The notes under the pieces are model-generated. The model had not been told where the DNA came from. It saw nothing but the letters and a program-made list of their open reading frames with translations, and did not search any database. Shown here piece after piece: positions 1 through 64,000 of a stretch of DNA of 64,000 bases. This DNA comes from an uncultured bacterium (lineage in GTDB: Bacteria; Fidelibacterota; Marinisomatia; Marinisomatales; UBA1611): the NCBI GenBank assembly GCA_913020665.1, contig CAJVZI010000001.1, forward strand, positions 4,098 through 68,097. The letters run 5' to 3'. Each line of letters begins with the position of its first letter. Position 1 is the first letter of the stretch. The position numbers and the translations under genes were made by a program.

Positions 1-362
1 GTGTATGTACCATTTAGAGCTATGTTCAATGATGTCAATCGCTGTTGACCGTCTAAAACACTTACAATACTTTTTTTGCTCGAAAGAGATGCTTTTTGGT
101 TGCGACTATACCTTGTGTCATAATGTTTGATAAAATTATAAAAAACATTACTGTTTATGGCCGTTTGATCATTTAACTCCCATAGCAAAAAAGTACCTAT
201 TGGGAAACCTTGCATTATCGAATCAAAAAGCCCCTCGATCTGCGGGGTATCCCAAACAAATTTTCTCTGTAGAGCTGGTAGAAATAGCTCATTCTTTCTG
301 ATCACTTCTACAGTCTCTGCTATGGTTTGACCGCTATAACCTTTTTTACGTCTAATTCCCAT
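1..362 (-). CDS. DUF262 (GmrSD-type / ParB-like) domain protein, N-terminal part, truncated by the window edge
   Basis: Absent from the ORF track. Manual translation from ATG at 362 gives MGIRRKKGYSGQTIAETVEVIRKNELFLPALQRKFVWDTPQIEGLFDSIMQGFPIGTFLLW...VSVLDGQQRLTSL, with the DUF262 motifs QR.FVW, DS...G.P.G and DGQQR in one open frame. Confidence 0.88.
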   Translation of the reverse strand, partial: MGIRRKKGYSGQTIAETVEVIRKNELFLPALQRKFVWDTPQIEGLFDSIMQGFPIGTFLLWELNDQTAINSNVFYNFIKHYDTRYSRNQKASLSSKKSIVSVLDGQQRLTSLNIALNGTY

Positions 363-378
363 CTTTCATTCCTATCTA

Positions 379-924
379 TTAATCAAGAACAAATTTCATT
401 TGGCCATTATAGATGTCGCTCTCGTTTATCCAATCAAAATAATAATAATCCAGAATTAATGTGTCACCAACCATGATCTTAACTGGTGCTATCATGTTCG
501 ATACCTCACCATCTGCGTTACTTACCGATGTAATATTTGAAGTTGGAACTTCCATTCCACTAAAACCAGTAATATAGGTTGTATCATAAGAAACCCATAC
601 AAGGTCATCTGTCAAGCCACGGTGAATGTAATAACCTAACGTATCACCCAACTCCCAGAATAAGTTCGACTCCCAATAGAATTTTATAAATTCTGCTGGA
701 ATATTATCTTTATACGCAATTCCTCTAACTCTATAGAGTGTCTGCCAGTTGAATGGGTCTATGCTTAGGTGGTAATAACCATTTTGGTCTTTTGTGATCC
801 CAGTGTCTTCATATATGATCTCGAAACTGTAATTAGAAGCTTGAAACAGATCATCCTCTACCTGATCAGAACAACCAATAAAAATTATATAAAAGGTCAG
901 TAAAAATTTTGTTCCTCTAAACAT
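379..924 (-). CDS. Hypothetical lipoprotein
   Basis: 181 aa with a hydrophobic N-terminus ending in lipobox-like IFIGC and an acidic, aromatic-rich mature part. Confidence 0.6.
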   Translation of the reverse strand: MFRGTKFLLTFYIIFIGCSDQVEDDLFQASNYSFEIIYEDTGITKDQNGYYHLSIDPFNWQTLYRVRGIAYKDNIPAEFIKFYWESNLFWELGDTLGYYIHRGLTDDLVWVSYDTTYITGFSGMEVPTSNITSVSNADGEVSNMIAPVKIMVGDTLILDYYYFDWINESDIYNGQMKFVLD

Positions 925-952
925 TGTAAACTTAATTTACATAAATGTTTGT

Positions 953-990
953 AAAAAATAAAAGGCCTCTATAAAGAGACCTTTTATTTT
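953..990 (-). terminator. Rho-independent terminator after the LPP20 lipoprotein gene (possibly bidirectional)
   Basis: Minus strand reads AAAATAAAAGGTCTCT-TTAT-AGAGGCCTTTTATTTTTT, a stem-loop (one G-U pair) followed by a U tract, about 50 nt downstream of the stop at 1040. Confidence 0.75.
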
Positions 991-1039
991 ATATATATTT
1001 ATAATATTAGATATAATATTAAATATCTAAAGTAATACT

Positions 1040-1606
1040 TTACTCTTTTGGTGCAACGCTAGAACTACCTTTTATTCGGTCGATGGCCTGATCTAATGCA
1101 TCAAATGCCTGCCGAGCTTTAAATTCATTATAGAGCGCTTCTTCTTTCTTCGCTTCTGATCTTGCGGCAGCCTTTGCCTCTTCTCTGGCCTTATTCGCAT
1201 CGTAAGTTACCATAACAAAGACCCTATCTTTGAAGATCTCTGTTTTTTCAATGGTACATCCTTTTAACGTGGTATTCACCAGCGATTTTGATACAGATTC
1301 CGTGAATTCTGTTGCGCCTGCCTCGGCGCCCATGCCTGATGCCTGCATGTGATCATTTAAAGCAGAATTAACAGTGGTCTCTACAGCTCTTGCCACCTCT
1401 ACTCTAGCGCGCTCCGTAGCTACTTGTTTGGAAAGATTAAATTGCGGACGTAGTGCATCTCCAACACCTACAAACTTATCTTCAAACTTTGGAGGGTTTA
1501 GATACCACTCTGGAAGATCTTTATTTGATAAAGGTTTTGGCTTGGACCCAGCACACCCAAAGAAAATTAACATTGCTATTAAAGTGATAAGATTAGTTTT
1601 GTACAT
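1040..1606 (-). CDS. LPP20 family lipoprotein
   Basis: Lipobox FFGC, followed by P.WY.NPP, GVG.A and A..RAR.EVA patterns typical of LPP20 proteins. Confidence 0.75.
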   Translation of the reverse strand: MYKTNLITLIAMLIFFGCAGSKPKPLSNKDLPEWYLNPPKFEDKFVGVGDALRPQFNLSKQVATERARVEVARAVETTVNSALNDHMQASGMGAEAGATEFTESVSKSLVNTTLKGCTIEKTEIFKDRVFVMVTYDANKAREEAKAAARSEAKKEEALYNEFKARQAFDALDQAIDRIKGSSSVAPKE

Positions 1607-1704
1607 AAGCCCCTCAATAATATTTTGTTTTACATAAACAAGTGTTTAATAAATATAACACTATTGTCTCAAAATTGTTCCTTTATATTTATCTCTCTAG
1701 ATGA

Positions 1705-2955
1705 TCAATCATTGTGAAATAATTTTTCATAATAATTATCTGTCATTTCATGGTCCATTGAACTAATAAAACCTGAGAAAGAAAAATAGCTGACCATACG
1801 GTCAATATCTTTCATCCAAAATGGTAAATATTTTGGCTTATTGATGAGTCCTTCTTTTTTCATCTTAAGCACAATCGGTATATCATTTAGGTCTATTTTC
1901 CCAGTAAACAATATCTCTAGTTCATTTAATTTGCCTTTATTTACAGCAGCCCTAAAAAGATTATGAACTCTGATCATACCATCAAGGTATACAATATCCT
2001 TCGTGAATGGAGCACCTCCTGATACTACACCGCCTCTAAACACCCTGCGTGCATTTTCAAAGGCATCTGTTTTCAATCTTGTTCTATCCTTAAAAAATCT
2101 GTAGACATCTATAAAACTTGCTCCATCGATCGCCATCTGGATCGCAACCACACGGTCTGATATACGATTCATCCGTTCGATATCAATACAACCTGTGATA
2201 AACTCTGAAAAAACAGCAAGTCCTTCTTGTGTTTTGGTAACAGCACCATAATTTGCTCCTAGGAGCTTGATCTTATCTTGCGCTCTTCCATTTAAAGATG
2301 TTGCAACATGTACTAATGCCTCATGATTTATAAGTTGGTCGACATCTTTTTTTGTAAAACTTGCTCCTTTCCTTAACCTTATCCTCTTTGAACTTGCGGT
2401 AGCTTTAGCAGAAATATTATCAACCACTAAAATTTCTGGACTTTCATTACCAAAAATACCTTTGATCTTTTTTTCCATCATTTCACCAACCTCCTTGGCA
2501 GTCATAAGATCCTTATTACTGACCCTGGAACTGTTTTGATAATATTCCATAACAGAAGAAAATTTATTAGCAAGATCCAGTGGAGTTGTTTTTCCATCAC
2601 GCAGTTTACCCTTCGGTAATCCGTATATATTTGAAGATATCTTAAAAAACTCTTTTTTACCACAGTGGCTGATCAAATTCATACCAGCTTCTATATTATG
2701 AAGTTTTGTTTTTAACCATTCATCAAAAGGGGTATCACCCAAAAGCGCCATAGCCTTATCTAGTCTATGGCGTACTGGAGCACCATCAAAAGTGGGGTAT
2801 GTAATATTTGGTAGTTTTGCTGATCCTGATCGGAAAAAATTATATCGTATAGATGAGGGCCAATTCAAATGGCTTAGTATCCTTACTTTTCTGCTTGCTT
2901 TATAGAGGATATTCGCAAGCTTTATAAGTCTGAGCTTGTCTTTTTGATCCAACAT
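1705..2955 (-). CDS. DUF1704 / QEGLA-motif metallopeptidase (MATCAP-like family)
   Basis: HEALVH zinc motif, TQEGLA motif and FTKD..YL.G motif. Confidence 0.88.
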   Translation of the reverse strand: MLDQKDKLRLIKLANILYKASRKVRILSHLNWPSSIRYNFFRSGSAKLPNITYPTFDGAPVRHRLDKAMALLGDTPFDEWLKTKLHNIEAGMNLISHCGKKEFFKISSNIYGLPKGKLRDGKTTPLDLANKFSSVMEYYQNSSRVSNKDLMTAKEVGEMMEKKIKGIFGNESPEILVVDNISAKATASSKRIRLRKGASFTKKDVDQLINHEALVHVATSLNGRAQDKIKLLGANYGAVTKTQEGLAVFSEFITGCIDIERMNRISDRVVAIQMAIDGASFIDVYRFFKDRTRLKTDAFENARRVFRGGVVSGGAPFTKDIVYLDGMIRVHNLFRAAVNKGKLNELEILFTGKIDLNDIPIVLKMKKEGLINKPKYLPFWMKDIDRMVSYFSFSGFISSMDHEMTDNYYEKLFHND

Positions 2956-2962
2956 ATTTGAC

Positions 2963-4255
2963 TTACTTGATTATTTTACCTATCAGCTCGTATTCATTTG
3001 CTTCAAGGATCTCTACATCATTGAATGTACCGACCTCAGCAGTGTTCTTTATATGTATAATATTATCTATCTCTGGAGAATCATACTCTGAACGACCAAC
3101 ACTTACCTCACCTTCACTCTCATCGACAATCACTTTTAATGTCTTGCCAATGAAAGACTCATTTTTTTCTAAACTGATCTCATGCTGTATTTCGAGGATC
3201 TCATTCTTCCTGTTATCTTTTACTTTCCTAGGAATGTCATCTTTTAGATCAGCAGCTAAAGTACCCTCTTCTTCTGAGTAAGTAAAAATGCCGAGCCGGT
3301 CAAAACGTATTTCTTCTACAAAATCTTTAAGCGTGTAATAATCATCTTCTGTTTCACCTGGATGACCAACAATAAGTGTAGTACGTAGTGCAATATTTGG
3401 CACTGCCTCTCTTAACCTAGATATCCTATTTTTGATCCCATCCTGACCTAGTCCTCTTCTCATTGCTTTGAGCATATCATCAGACGCATGTTGGATGGGC
3501 ATATCTAGATAGTTACATACTTTATCACAATTGGCGATCGCATCAATGATACGTTGGGATAAATGGGCAGGATGAGCATAATGAACACGGATCCATTCTA
3601 TGCCATTTATTGTATTCAATTCTTTCAGAAGATCACTAAGGTAAACCTTTTTTTCCAGATCCCATCCATACGAAGTTGAATCCTGAGCGATCACTAGTAA
3701 TTCTTTGGTCCCATTTTCAGCCAAACGTTCTGCCTCGCCCATGATAGATGATATGGTCCTACTTTTTTGTAAACCTCGCATGATTGGGATACTGCAAAAA
3801 GAGCATCCATTATCACATCCTTCAGCTATTTTGATATAAGCATAATGATTAGGGGTCATTAATGAACGAAAAAATAGCGGGTCATCCTTAGCAAATTCTT
3901 TTCCTGTTAAAAATGAAACGATCTGTTGATGATCATTGCTACCAAATATCCTGTCTACTTCCGGTATCTCTTTTTTGAGCTCTTCTGGATATCTTTCAGA
4001 TAGGCAGCCCATAACAACTAATTCTTTTAATGAACCGGTCTTTTTCATTTCTGCTGCCTGCAGAATAGTGTCCACTGATTCTTCTCTAGCTATGTCTAAA
4101 AATCCACAAGTATTGACAACAATAGTGTCCGCCTTTTCAGGGTCTTTTGTGATCGTAACATTGGTTTTGTCCAATCCTCCCAAAAGTATCTCAGAATCAA
4201 CAAGATTCTTAGCGCAGCCTAAACTTATGAGATTTAATGTCTTTTTATTTTTCAT
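2963..4255 (-). CDS. rimO: Ribosomal protein S12 methylthiotransferase RimO
   Basis: SLGCAKNLVDSE, NTCGF, radical SAM motif CDNGCSFC and a C-terminal TRAM domain with SPEID. Confidence 0.95.
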   Translation of the reverse strand: MKNKKTLNLISLGCAKNLVDSEILLGGLDKTNVTITKDPEKADTIVVNTCGFLDIAREESVDTILQAAEMKKTGSLKELVVMGCLSERYPEELKKEIPEVDRIFGSNDHQQIVSFLTGKEFAKDDPLFFRSLMTPNHYAYIKIAEGCDNGCSFCSIPIMRGLQKSRTISSIMGEAERLAENGTKELLVIAQDSTSYGWDLEKKVYLSDLLKELNTINGIEWIRVHYAHPAHLSQRIIDAIANCDKVCNYLDMPIQHASDDMLKAMRRGLGQDGIKNRISRLREAVPNIALRTTLIVGHPGETEDDYYTLKDFVEEIRFDRLGIFTYSEEEGTLAADLKDDIPRKVKDNRKNEILEIQHEISLEKNESFIGKTLKVIVDESEGEVSVGRSEYDSPEIDNIIHIKNTAEVGTFNDVEILEANEYELIGKIIK

Positions 4256-4262
4256 GATAATT

Positions 4263-5147
4263 TTAATTATTCTCCAACCCCAATAAACTATCTACATATG
4301 ATATTGGATCAAAAGGTTCGAGGTCTTCTAAACTTTCTCCAACCCCAATAAATTTAACTATAATTTCAAGCTCATCATAAAGAGGGAAAACGATCCCTCC
4401 ACGCGCTGTTCCGTCCAACTTGGTCAATATTGCACCATCAAGCGTATGTTGCTTATTGAATTCTTTCGCCTGCACCAAAGAATTCTGACCAATACAGGCA
4501 TCTAGAGTAATAAGTGGCCTAACGTTAAATTCTGAAAATCTTGTATCAATAACCCTATACATTTTATCTAATTCAGACATAAGGTTGGTGCTAGTGTGCA
4601 AGCGGCCTGCTGTATCAACTATGACTATGCCACTGCCTCTGGAGCTTGCAGATTCTAATCCATCAAAAAGCACTGATACAGGTTCACTACTATTTTCATT
4701 ACAGATCAATCGGCAACCTACTCTATCGCTCCATACCTTAAGTTGATCTACAGCTGCCGCACGATATGTATCTGCAGCCACTAGAGTAACATCAAAACCA
4801 GATGTTTTATACATATTTGCTAATTTAGCTGCCGATGTGGTCTTGCCAGATCCATTTACACCTACTATCGGTATGACGCATGGGATCTTATCTATATTCA
4901 AATCGGTCCGGTCAGGCAATAATTCTACAAGTTTATCCCGAACAATCTTTGTAAGATCTTTACCAGAGTATCCATTAACTAGATCTATTACCACCTGGAC
5001 GGTATCATATCCCATATCCGTTTGAAGGAGGTTTTCTTCAAGGTTATCTAGATCGTCAGAAGAAATTCCCTTACCCATAACAGCATTTAATGCCTGGGAT
5101 ATTTGTGATCTAGATCTAGAAAGTGCTTTGAATAATTTACTTAACAC
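4263..5147 (-). CDS. ftsY: Signal recognition particle receptor FtsY
   Basis: GVNGSGKTT, DTYRAAA, DTAGR and TKLDGTARGG motifs. Confidence 0.95.
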   Translation of the reverse strand: MLSKLFKALSRSRSQISQALNAVMGKGISSDDLDNLEENLLQTDMGYDTVQVVIDLVNGYSGKDLTKIVRDKLVELLPDRTDLNIDKIPCVIPIVGVNGSGKTTSAAKLANMYKTSGFDVTLVAADTYRAAAVDQLKVWSDRVGCRLICNENSSEPVSVLFDGLESASSRGSGIVIVDTAGRLHTSTNLMSELDKMYRVIDTRFSEFNVRPLITLDACIGQNSLVQAKEFNKQHTLDGAILTKLDGTARGGIVFPLYDELEIIVKFIGVGESLEDLEPFDPISYVDSLLGLENN

Positions 5148-5730
5148 TACCAGTTCTAATGGATATGATAAATTGTTTAAGGTACTGGCCCATACTGATA
5201 ATTAGTAAAAAGGTCGCGCTATAGATGGATGTCATTTTTAACCAAGGTAGTGCAGAGAATTCAAATATGTGTAAAAATACACCTAGAGCAGTTATGCCTG
5301 TGGCCCATTTCCCCCACCAATTAGCATGAAGGATCAGGTATCCATAATTCATACAATAGATCGCAAATGCTGCAATGACCATATGTCTTAAGAGATAAAA
5401 ATAGAAGAACCATGCGGGAAAACTCCCAATCCCGACAAGGTAGACCAACACAGATATGATAACGATAAAATCTGCTGTTGGATCGATCCATTTTCCAAAA
5501 TGTGTTACTGCTTGTGCCCTGCGTGCAAAATATCCATCTAGGGCATCTGATAATATCGCCAGTAATATCAAAATACCTGTTATCCAATTCCATTCAGGAT
5601 ATGCCATAGAATAGATTATTGGAATGGCTGAAAAAGCTCGGAGTAAACTAACTAGATTTGCAAGGGTGAGTACCCTTGTAGGATCATTTATTATGCGATC
5701 TTTGAGATTTGGTCTTTTCTTTTGTTCCAA
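5137..5730 (-). CDS. CDP-alcohol phosphatidyltransferase (PgsA/phosphatidylglycerophosphate synthase-like)
   Basis: D.LDG..AR......FG...DP.AD motif. Start moved from 5793 to TTG at 5730, which follows a GGAG ribosome-binding site. Confidence 0.88.
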   Translation of the reverse strand: MEQKKRPNLKDRIINDPTRVLTLANLVSLLRAFSAIPIIYSMAYPEWNWITGILILLAILSDALDGYFARRAQAVTHFGKWIDPTADFIVIISVLVYLVGIGSFPAWFFYFYLLRHMVIAAFAIYCMNYGYLILHANWWGKWATGITALGVFLHIFEFSALPWLKMTSIYSATFLLIISMGQYLKQFIISIRTGSVK

Positions 5731-7027
5731 TATTATTATTCTCCAGGATCGATCGATCAAGATCAATAATTTCATCACAGATCGATCGAACAAATTTTAT
5801 ATCATGAGATACTATAATAAAATGCATCTGGCTCATACACTCTCTTAAAAATGAGCGCAATTTAACCTTCTGTTCCCATCCTAATCCAAAGGTTGGTTCA
5901 TCTAAAATAAGTACATCAAACCTACAATGACATAACAATACAACCAAAAATATTCTTAGTACTACCCATGGAAGTTCTGTCCCTCTCTTATTTTGGATCT
6001 GATCCCATTGCACTCCAAACCTTGTAAGGCGATTTTTAAAGGTTTTATCCAATGATCTGTCAAAAATATTTTTTTCTTTTAACTCTTCGAAGAACTCATT
6101 TACTTTTTTCAATAGTATTATGTGCTCTGGAAATTGATCCATATAGCCTATTTTTTTAGCTATATCACCACTAACTAATAGTTCAATATGTCCACTGGTT
6201 GGCTTTAGGTCATCAAAACATAGTCCAGCAAATGTGGTCTTTCCTGAACCATTATCACCGATAATCCCAAAAGAACGTACATTTTTTATATTGAATGTAA
6301 AGTTAGAAAAAATATTGGGTGAGTTTTCATAATTAAAGGTCAACTCCTTTATAGAAAGATCTAATCTTCCCTCTGGAATTTTGATTGGTGAATATTTATT
6401 GCTTTTCTTTGCTTCAAATGGTAAAAGTGAATCCAGCGATAACTGCCAACTACTATCACTATATTTTAGATCTTCCATTAAAGATGTCGCCCAAATAACA
6501 ATACTGCCTGAGTTATGAACCCAGTCCCTTAACATATCTAAAGACTCCATTTTATTTTTTTCAGATAAAAATGAGAATCCATCATCTATCAATAATACAT
6601 CCGGGTTATGGTCGATAGCTGTTACTAGATTTAAAAGTTCTTTCTCTCCGCCAGATAAATAGCCTGGATTTGAGCTAGGGCTGATCTTATCTGGGAGGTG
6701 TTTTAAACCCCATTCTACTTTCTGTTCTAATTCATCAGGGTCTAACTGCTTACATTCTCCAGAAAAGGTCAATTCTTTACTTACTGTCGATGCAATTATT
6801 TGTTGATCTGGATTCTGATGTATCCTATAATACTCAAAATCAGAATATTGTTGATCTACTTCAAAATTAGTTAATGTATGTGAATCTATATTTTGAATCA
6901 CATCTAGTAAATGAGTCTTTCCAACACCACTTTCTCCATAAATAATATTGATTCCGCTGGAAAAGCAAAATTTCTGTTTCGATTCGCTAAATTTTTTAAA
7001 AAATATAGTGCCTTTTATTTCAGTCAT
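5684..7027 (-). CDS. Tandem ABC ATPase (ECF/CbiO-like, two nucleotide-binding domains), partly degenerate
   Basis: Two Walker A motifs (GESGVGKT, GDNGSGKT), QNPDQQ Q-loop, LSGGE signature, ILDEPT and SHD. Confidence 0.8.
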   Translation of the reverse strand: MTEIKGTIFFKKFSESKQKFCFSSGINIIYGESGVGKTHLLDVIQNIDSHTLTNFEVDQQYSDFEYYRIHQNPDQQIIASTVSKELTFSGECKQLDPDELEQKVEWGLKHLPDKISPSSNPGYLSGGEKELLNLVTAIDHNPDVLLIDDGFSFLSEKNKMESLDMLRDWVHNSGSIVIWATSLMEDLKYSDSSWQLSLDSLLPFEAKKSNKYSPIKIPEGRLDLSIKELTFNYENSPNIFSNFTFNIKNVRSFGIIGDNGSGKTTFAGLCFDDLKPTSGHIELLVSGDIAKKIGYMDQFPEHIILLKKVNEFFEELKEKNIFDRSLDKTFKNRLTRFGVQWDQIQNKRGTELPWVVLRIFLVVLLCHCRFDVLILDEPTFGLGWEQKVKLRSFLRECMSQMHFIIVSHDIKFVRSICDEIIDLDRSILENNNIGTKEKTKSQRSHNK

Positions 7028-8303
7028 GGAGAATATTCCGTATAATACGAGTTGATGATCCCAAATGCTTATGGATCACATCTGTAGCAGCAAGACTGGT
7101 CATTCTATAATACCTATTATCTGTTATGAGTTGGTGTATCTTTGATAAAAATTCATTCTTATTATTGATACAAAAACCACCTCCATCTTTTAATAGCTCT
7201 TCCGCTTCATGTGCATGATGATACTTAGGCCCAAAAAGGACAGCTAGTCTGGCTATAGCTGGCTCCATCACATTATGTATTCCAGTAGTGAGGCCTCCGC
7301 CAATGAAAGCAATTCTACCCTGCCAATATAGTTTTGAAAGCACTCCTACAACTCCAAGAATAACTAATCGATCCGATGGCAAGGTCATATCATTTTTTTT
7401 ATTAAACACTACACCTTTATAACCCAATTTCTTAAAACCAGCTTTTATACGATCTATCGCTGTAGTGGATGGTTCATGAGGAGCATACAAGACCTTAATA
7501 TCATTGTATTCATCCATTATTTCTGCTAATGCCGGAATCAAAAAATGGTCATCTTCCTCATGGGCACTACCAATAATAATTCGTTTTTCTCTATCTAAAA
7601 TACTGTCTGTACGTTTCATAGTAAAATCATCAGCAGTCTTTTTTACCATATCATATCTAGGGTTGCCAAGAACCTTGACCAGCGGACCTATGTTTTTACC
7701 CAAAATAACGTGTATTCCTTCCATATCTTTTTCAGAGACTGTATAGATCGATGATAGGCTACTATAAACAGCTCTATAAAATTGTTTGACCACTGGTTTC
7801 AACTTAGGAGATCCAACTTTAACTCTAGCTGAAAATATATTTGTATGAATTTCTTTTCTTCTTGCCATCCATATCATATTTGGCCAGATATCATAAGATG
7901 CAAAAATGATCTTTTTAGGTCTTACTATATTAAGTACTTTTTTAATGGTCCATGGAAAATCAAACGGGATATACACTTTAAGATCGATCGCATTACTCAT
8001 AGCATTATCATAACCTGATGGCGATGAAAAACTTACTAATATTGTTATTTCATCTCTTATTTCTTTCAATCCCTCGATCACTGGTTTTACCTGATAAAAC
8101 TCACCCAAACTTGCGGCATGAAACCAGTATATATCAGTATTTGATTTATGAGATTTAAAGTATTGTTTTAATACACTACTAGACCGAAACCTTCCTAAGA
8201 CGCTTGCCCTTAATTTGTCCTGAAAGACCGAACCAACCATGGCAAATAAAAAGATCAAGGGATATAATAATACATTATATAATAATGCCCAAAATATTTT
8301 CAT
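7020..8303 (-). CDS. waaA: 3-deoxy-D-manno-octulosonic acid (Kdo) transferase
   Basis: WFHAASLGE, GNPRYD, GGG....HNVMEPA and FGP motifs. Confidence 0.92.
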   Translation of the reverse strand: MKIFWALLYNVLLYPLIFLFAMVGSVFQDKLRASVLGRFRSSSVLKQYFKSHKSNTDIYWFHAASLGEFYQVKPVIEGLKEIRDEITILVSFSSPSGYDNAMSNAIDLKVYIPFDFPWTIKKVLNIVRPKKIIFASYDIWPNMIWMARRKEIHTNIFSARVKVGSPKLKPVVKQFYRAVYSSLSSIYTVSEKDMEGIHVILGKNIGPLVKVLGNPRYDMVKKTADDFTMKRTDSILDREKRIIIGSAHEEDDHFLIPALAEIMDEYNDIKVLYAPHEPSTTAIDRIKAGFKKLGYKGVVFNKKNDMTLPSDRLVILGVVGVLSKLYWQGRIAFIGGGLTTGIHNVMEPAIARLAVLFGPKYHHAHEAEELLKDGGGFCINNKNEFLSKIHQLITDNRYYRMTSLAATDVIHKHLGSSTRIIRNILHD

Positions 8304-8305
8304 TG

Positions 8306-9304
8306 TTAGTCCAAGTTCAATGATCGTATGACGTCATGAGGTTCGATAGAATCCATACAAAATTGTTGTTCTCTATAACAAGGAAAGCTTCCGTTTTGAG
8401 AACATGGCCTACACCAAACATCTTTTTCTATAACAGCAGATTCTGGCAAAACAATACCAGCACCAGTTTCAACTGAGGTCGGTCCTAAGATCATTGTTAC
8501 AGATTTACCAAGAGCTTCTGCCGCATGAATAAGACCTGTATCACTTCCTATAATGTGTTTTGCATTTACTAATATTGCCATCGATTCTCGAAGGCTTGTC
8601 TTGCCAGCCAAATTCACAGACTTTTTTAAACCATTACAAATTTCTTGGCATATCTTATCATTTATACCACCAACTAGAACTGCTGGCATATCTAACTGTT
8701 TTAGAGTATCAATATATTTTTTTGCTGGCCATTGCTTTTGTTTCCAAGCCGCACCAGGTACAACGGCTATATAATCGTCAAAGATCCCTTTTGAGATAAG
8801 TTGTTTTTTTGCGACCTTTAATTCATGACCACTCAATGCCAAAAGTGTTGGTGGTATATGACCACCTTTATTCCAAATAGGCCCAATGTGATCATGGTAC
8901 ATCTCTCGAGCAGAAAACTGTGCTCCAAAGTAACTTTTATGGAAAGAAAATAGCAGTGCTCTTTTTAAGCGGGGTTTTTTCAATTGATACAATGGAGATT
9001 TACTATGAAAAGTTATAATATTTGATCGGATCGAGTTGTGAAGATCAAAAATTAAAGAATAGTCTTTTCTATATAAATATTTACTAAAATCCCACAATTC
9101 CAAAAAGGTGGATCTTCTACTGATCGAAAGGAGGAGATCAATATCAGGATGATATTCTAATAATGGGGTATACTCATCTAATGTCAGAAAAGTTATCTGT
9201 GCGTCAGGATAAGATAGTTTAATTGTTCTTAGTGCAGAAGTAGATAAGACTATATCACCGATCGAACTAAATCGAATGATAAGTATCTTCTGATCATAAT
9301 TCAT
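8306..9304 (-). CDS. GT9 family LPS heptosyltransferase (WaaC/WaaF-like)
   Basis: IIRFSSIGDIVL, PGA....KQWP, DTGLIHAAEA and C.PC motifs; adjacent to waaA. Confidence 0.9.
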   Translation of the reverse strand: MNYDQKILIIRFSSIGDIVLSTSALRTIKLSYPDAQITFLTLDEYTPLLEYHPDIDLLLSISRRSTFLELWDFSKYLYRKDYSLIFDLHNSIRSNIITFHSKSPLYQLKKPRLKRALLFSFHKSYFGAQFSAREMYHDHIGPIWNKGGHIPPTLLALSGHELKVAKKQLISKGIFDDYIAVVPGAAWKQKQWPAKKYIDTLKQLDMPAVLVGGINDKICQEICNGLKKSVNLAGKTSLRESMAILVNAKHIIGSDTGLIHAAEALGKSVTMILGPTSVETGAGIVLPESAVIEKDVWCRPCSQNGSFPCYREQQFCMDSIEPHDVIRSLNLD

Positions 9305-9309
9305 TAAGT

Positions 9310-10299
9310 TTACTTCACTCTAGATGCATTAAAGGCAACTAGATCGATCAATGATGTTTTTACTTCAGACTCTGGGTAGACATTGATTGCATTTACAGCA
9401 AGCTCTGAGAACTCATCTAGTTTCTTCTTGGCGTAGTCAATCCCTCCTGTTTCATCAACCATATCTGATATTTTCTTTATAATTGATCTATTTTTTTTCT
9501 TTGCTCGAAGGAGTTTTTTTAATTCTCGATATTCTAGGCGTGACATATTTGCCTTAGAAAAGATCAGAGGAAGAGTGACCATATTCTGTTTCACATCACC
9601 TCCACTGTTTTTACCTGTATCACTTTCACTTCCTAAGAGATCAAATAGGTCATCCTTAATTTGAAATGCCAGACCTAGGTTTTGTCCAAATGTATGGGTC
9701 GCAGCTCTATCATTATCTTTTTTTGTTGTCGTAATAGCACCAAGCTCACAACTTGTGGCAATTAACGAGGCTGTTTTTTGACCGATCATTTCAAAATAGA
9801 CTTCTTCTGTCATAGAACGTGTGATACTTTTTTCTATTTGCAGTATTTCACCAGCGCTTAGCTTTTCTGCCGTAATGGAAATTTGCTCTAAAGCATCAAA
9901 ATCTCTAAGTCCGACCATATTGATCAGGGCTTTACTTAATATAAAGTCACCCATAAGAATTGATAATTTATTTTTCCAAACCCTATTGACGGATGGTTTA
10001 CCTCTTCTTAAAGTTGCATCATCAACGACATCATCATGAATTAATGTTGCAACATGTAATAATTCCATCATGGCAGCCGCCTTATAGCTATTTAGTGTAG
10101 GCTTACCACATAGCCTCGCGGAAAGAATGGTCAAAATAGGACGAATATTCTTTCCCTTGTTTCGTATCATATACTTGGATATTGAATTAATGAGACGAAC
10201 CTCAGAATCAAGAGCATTTTCAAATTCTTTTTGAAATATCTTGATATCTTCTAAGATCGGGGCTGTGATCTGTTTTAGGGTTATGATATCCTTATGCAT
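9310..10299 (-). CDS. Polyprenyl diphosphate synthase (IspB-like)
   Basis: GK.IRP, LIHDDVVD...RRG and FQIKDDLFD aspartate-rich motifs. Confidence 0.93.
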   Translation of the reverse strand: MHKDIITLKQITAPILEDIKIFQKEFENALDSEVRLINSISKYMIRNKGKNIRPILTILSARLCGKPTLNSYKAAAMMELLHVATLIHDDVVDDATLRRGKPSVNRVWKNKLSILMGDFILSKALINMVGLRDFDALEQISITAEKLSAGEILQIEKSITRSMTEEVYFEMIGQKTASLIATSCELGAITTTKKDNDRAATHTFGQNLGLAFQIKDDLFDLLGSESDTGKNSGGDVKQNMVTLPLIFSKANMSRLEYRELKKLLRAKKKNRSIIKKISDMVDETGGIDYAKKKLDEFSELAVNAINVYPESEVKTSLIDLVAFNASRVK

Positions 10300-10338
10300 T
10301 AGGTGGTTAAAATACTGTTAGAATGAATTGTGGTTCAA

Positions 10339-11067
10339 TTAGGTTCTATTACGATTAACAAGCCAAGATACGCCAATACTCATTTCATATAACAGCGCTA
10401 AAGGGAAAGACATAATAAGCATTGAAACAGGGTCGGGAGGCGTAATAAAGGATGATAAGATCATTATTACAACGATTGAATGTTTTCTGTAGTGCCTCAT
10501 AAATGCGGGAGTCAATATACCGATCGCAGATAAGACCAAAGAAACAACTGGTAATTGAAAAATGACACCAGCTCCTAATAGTAGCCAAGTTAAAAAACTA
10601 AAATAATATTGAATCGAAAAATTATTTTCTACGTGTGGCGCACCTATACCACTAAAAAACTCAAGACTGAAAGGTATCAATACAAAATAACCAAATGAGA
10701 CACCCAATATGAAAGAAGTAAACGCAAAAAAAACAAACGGTAGAGCAAACTTTTTTTCATTGACCTTTAGACCAGGCGCTACAAATTGCCAGAATTGATA
10801 TATCAAAAATGGTAAAGCGATAATAAAACCAGAGATAAATGAAATAAACCACTTAATAAGAAACATACCTTGGACTGAAAGGACTTGAATATTTATTGGG
10901 TTATTTGTTCTACTGGTTGGAAATAATAATATATTCAGTATTTCATCTATATATCCAAAAGAGACTGCGGACCCAATGATAATTGCTGAAAGTGACTTAA
11001 CTATTCTCCATCTAAGCTCCTCTAAATGTTCAAGGAACCCCATCTCAGTTGGATTTTCATTCTTCAT
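10339..11067 (-). CDS. tatC: Twin-arginine translocase subunit TatC
   Basis: HLEELRWR, W.FVAPGL...EK, FQLP and ITPPD motifs. Confidence 0.95.
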   Translation of the reverse strand: MKNENPTEMGFLEHLEELRWRIVKSLSAIIIGSAVSFGYIDEILNILLFPTSRTNNPINIQVLSVQGMFLIKWFISFISGFIIALPFLIYQFWQFVAPGLKVNEKKFALPFVFFAFTSFILGVSFGYFVLIPFSLEFFSGIGAPHVENNFSIQYYFSFLTWLLLGAGVIFQLPVVSLVLSAIGILTPAFMRHYRKHSIVVIMILSSFITPPDPVSMLIMSFPLALLYEMSIGVSWLVNRNRT

Positions 11068-12001
11068 CTGTATTACCTAATAAGGCCTCAGCCATGATAT
11101 GCGGTGCATCTGTAATACGGTCAGATGTTTTGGTCACCTTATAAAGGAGTTCTTTTTTATCATCTGTCCAGAATGAATCTTCCAGAGTCTCCCTGACTAG
11201 AGCTGAAACTCTTTGACGGTATCTTGCCAATCTACGTTTGTCCAATTGACCCAGACCGATCATGCTATCCACATGATCAAAGATTCCTCTATAAAGTTCT
11301 TTAATACCTACTCCTTCAGTGCCCACTGTATTGAAGATAGGTGGCTCTATTTTTCCTTCTGGATTAAAACTATGTAAAACATTCTTTAACATTGATGATA
11401 GACGATCTGCCCCATCACGATCTGATTTATTAATAATGAATAGGTCAGCTATTTCTATTAAGCCTGCCTTCATCATTTGTACTTCATCACCGGATTCAGG
11501 GACCAGAACTACTATTGAAACATCTGCTGCTTTTACGATATCATGCTCGCTTTGCCCCACGCCTACAGTCTCGTAGAGCACAATATCCTTTCCACTAGCA
11601 GCTAAGACATCTCCGACATCTTGTGATTTTCTTGCCAATCCACCGAGTTCACCATGACTACCCATGCTCCGAACAAAAACCCTTTCATCCCATGCATAAT
11701 GATTCATTCGAATCCTATCTCCTAATAAGGAGCCACCAGAAAAGGGACTCGTTGGATCGACCGCTATAACCCCTACAGTTTTTTTATTTTCTAGAAAAAT
11801 GTCAATTAACGCATTTGTAATAGTACTCTTACCTGCACCTGGCGGTCCTGTAATACCAATACGTAATGATTCTACTGTAGATTTATATATATCATTTAAG
11901 AGCGGTCCTGTTTCAGCCCCGCCATTTTCGATTAGCGTAACTGCTTTTGATATCGATCCATGGTCATTTTCTAATATCCCATGGACAAGAGATCGATACA
12001 T
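11057..12001 (-). CDS. meaB: Methylmalonyl-CoA mutase-associated GTPase MeaB/ArgK
   Basis: GITGPPGAGKST, AVDPTSPFSGGSLLGDRIRM, ETVGVGQSE and NKSD motifs. Confidence 0.93.
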   Translation of the reverse strand: MYRSLVHGILENDHGSISKAVTLIENGGAETGPLLNDIYKSTVESLRIGITGPPGAGKSTITNALIDIFLENKKTVGVIAVDPTSPFSGGSLLGDRIRMNHYAWDERVFVRSMGSHGELGGLARKSQDVGDVLAASGKDIVLYETVGVGQSEHDIVKAADVSIVVLVPESGDEVQMMKAGLIEIADLFIINKSDRDGADRLSSMLKNVLHSFNPEGKIEPPIFNTVGTEGVGIKELYRGIFDHVDSMIGLGQLDKRRLARYRQRVSALVRETLEDSFWTDDKKELLYKVTKTSDRITDAPHIMAEALLGNTDEE

Positions 12002-12709
12002 TTATGAATCAAACTCCTTAATAAATTTTTTATAATCCAAAATTATAAGTTCTCTACCATTACGCTCTATAAATTTTTCTTTCTCTAGTATGCTAAGCGC
12101 TCTAGAAACGGTCTCTCTTGAAGTACCTGCCATATTTGCAATATCTTGCTGGATAGGAGTTTTGGGAATACTTACCTTTCCATTCTTGATGACACCTTGA
12201 TCATCAGCAAATCTAATAATGCACATGGTGATACGTTTTTCAGCATCACTTAACGATAGACTCGCTATCTGCCTATCACTTTTTCTTAACCGTCCAGCCA
12301 TCTCTTTCACAAGCTGAATAGCAATGGTAGGATATTCATGCAATACTTCTAAGAAATCTTCACGATTTAATGTAAGCACCTCTGTTTTTTCTAATGCAAT
12401 AACATTTGCAGAACGTGATTCACCATCCAATAATGACATTTCACCAAAAAAATCTCCTGGGTTCATAATCGTAAGAATAACCTCCCTACCATCTTTACTG
12501 AGTCTAGTGACCTTTACACTGCCCTCTACAACGAAGAAACACTTTTCACCTTCCGAATCTTCTAGAAATATATAATTACCATTCTCAAAATGACTGGACA
12601 CCATTTTGTCTGCTATATGCCCTAGTTCTTCTTTGGAAAGTTCCCAAAATAAAGACACAGATTGTAATAGATCAATCTTCTTCATATTGCGAAGATACCA
12701 CTCATACAC
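12002..12709 (-). CDS. Crp/Fnr family transcriptional regulator
   Basis: cNMP-binding FFGEMSLLDGESRSA and HTH motif QQDIANMAGTSRETVSR. True start may be ATG at 12685. Confidence 0.93.
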   Translation of the reverse strand: MYEWYLRNMKKIDLLQSVSLFWELSKEELGHIADKMVSSHFENGNYIFLEDSEGEKCFFVVEGSVKVTRLSKDGREVILTIMNPGDFFGEMSLLDGESRSANVIALEKTEVLTLNREDFLEVLHEYPTIAIQLVKEMAGRLRKSDRQIASLSLSDAEKRITMCIIRFADDQGVIKNGKVSIPKTPIQQDIANMAGTSRETVSRALSILEKEKFIERNGRELIILDYKKFIKEFDS

Positions 12710-12801
12710 ATCTTTTCAAATTTGATATATTTTCAAGGAACATATTTAATATTTCATCCATTTTCCATTAAATCAATAATGTAAACTTAATAAACACGTT
12801 A

Positions 12802-12831
12802 TTGACACTGGAATTCAAGCGGGTGTAAAAT
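12802..12831 (+). promoter_or_regulatory. Sigma70-like promoter for rpsT
   Basis: TTGACA (12802-12807), 18-nt spacer, TAAAAT (12826-12831), then AAGGA upstream of the ATG at 12863. Confidence 0.65.
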
Positions 12832-12862
12832 CCCCGGCTTCTAAATAAGGAAATATGATTCA

Positions 12863-13117
12863 ATGGATAGACATCCACAACAAATAAAACGAGAACGACA
12901 AGACAAGAAAAGACGAGCGAGAAATGTAGAAAGTCTTTCAAGGCTTCGTACGCACATAAAGAATGTACTCGCTAGCACTTCAAAAGCAGATGCAGAACAA
13001 TTATATAGAAATGCAGTACGTGTAATTGATAAAGCTGTAAGTAAGAATCTTATTCATAAGAATACAGGCGCTCGACGTAAGTCACAGATCACTCGTCACC
13101 TGAACTCTCTAAGCTAG
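12863..13117 (+). CDS. rpsT: 30S ribosomal protein S20
   Basis: 84 aa basic protein with KR.RQ..KRR.RN and IDKA..K..IHKN..AR.KS. Confidence 0.95.
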   Translation: MDRHPQQIKRERQDKKRRARNVESLSRLRTHIKNVLASTSKADAEQLYRNAVRVIDKAVSKNLIHKNTGARRKSQITRHLNSLS

Positions 13118-13127
13118 TTCAATATTA

Positions 13128-14597
13128 TTACCCATCTGATACTTGATAGTTAGGCGCTTCCTTTACGATCCTAACTTCATGAGGATGGTTTTCCTTCAGT
13201 GCAGCTGAGGTAACCTGCACCAACGTTGTGTTCATTCCAAACTCTTCTATGGTACTACAACCACAATATCCCATTGAAGACCTAATACCACCGATCATTT
13301 GATGTATCGTATTTCGAACTGGTCCCCTGTATGGCACCATGCCTTCAATTCCCTCTGGAACTAATTTAGTTTCTTCTGAACCTTCCTGAAAATACCTGTC
13401 ACCACTACCTTGCTGCATAGCTCCCATCGATCCCATTCCTCTATAAGATTTATATTGGCGACCTTCATAAAGGATCGTTTCTCCAGGACTCTCATCCATA
13501 CCAGCCAATAGACTACCTAACATGACTGAGTTTGCACCTACTGCCAGTGCTTTTGCAAGATCTCCACTATAACGAAGTCCACCATCAGCAATGACAGGAA
13601 TATTATTTTTTCTGGCAATATCCACACAATCCATTATGGCAGTTAATTGCGGTACGCCTACTCCAGCAATTACCCTTGTTGTACAACTTGCTCCTGCACC
13701 AATACCAACTTTCACACAATCAACACCTGCATCGATCATAGCCTGCGCTCCATCACCTGTCGCAACATTTCCAGCAATTAAAGCAACAGTTGGATGTGAA
13801 CTCTTGATCTTTTCAATTGACCTAAGTACACCTTTTGAATGACCATGTGCAGTATCGATCACTATAGCATCCACATCGGCACTTGCAAGCTGCGATGCTC
13901 TTTCAATAGCATCTCCTGAGACTCCAACTGCAGCACCAACCCTTAAACGACCGTTATCATCTTTACACGCGTGAGGGTAGTCTTCATTTTTTTGAATATC
14001 TTTAACGGTAATTAATCCAGTTAAGTTATGATCTTCGTCTACTACTAATAGTTTTTCAATTCTATGCTCTTGAAGAATATCCTTAGCCTTTTCAAGGGAA
14101 GTACCGACTGGAACAGATACGAGATCTTTTGATGTCATACATTCCGAAACAGAAAGCAGATCGTTAGTTTCAAAGCGAATATCTCGATTTGTTATAATAC
14201 CCACAAGGCGATCATTTTTAACGACGGGTAGTCCACTTATCTTATACTCAGACATGATCTTTTTTGCATCTTCTATGGTTGATGATTCCTCAATAGTGAT
14301 CGGGTTTAGTATCATGCCACTTTCAGAACGTTTTACTTTATCAACCATATTAGATTGATCTTCGATAGATAGGTTCTTATGGATAACACCCATGCCACCA
14401 GTCCTAGCAAGAGATATGGCCATTTCACTCTCCGTAACCGTGTCCATAGCTGCACTTAAGATAGGTATATTAAGCTCTATATCATTTGTAAGTTTTGTTT
14501 TCAAACTTACATCTTTTGGTAACACACTTGACTTTTGTGGCACTAATAAAACATCGTCAAAGGTGAACGCTTGTTTAAATGGTGGACGATTACTCAT
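13128..14597 (-). CDS. guaB: IMP dehydrogenase
   Basis: TFDDVLLVP, CBS pair, catalytic loop VGIGAGASCTTR and YRGMGS. Confidence 0.97.
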   Translation of the reverse strand: MSNRPPFKQAFTFDDVLLVPQKSSVLPKDVSLKTKLTNDIELNIPILSAAMDTVTESEMAISLARTGGMGVIHKNLSIEDQSNMVDKVKRSESGMILNPITIEESSTIEDAKKIMSEYKISGLPVVKNDRLVGIITNRDIRFETNDLLSVSECMTSKDLVSVPVGTSLEKAKDILQEHRIEKLLVVDEDHNLTGLITVKDIQKNEDYPHACKDDNGRLRVGAAVGVSGDAIERASQLASADVDAIVIDTAHGHSKGVLRSIEKIKSSHPTVALIAGNVATGDGAQAMIDAGVDCVKVGIGAGASCTTRVIAGVGVPQLTAIMDCVDIARKNNIPVIADGGLRYSGDLAKALAVGANSVMLGSLLAGMDESPGETILYEGRQYKSYRGMGSMGAMQQGSGDRYFQEGSEETKLVPEGIEGMVPYRGPVRNTIHQMIGGIRSSMGYCGCSTIEEFGMNTTLVQVTSAALKENHPHEVRIVKEAPNYQVSDG

Positions 14598-14600
14598 GGT

Positions 14601-16127
14601 CTACTCCAGAGTTAAATTTTTTAAAACTATGTTTAATATATATCCTGATAAAATTGAATCAGAAACTTTTTTTATCTCCGGCGATAAATATCTATCTCCA
14701 TCGCTGTATGAACAATTTTCATTTAGAAATTTTATGACCGGAGCAGTACCCTTTCCAGACCTTAGGTCATAAGATATATGCTTATTAGCTGCACCAGCCA
14801 CCATCAGCTCTATTGCCAGGATATTACTGAGGTTATTTTGTATACTTAGTAACTTCAGACCTGCCCAAGGAGCCATACTGACATGATCCTCTTGGCCTCC
14901 AGAGGTAGGCAATGAGTCAATACTCGCAGGATGGGCCAAAGTTTTATTCTCTGATGCAAGGGCTGTTGCAGTGACATGTGCGATCATATATCCAGATTCA
15001 ATCCCGGGGTCTGAGGCAACGAAAGGTGGTATCTTTTCTCCAACTCCTTTCATAAAAAAATGGGTCCTGCGCTCTGAAACTGCTCCAAGTTCTGAAAAAG
15101 CAATTGCAAGTATATCCATTGCCTGAGCAATATGTTCAGCGTGAAAGTGCCCTGAGCTAACAACATTTCCTGATTCCATTATTAAAGGATTATCACTAAC
15201 ACTATTGATCTCATTATTAACCATTTCAGCAGCATTCATAAATGAATCTCTACACGCCCCGTGAATATGGGGTATACAGCGAAAACTGTATGGATCCTGA
15301 ACTCTACCACAATTACTATGAGAACGTACGATATCACTGCCGTTTAACATTTTATAAACATTTTTTGCACAAGCGAGCTGTCCTTTGTGTTTCTTAATGA
15401 TATGGACCTCTGATCGAAAGACTTTGCGACTAGAAAAACTATTCTCAACTGATAAAGCTCCTGCAATGTCTGCGGTCTTTAATAGTCTTTCTCCATTCAA
15501 ACAACCTTTAATGGCTAACGCTGTAGATACTTGCGTTCCATTTATAAGACTAATACCCTCTTTTGGACCAAGTACTAGTGGCTTGACCTTGGCTTCTTTT
15601 AGTGCGATCTTCGAATCATATTTTTTCCCTTTATAAAAAACCTTTCCCTCGCCAATCAGTGCAAGAGCCATATGGCCTAATGGAGCAAGATCTCCACTAG
15701 CGCCTACAGAACCTTTTTCAGGTATTAGTGGGATAATATCCTTATTTATAAATTGAATTATCTTTTTAGCTAGAGATAGACTCACGCCACTATAACCACG
15801 TGCAAAGGTCAGTAATTTTAAAAAAAGAACTGTACGAACGATACCTAGTTCAAGTGGCTCCCCACTACCTGCTGCATGACTTCTAACTAAATTGACCTGT
15901 AACTGTTTTTGATCCCTCTCCTCAATGGCAATATGACTTAAATTGCCAAAACCTGTATTTACTCCGTAAATGGTTTCTTTTTTTTCTAAGATCGATAATA
16001 ATCTATTGTGGGATCTTTCTATATTGGTTGAGGCTTCTTTAGTGAGAGAAACGCGAACCGGTCCTTCAAAAAATGGCTCGCAATCACGGTAGGTTAATTG
16101 TTTCGTTGAAACACGTAGGGTTTCCAT
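14601..16127 (-). CDS. hutH: Histidine ammonia-lyase
   Basis: YGVNTGFG, MIO-forming GASGD, QDPYSFRC and QEDHVSM. Confidence 0.93.
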   Translation of the reverse strand: METLRVSTKQLTYRDCEPFFEGPVRVSLTKEASTNIERSHNRLLSILEKKETIYGVNTGFGNLSHIAIEERDQKQLQVNLVRSHAAGSGEPLELGIVRTVLFLKLLTFARGYSGVSLSLAKKIIQFINKDIIPLIPEKGSVGASGDLAPLGHMALALIGEGKVFYKGKKYDSKIALKEAKVKPLVLGPKEGISLINGTQVSTALAIKGCLNGERLLKTADIAGALSVENSFSSRKVFRSEVHIIKKHKGQLACAKNVYKMLNGSDIVRSHSNCGRVQDPYSFRCIPHIHGACRDSFMNAAEMVNNEINSVSDNPLIMESGNVVSSGHFHAEHIAQAMDILAIAFSELGAVSERRTHFFMKGVGEKIPPFVASDPGIESGYMIAHVTATALASENKTLAHPASIDSLPTSGGQEDHVSMAPWAGLKLLSIQNNLSNILAIELMVAGAANKHISYDLRSGKGTAPVIKFLNENCSYSDGDRYLSPEIKKVSDSILSGYILNIVLKNLTLE

Positions 16128-16176
16128 CGGGGAATTTATGAATCTATATCATTTCATTCCAAAGATAGAAAATTAA

Positions 16177-18987
16177 TTATTCTATTGAATCTATATCTGA
16201 GAATGGAACCATTTCAACAGGTACGGATCCACTGAGAATCGAACCATATCGTTTTAAAACAATACGATTATCTAGGCAAATAAATTTTCCAGCATCATAG
16301 CTCGTCCGTATCAGTCGTCCAAACCCCTGCCGAAATCTAATTGCAGTCTCAGGTAAGCTATAGTCCATAAAACTATTACCACCCATTTTATTAATATGAT
16401 CAGAATATGACCTAACCAGAGGTTCGCTTGGTACATCAAAAGGTAATTTTACCAATATAAGTATCTCTAACAGATCACCTGGCAGGTCCACGCCCTCCCA
16501 GAAGCTATTTGTTCCAAATAAGATACCATTTGGCTGTTGGTGCATACCTTTAATGATAGATGGCCTAGAAGCTCCTCTGACCTGCGCAAAAAGTGGCAGA
16601 TCTCTTCCATTAGGTTTGCTCTTTAAATACTTTGCGGTATCTGTTAAAGTTCTAATTGAAGTAAAGAGCACCATAATTCTTTTATTATGTAATTTATGCA
16701 GATTATATACTACATCTCCGATGCCTTCGGGGTCATTTGACAGCTCCCTCTTACCTGCATATTGATAGTATCTTACTTGCTCATTATATAGGAATGGGCT
16801 TAAAAATTCTTTCGTTGTAACATGTCCAACACTATCAAGACCAACCCTACGTAAAAAGTAGTTAAATGAATCATTGACCTTCAAAGTAGCAGATGTCAAT
16901 ACACAATTATCTATACATTCGAAAAATGCCCTATTCAACGTATCTGAAACATCTATCATGGATGCATACAGCGATATGACCAATTTCTCCTTTCCTTTTG
17001 TGGGAAACCGATACTCTCCCTGCATCCAATAGACCCATTCAGGGTCCTGCTCCTCTGTAAGGGTAACCAGTGATGTCATGAGACCTGTCATTGTTTCGAT
17101 ACCTCGATCCATAGCTGTATGCAGTATTGGGTAGTCTGTACGTGATGTATCCATCTCAAGGACCAGTTTTTTTAATATGGTCAATATAGATAATATCTTT
17201 TCAAGACCATTTTTCATATTTACAAGGTCATTTTGAACGCCTGCATAAGCTTTTTGTATATTGCCCAATATTGGTTGGTCCTGATAGGAGTTATGCGGTG
17301 AAAATTTGTCTTGATTATCATTACTCAATCCATCCATCATATCTTTTAAAAAGAGCTTAGAGTCACTGACTGCTTTTATTAATAGATCCCTTTGTGCACC
17401 AACCTCAGGATTTAGATCATTAATTGATTGAATTATGTTGTTCCAACGTGCGGAACGTGGAAACGAAGGGTCAACAGTTTGTAAAAGATAAGACACCTGC
17501 TGCTCACTCCACTCTAACTTAAACTGATCATAAGCAGATTTTACCAGATTATGAGCCTCATCAATGATCACGGAATTAAATTCCGGTATTAATCCTGGCT
17601 GCACGATATTTGTCATCAAGAGCGAATGATTAATAACAATAACATGAGCCTGAAATATTGCTCTTTTTAGTTTTCCATAATAACATCCGTTATATCGATT
17701 GCAAATATCGCCGTTACAAAAGCCTGAATCACTGCAAATCATTGATTTCAACCATGTTCTACGCGCATTAAAGAATCCGGAACATTCACTTAGGTCACCT
17801 GTTCTCGTCCAATACATCCAGAATAGAATAGGTATCAAAGCCTCAAGGTCGATACCATCTAATGTTTTCGAGTCTGATAAAATCCAATTAAATCTTGTTT
17901 TACAAAGATAATTTTTCCTACCCTTTAAAAGCACTGCTTTTAGGGGGACATCTAGGGCTTTGGCTAGTAATGGGAGGTCCTTATGGAACAACTGATCTTG
18001 TAGGTGCTTTGTATGACATGCGATGATAGTAGGACCTTCGTTATCTAAGTTGGGCGATTTCCTAAAAGCACCAAATAGATATGCCATTGATTTCCCCAGC
18101 CCGGTGCCAGCTTCGATCACGCCTATATTATTATCTGTATTTATGATCTCATCTATGACCTTTGCATATTTTTCCTGGGAGGGTCTATTCTCAAAATTTG
18201 GATGAGCTTCAGCTAACATACCATTCGCACCAAAAACATCCTCAGCGCATATATCTTCTATATTATGGTTCCCTTCACAGCGTAAGGTATTTGACTTAGC
18301 AACAGCTCTATCATTAAACTGGTTTATGCCAGTTTTCATATCACCTTTCCTTGTTAATTCATTACCCAGTTTGATATATAGCTGTTGATTAGGCACTTCA
18401 GATCCCTCAAGCATCGCATTTACTTTGGATATAACATCAATCGGATACTTGGATGCTTCATCTATAAGCTCCAAAAATATATGCCCTGTATTCTCTGTAT
18501 CATTCTCAGCCCGGTGTGCACCCTCAGATGATAATCCATAATACTCGGATAATGCTCCAAGGTTAAAGACTGGCTGTTCAAATAATAAACTTCTAGAGAG
18601 TTGAAGTGTATCATATTTTAGATTATTTACTTCCTTTCTACCTAAGCGTTTACACAATTGTGAAAGGAATTGCTCATCAAAATGTATATTATGCGCAACC
18701 AGTGGATCATCACCTATGAAGTCTAGGAGATCATCGATGATCATCTCTTCTGTCGGTGCAGCACGAACCATTGAGTCAGAAATACCCGTTATCTCAGTAA
18801 TCAATGGAGGAATATTTCTTTCTGGATTTAAAAGGTGTACAAAACGGTCAGCTATGACACCATCTTTAAACCTTATAGCAGCTATCTCTATGATCTTATC
18901 ACCATAGGGATCTAGACCAGTGGTCTCAAAATCAAATGCTACAAAGCAAGATAGGTCAAGTTTTTCTAAAAGCTCTATTCTTTTCAA
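16177..18987 (-). CDS. dinG: DnaQ-like 3'-5' exonuclease fused to DinG family helicase
   Basis: DEDDh motifs (DFETTG, HN..FD, HRA..D), EAGTGLGKS, Cys cluster, DEAH, FWEGVD and QG.GRLIR. Confidence 0.9.
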   Translation of the reverse strand: MKRIELLEKLDLSCFVAFDFETTGLDPYGDKIIEIAAIRFKDGVIADRFVHLLNPERNIPPLITEITGISDSMVRAAPTEEMIIDDLLDFIGDDPLVAHNIHFDEQFLSQLCKRLGRKEVNNLKYDTLQLSRSLLFEQPVFNLGALSEYYGLSSEGAHRAENDTENTGHIFLELIDEASKYPIDVISKVNAMLEGSEVPNQQLYIKLGNELTRKGDMKTGINQFNDRAVAKSNTLRCEGNHNIEDICAEDVFGANGMLAEAHPNFENRPSQEKYAKVIDEIINTDNNIGVIEAGTGLGKSMAYLFGAFRKSPNLDNEGPTIIACHTKHLQDQLFHKDLPLLAKALDVPLKAVLLKGRKNYLCKTRFNWILSDSKTLDGIDLEALIPILFWMYWTRTGDLSECSGFFNARRTWLKSMICSDSGFCNGDICNRYNGCYYGKLKRAIFQAHVIVINHSLLMTNIVQPGLIPEFNSVIIDEAHNLVKSAYDQFKLEWSEQQVSYLLQTVDPSFPRSARWNNIIQSINDLNPEVGAQRDLLIKAVSDSKLFLKDMMDGLSNDNQDKFSPHNSYQDQPILGNIQKAYAGVQNDLVNMKNGLEKILSILTILKKLVLEMDTSRTDYPILHTAMDRGIETMTGLMTSLVTLTEEQDPEWVYWMQGEYRFPTKGKEKLVISLYASMIDVSDTLNRAFFECIDNCVLTSATLKVNDSFNYFLRRVGLDSVGHVTTKEFLSPFLYNEQVRYYQYAGKRELSNDPEGIGDVVYNLHKLHNKRIMVLFTSIRTLTDTAKYLKSKPNGRDLPLFAQVRGASRPSIIKGMHQQPNGILFGTNSFWEGVDLPGDLLEILILVKLPFDVPSEPLVRSYSDHINKMGGNSFMDYSLPETAIRFRQGFGRLIRTSYDAGKFICLDNRIVLKRYGSILSGSVPVEMVPFSDIDSIE

Positions 18988-18997
18988 ATCAGGTCAT

Positions 18998-20212
18998 TTA
19001 TGAGAATAGTATTTTTAAATAGAACATGGGACTAGATAGCTCATCTTTGGGTATCTCATTAGAAAGCATACCAGAGATTATATCTTGCACCTCCTCGTTT
19101 CGCGCAGCCCGATCGATCACAAAATTCAATAAAAAACTAGAACGGGCAAGGCTCTGTAACTTCGTACTGGTCCTCAATTCACCACCCAATTCATTCCAGA
19201 CCAATTGGTCATACTCTTTGAAAGCTTTTTCTGAAACATCTCCATTATTCTTTGCCTTATGTGCTACTTGTGCAGCAAATTTTGCAGCAACCATCGCATT
19301 ACCGATCCCTTCTCCAGTAAATGGGTCAACAAGGCCTGCAGCATCTCCTAAAAGCATAAAACCATCACCATGGTTCTTCCTCTGTATTCTGCCTAAAGGC
19401 AGATTCCATCCTACCGGTTTTTCTAGAGGGTGTGCATTGCCAAAACGAGACCTAAAATAATCCGACTGCACGATCTCATCCATTATCTGCCTTAGAGTTC
19501 TATCATCTTTCTTTGCATCATTCTTACTTAATCCAATCCCAATGTTTGCTTTTCCCTCACCAGCAGGAAATAGCCAAAAGTACCCAGGCTTCACCTCATC
19601 AACATAATGAAGTTCTATTTGATCAGATAACCCCTCAACCCCCTCATAATAACAGCGGATCGCTACGGCTGTATTTTCCATATCCATTTCATACAAACCT
19701 AATTTTCTTGCTACTATGGAATTTGCTCCATCACAGCCCATAATGATCGGTGCTTCTAATATTTCTTCATGCCCTTCATTATTAGTACCTCTGACTCCTG
19801 ATATATCATTCCCTTGGTAAACTATATCGCTTACTGTAAATCCCTGACGAGTTTCAGTAACCTTATCGGCCTTTTCAAAAAGAAAGTTATCGAATATCTT
19901 TCTTGGAATAACATAACCTTTTTTTATATGGTCATTATTTTTATTTCCTTTTAAATACACATCAAATTGACTGTGAGATGGACTACCAAATGTGATCCTA
20001 TTGATCTCCGACCCTTCAAGTTGCTCGAGACCATCCAGAAGATCTAGCTCTCTCATTAGTCTTACACTTTTTCCAGATAATGCATCTCCGCATATCTTAT
20101 CTCTTGGGAATACAGCTTTATCAAGCAAAATACAATTTAATCCCAGTCTATGAGCATAGAGTGCAGCAGCAGAACCAGCGGGGCCAGCACCGACAATGAT
20201 CACATCATACAT
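18998..20212 (-). CDS. Geranylgeranyl reductase family FAD oxidoreductase
   Basis: GAGPAG, FPRDKICGD, PGYFWLFP and GDAAGLVDPFTGEGI motifs. Confidence 0.9.
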   Translation of the reverse strand: MYDVIIVGAGPAGSAAALYAHRLGLNCILLDKAVFPRDKICGDALSGKSVRLMRELDLLDGLEQLEGSEINRITFGSPSHSQFDVYLKGNKNNDHIKKGYVIPRKIFDNFLFEKADKVTETRQGFTVSDIVYQGNDISGVRGTNNEGHEEILEAPIIMGCDGANSIVARKLGLYEMDMENTAVAIRCYYEGVEGLSDQIELHYVDEVKPGYFWLFPAGEGKANIGIGLSKNDAKKDDRTLRQIMDEIVQSDYFRSRFGNAHPLEKPVGWNLPLGRIQRKNHGDGFMLLGDAAGLVDPFTGEGIGNAMVAAKFAAQVAHKAKNNGDVSEKAFKEYDQLVWNELGGELRTSTKLQSLARSSFLLNFVIDRAARNEEVQDIISGMLSNEIPKDELSSPMFYLKILFS

Positions 20213-20213
20213 A

Positions 20214-21086
20214 TTATTCTTCTTCTAAAAGATCAACACCAAAAGACGGATGTACTATACCGTATCTGAAATAATTAACGGTACGTAAAACAAAAAATAA
20301 GACCGCAAGCGGTATAAGGAACCAAGGTGCTCTCACTGATATAAACATGGCAAAAATGAACAGGGGGTAAAATCTAGCTCTCTGAAGATGCCTAACATGG
20401 CTTGGCCAAATAAGAGCAATTGCAGCGAAGGGTGTTGCCACTGCACCAGCTGTGCTAATAACAGGGTCTTTATAGTATATTCCTGTACATACTGCTAAAA
20501 CCATCAGTATAACAGATACAGAAAGATATTCAAATTTATTTTCCCATTGAGAATCAACCCATATTCCTTTCGACTCATTGAGTTCTATTGTAAACTGAAA
20601 AACTAGTAAACACGATAGAAACACCAAGACATAAGGTAATAATGAAAATATATTTAATAAATAAAGCAAAAAGGCAAATGAAGCAGCCACATCTGACCAA
20701 TTCATACTAGATATTTTAGATTGTATAGAAGTATCAAGGTATCCTATGAGCAATAACAGAAAAGCTATTAAACCATGAATAAGAATTTGTTTAATATTTA
20801 ATCTGCTTACGCCTACTAACCATATCTGTTTTGGCCTCAGGAAATAAAAAAATATGATTGATACAAATATAAGTTTCAATAAACCAATCTGCCATCCATC
20901 CCACTCCCAATAAACATATCTATCAGTAAAATCCATTGACACAACAATGCCCGCAACTGTTAGGGTCCAGATCGTAAAAAGTTGTATCCATCCCTGAGCA
21001 TCAATTTTTTGACCAAGAAATGAAAAATATGCCTGCCGTTCCTTATAGTAACTGGAGGTAGTTGGGATGATGCGCTCTAAAAGCAT
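20214..21086 (-). CDS. Polytopic membrane protein, possibly a divergent UbiA-like fold
   Basis: About 8-9 hydrophobic segments; 1 nt upstream of the GGR gene; no Asp-rich prenyltransferase motifs. Confidence 0.5.
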   Translation of the reverse strand: MLLERIIPTTSSYYKERQAYFSFLGQKIDAQGWIQLFTIWTLTVAGIVVSMDFTDRYVYWEWDGWQIGLLKLIFVSIIFFYFLRPKQIWLVGVSRLNIKQILIHGLIAFLLLLIGYLDTSIQSKISSMNWSDVAASFAFLLYLLNIFSLLPYVLVFLSCLLVFQFTIELNESKGIWVDSQWENKFEYLSVSVILMVLAVCTGIYYKDPVISTAGAVATPFAAIALIWPSHVRHLQRARFYPLFIFAMFISVRAPWFLIPLAVLFFVLRTVNYFRYGIVHPSFGVDLLEEE

Positions 21087-21089
21087 AAC

Positions 21090-22487
21090 CTAACCTATGA
21101 TCGCATTCCCTGTTATCTTAGCAATGATCTCATTGATAATTATAAAACCCACAATGATCGCTGCTATTCCACATAAAATAGATACCAATGTTTTATCCTC
21201 ATCTTTGCCAATGATAGTTTGTCCGATCTCATTAATAAATGATGGGACTGTCCATTTCATAAGAATAAAAATGGCAGTAAACATTCCTCCGATCGGCAAC
21301 ATATATTTTGATGATAAGTTATCCATAACATCAAAAAATGTTTCGCCAAAAAAATGATGAAATGTTTCACCAAAGTGCCCAGTGATATTGACTCCTCCTC
21401 CCAAGGAAAGTGAGCAAAAAACACCTACAATAGTAATGACAATTCCAAATTGAATAGTTGCTTTCTTTCTCGACCAACCTTTTTGATCGATAAAATATGC
21501 TGTAACAACTTCAAGAATAGAGATCGCAGATGTTAATGCTGCCATGAACAGTAGCGAAAAGAAAAGCGTGCTCCATATAGCTCCATATGCCAATTGAGGA
21601 AAAACTGATGGCAAAATAAAGAATATCAATCCAGCACCACCTGCTGGATCTGCACCCAAAGCAAAAACAGTTGTGAAGATAGCTACACCAGCTAGCATTG
21701 CTATTGCAGTATCTAGTGCTAATACCCATAGCGCAGAATTTAAAAGGTTCTGCTTACGATCTAAGTAGCTACCATAGGTGATCATCGTACCCATACCTAG
21801 GCTAAGGGTAAAGAATGAATGCCCTAAAGCAAGTACTATGGCAGAAGCATTAAGGTCTTCAAATCTAGGTAAAAAGAGAAATTTTAATCCTTCAAAACCA
21901 CCGTCAAGGGTTAGTCCACGTACAGCAAGAACTGCCAATAATATGATAATGATGGGCATCATGATCTTCGACCAGTTCTCAATACCATCTTTAACTCCAT
22001 TTATAATCACATAAACACAAAGTGCCATAAATATTATTTGAAAAAATATTGGCGACCATGTAGAGCCTGTAAATGTCACAAATAAACTTTTTGCGGCTTC
22101 AGGGTCATTATTAAGCGTATCAAATCCCCCAGAGATAGAAACAAATATATATTTTAAGATCCAGCCCCCTACAACTCCATAAAATGATAAAATAACAAAT
22201 GCAGATGCAACTCCTAAGAATCCCACCCACTTCCAGTTTGAATTAGGTGCCAATTTTTCAAAAGCACCTACTGGACTGAGTTGTGTACTTCTACCTATAG
22301 CAAATTCAGCAATAACGATCGTTAGACCAACAACTAGGATACATAATAAATAGACCATTGTGAATGCCGCTCCACCATTCTGGCCTGCCATATGAGGAAA
22401 TTTCCATATGTTTCCTATCCCAACCGCTGAACCGGATGCGGCTAATATAAATCCTAGTTTTGATCCCCATTGCTCTCTATTCTGCAT
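21090..22487 (-). CDS. Sodium-dependent transporter (NSS/SNF family)
   Basis: REQWGSKLGFILAASGSAVGIGNIWKFP and FFTLSLGMG.MITYGSY. Confidence 0.95.
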   Translation of the reverse strand: MQNREQWGSKLGFILAASGSAVGIGNIWKFPHMAGQNGGAAFTMVYLLCILVVGLTIVIAEFAIGRSTQLSPVGAFEKLAPNSNWKWVGFLGVASAFVILSFYGVVGGWILKYIFVSISGGFDTLNNDPEAAKSLFVTFTGSTWSPIFFQIIFMALCVYVIINGVKDGIENWSKIMMPIIIILLAVLAVRGLTLDGGFEGLKFLFLPRFEDLNASAIVLALGHSFFTLSLGMGTMITYGSYLDRKQNLLNSALWVLALDTAIAMLAGVAIFTTVFALGADPAGGAGLIFFILPSVFPQLAYGAIWSTLFFSLLFMAALTSAISILEVVTAYFIDQKGWSRKKATIQFGIVITIVGVFCSLSLGGGVNITGHFGETFHHFFGETFFDVMDNLSSKYMLPIGGMFTAIFILMKWTVPSFINEIGQTIIGKDEDKTLVSILCGIAAIIVGFIIINEIIAKITGNAIIG

Positions 22488-22929
22488 GTTTTATCTCTTT
22501 GTTATCTTGTTGTCTGATGGAACTCTCCATAAGATCATTAAATGAATGCAAATGTGCGTCTACAACTGCATCTATCATAGCGTAGACATAAATGATTCCT
22601 ATCCACCATGCGTATTTATTTCTTTTTTCTAAATACCTATGCCTACTAAGTGGATAATTATTCTGTTCATAATCGTTGTATTTTGAAATATTATCCTGCC
22701 AATATATAAATGAAGATACCTCTAGTCCAATTACCATTGCAGATTTGATCCATTTCCCATTATAGGCCTGACCCATGCCAGGTACCAAAGAGAAAAGAAA
22801 GGCTGTTTTTGGATCTTTCTTCTTTAATTCACTTGTTTCATTTGCAACGATGACCCCTAAGAATAGCATGCAAACTAAATATCTATAAAACATATATGAA
22901 TTATCTGGATGCGATACAATCGATCTCAA
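22477..22929 (-). CDS. DUF5683-like membrane protein
   Basis: P..A...S.VPG.GQ.YN and IDA.VDAHL motifs. Real start probably ATG at 22893. Confidence 0.75.
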   Translation of the reverse strand: MRSIVSHPDNSYMFYRYLVCMLFLGVIVANETSELKKKDPKTAFLFSLVPGMGQAYNGKWIKSAMVIGLEVSSFIYWQDNISKYNDYEQNNYPLSRHRYLEKRNKYAWWIGIIYVYAMIDAVVDAHLHSFNDLMESSIRQQDNKEIKHAE

Positions 22930-23281
22930 TTAATGCTCCTAGGGGTAATTCTGAAACCTCAACAGTTGTTCTCGCAGGAAATTCTTTTTCACCAAAAAAT
23001 TCCTTAAAAACATCATTGACAGTGGAAAAATCATTGAAATCTTTTAAAAAGACAGTCAATTTAATAATAGCTTCCTTATTTAAGCCGGTTTCTGATAGGA
23101 TTGCATTAATATTCTCTAGAACACGGTTTACTTGTGATTTAATACCACCTTCAACCATTTTCCCAGTTTCAGGATCAATGCCAATTTGACCACTTGTAAA
23201 TAAGAGGCCATTGGTCTCTATTGCTTGGTTATAGGTACCTATCGCAGCGGGTGCTTTATCGGTCTTGATAATATTTCTCAT
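22901..23281 (-). CDS. ridA: RidA/YjgF enamine deaminase
   Basis: APAAIG.Y.QA, SGQI, PARTTV and LP.GALIEI motifs. Confidence 0.92.
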   Translation of the reverse strand: MRNIIKTDKAPAAIGTYNQAIETNGLLFTSGQIGIDPETGKMVEGGIKSQVNRVLENINAILSETGLNKEAIIKLTVFLKDFNDFSTVNDVFKEFFGEKEFPARTTVEVSELPLGALIEIDCIASR

Positions 23282-23286
23282 GCGAT

Positions 23287-23718
23287 CTAAAATCTATTTT
23301 CAAGGCAGATACAAGGCAACCCAACATCTTCATTGAGTTCACGATATGCATCATTATCAAATTCCATTAAAAAAAATTCACCAACAGCAGCAACCGTCGT
23401 CTCAAAGAGATGTCCTCCAGCTGTACTCATATTATGATCTGATAGCACAACATGCGCATGTGGAAAAGGACTGCCATCTTTTAAGGTTATATTTCCCTCA
23501 AAACTGACCAACTCTAATATGTCTGAGTATTCCTTTCTGATATATTCTTTTTTAATAGTATCATAGGCACCAATCTCTGTTTCCTTTACAGCACCAATAC
23601 CTGATAGCTTTGCATTACTGATGCCTTTATCAATACAGAATCTGGTCAAGGTATCCATTACCTTTTCGTTTTTTTCAATATAAATGAAATGATCTTTGCC
23701 TACTTGTTTGTATTGCAT
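23287..23718 (-). CDS. PPC/DUF296 domain protein
   Basis: GIGA, E..S..GNI, H.H and GGHL motifs. Confidence 0.88.
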   Translation of the reverse strand: MQYKQVGKDHFIYIEKNEKVMDTLTRFCIDKGISNAKLSGIGAVKETEIGAYDTIKKEYIRKEYSDILELVSFEGNITLKDGSPFPHAHVVLSDHNMSTAGGHLFETTVAAVGEFFLMEFDNDAYRELNEDVGLPCICLENRF

Positions 23719-23723
23719 TCTAT

Positions 23724-26297
23724 TTATCCATTTAGTAATTCATTTATTAAGCTTTGTGTAGAATCAATTGCAGGCTTAATAGAAGCGTTATTCTTACCGC
23801 CTGCAGTTGCAAGATGAGGTTTACCACCACCTCCGCCTTCCATATACCCTCCGATTTCTTTTGCTAGTTTACCTGCGAGTATTCCATCTTCATTTAAATT
23901 TTTTGAGACCACAATAACTGCCATTGGTTTCTCCTGTCCTTTTGAGAACAAAACAGCAATACCACTGGAGAGCTTATTAAAAACATCATCACCTAATATC
24001 TTGAGATCATCCATACTGGAGACTTGGACCTCTTTCACAAGACCATAATGGTCACCAATTTTCTTAGCTTCATTTATCAGGTTACCATGCGATGGTTGAG
24101 ACGTACGATTCTTTAATTTTTTCTCCAGATCTTTTTTTTCTTTAAAAAGGCCTTCTATTCTTTCAACCATTCCCATAGGTGGTGTATTTAACAATGATTG
24201 AAGATCATGAAGGACCGACGCATTACTCTGCATTTCAGAAACTGCTTTTTTACCTGTAACAGCTACGATCCGTCGAACTCCTGAGGATAGAGATGACTCT
24301 TCTGTTATCTTGAATGAACCAATATCACCTGTTCTTTCAACATGCGTCCCTCCACAAAGCTCCATTGAAAAATCACCAACCTGTACCACCCTTACCTCAT
24401 CACCATATTTTTCACCAAAAAGTGCTTCGGCTCCTGCTTTCTTTGCATCATCAAATTTTTGAATACTTACGTCTAGTGCTTTATTTAATAAGATCTGTTC
24501 ATTTACCATTTCTTCTATATCCTTGATCTCTTGTAATGAGATCTTCTCAAAATGGGTAAGATCAAATCTTAAATAATCAGGATGCACTAATGAACCCGCT
24601 TGATTTACATGATCTCCCAGAACTGACTTGAGCGCTTTATGCATTAGATGGGTTGCAGTATGGTTCTTTTTTACAGAATTTCGATGATCATCATTGACAC
24701 TACATTCAACTAGAGAATCTGTATTATTTAATGTGCCTTCACAAATATGCACAAAACTATCATTATCTTTTTTTACATCAAGTACTGATAGGTCTATGTC
24801 ATTGCCTTGAATACTACCAATATCGCCGATCTGACCCCCTGACTCAGCATAGAAAGGCGTCTTATCCAAGATAATTAATAACCTATCTTTGTCTTTAGCA
24901 TAACGTCGAATATTAGCACTACAATCCATCACCTCATAACCAACGAATTTAGAATCATCACCATCAGAAACAGTGATCCACTCAAACTGGTCTGTTCCTT
25001 GATTGAATCTTCCGGCTTCCTTTGCCTTGAGTTTTTGTTTTTCCATAGATTCATTGAATCCTTTTTCATCTACGGTCATCTTACGTTCTCTAGCCATAAG
25101 TTGTGTTAGGTCGAGTGGAAAACCATAGGTATCATATAGTTTAAAAGAATCCTCTCCACTGATCTCAGAGCCTTCTATACCAGACACGATCTTTTCAAAA
25201 TGACTTAGGCCGCGATCTAGTGTTTTATTGAAAGATTCTTCTTCAGAGCGAATGACCTTTTCTATATGAGCGCGTTTGTCAATGACCTCTGGAAATAGCT
25301 CACCCATAATATCTGCAACTTTCTCAACCAATTTGTATAGAAATGGGTCTTCTAATCCAAGCTTTCTACCAAATCGTGCTGCTCGTCTTAGAATACGCCT
25401 TAATACATAGCCACGACCATCATTTGAAGGCAAAGCACCATCAGCTATTGAGAAACAGAGCATTCTTATATGATCCGCTATGACCCTGTGAGGTATAGGG
25501 TCATCTTTGTAGGATGAGTTTGCAAGGATTTGAAGTGAGTCTATAATGGGAAGGAAAAGATCAGTGTCGTAATTACTGTTCTTTCCTTGAAGAACCGTCG
25601 CTATCCTTTCAAGACCAGCTCCTGTATCAACATGTTTTGCAGGTAGCTCCTCTAGAGACCCATCTTGCAAACGATTGCTTTGAATAAATACTAAATTCCA
25701 TAGTTCCCAGTATTGATCAGAACTATTAACACCACTAGGGTCTTGGTTGCTTATATCTTCACCAACATAATAATGTATTTCAGAACAAGGGCCACAAGGT
25801 CCTGTCTCACCCATTTCCCAAAAATTATCTTTTTTTCCACACCTGACAACCCTTTCTGGAGCTATATCAGTAACCTTTGTCCAAAGATCAAATGCTTCGT
25901 CATCATCTTCATATACTGTTGCCCATAATCGATCTTTATCTAGCTTCCATTCATTAGTAAAAAGGTCCCATGCCCATTCTATTGCTTCTTTTTTGTAATA
26001 GTCTCCAAACGACCAATTACCCAACATTTCAAAGAAAGTATGATGGAATGTATCTACACCCACTTCTTCAAGGTCATTATGCTTCCCTGAGACCCTAATA
26101 CATTTTTGACTATTAACAGCTCTAGGATGTTTTGGATCGGTCTGCCCTAAGAAGATAGGTTTGAATTGGTTCATTCCTGCATTTGTGAATAATAGCGTTG
26201 GATCATCAATAGGTACAACAGGTGAACTACGAAAGAACTTATGATCTTTTCTTTCAAAGTATTTGATAAAAGAATTGCGTATGTCTTTTGAATTCAT
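23724..26297 (-). CDS. alaS: Alanine--tRNA ligase
   Basis: DPTLLFTNAGMNQFK, FEMLGNWSFGDY, editing motifs HTATH and CGGTH, and GGGGG in the C-Ala domain. Confidence 0.98.
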   Translation of the reverse strand: MNSKDIRNSFIKYFERKDHKFFRSSPVVPIDDPTLLFTNAGMNQFKPIFLGQTDPKHPRAVNSQKCIRVSGKHNDLEEVGVDTFHHTFFEMLGNWSFGDYYKKEAIEWAWDLFTNEWKLDKDRLWATVYEDDDEAFDLWTKVTDIAPERVVRCGKKDNFWEMGETGPCGPCSEIHYYVGEDISNQDPSGVNSSDQYWELWNLVFIQSNRLQDGSLEELPAKHVDTGAGLERIATVLQGKNSNYDTDLFLPIIDSLQILANSSYKDDPIPHRVIADHIRMLCFSIADGALPSNDGRGYVLRRILRRAARFGRKLGLEDPFLYKLVEKVADIMGELFPEVIDKRAHIEKVIRSEEESFNKTLDRGLSHFEKIVSGIEGSEISGEDSFKLYDTYGFPLDLTQLMARERKMTVDEKGFNESMEKQKLKAKEAGRFNQGTDQFEWITVSDGDDSKFVGYEVMDCSANIRRYAKDKDRLLIILDKTPFYAESGGQIGDIGSIQGNDIDLSVLDVKKDNDSFVHICEGTLNNTDSLVECSVNDDHRNSVKKNHTATHLMHKALKSVLGDHVNQAGSLVHPDYLRFDLTHFEKISLQEIKDIEEMVNEQILLNKALDVSIQKFDDAKKAGAEALFGEKYGDEVRVVQVGDFSMELCGGTHVERTGDIGSFKITEESSLSSGVRRIVAVTGKKAVSEMQSNASVLHDLQSLLNTPPMGMVERIEGLFKEKKDLEKKLKNRTSQPSHGNLINEAKKIGDHYGLVKEVQVSSMDDLKILGDDVFNKLSSGIAVLFSKGQEKPMAVIVVSKNLNEDGILAGKLAKEIGGYMEGGGGGKPHLATAGGKNNASIKPAIDSTQSLINELLNG

Positions 26298-26298
26298 A

Positions 26299-27876
26299 TC
26301 AGAATGAAAAACTAGTTTCTACACTTGTCATATTGATCATTTCATTGGCATCTAACACATCCCCGTCCCCATTCATATCTTGGAAGGTGCGACGAAAAAC
26401 ATAAGTGAGGACCATACCATTACCTAGTTTAAGCCCGAGGTTATAGCCCATAATGGTTGATTCAGAATATTCAAAATCAAATGGATTAGGTACATTTCTC
26501 TGCTGATAAAACCATGATGCCTTCTCTATCTTACTGATGGGTTTTTTTAATCGCAATATTGCAGTAAAACTCTGGTTGGAGGCCTCTTCAAAACTATTAC
26601 TTTCTAAATTGTACTGCTCTCCATTCAAGTTTTGAAAAGCCATAACAGCATCAAATAGACTACCTAGGTCTATACCTAATGATGAATAATAGCCATTCTG
26701 TTTACCATAGGTCCCAAGTTTTTTTGATTTTGTGATTATTGTTCCTTGGTTGCCTGAAATACTCTGAAATGTAGCACGTTCTATCTCATATGATCGATTG
26801 AAATAACCAAACTCAAAATTTCCACTAGGTACCATTCGAAATTCAAAGTTAAACTTAGCGCGACCAAATTTTGCAGCAAGCCCAAGAGGTATAATGCCAT
26901 GCCCAGCATTTATCTGAGTACTATCGATAGGGTTAGTTGTTTTCCCTAACAAATATGCGATTTGAGCATAGGCGTCAATTGAGATCGAACCTTCTCTTAA
27001 AATTGGAGTACCAACATCCAATGCAAATGAATTGAATGTTTCTGTTTCTTTTTTAATATTGATGGGCTCAGGTTTAGTTGAAACTCCATCAGGGTCTATC
27101 ACAATCCCCCAAAGTGGAAAAGTAAAGCTTGAATCCGTCCAGCCATCTCCATCGACGTCAAACTCATTTAAAGTATCATTATCTGCCCAACCATCTCCAT
27201 CTGTATCTAACCACCACTTACGATCATTGGGAAAATCATCGACAAGATCAGGACGCCCATCATCATCTCTATCTCTAAGACCTAGGTATTGATTTCGATC
27301 ACCTACCCAAGACACCCCTGCGGTAAAACCATATGGAACGGGTGCGGATAACCTCATTCCAGCCAATCCCATATTCTCTTTGAAGTCATTAGTAAAACCA
27401 TGGATATTCACATCAAAGGAACGAGTACGAAATTCCATACCAACTTTACGCACTTGTGGGTATAATAAAGTGTTACTGTAATTATTTAACAGGATACCAT
27501 AGCCAATGGTGACATTATCCAAAGCACCTATTTTAAAATAGTTTCTGTCCCAGCGATTACCGTATCGTACATAATAGATCTTGTCAATAATAGTATTCTT
27601 AACTTTTTCACTGGTCGAAAAATCCCATTCATCATCGTGTATATTGCCATCCTGGTCAATATATATAACCATGTCAAAGGCGACAGATAGCTTTCCAAAA
27701 GGTAGAATAGGTCTAAGAGCGATCTGATTCCATATTTTTCCATCGATCGTTACTGCACCAAATGCTCCTTGTACTGACCCATTTGAGGTGGTATTGTCTA
27801 GATCAAGTTCTTCAGGCTGAGCAATAATGAACTTTAATGCGATCAAGGCAATGATTGGTATGGATTTAAATTTCAT
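26299..27876 (-). CDS. Putative outer-membrane beta-barrel protein with Ca-binding DxDxDG (TSP3-like) loops
   Basis: Signal peptide, amphipathic strands, DDDGRPD..DDFPND / DTDGDGWAD / DVDGDG repeats and C-terminal ...TSFSF. Confidence 0.55.
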   Translation of the reverse strand: MKFKSIPIIALIALKFIIAQPEELDLDNTTSNGSVQGAFGAVTIDGKIWNQIALRPILPFGKLSVAFDMVIYIDQDGNIHDDEWDFSTSEKVKNTIIDKIYYVRYGNRWDRNYFKIGALDNVTIGYGILLNNYSNTLLYPQVRKVGMEFRTRSFDVNIHGFTNDFKENMGLAGMRLSAPVPYGFTAGVSWVGDRNQYLGLRDRDDDGRPDLVDDFPNDRKWWLDTDGDGWADNDTLNEFDVDGDGWTDSSFTFPLWGIVIDPDGVSTKPEPINIKKETETFNSFALDVGTPILREGSISIDAYAQIAYLLGKTTNPIDSTQINAGHGIIPLGLAAKFGRAKFNFEFRMVPSGNFEFGYFNRSYEIERATFQSISGNQGTIITKSKKLGTYGKQNGYYSSLGIDLGSLFDAVMAFQNLNGEQYNLESNSFEEASNQSFTAILRLKKPISKIEKASWFYQQRNVPNPFDFEYSESTIMGYNLGLKLGNGMVLTYVFRRTFQDMNGDGDVLDANEMINMTSVETSFSF

Positions 27877-27879
27877 TTA

Positions 27880-27909
27880 TTGACAGATTTGTATCAAGAA
27901 AATTACCTT
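27880..27909 (+). promoter_or_regulatory. Possible sigma70 promoter in the divergent intergenic region
   Basis: TTGACA at 27880-27885, 18-nt spacer, TACCTT. The -10 match is weak. Confidence 0.3.
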
Positions 27910-27964
27910 TCACCTTTAAACTGAACAAAGGCTAATTCAGAAATAGACAAAATCAGTTATCAAT

Positions 27965-28567
27965 ATGAAGTTTTTAAGATATATATGTATAGTTCTATTT
28001 GGTGTTATCCTATCGATAGCATTTTCAAATAATATTTTTTTGGAATCATTGGAGATCGAATCAAAAACTAATGGCATATTATTAACATTAAAAATGGATT
28101 CTATTCCCGACCAGAAAGATATTTCGGCATGGCAGGCAAACTCTGGATGGTTCTATATTACTCTTTATAAGGTCAAAGGTGACACCAGCAGACTTATGCC
28201 TGATAACTTGCAAAAAGGAATATTAGATTTGCAATTCATTCAAGGGGATGAATCCTTCCAGATAGGTTTGAGGTTAAAACGTACCATAGAGAATTATGAA
28301 TTTTCAATGAATACTAAGCATAATAGAATTATTGGTTCACTACATTATTCTACGGAATATCTATCACAATTAGATTCAATGAAAAAAAAGGAAGAATCAC
28401 AAAAAATATCTGGCTTACCAGATGGTATAAGAAAGTGGCTATACTTAACTGGAACGGGTGTGACCCTAGCTGGCACTTTACAAAACAATGGAGAGAAACA
28501 GGTCAAGACTGGTGTAATTATGTTATTATCTACATTTCTTTTTGATCAAATATTTAAAATAGCATGA
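27965..28567 (+). CDS. Hypothetical exported/membrane protein, possibly AMIN-like N-terminal domain
   Basis: Signal/anchor segment, small beta domain (GWFYITLY) and C-terminal hydrophobic hairpin. Confidence 0.5.
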   Translation: MKFLRYICIVLFGVILSIAFSNNIFLESLEIESKTNGILLTLKMDSIPDQKDISAWQANSGWFYITLYKVKGDTSRLMPDNLQKGILDLQFIQGDESFQIGLRLKRTIENYEFSMNTKHNRIIGSLHYSTEYLSQLDSMKKKEESQKISGLPDGIRKWLYLTGTGVTLAGTLQNNGEKQVKTGVIMLLSTFLFDQIFKIA

Positions 28568-28674
28568 AAGATGCTCTGATATATTTTTCCATTTTCTGGG
28601 CCGTAGCATTCATCTGCATGGGAATCTATCTAAGATATAAATATAAAGACCGGTTAGATGAACTTGACCAATAG
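28564..28674 (+). CDS. Small 36-aa single-pass membrane protein (not in the ORF track)
   Basis: MKDALIYFSIFWAVAFICMGIYLRYKYKDRLDELDQ*. Its ATG overlaps the upstream TGA (ATGA) and its end overlaps the next start. Confidence 0.6.
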   Translation: MKDALIYFSIFWAVAFICMGIYLRYKYKDRLDELDQ

Positions 28675-30292
28675 ATCGATTCTAATCTCTTTTATTTCGT
28701 CATCGATCACGTTTGCATCCATTAATGTAAAAGAATCCTATGATATTCTAATGGATAGGGATATTACAATCCACGCTACACCCCATATAAATAATCTTGT
28801 AAGAAATGGCGCATATGGCCTGAATGAACTAGAAAGATCACGGTTGAATGAAATAGGGCTGGAATGTAAAGGTAATTCAATTTCCATACTAGATCCTATA
28901 CTTGATCGATCATATGATACTGATCATTTTAGATTCCAATATACACTTGATGGCAATAATGCTATTGAGAGTATCGATTATGTAATAGAGATGGGTAATA
29001 TTTTTGAACAGGTTTGGTCTTTTCATATTGACACCATGGGATTTGATCAGCCTCAGATGGGCCCTGATGGTCTATATGAAATAATGATAGAGAACCTGCC
29101 ATCTTTTTACTTTGGATACACTGTAGCACAGGGTTCTGGATCGTCTTGCAGTAGTTACATTAAAATGCGTAACTCATATTCCTCATCTCAATTTAATTCA
29201 CTGAGTGAATTCGAAAATATTAAGGTCACTGCAGTACATGAATTCTTTCATTCCATACAATTTGATTATAACTGCTATTCATTTGATCATGGTCTATGGT
29301 TCATGGAAGCAACAGCAGTGTGGAGTGAAGATGAACTATATAATGGGATCAATGATCTATACCGCTATATGCCGGCATGGTTCTCTAATCCTGATAGACC
29401 TATTAATGATCAGAGTAGTCATATGTATGGTACTTTTATTTTATTCCAATATATTGATGAGCACTTAGGCGGCCCTGAAACAATTAAAGCATGCTGGGAA
29501 AATTCAAGGATATTAGCTGCTTACAACCAAGATGTTACTTATACAGCTGTTGATAATGCTTTATCAATGCATAATTCTTCTTTTGAGGATGCATATTTAA
29601 AAATGCGTATATCAAATAGAATACTCAATTCAAATGCAGGTATATACTCTTATAATGAAGCAGATGAATACAGATTGATCGTTGATCCACCTCCAGAAGA
29701 ATTTCTTATTTTTAATACAGGTCAAATAGAAACGAAACAAGGTCAAGGACTAAGCCTATACGAAAGCCTCTACTACTCTGTCATTAGTGATGTACCTCTA
29801 AGAATACAATTAACAGAAATAAATGGTGAATTTAAACTGTCATCGATCATAAAGCATCGAGATGAAGAAAAATGGACGGTAAGGACAGGAAATGACATTA
29901 ACATTGATCCTGAGATGGGCATTGAATATATTTCATTCGTTTTATCAGCCACAGGAGAAGATCAAACGAATTGGAATTACAGAATACAATTATCAGATGG
30001 CTATTCTGAAGATTTTACTTTTTATCCTCCCTACCCAAACCCATCTTTTGGACAAACAGTTTCTATGAACATACAGGTCATTACTGAACAGACAATACAT
30101 GCTAATATATACGACCTGTTAGGTCAAAAAATATGGAGCAGTTCCAAGCACTTTAGTTCTCCTGAAACAGAAACGTTGATATGGAATGGAAAGAATAAAA
30201 AAGGAGACAGGGTCTCAAATGGAATATATTTCATACAAGTAGAGGGAGATAAATATCAAACCACACAAAAGGTCATTTATCTAAAAAAATAA
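28658..30292 (+). CDS. Secreted zinc metalloprotease (MXAN_6640-like) with C-terminal FlgD-Ig/T9SS-type sorting domain
   Basis: HEFFH zinc motif, W..EATA.W.ED, and C-terminal YPNP...IYDLLG...WNG...SNGIYF. Confidence 0.8.
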   Translation: MNLTNRSILISFISSSITFASINVKESYDILMDRDITIHATPHINNLVRNGAYGLNELERSRLNEIGLECKGNSISILDPILDRSYDTDHFRFQYTLDGNNAIESIDYVIEMGNIFEQVWSFHIDTMGFDQPQMGPDGLYEIMIENLPSFYFGYTVAQGSGSSCSSYIKMRNSYSSSQFNSLSEFENIKVTAVHEFFHSIQFDYNCYSFDHGLWFMEATAVWSEDELYNGINDLYRYMPAWFSNPDRPINDQSSHMYGTFILFQYIDEHLGGPETIKACWENSRILAAYNQDVTYTAVDNALSMHNSSFEDAYLKMRISNRILNSNAGIYSYNEADEYRLIVDPPPEEFLIFNTGQIETKQGQGLSLYESLYYSVISDVPLRIQLTEINGEFKLSSIIKHRDEEKWTVRTGNDINIDPEMGIEYISFVLSATGEDQTNWNYRIQLSDGYSEDFTFYPPYPNPSFGQTVSMNIQVITEQTIHANIYDLLGQKIWSSSKHFSSPETETLIWNGKNKKGDRVSNGIYFIQVEGDKYQTTQKVIYLKK

Positions 30293-30302
30293 TCAAAAAA
30301 TA

Positions 30303-31172
30303 CTAAATGGACTCGCTGATCTTTTGTATATCACTGAGAATTTCTAGATACTCTTCTAGTCCTTTATTATAGCGAATGATATATTTCATAGGTTTTATTT
30401 TTGATGATGTAAGAATCACATGTCCCCCACTTTCATCATGGGCGACCTTGCCAATATTTAACAAGAAGTCTTCGAACTTATCCATTTTTACCCTGTAGGA
30501 TTCCAACCTTTTTGATAATCTGATGATCTCCCTTGAATATTGTGATCGATCATTATCAAAAAGAGCTTTGTTAAGTTTTTGATTAAAGCGTTCGATATCA
30601 GGTTGAAGCGCATCCCGCTTATATTTTATATCATAAAGGGTCTCCCTTAATGGCATGTATTCATCTTCAATGAAAACCAATCTCTTTCGATCTTTTTTAA
30701 ATCCTTTCTTTAACTTATCAAGGCTTTTTAAGTATTCTCTCTGTGCTTTTTGAATTCCCCGGCTCTGTGATTCGATAATTTTTCTGTATGACACCGTAGT
30801 ATCTCTATATACAGAATCTAGACTATCCCGAGGTGTATTCTTCAACTTATCATACAAAGAAAAAACATCATTACTAATACTGTCAATCTCAGAAACAGAT
30901 ATTTTCATTTTTTCATAATTTGGTTCCAGTCTTTCATATATCCTAAGATCTTTATCAATATAATATTTGAGTTCCTTTCTCATAATATTGTCAAGATCTT
31001 TCATATCCCTTTTGACCTTTGCAGACCATTCTTTTGTATCTAGGACTCTTACATCAAGAGAATAGATATCTTTGAATTTCCATGGTTTTATCCTACCTGC
31101 ACAGTCAATAAATAAAAAAAGGGCTCCTGCTAAAGCAAAAACCCTTATTACAATAATAGGAATTCTGATCAA
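30303..31172 (-). CDS. Hypothetical coiled-coil lipoprotein
   Basis: Hydrophobic N-terminus with FIDC, then K/E/R-rich helical heptads. Confidence 0.55.
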   Translation of the reverse strand: MIRIPIIVIRVFALAGALFLFIDCAGRIKPWKFKDIYSLDVRVLDTKEWSAKVKRDMKDLDNIMRKELKYYIDKDLRIYERLEPNYEKMKISVSEIDSISNDVFSLYDKLKNTPRDSLDSVYRDTTVSYRKIIESQSRGIQKAQREYLKSLDKLKKGFKKDRKRLVFIEDEYMPLRETLYDIKYKRDALQPDIERFNQKLNKALFDNDRSQYSREIIRLSKRLESYRVKMDKFEDFLLNIGKVAHDESGGHVILTSSKIKPMKYIIRYNKGLEEYLEILSDIQKISESI

Positions 31173-31174
31173 AT

Positions 31175-31414
31175 CTACAATTTCCCTTCCTGATCAAGCC
31201 TTATAAGATCATCATACCCACCTATGGTATCATCATTGATTACAATTTGTGGAACTGTTCTTCCTCCTGTGATCTCGAAAAGGTCCTCCCGGCTCCACCC
31301 TTTTTCTTCTATGTCTATTTCTTGATAGTCTAGACCTCTTTCATGCAATAGTTTTTTTGCTAACTTGCAAGGTTGGCACCATGATGTTGAGTAAACGATT
31401 ATTGTTCTATCCAT
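31175..31414 (-). CDS. Glutaredoxin (GrxC-like)
   Basis: WCQPC active site, TVPQI and IGGYDD. Confidence 0.9.
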   Translation of the reverse strand: MDRTIIVYSTSWCQPCKLAKKLLHERGLDYQEIDIEEKGWSREDLFEITGGRTVPQIVINDDTIGGYDDLIRLDQEGKL

Positions 31415-34400
31415 TACTTTAATAAAAGCAGCTTACGAATTTCAATATTTTTTCTATATCTCACCATCACAAAATAAGTCCCTGATGACAATGAATGACC
31501 ATATCGATTCACTCCGTTCCAGGTAAAACGATAATGACCACTTACAAGTGTCCCATTATGTAGTATTGAAACCTCTTTACCAAGAATATCAAAGATCGAT
31601 ATTGATACTTCATCAGACATTGGTATCGTAAGATCTATATTGGTGATCGGGTTAAATGGGTTAGGATATGCCGGACCTATGTAAAACTGTTCAGGAGTAA
31701 TGTCATTATCTACATCCAAAGCAGAAATATAGTTTGAAGGAGCCTCTGTAGTGAATCGTATTGCGCGCTCATTCTCAAGTGGTGCTGCCCCATCAGTGTA
31801 AACATTGTTGAATACATATTGAAGCCCATAATTCTTATCTGGTGCCTCAATACCTACCGTAGAATAATTCTTTGTAACATCGACATCATCGATCTCTAAG
31901 TACTGAAAATCAATTACACCATTTCCGCTCTCTGTTGGCATTGCATTCTGATCATATAGAATAATTTCAAATGTCTCTTCCGTTACTTCATCATATCCAT
32001 TCAATGCTCTAGACCACTCAATTATAAATCTTCCATTTGAATCATCATGCCAAGTATATATATCTACCCATTTATCAATTTGTCCATCACCATTTGTATC
32101 AATGGTTTCAAGGTCATCTGAGAATGGAGCAAGCATAGCTTTAGGGCCCATATACATTGGGATGGACATATTCCAAAAATAATCTATATCGCATCCTTCA
32201 AAAGATGTCCATCCATTAGAACTTATAGTGATCTGATCATAGTCTCTACCGTGATATTTAAAGACAAATGGTAGTTCAACATCCACATGGTCATCATCAT
32301 CTAACTCATAGTGGGTTCCATTGGATCCGCCATAGTTAGGGTCTAATTCTACCCATTCGAATACTGGAGTCTGCTCATATCCTTCATCAGTATCATCATA
32401 GGCCCAATAACCAAAATTATTCGGCGCAACTGGATAATTATCCGCTGGAGGGATCAGTGCCAGTACCACTTCCTGTTCATAGAATGAATATTCATTTTTA
32501 AAAAATTCCACAAGAAAAGTAATATCACTACCATAGGAAACGTCATCAAGCGCTAAAATATAATTTGTCTCATGTAATGATGATTCAAATGGATTGAAAC
32601 TGGAGAGCTGTTCTGAAGAACCATTTACAGATAATGTAGCGCCCTCAGACAAGGGTGTTAATTGGATCGATACTTCTGAATAATTACCTTGAGTGAAATT
32701 AACAACAGATAGGCTTGGCTGAAATTCATCACCAGGCTCAGGCTGTTCAGTAAATTCAATTTCAAAGACAGGCATCTCAATATCTATTGCAAGATCACAA
32801 AGCGTGCTTCCATCCTCGCTATTAATAACACCAATCACCGCATTACTGACATCTGTTCCATATGCAGTAATTTCAATTCCATTTATCGTGACCGTTTCAC
32901 CTGGCTCTGAAGTTGGTATATTAACATTAAACATACTAGGTACGACATGATCAGAGAAAGCTATATTACAACTGATCGGACCTAGTGAATTACTTGATTG
33001 GTTTTGAAAAGATATTGAAATATCCATTAACGAGCCAAGCATAGGTTTTACAGAGTTGTCCTGAGTGCCAATATTAATATCACTCAAGACCAGGTCCTGA
33101 TCGGAATTTTGCACATACACTATTTCATGACCTTGAATAAATCCACCTTTATTTGCATAAATATCTAAGGCTGGCGTACCCTCAATATCCAATATTGTAG
33201 CATACTGACCATTTTTATCGCTTATGCCTTTTTCAATAAGTGCTCCATCAGTCATTATGCTTATTACTGCATTGGAGACAGGCTGAGAGTGCGGGTCTGA
33301 TAAACTAATATTTATAAAATTATCAACAGATGTTACAGCGCCCGACGTTATTGTGAACTCTTTTGGTGTGTCTAAATAAACCTGCAATGATGGATCGCCA
33401 AGAATATTATATACATTTGCATAGAACTCTTGGGCTTCTCCAGCACCACTTTGCGCAGGAAATTCTTTTGTTAGACCCCATTGGCCTGCCTGCATCGCTG
33501 GCCCGAGTTCAACAACATTATAGTTCAACATAGCATCATACATATAAGCATTGATGACATTGTTATATTTTGTGCTTGTATGCAGATCTGATGGTCCTAC
33601 AAATGCAACCCCACCTTTTGGTACTGTAGGTGTTCCACCACGCAATACTGCCTCTGCTAGACAAGGGTCAACATTATTTGCAAAATCATTTGAGTTACAT
33701 ACATAACTCATAAATACAGGTGTTAGCCAACCATTATTAAGGTCATTTACATCATCAACATGAAATTCTGGATAGTGCCAACCATTTGCGTCTCCCCATC
33801 CTCTATAATTCACAATCCCAACACCATTATCTATCATAGGGATTATGTAGGGTGCTCCCTGTTGTATTGGAGGATAGAACACAGTATCGACTTCACTGTA
33901 TCCATAATCTAAGAGCTCATCTCTTAGCCAATAAGATGTCCATTTGGGTGTGATGGGTATAGGATACGTATTAGCGTAGTTACCGGCCACGATAAGTCCA
34001 CGATCTAACCAATTCTCATCAAATGCCAGTGGATCTCTCGTATACTGTATTGTTTTTGACATTATTACTGCGAGATCTGACAGTGAATCGATCGAAAGTC
34101 TTCCAATAAACACATCTGGGATATTATCATCGCCTAAGATATGTGTATATTGCTGATCTGATACGTCATTCTCGGGTCCGTAGTAAAATGAGGGAAATTC
34201 TGCAAACCCATCAACATCACCGATCAAAAGTATATATTCTAACATGGGATCATCCATAAGGCGGTCCGTTATCATGCTTTTTATTTCTGCAGCTGACCCA
34301 CCCGCTTCTGATAAGGGTATGAGGTATACATCAAATCCTTGCGAATTTTTAAATGATACAAAATCATTAAGATAATTAACTACACCATCTGGAGCAATGA

Positions 34401-34593
34401 TCATATAACTACCTCTCTGAGGGTTGATCTGCGAGGGTAAAATATTATAGTTATTGGAAACCATATTCACAAATGCAAGGGGTATACGCTGACCTAAAAG
34501 GTCTTCTTTTATCTTACCTCTGAAAGGTATACTCTCCCCCAGGGTAAATGAAAATACCAGAATAAATAATATTAGTTTTTTAATATGATGCAT
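31414..34593 (-). CDS. Peptidase C25 (gingipain-like) protein with NIDO-like domain and C-terminal FlgD-Ig/T9SS-type sorting domain
   Basis: YILLIGD, SD..Y, PDVFIGRLS, NYRGWG, YVCNS, YNILGDPSL, LPF.F.Y.G..Y..I.ISSNGW, and C-terminal YPNPFNP...SSGTYF. Confidence 0.88.
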   Translation of the reverse strand: MHHIKKLILFILVFSFTLGESIPFRGKIKEDLLGQRIPLAFVNMVSNNYNILPSQINPQRGSYMIIAPDGVVNYLNDFVSFKNSQGFDVYLIPLSEAGGSAAEIKSMITDRLMDDPMLEYILLIGDVDGFAEFPSFYYGPENDVSDQQYTHILGDDNIPDVFIGRLSIDSLSDLAVIMSKTIQYTRDPLAFDENWLDRGLIVAGNYANTYPIPITPKWTSYWLRDELLDYGYSEVDTVFYPPIQQGAPYIIPMIDNGVGIVNYRGWGDANGWHYPEFHVDDVNDLNNGWLTPVFMSYVCNSNDFANNVDPCLAEAVLRGGTPTVPKGGVAFVGPSDLHTSTKYNNVINAYMYDAMLNYNVVELGPAMQAGQWGLTKEFPAQSGAGEAQEFYANVYNILGDPSLQVYLDTPKEFTITSGAVTSVDNFINISLSDPHSQPVSNAVISIMTDGALIEKGISDKNGQYATILDIEGTPALDIYANKGGFIQGHEIVYVQNSDQDLVLSDINIGTQDNSVKPMLGSLMDISISFQNQSSNSLGPISCNIAFSDHVVPSMFNVNIPTSEPGETVTINGIEITAYGTDVSNAVIGVINSEDGSTLCDLAIDIEMPVFEIEFTEQPEPGDEFQPSLSVVNFTQGNYSEVSIQLTPLSEGATLSVNGSSEQLSSFNPFESSLHETNYILALDDVSYGSDITFLVEFFKNEYSFYEQEVVLALIPPADNYPVAPNNFGYWAYDDTDEGYEQTPVFEWVELDPNYGGSNGTHYELDDDDHVDVELPFVFKYHGRDYDQITISSNGWTSFEGCDIDYFWNMSIPMYMGPKAMLAPFSDDLETIDTNGDGQIDKWVDIYTWHDDSNGRFIIEWSRALNGYDEVTEETFEIILYDQNAMPTESGNGVIDFQYLEIDDVDVTKNYSTVGIEAPDKNYGLQYVFNNVYTDGAAPLENERAIRFTTEAPSNYISALDVDNDITPEQFYIGPAYPNPFNPITNIDLTIPMSDEVSISIFDILGKEVSILHNGTLVSGHYRFTWNGVNRYGHSLSSGTYFVMVRYRKNIEIRKLLLLK

Positions 34594-36872
34594 TTTTTAA
34601 CAGCCTGTTCTTTTTGAGTTTGAATTCTAATAAAATACATACCCGTACTTGCTACAAGCCCATTATTTAGATCTAGCTCAATATAGTGCTTGCCGTATGG
34701 TAGATTATTAATGTTTTTTGAAAGGATATTTTGACCTAATAAATTATAAATATTCAATGTCGCCGACCCTCCAGGATAATTATCAACATTTACCTGAAGT
34801 TTACCAAAAGACGGATTGGGGAATATGCCATTGATACGCATAGGGATCTTTGGTGTACTATTTGTATTGGTGCTTTGAATATCTAGGTAGCTATCATAAA
34901 GAGAGAATAATTGCAATGAATGTAGTTCCCATCCTCTATAATTGACTGTTTGGTCTGAAGAGAACTCTAATCGAACTTTCACAGATGTAAATTCATCCTC
35001 AGATATGGCAGTAATTAGATCAGTTGTTAGGCCATCCCACTTATCACCGTGCCATGATCTTGCTCCTAAGATTATATCATTTTCATCTAGGATAGATACC
35101 TTTGCCATATCATGATCCCACTCGGTCTCATATTTGTGCGAAACTGACACTACAGCACGATTACTACCTGAAATATCAATTAGGTCAGACTCCATCCAAT
35201 GGGTTGAAAATAGAGTGTCGCCATTATCATACCATTGCCCTTCCTGAGATCTTAATGTATGGTCGACCATACACCAAGTACCAACAGAATTAGGCCAAGG
35301 CCATGACCCGCTGAGGTCATCGACCATACCAGATTCATAGGCGATAGATACTTCTTGGTCAGACCCTAGCTCAATTTCTTTCCTCCACGGTACGAATGAA
35401 TCACCCATCAGGAAGTCTATTTCATAATATCCAGCCGCCAGGCTAAAAATATTGTCACCCGATGATATTTGGATCTCATTTGTTTCAAACTCAGTACTTA
35501 TAGTCCCAGTCACTGTATTATTATCAAATGATTCATGGACTAATCTTATATTGAGTTGATGAATTGGGGCAGGCTCCAGATATATATCTTGATCAGTAAT
35601 AGCACTATTATTCGCAACAAGTGATATCTCTTGATCTAGAAAGCCTTTAGCCCTGAAGGAAAAATTATAGGTGCCGACATCTAGTATACGCCTATAACGT
35701 CCAAATTCATTCGTTAAACGTGGCTTTAAAACAGATCCGGAGTGTTCTAATACTTCAACAATAGCACCCTCTATCGGCTCGCCAGTTGAGCTATCATATA
35801 TAATTCCCGTTATCTGCGCTGCGTCTGTATAATAGCCTATTGCTCGATCCATAAGATATATCATGGCTGGTTTATTCCTATCAATTGTATCTTCGATCAA
35901 TAAACTATCAGGCTGAAGATTAGACGTCCCGCATTCTACGAGATATTGAATGGACCCTGTCTCACGATAGAACCAGTCATGCAATTTACCATTTCTTGAT
36001 CCGCTATATACAGATAGGTAGGTACTAGTGCCATCCTCAGTACTGATTGCGCCTGCAAAATGGTCGGCAATGGATTTCATAATTGCTAGGTCTGGGGACT
36101 CCTTTTGCTCCTCCCATTTCCACGATGTAAATACTTTCTCAGAAAGATTTCCTGATCGTGAACTATGCCACACGATAGAAAAAACAAAATCATTTTCTAG
36201 TGCAAGGTCTCTAATAGCAATTGCCTCGCCTTCAGAGAATGGTTCCTCGCCTTTATAGTAATCATAATGAGAAGCATAATCAGAATTATCAGGTTCAAGA
36301 AAAGTATCACCAAAGGCCCAATTAAAACCGAAGTTACGATTGAGATCTACTCCGTCAATATCGTTACCTATGGAAGGGTCATAGTCAAATAAACCATTCG
36401 GGAAAGGCCCATCTGGTGATAGGTCTCTTTTATTCTTTCGGTAGCTTAGATCTAATTCTTCATGAACCACATTCAATCCTTCTGGATTTGCAGTAGGTAT
36501 GATCCATATATCTAGATATTGCTTCAAAATATTCATATGGGTATGGATGCTTGCATCAGGAAAAAGCAGGTCGTTTATAAGGTCTAATACAATTTCAACA
36601 CCTAGAATCTCTTCTGCATGTACCTGTCCAACGAATAGAACCCTAGGCTCATCCTCTTTTACATGTGCATTATCGGATATACGAACTGCCAGAATAGGAA
36701 TATTCTCTTGGGTTGAGAAACCGATCGTATCCAAATGAAACCAACCTTCAAGCTCTTCTAACTGATCTAATGAATCAAGATAACTATAGATCTCCTCTGT
36801 AGTATGATATCTGCCATCCAATGATTGCGAAAATAAAGGGTAAAATAGGAATATTGACAATATGTATTTCAT
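34572..36872 (-). CDS. M14 zinc carboxypeptidase with CarboxypepD_reg-like Ig domain and C-terminal sorting domain
   Basis: Zn ligands HAEE and WHS, NPEG, RKN, GVDLNRNF, catalytic-position VECG, and C-terminal FPNP...IYNLLGQ...GMYF. Confidence 0.9.
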   Translation of the reverse strand: MKYILSIFLFYPLFSQSLDGRYHTTEEIYSYLDSLDQLEELEGWFHLDTIGFSTQENIPILAVRISDNAHVKEDEPRVLFVGQVHAEEILGVEIVLDLINDLLFPDASIHTHMNILKQYLDIWIIPTANPEGLNVVHEELDLSYRKNKRDLSPDGPFPNGLFDYDPSIGNDIDGVDLNRNFGFNWAFGDTFLEPDNSDYASHYDYYKGEEPFSEGEAIAIRDLALENDFVFSIVWHSSRSGNLSEKVFTSWKWEEQKESPDLAIMKSIADHFAGAISTEDGTSTYLSVYSGSRNGKLHDWFYRETGSIQYLVECGTSNLQPDSLLIEDTIDRNKPAMIYLMDRAIGYYTDAAQITGIIYDSSTGEPIEGAIVEVLEHSGSVLKPRLTNEFGRYRRILDVGTYNFSFRAKGFLDQEISLVANNSAITDQDIYLEPAPIHQLNIRLVHESFDNNTVTGTISTEFETNEIQISSGDNIFSLAAGYYEIDFLMGDSFVPWRKEIELGSDQEVSIAYESGMVDDLSGSWPWPNSVGTWCMVDHTLRSQEGQWYDNGDTLFSTHWMESDLIDISGSNRAVVSVSHKYETEWDHDMAKVSILDENDIILGARSWHGDKWDGLTTDLITAISEDEFTSVKVRLEFSSDQTVNYRGWELHSLQLFSLYDSYLDIQSTNTNSTPKIPMRINGIFPNPSFGKLQVNVDNYPGGSATLNIYNLLGQNILSKNINNLPYGKHYIELDLNNGLVASTGMYFIRIQTQKEQAVKKCIILKN

Positions 36873-36875
36873 GTG

Positions 36876-39800
36876 TTACTTTAAGTAAGTCACCTTACCT
36901 TTTTCTATTATGCCATTTGACTTGAATGAATAGAAATATACCCCGCTTGATATCTTTTGCCCATCAACATTCTTTGCATCCCAACTTATCTGGTATAAAC
37001 CTGCATTCCCAGGAAGTATCAATCTATCATAAACAAGATTGCCTCTTAGGTCATATATTTGGAATTCAACTGCTTGTTTATCAGGCATTTTAAATTCAAA
37101 ATTCAATTTTCCGTTAAAGGGATTAGGATAGGCGCTTTCCAATGAAAAATCATTTGGTATTTGACAATTATTGCAACTGTAGTCTGTAGAAAGGATATCA
37201 GCCTTCATAAGAGTCCTACCATAGTAATTCGCAAGATCTTCTTTTCCTGAACTTCTAAAGTCGATCCAATCCAAAAAATATTCCTCACCAGAGTGATGAG
37301 TTATATTTACATTTTGTTGTTTATGGTATGCTATACAAATTGGAATACCATTCATTTCCGTCGTCATCCCCTGACCAATGATATATCCACTAGCATAAAG
37401 GTCCACTCCATTGATCAGCAATGGATCTTCATTATAGTAGCCCCTTTCATCCTCCCAAATCACCAGAAATTCATTTTCCTGCAATGATGCTAAGCTAGGG
37501 TTGTATTGGTCAGTTGTGTCCACAGAAAATTGTATTTCATCTTGCTGTAGGGCCCCACTTGCAAGATCAATAATTTCACCGTAGATCTCAAAATCAGAAC
37601 CATTTCGATAATCTTGCCAAACAAGAAAAGCATGTGTTCTTGACTCATTAAACTCAAAGGAAACGTTCACCTGGTCGTTATCTGCTTCAATAACTGGTAT
37701 CCCCCCAGAATCCCACACTTCATTTCCATCCCAATCAATTGATTGAGCATATATATCTGAAAAATTTCCATCTTGTATCCAAACTGCGATCATGCCACTT
37801 TCATCATCAATAACTTTGACCTGTAAATGTCTAGAATCAGAAGAAGCATTGCTTAAGCTATTCCCATTGGGATTCCATCCGATCTCTACATTACCCTCTG
37901 CATCTATCTTTGAATATTTAAGAGAGGCTGCTGGCCATGCATCCTCCATCCAGAATATCATGTACTTATCGTCTGGAGTGGGTACCACAGCCATGATATA
38001 GTCGTCTCCATTTGAATCAACCAATTCTACACCCTCGCTAGGAAGGGTTATATTGCCTTCAGTATCTAGCTTCTGATAGTATACATCGTAGTTAAAACCT
38101 CTGCTCTCTGACCAAAAACACCCCACGCCATCTGGTGTCTCCACTAATAAAGCATTACGCATATCAAATACAGCATCAAGAGCTATACCATCTTCATCCC
38201 ATACATTATTTAGGTTTTCATCCAATCTATTTACGCGAATGAACTTTGGTGAAGAGGTCCCATCAAAGGTTGCAGTATAAAAGCCATTTGATGCTTTGAG
38301 AAAATATGGTATCGAAAAATCTGTTTCAGATGAAGAGTTATCTCCAAATGTCAGTTGTTTACCATTTACATCATCCAACTCAAGCTCCGTGATGCGCGAA
38401 CCATAAATTTTCTTTGAAGACCTATTATCCTCCCACACCAAATAAAGATCTTCTTCAGCAATTGGATATGAATGTGTATAATTAACATCACCATCCAGAC
38501 CTAACATAGCTGTCAATCCATTATTTTCCCACTCAGGAAGAAAACTTGAATTTAATTTCTGAACTTTCAGATCGATACTGCCAGAACCTTGATCGCCATA
38601 CACTCCAAAAAGACCATCTTGTATATTGCCAACCAAGATAGGAGCAAATTGATAACCTGAGGCATCAGATATTGCCAAAGGCTCTTCTATACTATAGCTT
38701 CCATCTGAGCTAATATTCTGATAGAATATATCAACATCTGGGAATGTACCTCTTTCCCAAATGATGTTCAGATCACCATTTACACCTGCTGAAAATCGTG
38801 CACTAAAATCAACATCTTCGACTGGATCTAATCGTATTCCATCTCCCCATTGTCTTTCACCATTTGTATTTATTTTTTGAAAATATTGATCCCCATCGAT
38901 CGGATCATCTCTAAGATCTTTCCAATTAACAAACACTTCACCCAGATCGCTTCTTTTTACTCTTGGAGCAGTTTGTAAAGCTTGATTGTCTGATATGGCT
39001 CGATCGTCAGTAAAAACCGTACCGTTTTCATTGACAAATTGATAGAGGACCCTTGAATTCTCATCACCTTCTTTCCATGCAATAAAAGAGGTGGTATTCT
39101 CTACAAAGGTTGCACGTGGCTTAAGTTCTTGCTCCTCTGTTGCTGCTATGGGGATACCATTCTCTTGAAATAAATTTTCCATCGAAATATTTAATCGTTG
39201 CCCATAGATATCTGCGTTAGCACCCTCTCTAAAATCAGCCCATGCAATAAATGCTTCCGAATTTCCAGCATATTCAATGGTCTTCGCATTTTGATTTCCG
39301 CCTTCAGTTACAATAGCGACACCTGTTCCAGGAGAAACAATTTCATGATCTGAAGAAATATGCGTACCATAAATATCATCATCTACACCACCACGCTTAT
39401 CCTGCCAAGTAACAAAAACTCCTCCTAAGCTATCAGTACACATATTAATGGTTATCTGTTTACCTTCTACCTGAGCTAATGCGATACCGTTTGGGTCAAG
39501 AAGAATATCTCCATTATTATCCAAATGCTGAAAGAATATATCTCCCTGCTCATCGAAACGATAATCCACCCAAGCTATGAATACACCTCCATTTCCATCT
39601 GTAATAGAGACTGGATCTTCCTGTCTCCCTGGGAGATCCGTAACAACAGCACCTGATTCACCCCATAATAGTTCACCATCCTGATTGATCTTATGTGCAA
39701 ATATATTTCTCATACCATATCTTGTATCAGACCATACAAAAATAGCTTCCCCACTATTACCCGGAGAAACTGTTCGATACCATTCAATGTGCACGCCCTG

Positions 39801-39884
39801 CCTAATTGGAGCGCCATCTCCTGAATCGAAACCAGTAGCAAATATATATGATATTAAGCTGGCAACGATCACCACCTGTTTCAT
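36876..39884 (-). CDS. Secreted multi-repeat beta-propeller protein with C-terminal sorting domain
   Basis: About 16 repeats of W.D.R....DIY.Q.....G...W..G, and C-terminal AYPNPFN...SSGVYF. Confidence 0.8.
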   Translation of the reverse strand: MKQVVIVASLISYIFATGFDSGDGAPIRQGVHIEWYRTVSPGNSGEAIFVWSDTRYGMRNIFAHKINQDGELLWGESGAVVTDLPGRQEDPVSITDGNGGVFIAWVDYRFDEQGDIFFQHLDNNGDILLDPNGIALAQVEGKQITINMCTDSLGGVFVTWQDKRGGVDDDIYGTHISSDHEIVSPGTGVAIVTEGGNQNAKTIEYAGNSEAFIAWADFREGANADIYGQRLNISMENLFQENGIPIAATEEQELKPRATFVENTTSFIAWKEGDENSRVLYQFVNENGTVFTDDRAISDNQALQTAPRVKRSDLGEVFVNWKDLRDDPIDGDQYFQKINTNGERQWGDGIRLDPVEDVDFSARFSAGVNGDLNIIWERGTFPDVDIFYQNISSDGSYSIEEPLAISDASGYQFAPILVGNIQDGLFGVYGDQGSGSIDLKVQKLNSSFLPEWENNGLTAMLGLDGDVNYTHSYPIAEEDLYLVWEDNRSSKKIYGSRITELELDDVNGKQLTFGDNSSSETDFSIPYFLKASNGFYTATFDGTSSPKFIRVNRLDENLNNVWDEDGIALDAVFDMRNALLVETPDGVGCFWSESRGFNYDVYYQKLDTEGNITLPSEGVELVDSNGDDYIMAVVPTPDDKYMIFWMEDAWPAASLKYSKIDAEGNVEIGWNPNGNSLSNASSDSRHLQVKVIDDESGMIAVWIQDGNFSDIYAQSIDWDGNEVWDSGGIPVIEADNDQVNVSFEFNESRTHAFLVWQDYRNGSDFEIYGEIIDLASGALQQDEIQFSVDTTDQYNPSLASLQENEFLVIWEDERGYYNEDPLLINGVDLYASGYIIGQGMTTEMNGIPICIAYHKQQNVNITHHSGEEYFLDWIDFRSSGKEDLANYYGRTLMKADILSTDYSCNNCQIPNDFSLESAYPNPFNGKLNFEFKMPDKQAVEFQIYDLRGNLVYDRLILPGNAGLYQISWDAKNVDGQKISSGVYFYSFKSNGIIEKGKVTYLK

Positions 39885-39920
39885 GTTATACCTTCCTCGT
39901 TCTTATTTTTGATCTATTTA

Positions 39921-40955
39921 TTATTGTTCAATCGTAATAATCTGTATTCCTTCACGAGTACAGACTAATAATTTATCACCCCAAAAGATAGATGTGTAAC
40001 TGTATCCGACTGGGAATATGCCTTTTTCTTTAGGACCCGTAGGATCTGACACGTCGTAGAGAGCAATTCCTTTTGATCCAAGCGTTAAGCAAGCAGTACT
40101 TCCTTTAATTGATATGTGGTCAACAGTCAGATCTTCTGCAAAACGATAGGATACACTTTCCGAAGAAAAACTATCTTTAGGTACATAAAGAGCACCGGCA
40201 TCATCACACGCGACAAAAACACCCTCTGCTGTCAGCGCAACTTTTTCAGCATTACCTTCAGTATCAACTCTATTAATTAAAACAGGAGTCGCCCCAAGGG
40301 AATCTATATAGAATAATTCCACTCCTAATTGATCCACAGCCATTGCTATATAATTAGAGCCATCTGAATCAATTCCTAGCGGTTTACCTGGTGTATAGAT
40401 CTCAGAGCCACCATAAGGGGTCCACTCTATAAACTCTATACCAAATGAGCTTGTAGTATCAAGATTGTAATAATGCCATTTCATTCCATCATCATTATCA
40501 GCAGAATACATGACAAATTGTCCAGGTTTTGTGTAGAATGATACGAAGTCCTTTGTTCTTGCACTCATAACAGTATTCCTATAGAACAGGCTATCGCCTC
40601 CGCCATAGTGAAATATTTTGACATCATCATTTGATTCAGAGGCAAGGATAAGATCATTATCAGGGTCAACATCCACGAGCGCAACATCACTGAATTCTAA
40701 AAATGTACCACCTTCCTCATAACCAGTAAATCCAGCAACCATTGATTGACCATCAAGATCCCATACCTGAATCCCATATTGTCCAGCTGCAACAATTGCA
40801 TTATTACCATTCATACTGATATCTCTTGCAAATCCATTTGTTTCTAAGGTCGCATCAATCGAGATAGACCAGAGGTCATCATTATTCGGATCAATACAAC
40901 CAAATAATAATAGAAAAATGATAAGAGATAGAGTGTTTTGTTTAATATTTATCAT
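39921..40955 (-). CDS. LVIVD-like beta-propeller lipoprotein
   Basis: Lipobox LFGC and repeats such as A.G..GIQVWDL, GVELFYI and GIALYDVSDP..P. Confidence 0.7.
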   Translation of the reverse strand: MINIKQNTLSLIIFLLLFGCIDPNNDDLWSISIDATLETNGFARDISMNGNNAIVAAGQYGIQVWDLDGQSMVAGFTGYEEGGTFLEFSDVALVDVDPDNDLILASESNDDVKIFHYGGGDSLFYRNTVMSARTKDFVSFYTKPGQFVMYSADNDDGMKWHYYNLDTTSSFGIEFIEWTPYGGSEIYTPGKPLGIDSDGSNYIAMAVDQLGVELFYIDSLGATPVLINRVDTEGNAEKVALTAEGVFVACDDAGALYVPKDSFSSESVSYRFAEDLTVDHISIKGSTACLTLGSKGIALYDVSDPTGPKEKGIFPVGYSYTSIFWGDKLLVCTREGIQIITIEQ

Positions 40956-41973
40956 ATATCATATCCCATTTAAGCGTTAACCAAAATTGCATTTGTTCAA
41001 AACTCTTAAGATCTTTTACCCAATCATATTCGGAGTCAGTTTGACGAGTTCTATACCTTGTTGAAAAGGTGATATTAACAATATCAGTTATATTCTTTTT
41101 CAACCAAATATCATATTTAGAGTCTAAGTGGCTCCTGCCAGCATGCAAAGGATCATTAGGGTCTTCAGCATCATATACTCTTTTTTCTAAACGAGTGGAA
41201 AATCCTATCTCACTAAAGAAAGGAACCTTTTTTTTGATCTTAATTGGCGCATACCACTCTATTGTCTCATAAGAACGATTGAAACTGCTAGGCCTTTCAG
41301 GTAAAAAATGTGATTCATTGACCGCACGACCATGATTCACTTGGAGTGCAACATTACCGATCTTTTTGATCTTATAATTCAATTTAGCTTTGTAATAAAC
41401 TATATCAAGATCAAACTCTGTAAAAGGCTTTGAGTAATATCTTTGTAAATATCCACCACCAAAATTCATCCATGAGAGTTTTGATATCCGTTGGGATAAC
41501 ATAAGACTTTGATTTCTATCAGTGAATAAGCATGGTGAAAGTTTATCATTACTGATATCTCTATTGGTATAGTGCCTCAAATAAAAACGATCCAGATGAC
41601 GTAATGAATATTTGATATTTTTATAAGAACCCCATTTATACGCGATATCGAAGCCACCTGACCAATATTTCTTTTCTGGAGTATTTCTATAATCTGAAGA
41701 TGTAAACAGTAATTTCAGATCTAGATTCTGATATTTTGAATATATAATTGATTTTGTTGCTTGGAAGCTCAGTTTTGTAACAAAACTATCAAAAGTAGTT
41801 GACCCACCCATGATGCTGAGATCTTGAGCAGCATCATTGAATTCATCCTTAGAGAAACGCAAAACATTATCATCATAACCACCCGTAAATCCTATGGTGT
41901 AGTCTAGGGGCGTCCCTCCCCATAAATATGAAATAAAAAAAAGAGTAAATGCTATCTGTATAAATCGAAACAT
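40942..41973 (-). CDS. Putative outer-membrane beta-barrel protein
   Basis: Signal peptide, GYDDNV start motif, alternating aromatic strands, C-terminal aromatic residue, K/R-rich. Confidence 0.65.
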   Translation of the reverse strand: MFRFIQIAFTLFFISYLWGGTPLDYTIGFTGGYDDNVLRFSKDEFNDAAQDLSIMGGSTTFDSFVTKLSFQATKSIIYSKYQNLDLKLLFTSSDYRNTPEKKYWSGGFDIAYKWGSYKNIKYSLRHLDRFYLRHYTNRDISNDKLSPCLFTDRNQSLMLSQRISKLSWMNFGGGYLQRYYSKPFTEFDLDIVYYKAKLNYKIKKIGNVALQVNHGRAVNESHFLPERPSSFNRSYETIEWYAPIKIKKKVPFFSEIGFSTRLEKRVYDAEDPNDPLHAGRSHLDSKYDIWLKKNITDIVNITFSTRYRTRQTDSEYDWVKDLKSFEQMQFWLTLKWDMIYDKY

Positions 41974-42851
41974 TAGTAAAGTATAAAACGGGTAAGAACT
42001 ACTTTATCCCTATCCAAAACTTCTAGATCATAGCGATGCTTTCCTTTTGGCACAGTAAACTCACAAGACCTCCATTTTCCTGGCACCTTATCCATCCTTC
42101 CTTCTATTTCTGATGCTGAAGATCTTTCAGTACTGAAATAATAGGTACCGATGATCTTTTTTCCCTCACTGATTCTTAATCGATAGGATTCCTCCTGGCC
42201 CATAATATCTGAGAACTGAAGACGTGTCATAACCCGCATTGTTCTTTCACCATTAGCCTCGATCTGTAGTGGGAGTTCCGGACTGCATTCATAATAACTT
42301 ATAGTGCTATTATCCGTACGTAACTTCACAGCGTTTTTGTGTACCATGGGTGTCAGAATTTTCTTTTTCTTTCCAACTGACTCAAATTCCTTAGTAATTA
42401 GACGTATGAGGACGGGATATTTCTGGTCCTTATCTTCTAGAAGCTCAATAGTATGAGGTCCCTTATCTAGATTAATAAAATAATTGCCTGAATAAGTATA
42501 ACTATGCTTCGGATGCTGCACAGATCGGATAGACCTCTGCACTTTATAACGGTGTTTAACAATGACAGTATCTTTTGAATCGATAACAATAGAATATTGA
42601 AATGAATGACTTTTTTTCTTCTTCCTTATGACAGGATATCTTGATATGAACTCAATGCGACTAGGTCCTTGGACAGCATAATGAATGTTTTGGTCTTTGA
42701 TAGGATAATACAATCTCCTTTTACCATTAATGATCAATATTTCTTTCTCATCACTATTCTTTGATGGCTTAAGAAGTTTTGCTTCTAATGGCCAAGCTAA
42801 TAGTATTGCAATAATGAAGGCTAGTTTTCTATAGTAAGCTATCTGGCTCAT
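41973..42851 (-). CDS. Basic exported protein with two tandem beta-sandwich repeats
   Basis: Signal peptide (..PLEA|K), internal duplication (LYY..GP..I...R / SYY..GE..M...R; LDKGPHTI / VPKGKHRY), strongly K/R-rich. Confidence 0.6.
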   Translation of the reverse strand: MSQIAYYRKLAFIIAILLAWPLEAKLLKPSKNSDEKEILIINGKRRLYYPIKDQNIHYAVQGPSRIEFISRYPVIRKKKKSHSFQYSIVIDSKDTVIVKHRYKVQRSIRSVQHPKHSYTYSGNYFINLDKGPHTIELLEDKDQKYPVLIRLITKEFESVGKKKKILTPMVHKNAVKLRTDNSTISYYECSPELPLQIEANGERTMRVMTRLQFSDIMGQEESYRLRISEGKKIIGTYYFSTERSSASEIEGRMDKVPGKWRSCEFTVPKGKHRYDLEVLDRDKVVLTRFILY

Positions 42852-43980
42852 GCTGTAATAAATGCTCTTTTATCTTTTGTTTACTATGCAACCCAACAGA
42901 AAATACACTACCGCCTACGATCAAAAGGCAAATGGCTGCTACCCATACATTATATCTTTCATCTGCGTATAAACTTCCGGTACCTATTTCAGGGATCGGT
43001 ATCGGTGCAAATGGCATCTTAAACTGCTCTGTAAGGGGTCGAATATTAAGAATATGTAGGCCTGGAACATTAGAATTTAAAAATTTAGAAAATACACCTT
43101 CAATTCCACCAGGTCGTCCTATATCTGAGATATCTGATCTCAATACCACTCCAGGCGGTAATAGCTTAAGATTAAAACTAGTTCCGAGACTAGCAACACC
43201 ACCACCCACATTGATAATTGCCTTATAATCAGTTATGGGCTTAAAACCAGAGAATAGATCCATTCTATATTGAATATTATCTGCAAGCCTGTCTTTGCGA
43301 ATCATCTGTATACCATGGCCAGTAATATTATCTGCAATGATCTTTCTCCCTGCAGGAGACAACAAGCGTCCCATATCATTGCGCCCACCAATAGATGCAG
43401 CAAAACTTTTTGAAGGAATAAGGTCGTTTTTAAAAAGAATTGACTCCATATCTAACCAGGTGAAATCCACCTGATTTGCTCCCCATTGTGAAGCACCAAC
43501 ACTTGTAATGGATATAGGGTGTAACCCTAACGCTTTACATGCTGTAAGAACTGCTATATTTGCACCAGGCATTGACCCTGTCATTAAAATTGCAACTGTG
43601 TCTTTGGCGACTAAATTCAATTGGGCCATTAGATCAACGATCGCTGCTGAAAAATTAGGATCCAACGTGGTCAATTTAGAATCAAGATCACCTTCATCCG
43701 TTGTGATCAAACTAAAGGGGCTACCCACCAACCCTGTTTCATTTGGGTCATTTTCAATATCAATGAAGACACTTGATTCCATCCTAGTATCTTTCAATGT
43801 TTCCATCGCATTTTTCATAAGCCTAGCAGCCTTAACCTTTGCATCATATGAGCCAGAAACATCAATGGTCCTTATGCTGACCGAGATAATAAAACAGATC
43901 ATGGATAACAATGACAACAGCACCAGAGTAGAGGTCTTTTGAATGGCCGGTATGAAAGGCTGTTTTTTATAATTATTCAA
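42829..43980 (-). CDS. pgsW: Poly-gamma-glutamate system protein PgsW
   Basis: DPNETGLVG..S.ITT..G.L.SK.T..DPNF, TGS.PG.N.A, S.GAS.WGAN and INVGGG. Directly after pgsC. Start set at TTG 43980 after GGAG. Confidence 0.88.
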   Translation of the reverse strand: MNNYKKQPFIPAIQKTSTLVLLSLLSMICFIISVSIRTIDVSGSYDAKVKAARLMKNAMETLKDTRMESSVFIDIENDPNETGLVGSPFSLITTDEGDLDSKLTTLDPNFSAAIVDLMAQLNLVAKDTVAILMTGSMPGANIAVLTACKALGLHPISITSVGASQWGANQVDFTWLDMESILFKNDLIPSKSFAASIGGRNDMGRLLSPAGRKIIADNITGHGIQMIRKDRLADNIQYRMDLFSGFKPITDYKAIINVGGGVASLGTSFNLKLLPPGVVLRSDISDIGRPGGIEGVFSKFLNSNVPGLHILNIRPLTEQFKMPFAPIPIPEIGTGSLYADERYNVWVAAICLLIVGGSVFSVGLHSKQKIKEHLLQHEPDSLL

Positions 43981-44416
43981 AAAGGACTCCACCAAAAAGT
44001 AGAATAACAGATAGCTTGACCATTACAGCTGTTAGAATAACAACAGATAGTGTCCGTATGATCCCTTGTCGATCCATCCAATTAGCGATCAGACCAGGAA
44101 TAATATTTCCAATCACAGCTACCGAACCTATATCCTGGGGTAAATAAATAAAATTTCTCGAAATGTAGCCAAAGAAAAATCCAAGTATCAATGCCAGAAC
44201 TATTCGACGCTTCCCGTAAAGGAACATGACTCTTCCCATGCCCTGAATGATAGCCCATACCAATATAGCAACGAGAAATGTTACTATCACTTGCAGTGGT
44301 TCATGAAGATATAAAGCAATATAACCAGGAACAATAATACCACCTGCCGTAACTCCAAGAGTTTCGGATAGTACTAAACTAAGGAAAATACCTAAACCAA
44401 TACTGATCTCAACCAT
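43973..44416 (-). CDS. pgsC: Poly-gamma-glutamate synthesis protein PgsC/CapC
   Basis: GG.IVPGY.AL, LYG.RR and IIPGLIA.W..RQG motifs. Confidence 0.95.
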   Translation of the reverse strand: MVEISIGLGIFLSLVLSETLGVTAGGIIVPGYIALYLHEPLQVIVTFLVAILVWAIIQGMGRVMFLYGKRRIVLALILGFFFGYISRNFIYLPQDIGSVAVIGNIIPGLIANWMDRQGIIRTLSVVILTAVMVKLSVILLFGGVLFE

Positions 44417-45590
44417 GGTGCCTATACTCTGAGATCAATTGTAATATTTCTTGCCCAGCTCCAACTTGATTACCAATGGCATATATTAATGTATCATTTG
44501 GTAGTTCTTCTAAATGCGTTACTACATTAATAAGCGGTTCATCAAGTCCCAAAACTTTTACACTTGTCTTGGGAGAATGATGTACTAGTCCTTTTACGGT
44601 AGATGCGACCTTATCCCCTCTTATGATAAAGTGATCAGGCTTGATCTGTTCTAAAGTAAGCTCTATCATTTGCCGGGTTCTCAATGGTCTGTCTTCCCTA
44701 GAATTAAAAAAAATGCAGGTACCGCCATCAGCTGGATAACGACCAATGACAAATTTCCATATCTGTAGTGTTGAGACTGGATCATTTGCTGCCATACCGT
44801 TTACAAATTGTAATCTTTTTTCTTTTACATCTAGATTCCACGCTATCAAAGCTCCTACATCAGGCTGTACTTTATGCATTCCTGCAAGTGCAATGTCCCT
44901 GCTTACACCTGCTTTTTCACAAGTATCCAGCGCTACTGCAACATTTGAAGGATGCTCCATATAGGTAAACTGATCTAATTCGTCATCCGTAACTGAACTA
45001 TGATCTGAAAGTATGAAGTCAGATCCATTAGATTCTGCAACTTCTTCTAATATATTCGTTTTTTGGTCCTCTGCAGTTATAAGGATACCATTCAACGGGA
45101 TCGTATTGCATAAACTATATGCCACATCATCCTCAGTTGGTCCCATTTCATCTAAGTGATCCGGACGAACATTAGTAATGACACCGATATGCGACCTCAC
45201 CATTTGATGCTCAGCTATCCATTGATATTGAGGTTGTACTGCCATGCATTCCATAACCACCGCCTCTGGTTTCTCTGAGGCAAAATAATTAAGTAATCGT
45301 ACCTGCTCACCTATCGAGGGTAAACGAAGCCGATGGATTATACGGTCTTTTCCTTCTGCATCAATTACTCTTGGGGCAGTACCTGTGGTTTTTGCAAATG
45401 TTCTGATCCCTCCTTCTCGGAGCCCTGCTGCCACAAGGCGAGTTACGCTGGACTTTCCTCGAGTACCATTAACATGTATTCTGAGTGGGATCGCATCTAA
45501 AGAACGAAGATGATATTGAAATTCAAGTATGCCAGCAATACATAGTGCAAAAGCGAGTGTGCCAAGCACAATAAGGGGGATAGTTGCCAT
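44409..45590 (-). CDS. pgsB: Poly-gamma-glutamate synthase PgsB/CapB
   Basis: IHVNGTRGKSSVTRL, KTTGT, IGEQ, ECMAVQP.YQ, TNVR.DHLD.MGPT and N..AAND motifs. Confidence 0.95.
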   Translation of the reverse strand: MATIPLIVLGTLAFALCIAGILEFQYHLRSLDAIPLRIHVNGTRGKSSVTRLVAAGLREGGIRTFAKTTGTAPRVIDAEGKDRIIHRLRLPSIGEQVRLLNYFASEKPEAVVMECMAVQPQYQWIAEHQMVRSHIGVITNVRPDHLDEMGPTEDDVAYSLCNTIPLNGILITAEDQKTNILEEVAESNGSDFILSDHSSVTDDELDQFTYMEHPSNVAVALDTCEKAGVSRDIALAGMHKVQPDVGALIAWNLDVKEKRLQFVNGMAANDPVSTLQIWKFVIGRYPADGGTCIFFNSREDRPLRTRQMIELTLEQIKPDHFIIRGDKVASTVKGLVHHSPKTSVKVLGLDEPLINVVTHLEELPNDTLIYAIGNQVGAGQEILQLISEYRHHG

Positions 45591-45610
45591 TACATCTTGA
45601 ATAGATCTTT

Positions 45611-48600
45611 CTAGTCTTGGTTATACCCCATGATCATCTGGATCAGAGATATTAGGTCCATAACATTGACCATACCATCACCATTGATATCACCAAAGAA
45701 GGGGTTCACCTGTCCTTCATACCCTAAATTAAAATCTACCAGCAACATTAGGTCATAGATGTCTATAACTTCATCGTAGTTCAGGTCTCCTTCCAGCCTC
45801 ATATCACTCCCACGTGTGGTGATCAATACAGCCGTTTCATCTGATAATTCCATTGCAGCATCGTGATAGGTATCATTGAATGTATACTGTAGACCTCTGG
45901 TCATGGTATGATCTTCTATACCAACTGAACAATAATTTCCATGTATCTGATCCCAACTATAAGAGCCATATGAAGTATTATTGAATTCTTTGTATTGCAA
46001 AAGTATCTCACCATCTCCAGTAGGTGTAATGTAATAGCTAGGATCGTAAAGCACTGCCTGGAATGTTTCTAGTGAATTGTTTTGATACGTACGAACCTCT
46101 GACCACTCTACATAAAATTTCTTCTCAATCTGGTCATGCCAAGTGTACACCCTACCTCCATTGGAAAGTTTAAGATCATCCCAGAAAACTGCTATCATTT
46201 TTGCAGGTCCACCAACCCCTGGCATCTGATAATTTCGAAATGATTCCAGATCTGTCTCACCCATTGCGATCCAACCATTTGAACATATACTGATCTCGTC
46301 ATACTCTTGACCATAGAACTTAAAAGTGAATGGTAAGCTTATGGTCTCAACATCGTCCTGGTTATTTCCACTATCAGTAAGCGAATTCAGATGAGTACCT
46401 GGCCCACCTTCTCTCGCATCGATCTCGACCCAATTATAAGTAGGAGCTAGCACATAGTTAATATCCTCATTATCGTAGATATAATATCCATAGGAATCAG
46501 GTCCAACAGGGTCATTGACAGTAGGCTCTCCTATTTGAACCTCAATGATAGAATTTGATGTATACCCCTCTTCGGTCTCAAGGCTAACGATCAAATGTGC
46601 TATGGCTCCAGGAATGGTCACATCAAGAGCACTTAGTTCAAAATAATCATTACCATTGAATGAAGATTCTCCAGAGTTAATAGATACCCAGGTTCCGTTA
46701 TCATCCAGTATTTCTATAAATGGTGATGCACATGTTATTGTACCAGAAACTGACACCGCATGTGTAGAACCTGTATTATTTAGCTCGATCTTTACAAATG
46801 AGGATTCTCCGGGTGTTAATACATCACTGGCTGAGCCCAATACATCTACATCTATTGCACTAAGTTGATTGCCATGCACACTAATATCTAAAATTCCATC
46901 AAAACTTCCACCATCACTATCTAAAAAGGTAACCAGAAGATCGAGGTCTGCACCATCATGCAGTCCATCATTCAATACCACAACAAATGGTACGCTTCCA
47001 TTTGAAGTTTCACCTGAAGCAATATCTCCAAATTCTACCATGTTTGCTGTAGTGTCAATTGACACATTCCCACTTGTTGATGACATGTATCCAATAACAT
47101 TTGTCGCATCTTCTGAACCATAGTTTTTTGCGCTGACAAAGATCTCCAATGTCTCACCACCATTTGCAATAAGATCACCATTACCATTTGATAGGCCAGA
47201 GCCATCATCATCAATTGTATAAGGCGATGGTGCAACTCCAATCGCTACACCAGGGTCATGGATCTGGAATGAGCTTTGATATGGGTAATGATTTTTCTTT
47301 GTAACCGTTACAAGAACCTCACCAGTCTCCGTAGATGTGATCGGCAACCTAACAGATCCTTGGTCATCAGTGTAACCTGATTCAAATATCTCATCATCCA
47401 TAAGTATCGTTACCCAGGCGTTCTCAACAGGGCCATTATCTTTATCTACTGTAATATCAATAAAATTTGATCCTGTTGTTATTGAAAATGGATGCGTTAC
47501 CGTAGTCATTTCAGGATAATCGGTCCACATTTGGAGGGACGATTCGCCCATCAAATTATTCCAGTGAGTAAATATATGGCAGTAATTATTTGGGTTAGAC
47601 GGGTAGTTGTGATAGAGCATCATCTTACCATACATCAATGCCGCACCAGGAGTTTCAAGGCCTTCCAATAAGGCCGCATAGTAGAAGCCCATATCAACAA
47701 TATTGTTGAACATGGTGTGCGTACCAAGTGTTGCTGTACCTACACAAACAACAGACCCTTTCGGGTTGGACGCTGTGCCTGCTCTTAAAAAAGACTCTGA
47801 TAGAGCCTCATTGCTTGATGCAAATGATCCTGTACCACATGTGATCACCGTGGCAACGGGCAACATAAAACCATTTGATGTGCTATTAACATTGCTGGAA
47901 CCAAAACCACTCACACCATAGTAACCTCTGTAATTAAAAAAGGATACACCATCGTTCAATCCGGATACCATTTGGCTTGGGAAAGAACCACTGTATACCG
48001 TATTCACTTCCTCAAAACCGGCTAGGTCCAGTAGCTCATGTATATGTTCATTAGTGATCACACATGATATACCAGATGTGTTTGGATCTCCTACCAAGCA
48101 GGCGCGTTGGAACCAATTTTCATTCATATAAGGATTCGATTCATAATTCAGTGTCTTACTTATGATCGTATTCAAATGAGAGCTTGAAGAAAAAGACATC
48201 CTTCCAATGAAAACCTCAGGATATACGTCTCCACCTTCTAAAGTTGTATAAGGTTGATCTCCCTCACCATTATAGCCACTGTATGATTCGGTCCAGGTAG
48301 GTATATCGTAGCTACCAGTAGCATCCCCTACAATATTGACATGCACGGGTGGGTTATCCCAAGTCTCGTATGCTTCTTCAATATAATCTTTTAGGTTATT
48401 TCTATTATTGACCACATTGGAAGACGAAACATATTGCACATCATATCCCACTCTTTTCTTCCAATCCATAAGCTCCTCAACTGTGCCTAATAGATTGCCA
48501 ATATTATTTGGTAGAACATAGAGTATACAAGGACGCTGGTATTCGACTTCGTCTCGAGACATTGAACTATAGTTCACTACAAGTGATTCATATAAGACCT

Positions 48601-49204
48601 CGAACTCACGAGACCTTTTTTGAGGGATAAAAGGCATCTCAACAGAGCCTGATTCAACCAGCTGTATATCAGCGTTTTGAATGATCGTTAGGTTTTTTGT
48701 TTGAGGGTCATACTGGAAAGGGGTCATTGACACCTGGACCATAACAATATCTCTAAATACCATTGGCTCAGAAATAGTTGCGATCTGCTCTGGAAAAGTT
48801 ATACTCTGATCATAGACGCTACCTTTGGTATAATTTTCAGTCAGCTCTGGCTCCCAGGTCTGGAATGGCAATACATCTACATTTTCAATGATCTCGGATT
48901 CGTGAATCGTGATCTCAACCTCAAAGGACTTCCCAGGTTCAACAGCATAGAAAGTAGATACCGTAGGGAGATCAGGGTCTCCAGATCGTGACTTGGACCC
49001 AGCACCAGGCATTTCAGGCTTGATATAGGTAATTCCATCCTGGATTACCTCTTTTAATTCGTATCCTGAATTAGAAAAAGTCAGTTGTTTTTCTACACTA
49101 GTAGCATTAAAAACACTGTGAATTGCTTCAGGTGTAGATGCTTCTGATGCAATTAAAATGCTAAAAGCTGAAATTATCCATAACCGACTGCATATTTTTA
49201 TCAT
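45611..49204 (-). CDS. Peptidase C25 (gingipain-like) protein with propeptide, Ig domains, NIDO-like domain and C-terminal dockerin
   Basis: Propeptide (G.P.LP...; P.QY.P), VGD, PEVFIGRMS, NYRGYYG, ITCGTG, NLMGE, and a duplicated dockerin motif GDLNYDEVIDIYDL...GDINGDGMVNVMDL. Confidence 0.88.
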   Translation of the reverse strand: MIKICSRLWIISAFSILIASEASTPEAIHSVFNATSVEKQLTFSNSGYELKEVIQDGITYIKPEMPGAGSKSRSGDPDLPTVSTFYAVEPGKSFEVEITIHESEIIENVDVLPFQTWEPELTENYTKGSVYDQSITFPEQIATISEPMVFRDIVMVQVSMTPFQYDPQTKNLTIIQNADIQLVESGSVEMPFIPQKRSREFEVLYESLVVNYSSMSRDEVEYQRPCILYVLPNNIGNLLGTVEELMDWKKRVGYDVQYVSSSNVVNNRNNLKDYIEEAYETWDNPPVHVNIVGDATGSYDIPTWTESYSGYNGEGDQPYTTLEGGDVYPEVFIGRMSFSSSSHLNTIISKTLNYESNPYMNENWFQRACLVGDPNTSGISCVITNEHIHELLDLAGFEEVNTVYSGSFPSQMVSGLNDGVSFFNYRGYYGVSGFGSSNVNSTSNGFMLPVATVITCGTGSFASSNEALSESFLRAGTASNPKGSVVCVGTATLGTHTMFNNIVDMGFYYAALLEGLETPGAALMYGKMMLYHNYPSNPNNYCHIFTHWNNLMGESSLQMWTDYPEMTTVTHPFSITTGSNFIDITVDKDNGPVENAWVTILMDDEIFESGYTDDQGSVRLPITSTETGEVLVTVTKKNHYPYQSSFQIHDPGVAIGVAPSPYTIDDDGSGLSNGNGDLIANGGETLEIFVSAKNYGSEDATNVIGYMSSTSGNVSIDTTANMVEFGDIASGETSNGSVPFVVVLNDGLHDGADLDLLVTFLDSDGGSFDGILDISVHGNQLSAIDVDVLGSASDVLTPGESSFVKIELNNTGSTHAVSVSGTITCASPFIEILDDNGTWVSINSGESSFNGNDYFELSALDVTIPGAIAHLIVSLETEEGYTSNSIIEVQIGEPTVNDPVGPDSYGYYIYDNEDINYVLAPTYNWVEIDAREGGPGTHLNSLTDSGNNQDDVETISLPFTFKFYGQEYDEISICSNGWIAMGETDLESFRNYQMPGVGGPAKMIAVFWDDLKLSNGGRVYTWHDQIEKKFYVEWSEVRTYQNNSLETFQAVLYDPSYYITPTGDGEILLQYKEFNNTSYGSYSWDQIHGNYCSVGIEDHTMTRGLQYTFNDTYHDAAMELSDETAVLITTRGSDMRLEGDLNYDEVIDIYDLMLLVDFNLGYEGQVNPFFGDINGDGMVNVMDLISLIQMIMGYNQD

Positions 49205-49212
49205 GTCTGCCT

Positions 49213-49857
49213 CTATTGTAATATCAATAAATGAAAGAATTCTGGGTAGTAGAAACTACCAACATATGTACCCGTTCCTGCAATAGATAAAAACGGGGCC
49301 ATTGGCATTGCCCTATCCTTATCAAAATCTGTTACTATAGAAACGCCTATCCAAGTCAATAAACTCAAAACAGACGCACTAAACAAGGTGATAGCCATCC
49401 TCGTTGGTCCTAACCAGGCACCTAATACCACACCCATCTGTATATCTCCAAATCCCATACCCTGGCGTTTTGTTATCATCCAGAGTAGACCCATGATCAT
49501 CAACGGTATCATCGCTCCAACGAAAACACCCCATAAAGCAGAACTAATGTGCATCACATTCATGACTATTCCGAACAGTGCTAAGCCTAGTCCAATGAGA
49601 ATAAAAATAAGAGGTATTTGGAATGTTTTGTAGTCAACAAAAGCAATACCGGCTAATACAATAACAATGGATGAAAATAATATAGCCTCAGTTAATGGTA
49701 GATTTAAAAATGCCCAAGACCATGATGCCACACCTATGAGTTCAATACTTGGATCTTTCGAGCTCACAACATAGCCATCAATGGATAACCAATTAATAAT
49801 TCGCCTTACAGCATACCCTGCTATGATTCCTCCAAAAACCGGTAAGGTCAATTCCAT
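49213..49857 (-). CDS. pilD: Prepilin peptidase (A24), short form without the Zn/methyltransferase domain
   Basis: Catalytic Asp motifs FVDYKTFQIP and GMGFGD, plus P.APF. No CxxC motifs. Confidence 0.85.
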   Translation of the reverse strand: MELTLPVFGGIIAGYAVRRIINWLSIDGYVVSSKDPSIELIGVASWSWAFLNLPLTEAILFSSIVIVLAGIAFVDYKTFQIPLIFILIGLGLALFGIVMNVMHISSALWGVFVGAMIPLMIMGLLWMITKRQGMGFGDIQMGVVLGAWLGPTRMAITLFSASVLSLLTWIGVSIVTDFDKDRAMPMAPFLSIAGTGTYVGSFYYPEFFHLLILQ

Positions 49858-49858
49858 A

Positions 49859-51106
49859 TTATAACCCTGATTGTAAAGCAGAACCCAAGTGGAATACAGG
49901 CAAGTAGGTCAGTACAACCATCAGCGCTATAACTGCCCCTACCATAAGTATAAGCAAAGGCTCTATCAATGTGGTCATTCTATCCACAAGCGCATCTACT
50001 TGCTTTTGATAATAATCTGCAGCTCTATCCAGAAGATCATCCAATTCACCCGTGTCCTCACCCGTGGATGCTAGCTGCAATAATATAGATGGGAACACCT
50101 CTGTCCTTCTAAGCGCCGTTGAAATATTATAACCATCCCTAATAAGATCAGATGCGTCATCTATTGCTCTTTCATATACCTTATTATCTACCACTTTTCT
50201 TAGTAGAGCTGTCGTCTCTAGAACGGGCACTCCAGCCCCGATAAGGATACCAAATGTCTTGCAAAATTTATTTAATATAGATTGCTCGATCAACGTACCA
50301 AAAACTGGGATCTTTAAAATGATCGAGTCTAGGGTATAGCCTCCTCGCTGAGTCTTCGAGATCAACCAAATAATAGAGAAGATCGAAAAGACCACAAAAG
50401 CCAGAAAGCCAATATTATTGCCGAACCAAGTGCTAAAATCTATCATTTGTCTAGTTGCAGCTGGAAGCCCTGCACCTAATTGGGCGTATACTTGAGAAAA
50501 TTTTGGTATTATGACCAGAAGCATGACCATCAGCATTGCAATAAGAAATAAGATCATAAAAATTGGATAATTCATAGCAGACTTTACTTTTCTCCGCGTA
50601 TCATCCAAATTTTCAAGGTAGGAGGATAATTGCTCTAAGATCTCATTAAGATTTCCGCTCACTTCACCAGCTTTCACCATTGCTACAAATAGAGTATTGA
50701 AAACACCCGGATGTCTTGATAATGATTCTGATAGATTTAGGCCTTTGCGGATATTATCACTTACAGTATTTAAAACTTTTTTAAATTTTCTGTGTTTCTC
50801 CTCTGCCCCTAGACTCTGTATAGCACGCTCAAGCGTGAGGCCTGCTGAGAACATAGTGGCAAGCTGGCGTGTGAAGAATACAATATTTGATAGTGGTATC
50901 CGATTCTTGGCCTTTTCTATTGATAACTGTATCTCATCAATAAACGGACCTAAAAAGTCAAAAGTATCATCTACCTCTTTCAGTGAAATGACCATTTGAC
51001 CATTTGCAGATAATTTTTGGATCGCAGTATCTAGAGAGTCTGCACGTATCTCTCCTTCTTTCCTCTTTCCTTCCGGGTCTTTGGTCAAATAATTAAATAC
51101 GGCCAT
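49859..51106 (-). CDS. pilC: Type IV pilus platform protein PilC (GspF family)
   Basis: FTRQLATM..AG, AGE.SG.L, A..YP, GE.TG.L and EP motifs. Confidence 0.93.
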   Translation of the reverse strand: MAVFNYLTKDPEGKRKEGEIRADSLDTAIQKLSANGQMVISLKEVDDTFDFLGPFIDEIQLSIEKAKNRIPLSNIVFFTRQLATMFSAGLTLERAIQSLGAEEKHRKFKKVLNTVSDNIRKGLNLSESLSRHPGVFNTLFVAMVKAGEVSGNLNEILEQLSSYLENLDDTRRKVKSAMNYPIFMILFLIAMLMVMLLVIIPKFSQVYAQLGAGLPAATRQMIDFSTWFGNNIGFLAFVVFSIFSIIWLISKTQRGGYTLDSIILKIPVFGTLIEQSILNKFCKTFGILIGAGVPVLETTALLRKVVDNKVYERAIDDASDLIRDGYNISTALRRTEVFPSILLQLASTGEDTGELDDLLDRAADYYQKQVDALVDRMTTLIEPLLILMVGAVIALMVVLTYLPVFHLGSALQSGL

Positions 51107-52827
51107 TACAGGTCTTCGACGGTTGACCTTAATACTTCTTCTACAGACGTTGTTCCATCCAATACTCTTTCAAGCCCTGCATCTCTTAGTGTGGTCATAC
51201 CATTATCTAAGGCCGTCTGGCGTATCTCATCCTCATTCGCATTATCGAATACAAGCTTACGAAGCTCACGTGCCATAGGAATCATCTCAAATATTGCAAG
51301 CCTTCCTTTGTACCCTGTATTACGACATTCTGCACAGCCTTTCCCTTTGTATAAAGGACCATCTACTTTACCGGGCTCAAGTCCAACCAATACGAGTTCC
51401 TCTTTCGTAGGTTCGTATTCTTCTTTACAGTTTGTACATATCCTCCGCACTAGCCTTTGGGCCATAACAAGGTTTAAGCAAGACCCAACCAAAAATGGTG
51501 CTATTCCAATATCTAGAAGTCTTGTTATTGTTCCTGGTGCATCATTCGCATGTACTGTTGAAAATACTAAGTGACCAGTTAAAGAGAATTTCACTGCAAT
51601 ATCTGCTGTCTCTCCATCCCTTATCTCACCAATGAGAAGTACATCGGGGTCTTGACGCAATATAGAGCGAAGAGTGGAACCAAATGTGAGACCAATATCC
51701 TCAAATACTTGAACCTGGTTCACGCCATCTAGTTGATACTCGACAGGATCCTCCACTGTTGTGATATTTGTTCTTTCACTTTTGATCTCTTTAAGAGCCG
51801 CATAAAGTGATGTTGACTTACCAGAACCCGTAGGGCCTGAAACCACAACCATACCATAGGGTTGATTTATGACCTTCTTGAACGTATTTAAATTTTGTTT
51901 AGGAAATCCTAAAGAGGTAAGGTTAAAGTCAAATCCTGTTTTATCCAGCAGTCGCATCACGACCTTTTCACCATAAACCGTAGGTAAGATAGATACACGT
52001 ATGTCTATATCTTTCCCTGGTGATTTAACGGAAAATCTTCCATCCTGAGGTAATCTTTTTTCAGCTATATTGAGATTTGATAATATCTTGATCCTCGTCA
52101 CCAGACCACTTAAGGAAGCTATAGGTGGTGTCATGATAGTCTGCAGAACGCCATCGATCCTAATTCTTATGTAGACCTGCTGCTCCATTGGCTCTATATG
52201 GATATCTGTTGCTCGCTCTTTGATAGATTCCTGAAAAATAAGATTAACCAGTTTGACTATGGGCGCATCTTCTTCAGATGCTTTATCAGGCGAGAGATCG
52301 ACCTCTTCTTGAGATCCTTCATCACCTGAGACAATCGTAATACTGTCTATGGTCTGTTCAACCTCTGCTGTTTTTTGTATCTCTCCATAGACCTTATCTA
52401 ACGCTTTTTCAAGGAGAGTTGGTCCTGCAACTAAAATATCAGGGTTTAAGTTGGTTAGTCTCTTAATTGAGTCTATGGCAACAACATCCTCTGGATCCTC
52501 CATTGCGACAACAATGGTCGTATCGCTACTACTGACTCCTAATACCCTATTCTCGCGTGCAAAATCCTCAGGAATGAGTGCAGCGACCTTCGAGTCAGCC
52601 TCCAGTAGAATAAAATTATCTGCTTTTTTGTATCCTAGCTGCTGGCCATAGGCAGTTGCAAAATCATCTTCCTCTATGAGTCCCATTTCTATCAAGGTAG
52701 TACCGATCTTCTCGTTCGTTGTTTTTTGCTGCACCAATCCTTCATTTATCCCGCTCTCTGTTGCTTTACCATTATTGACAAGTATCTCACCGATCTTGGA
52801 AAATTGTGGATTAAAATCTGCGCTCAT
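51106..52827 (-). CDS. pilB: Type IV pilus assembly ATPase PilB (GspE family)
   Basis: GPTGSGKST, EDPVE, LRQDPD, tetra-Cys Zn motif (CTNC, CAEC) and MshEN-like N-terminus. Confidence 0.93.
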   Translation of the reverse strand: MSADFNPQFSKIGEILVNNGKATESGINEGLVQQKTTNEKIGTTLIEMGLIEEDDFATAYGQQLGYKKADNFILLEADSKVAALIPEDFARENRVLGVSSSDTTIVVAMEDPEDVVAIDSIKRLTNLNPDILVAGPTLLEKALDKVYGEIQKTAEVEQTIDSITIVSGDEGSQEEVDLSPDKASEEDAPIVKLVNLIFQESIKERATDIHIEPMEQQVYIRIRIDGVLQTIMTPPIASLSGLVTRIKILSNLNIAEKRLPQDGRFSVKSPGKDIDIRVSILPTVYGEKVVMRLLDKTGFDFNLTSLGFPKQNLNTFKKVINQPYGMVVVSGPTGSGKSTSLYAALKEIKSERTNITTVEDPVEYQLDGVNQVQVFEDIGLTFGSTLRSILRQDPDVLLIGEIRDGETADIAVKFSLTGHLVFSTVHANDAPGTITRLLDIGIAPFLVGSCLNLVMAQRLVRRICTNCKEEYEPTKEELVLVGLEPGKVDGPLYKGKGCAECRNTGYKGRLAIFEMIPMARELRKLVFDNANEDEIRQTALDNGMTTLRDAGLERVLDGTTSVEEVLRSTVEDL

Positions 52828-52857
52828 TTTCTATTCCTTTGAACTATAATTTCCAGT

Positions 52858-55104
52858 TTATGGACACTCAGCGGGAGATCTCACTAACAGTATATCCAAA
52901 GGATCACTTGTAGTGATCTCCGGAATCAGTAAGGTTGCTGAGAGGCTTGCCGTAAAATCATCGTATGTACATATATTGGGTGTCTGTGTATCATCAATAT
53001 TGGCTAGAGTGCAAAGTGCTTGGTCAAATTCAACCGTAATTCGAGCATATCCATCTTGATCTGTTCTTACAACTGGTTCACAATTGATCATAGAGTATCC
53101 ATCCCATTCACCATTGCCTTCCCCTAGATCAAATGTACCCTCTACACCATCCTGTCCAAAATCATCAAATGGCTCTGATACCTCTGAAGTATCTATTAAA
53201 CCATCCCCATCGATATCAAATGCATCATGATTCTGGTTACCTTGGCCCATATCTACCGTTGTGGGATCGTCATCAGCACCATAGTCACGCCATGAAAAAC
53301 AACCATCGCCTGCACCAGCTCCTAATACACCCACATCCTCATAAGCCTCGTATCCTAATTCATACCAAGCATTGACCCCAGTCCCCTGGAATGCAACAGG
53401 TGCATCGACCACAGGGTTACCATAGAAATCAATGACCAAAGCGCTTATCTGCAGTAAGGCAGGGTTACCATTTAAACTGAAATCCCAATAGGTAGCTTCA
53501 GATAATAATGATACCTGGCCTGGCAAAAAGAATAAGGTAGCATCTCCTTGGTCTTCATTAATGAAAGACGCCACAGAGTCACCATTCGCACCAAATGTGA
53601 GAGCTCTTACTTGCCCAATATCACCAATGGCATCTGTAGAATAAACTATGTTTGACCTAGCGACACCTGATGTGGCCTGCCCACTTAAAACACCCTCATT
53701 ATTCGTATAACTTACACCCTCAACAAATGCATCAATGAGTGTATCTGGTGGTAATGGATTTATAGACCAGTACACATATGTTGAATCCTCAACAGGGTTG
53801 TACCACCTATCATACACAATCGCAGCGCACTCTGTCTGGTAGAACCCTCCACCGATCGCTTCCGTACTATTTGGATCATACTCCGCTTCAATATGATAGG
53901 GAGCACCCGACGCAATAACCACGGGGACCGTTATACTTTCTAGGGCATCGTTAAGGGAATCACAGATGGATGTTTCTAAAGTATTTGCTGTTGCAATGAT
54001 CCTTACAGGTCCAGGTTCTGTGCCACTGTTCAATGAAACCGTTGCAATGCCATTTACTGACTCGACATTCACAGATGTCTGATCTGGACTATTCAAATAC
54101 GTTCCCTCCAAGATGGGTTCCAATCTAAAGTTCACAATCACTGGCGTTGTCAAAAGATTACCATTGCTGTCATATATTTCAGCCTTTATATCCGTGGACT
54201 CAATGCCACCTCCATCTTTTACAACTATTTCACTTGGATTAGAAGACGGTATTTCAATATATGCACATGAACCAACCGCGCTTTCAGTACCTATGACAAT
54301 CTGTTTTGATACTGTTACGGTGTCACCCACTGCAGGATGATAAAAAGATGCGTTCACCAAGCCAGGTCCAACATTCTCGCTAAAACTGTACGATTCAAAT
54401 GTTGTATTTACCATGCCCGTGGCATCAGTATAACACGTGTCACCGCATTCTATGCTACCATTAGCTGATTCTATATTCAATAATACTCCCACAAGATCAT
54501 GACCATAAGCATTTTGAAGTAGCACGTCATAGGGGCTACTTGCACCAAGATCGATCTGAGCATCTGCAGTGATATTCATGGTATAAGGCCATACCTGCTC
54601 TTTCTGGCTAAAAATTGAGAATTCCACATTGTCGATAATATCCTCAGTATACTTAACAGTAATGATCGCTCCGGAAGATGCAGTGGTCTCGATCTTTTCT
54701 GCACCATTACCTGGAGTGAAACGAGCATATGCATACCCGTTCCCACCCATATCAGGGAAACCAAATTCTTTGAAGTTCGGTACATATTTTGTCGATGGAT
54801 CACTTGTGTCAAACGAACCTTCTGTATCTGAAGAGAATTGCAGTGATTTTCCATTTACTCCGGCACCATCTGCGTCCAATAGTCTTGCTATCACAATAAC
54901 AGAGGTTTTTGCACTCGCATCAGATAAGACCTCTCCAACTATCGTAGGATTAGAGGTCTCACCATGCACAAAAACATGTGCTAAAGACAATGAACCTGTC
55001 TCAACTGCAGTGTCTACTTGGGAAGGCAAACGATCATCGCACGATAAAGTGAAGATCGAAATAGAAAGAATCGATATAACACTAATAATTCTTGAATAAT
55101 GCAT
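52858..55104 (-). CDS. Large acidic lipoprotein with Big/invasin-like Ig repeats and DxDGDG loops
   Basis: Start moved from 55188 to ATG at 55104 after AAGGAG; lipobox TLSC; repeats such as V.D..GNP, TD..G.A and DIDGDG. Confidence 0.65.
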   Translation of the reverse strand: MHYSRIISVISILSISIFTLSCDDRLPSQVDTAVETGSLSLAHVFVHGETSNPTIVGEVLSDASAKTSVIVIARLLDADGAGVNGKSLQFSSDTEGSFDTSDPSTKYVPNFKEFGFPDMGGNGYAYARFTPGNGAEKIETTASSGAIITVKYTEDIIDNVEFSIFSQKEQVWPYTMNITADAQIDLGASSPYDVLLQNAYGHDLVGVLLNIESANGSIECGDTCYTDATGMVNTTFESYSFSENVGPGLVNASFYHPAVGDTVTVSKQIVIGTESAVGSCAYIEIPSSNPSEIVVKDGGGIESTDIKAEIYDSNGNLLTTPVIVNFRLEPILEGTYLNSPDQTSVNVESVNGIATVSLNSGTEPGPVRIIATANTLETSICDSLNDALESITVPVVIASGAPYHIEAEYDPNSTEAIGGGFYQTECAAIVYDRWYNPVEDSTYVYWSINPLPPDTLIDAFVEGVSYTNNEGVLSGQATSGVARSNIVYSTDAIGDIGQVRALTFGANGDSVASFINEDQGDATLFFLPGQVSLLSEATYWDFSLNGNPALLQISALVIDFYGNPVVDAPVAFQGTGVNAWYELGYEAYEDVGVLGAGAGDGCFSWRDYGADDDPTTVDMGQGNQNHDAFDIDGDGLIDTSEVSEPFDDFGQDGVEGTFDLGEGNGEWDGYSMINCEPVVRTDQDGYARITVEFDQALCTLANIDDTQTPNICTYDDFTASLSATLLIPEITTSDPLDILLVRSPAECP

Positions 55105-55105
55105 G

Positions 55106-56575
55106 CTATTCTCCTTTACCTTGGTCTGCTTCAGAACCATTTGTCTCTTCATTGGTATCATTAGCTGGGCCAGACCCATTAGTTTCATTTTTTTCTAGTA
55201 AGGACCTAGTGACATAGTCTTCATATTCAGCAACCTCTTTGGATTTTACTATTCCTGTATAAGCGTCCTGAATGATCTTTGGTGTGATCTGTATTACGAG
55301 ATCGGTCTTTCGTTCAATCACGCCCCTTGATGTAAACAATTTGCTTCCTATTATTGGGATCTTATGCAATATTGGCACCTTATAGGTTGTTTGTTTTTTA
55401 TCGTTACTTAAAAGGCCACCGATGACAATGGATTCCCCATCTTTTACCCTTATAGTAGTAGATGATGTTCTGCTCTTAACTCTTGGTATATTAGCATCTG
55501 GACCGATAAATTCAAATATCGTGGATACCTCAGGCTCAACTTTTACCGTAATATAACCATCGGTATTCACGGTAGGTAAAATATTAAGTTTTATCCCAAC
55601 CTCTTCCTTTTGAACCTGTACCTGACCACCTACTCCACCAGAGCTTAAAATATATGGTACGATGTCCACAAGTTTGATATTGGCCTCTCTTCCGTTGATC
55701 GTTGTCAGCCTTGAGTCAGCTAGAACTTCTGCTTTATTATTTCTTAATAACATATCCAGGGTGAGGTCAAATGCCGTGAGCTGCCTACTGAAATATCTTG
55801 GAATTATGGCTGTCTCATCCTTCTTTTTACTTAATCTATTAAATCCCATTGTAGCCGGCTTCTGCCCTATTGTTTGATCATCGGGCACAATAGAACCTCC
55901 ACCCTCTTCAAGCGGCACCCCATTCTCTGCAAGGATGGTACTGTAGCTTGATATCCTGGACCAATCAAGACCCAACTGTTCTTCAACGTCTGCAGCTACT
56001 TCGATCAGTCTTGTCTCAAGCATGATCTGTATTGCAGGAACATCAATGCTCTCCACAACCTTTATGATCTCTGCGATCTTTTTTGGAGATGCATTGACCA
56101 AAAGCTTATTCCCTGGAATATCTACCTGTACCTGCTCCGAGATATCCTGCAAAAGGTTTTTTACATCCTCAGCCGAAGCATATTTTAATGTGATCACATA
56201 TGATGTGACGCCTACCTCTTCCTTTAACTTTTTAGGTTCTGCAATTAAAAATGAGTTTCCAACTACCTCATAACTAAGTCCTACAGCCCTGACAACAAGA
56301 TTGATCGCCTGTTCAATAGGAACCTCATCCAAGTGAATGGATACTTTATCCTGCTTGTTCACATTTGGGTCAGTAACAATGTTATAGCCACTCTCTTTTG
56401 CCAAAATAGCAAGAATACTTGGCAAGAATGCGTCCTCTGCATGGACCGTGATCAGGGTATTATCATCTTCCGCTTCACCTGCACCTGACTGCCCGTGGAT
56501 CGGTTGCATTGTGTTGATCAGAATGAAGCAACATGCTACAATATTCAAAAATCTCATATTAAGCTTTATATTCAT
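55106..56575 (-). CDS. pilQ: Secretin PilQ/GspD family (short form)
   Basis: N0/STN and N3 domains, secretin motifs VGIKL.I.P, V.DGE..VIGGL, KVP.L..IP..G and ITPKI. Confidence 0.9.
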   Translation of the reverse strand: MNIKLNMRFLNIVACCFILINTMQPIHGQSGAGEAEDDNTLITVHAEDAFLPSILAILAKESGYNIVTDPNVNKQDKVSIHLDEVPIEQAINLVVRAVGLSYEVVGNSFLIAEPKKLKEEVGVTSYVITLKYASAEDVKNLLQDISEQVQVDIPGNKLLVNASPKKIAEIIKVVESIDVPAIQIMLETRLIEVAADVEEQLGLDWSRISSYSTILAENGVPLEEGGGSIVPDDQTIGQKPATMGFNRLSKKKDETAIIPRYFSRQLTAFDLTLDMLLRNNKAEVLADSRLTTINGREANIKLVDIVPYILSSGGVGGQVQVQKEEVGIKLNILPTVNTDGYITVKVEPEVSTIFEFIGPDANIPRVKSRTSSTTIRVKDGESIVIGGLLSNDKKQTTYKVPILHKIPIIGSKLFTSRGVIERKTDLVIQITPKIIQDAYTGIVKSKEVAEYEDYVTRSLLEKNETNGSGPANDTNEETNGSEADQGKGE

Positions 56576-56592
56576 AAGTTTTTCCCACTATC

Positions 56593-57093
56593 CTAAGTTG
56601 ATGGCTCATTGCCTGGTGCAGGGTAAGATTTTCTACCACTGCTAGTATTTATTATGACCTTTGTACCGTCAATTTCTTCAACAGTACCAATATTTGGAAG
56701 AACATCCCCCACTCCAACGGTAAAGGCCTTCCCTCGATAGTCTATTTGAGCCTGAAAATGATCATCTCTCTGGTAAACAAGAGCGACTCTCACTGCATTT
56801 CTATTTCGTTTTACTCTTCTACCAGACCCATCTGCTAAAGAGAGCACATTAGTTAGTAACATTGGAGTATTGGTGATATTAAACTTGAATTCACTACGAT
56901 CTTCAAGCCTTTCTTCTAAATATGATATAATATTCTCTAACTCTTTGTCTGTACCAAATTGAATATCTTCTGCAGCCTCTTTTAAACGACTGTATTTTTT
57001 ATTCATTGGAAAAAGTTTAAAACTAGTAGCAACCAGACTCACGACCGTAAAAGCGACTACAAGATTCCATATGGTAACTGATCTGTCACTCAT
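56593..57093 (-). CDS. PilP/GspC-like protein
   Basis: Lies between pilO and pilQ; N-terminal TM; C-terminal beta domain (V.VGD....G.V.EI). Confidence 0.55.
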   Translation of the reverse strand: MSDRSVTIWNLVVAFTVVSLVATSFKLFPMNKKYSRLKEAAEDIQFGTDKELENIISYLEERLEDRSEFKFNITNTPMLLTNVLSLADGSGRRVKRNRNAVRVALVYQRDDHFQAQIDYRGKAFTVGVGDVLPNIGTVEEIDGTKVIINTSSGRKSYPAPGNEPST

Positions 57094-57665
57094 GATACTA
57101 CCTTACTCTTGGATTTTACCAGAGTTATAGTAGATAGATTCACTACAAACTCTTGATATATTAATTTATCTTCATTGGTATTGGCCTTGATCCTCTCTAT
57201 ACCATTCTTCACCTCAAACTCATCTATTGTGATCAGCCTCGGTGAACGCTCGATCTCAGAAAGAAATTTTCCAAACTGATCATAAGAACACTCTAGCGTG
57301 ATGATATATGGTGCTTTGAAATAGGTTATCTTATCAATACGTGGTTTGGGTTTTATGCCCAATAGCTTTATATCTAATTCTTCCAGCATATCAGTTAGAT
57401 TATTTAAGAATGGGAGACTAGCATCATCTGCGAGGGAGTCCGCTTTCGATAGCGCCAGGTTTTCTTGAAATAATGTAAATACCCTATCTAATTGACTGGC
57501 TAAGATCTGAGCACTGATCAGATTCTCATTAAGCTCTTGCTGCTCTTCCTCTAGCACTCTGATCTCAAATGGTTTTTCACCGATCAATAAGGATGCGCTT
57601 ACCCAATAGGATAAGGTCAATAAGATCATAGATCCGAATAAAATAATATTTCTTTTTTCAGCCAT
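57090..57665 (-). CDS. pilO: Type IV pilus alignment protein PilO
   Basis: TM plus coiled coil plus Y..FG.FL..IE..PRLI motif. Confidence 0.85.
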   Translation of the reverse strand: MAEKRNIILFGSMILLTLSYWVSASLLIGEKPFEIRVLEEEQQELNENLISAQILASQLDRVFTLFQENLALSKADSLADDASLPFLNNLTDMLEELDIKLLGIKPKPRIDKITYFKAPYIITLECSYDQFGKFLSEIERSPRLITIDEFEVKNGIERIKANTNEDKLIYQEFVVNLSTITLVKSKSKVVS

Positions 57666-57674
57666 ATATTATGT

Positions 57675-58268
57675 TCAGGAAAAATTCTTTTTCCCGCTCC
57701 TCTTAGAACTTGCTTCAATCTCAAACCTAACAATTTCTTGTCCTCTGACATTTACCTTACTATGCCCTACATATTTTATTTTGCTAAAGTTGCTTGAGAA
57801 TTCTTTATTGTTGCGCAATGTTTGGACATATTCATCTATGATCTCAAAATCCTTTCTATCCTCAAACGTAAGTGCTATTCCTCTAATCACAAGCTTTTGA
57901 CGTTTATACCTGAGACCTGTGATCGCAATATCATCGGGAGTAAGAGTTCCCATTTTTTCTAGATTTTTCGCCCAGAGGAACCTTTCTTGCTCAAGTTCTG
58001 CAAATGATAGAATATCATCTTTTGAAAGGTTCTTTCCCTGCGACTGGAGTTTATTTATCTCATCTTTTAAGCGTGATATCTCCTTTTCCTTTTTGTCAAT
58101 AATACCGTCATAACCGGAGCTTATCATCCAGACCCTCACGTTCACACCTAGCAGCAATACGATCAAAACACCAAATACACCCCATCGCACTCGTTCTCGC
58201 ACCCTTGCCTGACGCGTTTCTGCACTCTCAGCTTTATTAAGATTGATAACGATATAATGCTTATCCAA
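57675..58268 (-). CDS. pilN: Type IV pilus alignment protein PilN
   Basis: INL motif, TM, coiled coil, W...L......P. Start set at TTG 58268 after GGAGG. Confidence 0.82.
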   Translation of the reverse strand: MDKHYIVINLNKAESAETRQARVRERVRWGVFGVLIVLLLGVNVRVWMISSGYDGIIDKKEKEISRLKDEINKLQSQGKNLSKDDILSFAELEQERFLWAKNLEKMGTLTPDDIAITGLRYKRQKLVIRGIALTFEDRKDFEIIDEYVQTLRNNKEFSSNFSKIKYVGHSKVNVRGQEIVRFEIEASSKRSGKKNFS

Positions 58269-59319
58269 GGTCCATACCTCCTCGTATCCCCAGTCCAAGT
58301 GCCGTTGTATATTGGCTTGGATTAGATATTGAAACATCATCAGCACCATCCATGGAGTCAAATGGGTCAAACACCGCACACTCTATATTTAATTTATCCT
58401 TTACCACCTCTGAAAGTCCGGGTGTCCCGGCTGCGCCCCCTGTCAGAAATATTTTTAGAAAGAAACTCTGACCGGTCTGTTTTGCATAGAACCGTAGTGA
58501 GCGTCTCATATCCTCTATCAGGTTATCATATACAGTCCTTTCAGCAATGCCCACCTCATTCATATTGTCACTAGTGGAATCACTCTTAGATGCTGAAAGA
58601 CCATCTTTAAACAAAAGGTCCTGCGCTTCAATGTACCCAATTTCCTTCTTTTCAGATAATTCTTTTACAAAATGATGTCCTCCTATGGGCAGGTCTCTAG
58701 TAAAGAACTGCTCACCTTTCCCATATACAACCAGAGTTGAACTTACCGCACCTATATCAAGCATAACGACCAATCCATCATCGGGTATATCTTTTGCAAA
58801 TGAAAATGCATTGCTCATTGCTATTGGATTAACATCCACAATGCCAGGCTTCAGACCGCACTCTTTTAATAGATCTATGTGGTTATTTAAAACTCCCTTA
58901 GTACATGCAACTAGCCCCACATCTATCTTGTCTACCTCTTTCTTATTTGAACCAAGTATCTGGTAATCTATTACCGCATCAGTACCATCCATGGGGATAT
59001 GCTTCCTTGCTTCAAATGTCATGGCTGATTCCAATTCATCCGAAGGCATTTCCATAGTAGTGATCTGTTTGATACTCGCAGATGATCCATTGATGCCTGT
59101 GATCAAACCTTTAGCCTTTCTAGGGTTGAAACCCTGCTGTCTAAAAAGTTCTTTTACTGCCATAACCCAGTGAGAGTGGTCGATCTTCTCTGGATCGTAT
59201 GTCGCATTTTGTTCTGGAACCAATCGACATCCGGCATCGATGACCTTGTATCCCGTTTTTGTTTTTTCAGCGGTGACCATTTTCACGTACTGACGTCCAA
59301 TATCTAAACCCAAATACAT
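58261..59319 (-). CDS. pilM: Type IV pilus assembly protein PilM
   Basis: GLDIG, EA..HIP, DIGA, R....GG, LTGG and ALGLG actin-like motifs. Confidence 0.92.
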   Translation of the reverse strand: MYLGLDIGRQYVKMVTAEKTKTGYKVIDAGCRLVPEQNATYDPEKIDHSHWVMAVKELFRQQGFNPRKAKGLITGINGSSASIKQITTMEMPSDELESAMTFEARKHIPMDGTDAVIDYQILGSNKKEVDKIDVGLVACTKGVLNNHIDLLKECGLKPGIVDVNPIAMSNAFSFAKDIPDDGLVVMLDIGAVSSTLVVYGKGEQFFTRDLPIGGHHFVKELSEKKEIGYIEAQDLLFKDGLSASKSDSTSDNMNEVGIAERTVYDNLIEDMRRSLRFYAKQTGQSFFLKIFLTGGAAGTPGLSEVVKDKLNIECAVFDPFDSMDGADDVSISNPSQYTTALGLGIRGGMDLG

Positions 59320-59328
59320 TTCAAATAC

Positions 59329-61593
59329 CTATTCCTGGTTATTGGTTCTTGCTTCACCATATGAAGCCATTTTTAGTATCACTGTATTATTTGTACTTTG
59401 TAAATCAGGAAAATATGGCGGGGGTTTGAGCTTCAAATTCCAATCATAGTGATAGCTTTTATTATATCCTACACCAGGAGAAACATTATACGGTCCGGGA
59501 TAATTCCTTTTCATATACCCTCTTCTAAATTGTACAATAGAGCCCCACAGGTATACTGTGCCTCTTATGTCATCACTTCCAGTATACACTCCTGACTGAT
59601 CATCTGACCTATAATGATTTCTATGTCCACCACGACCATCAGCTATGATACCATAACCTAATCCATCATTCCAGTCGTGATAATTTGCAAGTGTATTTTG
59701 CCAGTAATGAGAAATAAATCCTCCATTCATGGCAAGAATAGCAGCATTGATCCTGATATGGTTACCATACTGTCCACCTCTAGCGCCATTTGGCCTGGTA
59801 TTTGCGATGATCACACTACCGCCAGCTATGAGACCCAGCACATTATTTGTACCACCATCCTGAGGATGGATTACCATACCACTTCCATATGAATCATTAT
59901 ACTTTACATCATCTATTAGCCAAATATTTCCCCATACACGATCGATCTTGCTATTATCGTCATGCCTGCGATACTCTGTATAGTCATCTGTAACAATGGT
60001 ATATTGACCATCTACTATACCTCTTACTAAGACCTGACCGCCTTTGATGTAGATCACTTGTGGTGAATTACCTCTTGAAAAAAAGGTATTAGACATATAA
60101 ACATATTCACTATTGTAGATCTCATCAGGGCAGTTAAAGATATCACATGAACCACCACCAGCGGTCCAATAATCAAAATCAAAGTGCTGGATCCTCCCTG
60201 CCTCACAATAATCGGTTCCATTATCAGGATGGTCGTGATAATAGTGGAACGCATTCCACTCCGTATCCTCGTCCAATCCTTCGCTCGCATCCAAGTTCAC
60301 AACGGTGATGTTCTCTCCATGATTGAAGCCAACTCCAATAGGGCCATTATAAGCTAAGGATGCTTGATCAAATGCCAATCTTAAAAAGCCAAAAGCTGCG
60401 CCAAAGGCATTTCCATCACCATCAGGGTCGCTTGCTGTAAATGTGAATGCTTTCGTATTATCGTCATTGTAGATCATAAACTGATCTCCAACATTAGCAA
60501 CCAGCTCACCTGTTTCTACTAGATTATATAAATTCACACCATCCAAGGAGATCGGATCCATAAGAAAATAACTTGGATTTCCAGTGTATGTATTTGTTGT
60601 ACCATCAAAATTGTTACTATTGCTGAGATGTACGCCATTATTAATGTCATCTGCAAATGTTACACCTTGGCCAGTAGAATCATAAACATAGCTGAACTCT
60701 GCAGGGGGGTTTCCAACAGGTGGAATATTATACCACCATTGAGTTGCCCAATAGCCACCTTCTACAAATTTTATTTCCGTCATGATAAGCGTATCTTTTT
60801 TACCCGGCCTGAATAATTTACTATCTGCAACAAATGTTCTTGTCGCATTCTGCCTTGCAACCTCAGCAGAATTTTCAGGGGGAAATATGATCTGAGATAC
60901 TGTATCTAGAATACTAACACCATCATCCCCTTCGAAGATATTATCATTGCAAGCACCCCAATTGATCGCGTTTCCATATTGCTCAATGGCCTCAAATGTA
61001 ATATTGACCTCACCACTGAAATCAGGACACCCATAGTTGCTAAAGGTCATATTCCCATTTGTATGCACCTTTCCCTCTAGCTGATCGCCAGAACCAAAAT
61101 TTACTGTTCCAGTATTACCTGGACCTATCGGTAGCTCCTCATGAGTAAAATACATAAACTCTTCAAATCCCTGAGGAACCATACTAGTATATACTCTCCT
61201 TTCGATAGAGACATTTGTACCACTAGGTGTTATATATTCTGCTACACCTGTTGAATATGCAACATATTCTTTACGCGTGCTATTTGGAAGAAGCTGAGTA
61301 GAACAAGCAATATCCTTATACATGCCTATAGGTATATTATTCTCATCACTTCCATACATTACACCATTCTGAAGTAACAGTGTATCTGATGTAATATAAG
61401 GTAGAATGACCACACCTACGTCATTCAGTCCAGCCTCTGCTGCGTACAATGCTTTCCACTCAGCATAACGATATTTTTCCATAGCAGATTGGCTAAACGA
61501 ATTCTTTAAGTAAGCAACTGTAAATGACATGCTGACAAGGGTAAACAGAAGAGCTAATGGGGCTGCGCTCCCTCTAGTAAACGATCTAAACAT
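59329..61593 (-). CDS. Large PilX-like minor pilin (DUF4900/ComZ-like)
   Basis: Class III signal RG|SAAPLALL without E5, A.YAAEAG, G.VHTNG and C-terminal GY.K.Y.YD..L...PPPYFP. Confidence 0.7.
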   Translation of the reverse strand: MFRSFTRGSAAPLALLFTLVSMSFTVAYLKNSFSQSAMEKYRYAEWKALYAAEAGLNDVGVVILPYITSDTLLLQNGVMYGSDENNIPIGMYKDIACSTQLLPNSTRKEYVAYSTGVAEYITPSGTNVSIERRVYTSMVPQGFEEFMYFTHEELPIGPGNTGTVNFGSGDQLEGKVHTNGNMTFSNYGCPDFSGEVNITFEAIEQYGNAINWGACNDNIFEGDDGVSILDTVSQIIFPPENSAEVARQNATRTFVADSKLFRPGKKDTLIMTEIKFVEGGYWATQWWYNIPPVGNPPAEFSYVYDSTGQGVTFADDINNGVHLSNSNNFDGTTNTYTGNPSYFLMDPISLDGVNLYNLVETGELVANVGDQFMIYNDDNTKAFTFTASDPDGDGNAFGAAFGFLRLAFDQASLAYNGPIGVGFNHGENITVVNLDASEGLDEDTEWNAFHYYHDHPDNGTDYCEAGRIQHFDFDYWTAGGGSCDIFNCPDEIYNSEYVYMSNTFFSRGNSPQVIYIKGGQVLVRGIVDGQYTIVTDDYTEYRRHDDNSKIDRVWGNIWLIDDVKYNDSYGSGMVIHPQDGGTNNVLGLIAGGSVIIANTRPNGARGGQYGNHIRINAAILAMNGGFISHYWQNTLANYHDWNDGLGYGIIADGRGGHRNHYRSDDQSGVYTGSDDIRGTVYLWGSIVQFRRGYMKRNYPGPYNVSPGVGYNKSYHYDWNLKLKPPPYFPDLQSTNNTVILKMASYGEARTNNQE

Positions 61594-62221
61594 CAGGGTT
61601 TATCCCCAGTGCATTGGTCACTTTTGTTTGTATATAAGATGTTCCTAAAAAAGCGGTCCTATGATAGATATGCTGTTCTTTTATTGGTTGAAATGCATCA
61701 TCCATTACATCCGATTCCATAGCTAAAACTAGGGTGATATCAAGAAATGAATTCTTGAAGGTACTTGATCCAAGCCCAGCGCTCATATCGTATTCTATGA
61801 CAAAGTCGTCAATATAGACCGTTCTTGTATTTGCGCCTCTAAATGCACCCTCACTAGGGAAGTTTAATACACCATCAACAGGTATATTGCTATTAAATAG
61901 GATGCCAGTCCTCGCATTGCATGTAATGGTCAATTCAGGAGACATGTCTGTAAAGTATTTATATAATTTTAATCGTGCAAAACCACTAAAACTATCAACC
62001 TCTATCTTTTGTGCCCGGTTAAGCTCTCGCACGATCTCTCTCATGATATTATTCCCATATTGGCGAAGGTCTTGTCTAACTGTGTCAGTCTGGTAGTGAA
62101 GCATAACAGCCTGAGCTCCACTTGTCATACCAATCCCAATTATCGCCATTACAACGATTCCGGCTGTGAGCTCTAAAAGCGTCATGCCGTAGCTAGATCT
62201 CTTTAGGAATTTCGTTATCAA
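61586..62221 (-). CDS. PilW-like minor pilin
   Basis: Prepilin motif YG|MTLLEL followed by a hydrophobic helix. Confidence 0.78.
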   Translation of the reverse strand: MITKFLKRSSYGMTLLELTAGIVVMAIIGIGMTSGAQAVMLHYQTDTVRQDLRQYGNNIMREIVRELNRAQKIEVDSFSGFARLKLYKYFTDMSPELTITCNARTGILFNSNIPVDGVLNFPSEGAFRGANTRTVYIDDFVIEYDMSAGLGSSTFKNSFLDITLVLAMESDVMDDAFQPIKEQHIYHRTAFLGTSYIQTKVTNALGINPDV

Positions 62222-62694
62222 AGCTCAAACTCGGTCATTATTGTTGATATTCTCCTCTCATACCCAGTGTCACCTGCATATCTTCCTGTTGGGGAAGTAA
62301 ACCTATCTCCCCACTTTATCCAGCACTCCAATTCATATCGCGTGAGGTCTGTATTGCCATAGTCATTAAAAGGATTTAATCTTCTAAGGTCATAATAGAG
62401 TCTTGCCTCAATAGAATTCTTTTGACCCATACCACCTACAAGAAAGATCTCATCGCCGTCAGGATCTCCTGCAAGTTCATACACAGAGAGGCTTCCATCA
62501 GCGATCCGCCCTTTCCAATATTCCATATAGTTCAATAATTCCTCTGTCGCTCTTTCTTTGATCTCGAGTGAGTGCAACTCACCTCGGGCATGAACAACGC
62601 CCATCATCAGGCCAACACAGGCTATGGATATGATGACAGTAGCTGTCATTACTTCAATAAAACCAATGCCCTGACTCGAATTCTTTAGGTTCAT
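62218..62694 (-). CDS. PilV-like minor pilin
   Basis: Prepilin motif QG|IGFIEV followed by a hydrophobic helix. Confidence 0.75.
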   Translation of the reverse strand: MNLKNSSQGIGFIEVMTATVIISIACVGLMMGVVHARGELHSLEIKERATEELLNYMEYWKGRIADGSLSVYELAGDPDGDEIFLVGGMGQKNSIEARLYYDLRRLNPFNDYGNTDLTRYELECWIKWGDRFTSPTGRYAGDTGYERRISTIMTEFEL

Positions 62695-63746
62695 AGAACG
62701 TTTTGGGCAAATAATTTTGGGTTTTCAGCGATACTTTCTGCCATTTTTCTCTCAATATCACCTTGGGAAACCAATCTCTGTAGATCTTGATCTAGTGACT
62801 GCATCCCCTCAACACCACCTGATTGAATGATCGATGGTATCTGGTATATTCTATCCTCGCGAATAAGATTACGTATAGCCGTGTTCGCGATCATTACTTC
62901 GCATGCAGGTAACCTGCCTTTGCCGTCCTTTGTTTTTAATAGTTTCTGGGCTATCACAGCCTCAAGACTCTCTGAAAGCATGGATCGGATCTGTCCTTTC
63001 TGACCCGTTGGAAAAATATCAATGATCCGGTCTATGGTCTTTACAGCGCTCGAAGTATGGAGGGTCGACAAGACCAGGTGCCCTGTCTCGGCAGCAGTTA
63101 ATGCTAGAGATATGGTCTCTAGATCTCTCATCTCACCAACTAAGATCACATCTGGATCTTCTCTCAAAGCTGAGCGCATGGCATTTGCAAAACTATGTGT
63201 ATTCGCGCCAAGTTCTCTCTGATTGATCAGACTTTCTTTTGTCTCGTGATAATATTCTACAGGATCCTCAATCGTAATGATATGACAGCTTCTCTGAGTA
63301 TTGATATGGTCTACCATTGCAGCTAGAGTCGTACTCTTTCCTGAACCTGTCGGACCAGTCAATAGAACAAGACCTCTATCCATCAGAGCAAGGTTTTTCA
63401 AAACGGGCGGAATGCCAAGATCATCAAAGTCTTTGACAACCTCTGGTATGGTACGAAATACTCCGGCCAACCCTTTTATTTGATTGAAAAAATTGACCCT
63501 AAATCTTCCTTTACCCTCTAAACTGGCAGAAAAATCGATCTCCTTATTTTCTTCAAAAAGTTTTAGCTGATCTTCGTCCAATACCTGAGGAAGTATGGAC
63601 TCCATATCTCCTTGCTTAAGTGGGTCCATATTTAGTGGCTTCATAGTACCGTTTATTCTTACCATTGGTATTGAGCCAACACTTAAGTGAAGATCTGAAG
63701 CACCACTATCAACGGAATAAGAAAGTAACTTATTAAGATCCATCAA
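62691..63746 (-). CDS. pilT: Type IV pilus retraction ATPase PilT
   Basis: ASDLHL, GPTGSGKSTT, LREDPD and the PilT-specific AIRNLIRE motif. Confidence 0.96.
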   Translation of the reverse strand: MMDLNKLLSYSVDSGASDLHLSVGSIPMVRINGTMKPLNMDPLKQGDMESILPQVLDEDQLKLFEENKEIDFSASLEGKGRFRVNFFNQIKGLAGVFRTIPEVVKDFDDLGIPPVLKNLALMDRGLVLLTGPTGSGKSTTLAAMVDHINTQRSCHIITIEDPVEYYHETKESLINQRELGANTHSFANAMRSALREDPDVILVGEMRDLETISLALTAAETGHLVLSTLHTSSAVKTIDRIIDIFPTGQKGQIRSMLSESLEAVIAQKLLKTKDGKGRLPACEVMIANTAIRNLIREDRIYQIPSIIQSGGVEGMQSLDQDLQRLVSQGDIERKMAESIAENPKLFAQNVL

Positions 63747-63749
63747 GTT

Positions 63750-64000
63750 CTATTCCCCTTCAGGCGAACCATATCCTGTAAATTTTCCAAGATCAGCATC
63801 ATATACAACCTGATGACCTGCACCACCTGACATCTCTTCAGTACTCGTTGCAGTGATACGACCACCCTGGTCACTGAGCTGTAGATCAAAAGACCATTTT
63901 AGTTTTGTTGAGCGACTGACATCTAACTGCCCTGCTCTTTCCAGTTCATCTATCTCAGAAGGCCACTCACCTCTAGTTTGGTAGTACATCTTTGAAGCAT
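63750..64000 (-). CDS. C-terminal part of a type IV pilin (probable major pilin), truncated by the window edge
   Basis: Frame is open to the window end (..ASKMYYQTRGEWP..). The YY...G.WP and ITAT patterns are typical of pilins; the gene lies directly upstream of pilT. Confidence 0.65.
   Translation of the reverse strand, partial: ASKMYYQTRGEWPSEIDELERAGQLDVSRSTKLKWSFDLQLSDQGGRITATSTEEMSGGAGHQVVYDADLGKFTGYGSPEGE

Follow-up and report, generated by a model that had tools for sequence, protein, structure and literature searches.

Three unnamed genes (here A, B, and C) that follow pgsB-pgsC-TIGR04332 in the genome of an uncultured member of the Marinimicrobia probably encode parts that carry or hold an acidic polymer at the outer membrane. 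They occupy 39921-42851 on the minus strand of the window, the 64,000-nucleotide stretch of DNA that we analyzed (Table 1). We lean toward the view that A, B, and C belong to a diderm-type poly-gamma-glutamate (PGA) system as its dedicated parts in the cell envelope. Our best reading is that they form the periplasmic and outer-membrane half of the system and work like the synthase-dependent exopolysaccharide exporters, without being members of the AlgE and AlgK families. From the evidence below, we infer that their role is in PGA export.

Table 1. Genes of the PGA cluster in the window, in the direction of transcription.
Feature	Position	Strand	Description and basis
C25 (gingipain-family) cysteine peptidase	45611..49204	-	Pfam: propeptide, Ig-like domain, C-terminal dockerin
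PgsB, poly-gamma-glutamate synthase	44409..45590	-	TIGR04012, 414.3 bits (cut-off 222.7)
PgsC	43973..44416	-	TIGR04011, 118.4 bits (cut-off 96.45); Pfam CapC
TIGR04332 protein ("pgsW")	42829..43995	-	NCBIfam, 286.4 bits (cut-off 100)
A	41973..42851	-	292-aa secreted basic protein with two beta-sandwich (jelly-roll, CBM-like) domains; ORF translation and AF2 model
B	40942..41973	-	343-aa predicted 14-stranded outer-membrane beta-barrel, pI 9.24; AF2 model
C	39921..40955	-	344-aa acidic lipoprotein of the LVIVD-repeat beta-propeller type; lipobox and profile
Three acidic T9SS-sorted proteins	31414..39884	-	family profiles and pI

The genes from pgsB through C are translationally coupled in the window. 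Consecutive genes overlap by 8, 23, 23, 1, and 14 nt in gene order, the last three being the overlaps between the TIGR04332 gene and A, A and B, and B and C. The initial annotation had described two genes after pgsW that overlap it and each other; the overlaps are there, and the range holds three open reading frames, not two. Near-identical contigs from marine metatranscriptomes (three studies) cover the cluster and span the A/PgsW, PgsC/PgsB, B/C, and C/next-gene junctions, which is weak evidence as DNA carry-over or separate transcripts could also give such contigs. A scan for promoters and terminators gave the same counts as in shuffled sequence. We rejected the upstream genes for GspE, GspF, and prepilin peptidase as members of the module because they adjoin the cluster only in closer relatives.

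PgsB, PgsC, and the TIGR04332 protein all score above the curated NCBIfam cut-offs and are encoded in one operon. Compared with the PGA systems of Gram-positive bacteria (PgsBCA(E), or CapBCAE and CapD), PgsB and PgsC of the cluster are true members, and the TIGR04332 protein is in the place of PgsA/CapA. A single hydrophobic segment is present at either end of the TIGR04332 protein, and the approximately 300 amino acids in between are presumably periplasmic. No PgsA/CapA gene was found in the cluster; a PGA_cap domain is encoded outside it, on contig C39 of the genome. Unlike CapBCAE with CapD, the type of cluster with A, B, and C has no gamma-glutamyltranspeptidase (GGT)/CapD. A, B, and C themselves lack counterparts in the Gram-positive systems, which is what an outer membrane in these organisms would lead one to expect.

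Across Marinimicrobia, Bacteroidota, Gemmatimonadota, and other lineages, A, B, and C share their inheritance with pgsBC-TIGR04332. We searched 201 genomes of the phylum for the barrel B and for PgsB, and found B in 63 and PgsB in 70, with 61 genomes having both. In 55 of these, B and PgsB share a strand and B is 2105-3730 bp downstream. Five genomes with a high-scoring PgsB or a barrel on its own seemed to be exceptions, and we inspected each: two (G015 and G002) turned out to carry A-B-C, and three (G084, G088, and G100) are cut by contig ends. The order PgsB-C-W-A-B was found in 20/20 sampled Marinimicrobia loci, picked since both genes shared one contig.

Using an alignment of six B sequences as query, we found 80 loci with distant homologues of the barrel in other phyla, spanning Bacteroidota, Ignavibacteria, Kapabacteria, Gemmatimonadota, and others. 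The Bacteroidota carriers include Bacteroidales, Ignavibacteria, Kapabacteria, and a Melioribacter MAG, one carrier locus being from a MAG that bears the species label Melioribacter roseus. PgsB, PgsC, PgsW, and A are all present in 64 of these 80 barrel-selected loci. The 16 misses, most of them located at contig ends, comprise 11 loci with less than 2.4 kb of upstream sequence, four that lack a single gene, and one (L036) without pgs genes. L036 is the only locus without pgs genes despite having 6.3 kb of upstream sequence, and it has B and C. The gene for A is directly after that for PgsW in all 20 Marinimicrobia loci and in 74 of the 80 loci of other phyla, and C is next after B in 72 of the 80. 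In four loci with permuted gene order (L045, L066, L093, and L095), B and C shift as a pair and A stays after PgsW. Co-occurrence with pgsBCW, which the initial annotation had expected, is thus strong within the phylum and across phyla. A C25-like open reading frame is also present in all 20 Marinimicrobia loci and in 55/80 of the others, giving a conserved core of [C25 peptidase]-PgsB-PgsC-TIGR04332-A-B-C.

A, B, and C are not needed by every diderm pgsBCW system. Four loci in the same phylum (L107-L110) have pgsBC-TIGR04332 without A, B, or C. This second type of cluster carries gamma-glutamyltranspeptidases and DUF6305, and a homologue of glutamate racemase was found with phmmer in two of the four loci. 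GGT was found only in L107-L110, and among the loci examined none combines the C25 type of cluster with the GGT type. Diderm PGA clusters can thereby be divided by their accessory genes into those with the C25 peptidase and A, B, and C, and those with GGT and DUF6305.

Judged from the sequences, A is an exported and strongly cationic protein throughout its family. A has a signal peptide, a pI of 9.74, and a net charge of +21; B has a pI of 9.24 and a net charge of +10. The lysine- and arginine-rich motifs that were originally pointed out are in A (IRKKKKSHS and GKKKKIL) and in B (KIKKKVP). The secreted neighbors are acidic, as had been claimed, with pI values of 4.06-4.47 for the four large ones and 4.08 for C. 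A pI above 9 is reached by 175 of the 1260 open reading frames of this genome (13.9%) and by 25 of the 226 (11.1%) that look signal-peptide-like according to a crude heuristic, which did not select B; A is the third most basic of the latter. Two neighboring basic exported proteins are therefore unusual but not extreme. Homologues of A are net positive in 81/84 cases (median +19.5). Just eight positions have a basic residue in 80% or more of the 84 homologues, indicating that charge is conserved and not particular residues.

The AF2 model of A (pLDDT 85.6) has two beta-sandwich domains. These had been described as tandem repeats; the two domains are borne out, but comparison of the two halves detected no sequence similarity (E=15), so A does not contain a repeat at the sequence level. 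The fold matches are polymer-binding jelly rolls, namely CBM35/36/51 and the carbohydrate-binding domain (CBD) of BcsB, at Z 7.9-9.2 (8.8-9.2 for CBM35/36 and 7.9 for BcsB), values of about 8-9 being middling and within the range that the comparison tool grades as a common arrangement. Residues 160-292 resemble CBM35/36/6 (Z 8-9), and residues 21-157 score Z 7.9-8.5. We found no Pfam or NCBIfam family for A, no match of its profile to PDB sequences at E<=1, and nothing beyond its own family in the ESM Atlas.

B is predicted to be a 14-stranded beta-barrel, in agreement with its first description. The AF2 model (pLDDT 82.5, pTM 0.79) combines short turns, predicted to be periplasmic, with long loops that are conserved; strand 1 begins at about residue 23, and the C-terminal residue is aromatic. 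The best structural matches among those listed (VIA) were CymA (Z 23.8, rmsd 3.3, 284 residues) and OmpG (Z 21.9, 244 residues), and Foldseek TM scores were up to 0.64. The barrels of PgaA, BcsC, and PelB were also among the fold matches (Z 14.5, 14.2, and 13.8). CymA and OmpG are monomeric 14-stranded channels, like the model of B in strand number and fold, but with 8-11% sequence identity and no profile match. They are sugar uptake channels of Proteobacteria without a link to polymer synthesis, whereas B is coupled to PGA synthase genes. B matched no Pfam family at E<=0.01 and no NCBIfam family, and its profile had no match among PDB sequences at E<=1. One of 24 diverse members reached Porin_OmpG_1_2, with an E value of 0.073. 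The ESM Atlas gave BBP2_2 and SlipAM as leads, for which profile searches gave no confirmation. No longer fused forms of B were found among proteins of 602-2000 aa, which is weak evidence.

The estimated positive charge of the barrel lumen is clear in Marinimicrobia and weak in other phyla. We estimated this charge from strand alternation in the sequence, a proxy and not an electrostatic map. By this proxy, the residues inferred to face the lumen have a net charge of +10 in B of the window, and the charge is positive in 20/21 Marinimicrobia homologues (median +9). Outside Marinimicrobia, it is positive in 53-55 of 78 homologues, with a median of +3. The proxy thus points to an electropositive lumen in one phylum and less clearly beyond it. 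The pI of the whole protein ranges from 4.8 to 10.0 among B homologues.

C appears to be a lipoprotein of the LVIVD beta-propeller type. It has a lipobox (LLFGC), and the protein from the window scores 18.1 bits against the LVIVD profile (PF08309), just below the cut-off of 20.2. Homologues from other phyla were above the cut-off in 8/8 cases tested (55-102 bits), which fits the earlier statement that a propeller lipoprotein follows the barrel. A lipobox-like motif is present in 60 of 82 C homologues.

The overall logic of the cluster is like that of the synthase-dependent exopolysaccharide systems (Alg8/44-AlgK-AlgE, BcsA/B-BcsC, PgaCD-PgaB-PgaA, and PelDEFG-PelC-PelB). An inner-membrane polymerase, a periplasmic polymer binder, an outer-membrane lipoprotein, and a beta-barrel porin for an anionic polymer would be encoded in one operon. 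Those systems make polysaccharide, whereas the product here would be a polyamide, and no sequence family is common to the two (Pfam, NCBIfam, PDB). The carbohydrate-binding jelly roll of BcsB resembles the domains of A. The exporters of these systems have barrels of 16 to 18 strands: AlgE has 18, and the PgaA, BcsC, and PelB porins join a 16-stranded barrel to a TPR domain in the periplasm. In contrast, B is 14-stranded and lacks a fused TPR domain, its barrel beginning near the N-terminus. AlgK of the alginate system is a TPR lipoprotein, whereas A is a soluble tandem jelly-roll protein with an all-beta model and no cysteine in its signal peptide, and the lipoprotein of the cluster is the propeller C. 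Because of the wrong strand number and the wrong partner fold, we rejected A, B, and C as homologues of AlgE and AlgK, and the analogy originally drawn to that pair did not survive. AlgE was not among the 50 fold matches of B listed (VIA), although absence from this list does not exclude the family.

Based on these comparisons, we propose the following pathway. PgsB and PgsC would polymerize glutamate at the inner membrane, and the TIGR04332 protein would fill the position of PgsA/CapA of Bacillus. A may be the periplasmic polyanion-binding partner of the TIGR04332 protein and could bind the emerging polyanion electrostatically, similar to the guidance of cellulose by the jelly-roll domains in BcsB. 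B would be either the passage of PGA through the outer membrane or its fixing point there, and C would be the lipoprotein partner of B, with the position but not the fold of AlgK, PelC, or PgaB. The whole would be a secretion system like those for synthase-dependent exopolysaccharides, made of unrelated proteins, for a polyamide. More tentatively, A, B, and C could be a new outer-membrane translocon for a non-polysaccharide polymer, in which the cationic A, acting as a tandem jelly-roll chaperone, passes PGA from PgsBC-TIGR04332 to a propeller-capped barrel. Several findings count against our main reading: the weak lumen charge outside Marinimicrobia, the acidic and polar character of the invariant loop residues of B (see below), the second type of cluster without A, B, and C, the middling fold scores of A, and four loci (L096, L098, L099, and L100) in which C is missing despite at least 5 kb of downstream sequence.

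The first alternative, which we consider unlikely, is that the proteins retain PGA and do not export it. A, C, or both would hold PGA as a capsule at the cell surface, B would be a membrane anchor, and the C25 peptidase would process or attach the polymer instead of CapD, which is consistent with the mutual exclusion of C25-type and GGT-type clusters. Acidic residues follow the lipid-modified cysteine in most C homologues, a pattern that would fit a surface-export signal of Bacteroidota. In a variant of this alternative, B is a translocator like Slam (T11SS) that places C, and perhaps A, on the surface. Slam systems likewise have a 14-stranded barrel and a neighboring lipoprotein gene, and the order of barrel gene then lipoprotein gene is the typical Slam arrangement (PMC5449769); the movement of B and C as a pair in permuted loci also fits. 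Language-model neighbors of B include clusters with 19-50% PF04575 SlipAM members, which is a lead only. However, neither the 24 diverse B members nor B of the window matched PF04575 (DUF560) at E<=1. There was also no match in the genome at E<=1, a result that is weak alone as control genomes gave none either. All of the Slams treated in PMC5449769 have an N-terminal TPR domain, whereas B starts with strand 1 after the signal peptide. The distribution of B is non-proteobacterial, unlike that of Slam, and B is still found with pgsBCW-A in the four loci in which C is missing.

A second alternative, which seems improbable, is that B does not act as a passive pore but works as a gated receptor or as an enzyme in the outer membrane, in principle like OmpT and PagP, which are barrel enzymes. 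The nearly invariant residues of the whole family (Y33, D34, N36, L38, S41, D62, D137, E186, D188, D274, H277, G279, R280, R310, and K323) are mostly acidic, histidine, or polar, and are placed in predicted loops and not in a basic pore lining. They include the motif GYDxN..S, which follows strand 1, and the motif DPxHxGR, located in the loop that joins strands 11 and 12, and the basic lumen residues are less conserved. This cluster of Asp, Glu, His, and Arg residues could be an active site or metal site used to trim, modify, or attach PGA. But the 14 strands and the nearest listed folds are those of wide channels, B resembles no known family of barrel enzymes in Pfam, and the conserved loops may just form a constriction or gate.

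More doubtful still is a function in uptake or recycling, in which B would import gamma-glutamyl oligomers or peptides freed by the C25 and M14 peptidases, with A as a periplasmic binding protein. Secreted peptidases are abundant in the cluster, and CymA and OmpG are uptake channels. The T9SS-sorted trio downstream consists of a 1002-aa protein, an M14 carboxypeptidase, and a second C25 peptidase; the 1002-aa protein matches no Pfam or NCBIfam family except the T9SS C-terminal sorting domain. The trio is kept in Marinimicrobia but mostly missing in other phyla, where M14 is present in 7/80 loci. Furthermore, the tight coupling across phyla is with synthase genes, A being right after TIGR04332, and the conserved core has no inner-membrane importer. 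That A, B, and C are chance neighbors unrelated to PGA is very unlikely: L036 has B and C without nearby pgs genes, but the synteny is kept across phyla and survives permutation of gene order.

How PGA is synthesized is known from work on Gram-positive bacilli. Our literature searches found nothing on how bacteria with an outer membrane move PGA across or onto that membrane, and the term "outer membrane" does not occur in a review from 2016 (PMC4928254). The searches also found no relevant report on pgsW, TIGR04332, or polyglutamate in Marinimicrobia, no report of PGA production for these phyla, and nothing relevant on PF10082/EpsL. A and B, two families without a Pfam, NCBIfam, or PDB relative that are linked to pgsBC across phyla, are concrete candidates for this step. 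If they are parts of a translocon, then PGA secretion of a diderm type would be common throughout the FCB group, with the abundant ocean clade Marinimicrobia/SAR406 among its carriers, and these bacteria would coat themselves with polyglutamate or release the polymer to sea water. In marine Marinimicrobia and many Bacteroidota, PGA may thus be a common polymer, either at the surface or dissolved, which would matter for the biology of capsules, for attachment to particles, and for organic matter in the sea.

Genes A, B and C, which encode a basic secreted protein, a predicted beta-barrel and a putative propeller lipoprotein, belong to the poly-gamma-glutamate (PGA) system. This is our most secure conclusion, and it is based on the linkage of the three genes to pgs genes within and beyond the phylum. 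In the window, which the source names of close homologues place in Marinimicrobia (Fidelibacterota/SAR406), they and the PGA genes are in a tightly packed minus-strand array, with successive overlaps of 8, 23, 23, 1 and 14 nt from pgsB through C. PgsW, the name given to the TIGR04332 protein in the initial annotation, is that annotation's own and was not found in the literature searched.

Coordinates of the PGA gene array and of conserved residues of the barrel
Feature	Position	Strand	Details
GspE/PilB-like ATPase, GspF/PilC-like platform and prepilin-peptidase-like genes	49213-52827	minus	labels read off translations alone
C25 peptidase with dockerin	45611-49204	minus	
PgsB	44409-45590	minus	414.3 bits, far above curated cut-off
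PgsC	43973-44416	minus	118.4 bits, far above curated cut-off
TIGR04332 'poly-gamma-glutamate system protein' (PgsW)	42829-43995	minus	286.4 bits, far above curated cut-off
A	41973-42851	minus	292 aa
B	40942-41973	minus	343 aa
B, near-invariant residues	33-41, 62, 137, 186-188, 274-280, 310, 323 (gene 40942-41973)	minus	acidic/His/Arg
C	39921-40955	minus	344 aa
Three acidic T9SS-sorted proteins	31414-39884	minus	

We searched 201 genomes, sampled evenly from the phylum, for the barrel profile and PgsB. The barrel matched 63 genomes, PgsB 70, and both 61; in 55 of these 61 the two genes shared a strand, with the barrel 2.1-3.7 kb downstream of PgsB, and in the remaining six they were on different contigs. 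Two genomes that appeared to have PgsB only (G015 and G002) do contain A-B-C, their divergent barrels having escaped the search, and contig ends cut another (G084) and both barrel-only genomes (G088 and G100). The order PgsB-PgsC-PgsW-A-B was invariant in all 20 Marinimicrobia loci examined, which came from many families and were selected for having both genes on one contig. All 20 had a C25-like peptidase; C was recognised in 15, and three more had an unlabelled acidic ORF at its place.

The linkage extended to other phyla. Among 1.84 billion representative proteins, a profile search (E<=0.001) recovered just 321 barrel-family members, and the sources of some distant ones label them KSB1 or Bacteroidota. 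With six distant members as queries, 174 stretches were confirmed in GTDB species genomes, and we fetched 80 of these and labelled their genes by local iterative searches. Their MAG labels included Bacteroidales, Lentimicrobiaceae, Ignavibacteria, Kapabacteria, Melioribacter roseus, Chlorobi, Gemmatimonadota and Electryonea. A was labelled in 74 loci, C in 72, PgsW in 70, PgsB in 68, PgsC in 67 and a C25 peptidase in 55, and PgsB, PgsC, PgsW and A occurred together in 64. Among the other 16, 11 had less than 2.4 kb of upstream sequence, four lacked one gene, and one (L036) truly had no nearby pgs genes. Four loci were permuted (B-C-PgsB-PgsC-PgsW-A), keeping B with C and A with PgsW. The initial annotation had tied A and B to pgsBCW, and this held inside the phylum and, as synteny, beyond it.

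A second type of pgs cluster lacks A, B and C. Of the six PgsB-only genomes left, we retrieved four, those with low-scoring PgsB (232-257 bits). All four (loci L107-L110; genomes G148, G032, G109 and G072) had a different pgsB-pgsC-TIGR04332 cluster: DUF6305, one or two gamma-glutamyltranspeptidases (GGT, CapD-like), an AstE/AspA-type zinc hydrolase and a Glu-racemase homologue (in two of the four, by phmmer), followed by PgsB-PgsC-TIGR04332 and T9SS cargo. GGT and DUF6305 were confined to these four loci, and the GGT type and the C25 plus A/B/C type were mutually exclusive among the loci examined. The conservation of the C25 peptidase directly upstream of pgsB across phyla suggests that it processes or attaches PGA in place of CapD.

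Other genes adjoin the module. Two large C25 (gingipain/PorU-family) peptidases flank it in the window, one with a dockerin and one with a T9SS sorting domain (31414-34593). No terminator-like hairpin in the region is stronger than one of 12 pairs (31119-31146, minus) just past the second C25 gene. Everything from 49204 to 31414 may be transcribed as a single unit, although the terminator scan overall did no better than on shuffled sequence. GspF and prepilin-peptidase homologues adjoin the module in closer relatives only, and the GspE, GspF and prepilin-peptidase genes are therefore probably not part of it. Many Bacteroidota loci (e.g. L055:12059-13198 and L087:12175-13287) have, after the cassette, a basic membrane protein of ~370 aa of the HGSNAT_cat/Acyl_transf_3 family, which could be a polymer-modifying step, followed by an unassigned protein of ~415 aa. 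A PGA_cap (CapA-like) domain is found elsewhere in the window's genome (G000 contig C39:899-1777; L102, L103) within a 1073-aa open frame; because the family is broad, with matches in 7 of 14 control genomes, the domain does not connect this frame to PGA.

The protein families are new. A and B matched no Pfam or NCBIfam family, nor did 11 A and five B homologues from other phyla, and profile searches of PDB sequences with A and B gave no match. The model of A (pLDDT 85.6) has a signal peptide and two beta-sandwich domains, as the initial annotation had described; in sequence, the halves are not repeats of each other. Both domains resemble the carbohydrate-binding jelly rolls CBM35/36/6 (Z 8-9, middling), and the first also the BcsB binding domain (Z 7.9, middling). 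C carries a lipobox, and all eight C homologues compared were clearly LVIVD-repeat proteins above the cut-off. One close A homologue is labelled 'Euryarchaeota archaeon' in NCBI (P0143) and one Atlas cluster Archaea; most likely, Marinimicrobia DNA was mis-binned in these marine MAGs.

A and B are basic and their neighbours acidic. The K/R-rich runs quoted previously are present in the translations, and the computed pI was 9.74 for A (net +21) and 9.24 for B (net +10), versus 4.06-4.47 for C and the secreted neighbours. This contrast is real but alone not extraordinary, because 13.9% of 1260 ORFs in the genome, and 11.1% of 226 signal-peptide-like ORFs, have pI>9; A is the third most basic of the latter. 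The positive charge of A is family-wide: 81 of 84 homologues have a net charge above zero (median +19.5), with just eight positions basic in at least 80% of sequences. This pattern, in which net charge is kept and few basic positions are fixed, fits non-specific electrostatic binding of a polyanion.

B was suspected to be a beta-barrel, and AlphaFold2, from a 38-sequence alignment, models it as one with 14 strands (pLDDT 82.5, pTM 0.79), long predicted extracellular loops, short predicted periplasmic turns and an invariant aromatic residue at the C-terminal end. Its closest structures are two monomeric channels that also have 14 strands, CymA (Z 23.8, rmsd 3.3 over 284 aligned residues) and OmpG (Z 21.9); matches to PgaA, BcsC and PelB, which are exopolysaccharide porins, score lower (Z 13.8-14.5). 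The proposed electropositive lumen is only partly supported. With strand alternation as a sequence proxy, the residues predicted to face the lumen are net basic in the window protein (21 K/R versus 11 D/E) and in most Marinimicrobia homologues (net positive in 20 of 21, median +9), but the excess is weak in other phyla, where the median falls to +3 and 53-55 of 78 homologues are positive. Whole-protein pI of B homologues spans 4.8 to 10.0. The basic lumen residues are not among the near-invariant ones.

B might instead be enzymatic or gated. Most of its near-invariant residues are Asp, Glu, His, Arg or polar ones, located in predicted loops (GYDxN..S after strand 1; DPxHxGR between strands 11 and 12). 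Instead of a plain tube lined with basic residues, this points to a conserved constriction, gate or active site at one rim; the residues may serve in gating, metal binding or catalysis. Another alternative is uptake or recycling. A third is surface retention of PGA, with B acting on C like a Slam. The Slam lead arose from a language-model neighbour search, but B matches no DUF560 profile and lacks an N-terminal TPR domain, defining features of Slams (PMC5449769), and persists without C in four loci.

There is a weak sign of expression. In marine metatranscriptome libraries from three studies, near-identical contigs span the cluster and bridge several gene junctions; such contigs give no strand and need not reflect one transcript, and some may stem from carried-over DNA. 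In openly accessible literature we came across no account of outer-membrane parts of a PGA system, though earlier mention elsewhere is possible, and no report of PGA in Marinimicrobia, Ignavibacteria or Bacteroidota. A PGA review (PMC4928254) lists Fusobacterium nucleatum among producers and has no occurrence of 'outer membrane'.

The best-supported reading is a synthase-dependent secretion system for a polyamide; what we observed is the anatomy and the genetic linkage, and binding, passage and even PGA production are inferred. PgsBC would polymerise glutamate, the TIGR04332 protein and A would handle the chain in the periplasm, and B with lipoprotein C would form the outer-membrane station. 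The initial annotation's observation is confirmed and its interpretation partly supported: the view of A and B as dedicated PGA envelope components stands, as does that of B as a barrel, whereas the analogy to AlgE and AlgK stands for the secretion logic but not for the protein families, and the electropositive lumen only in part. The system is a new variation on known secretion logic, built from new protein families.
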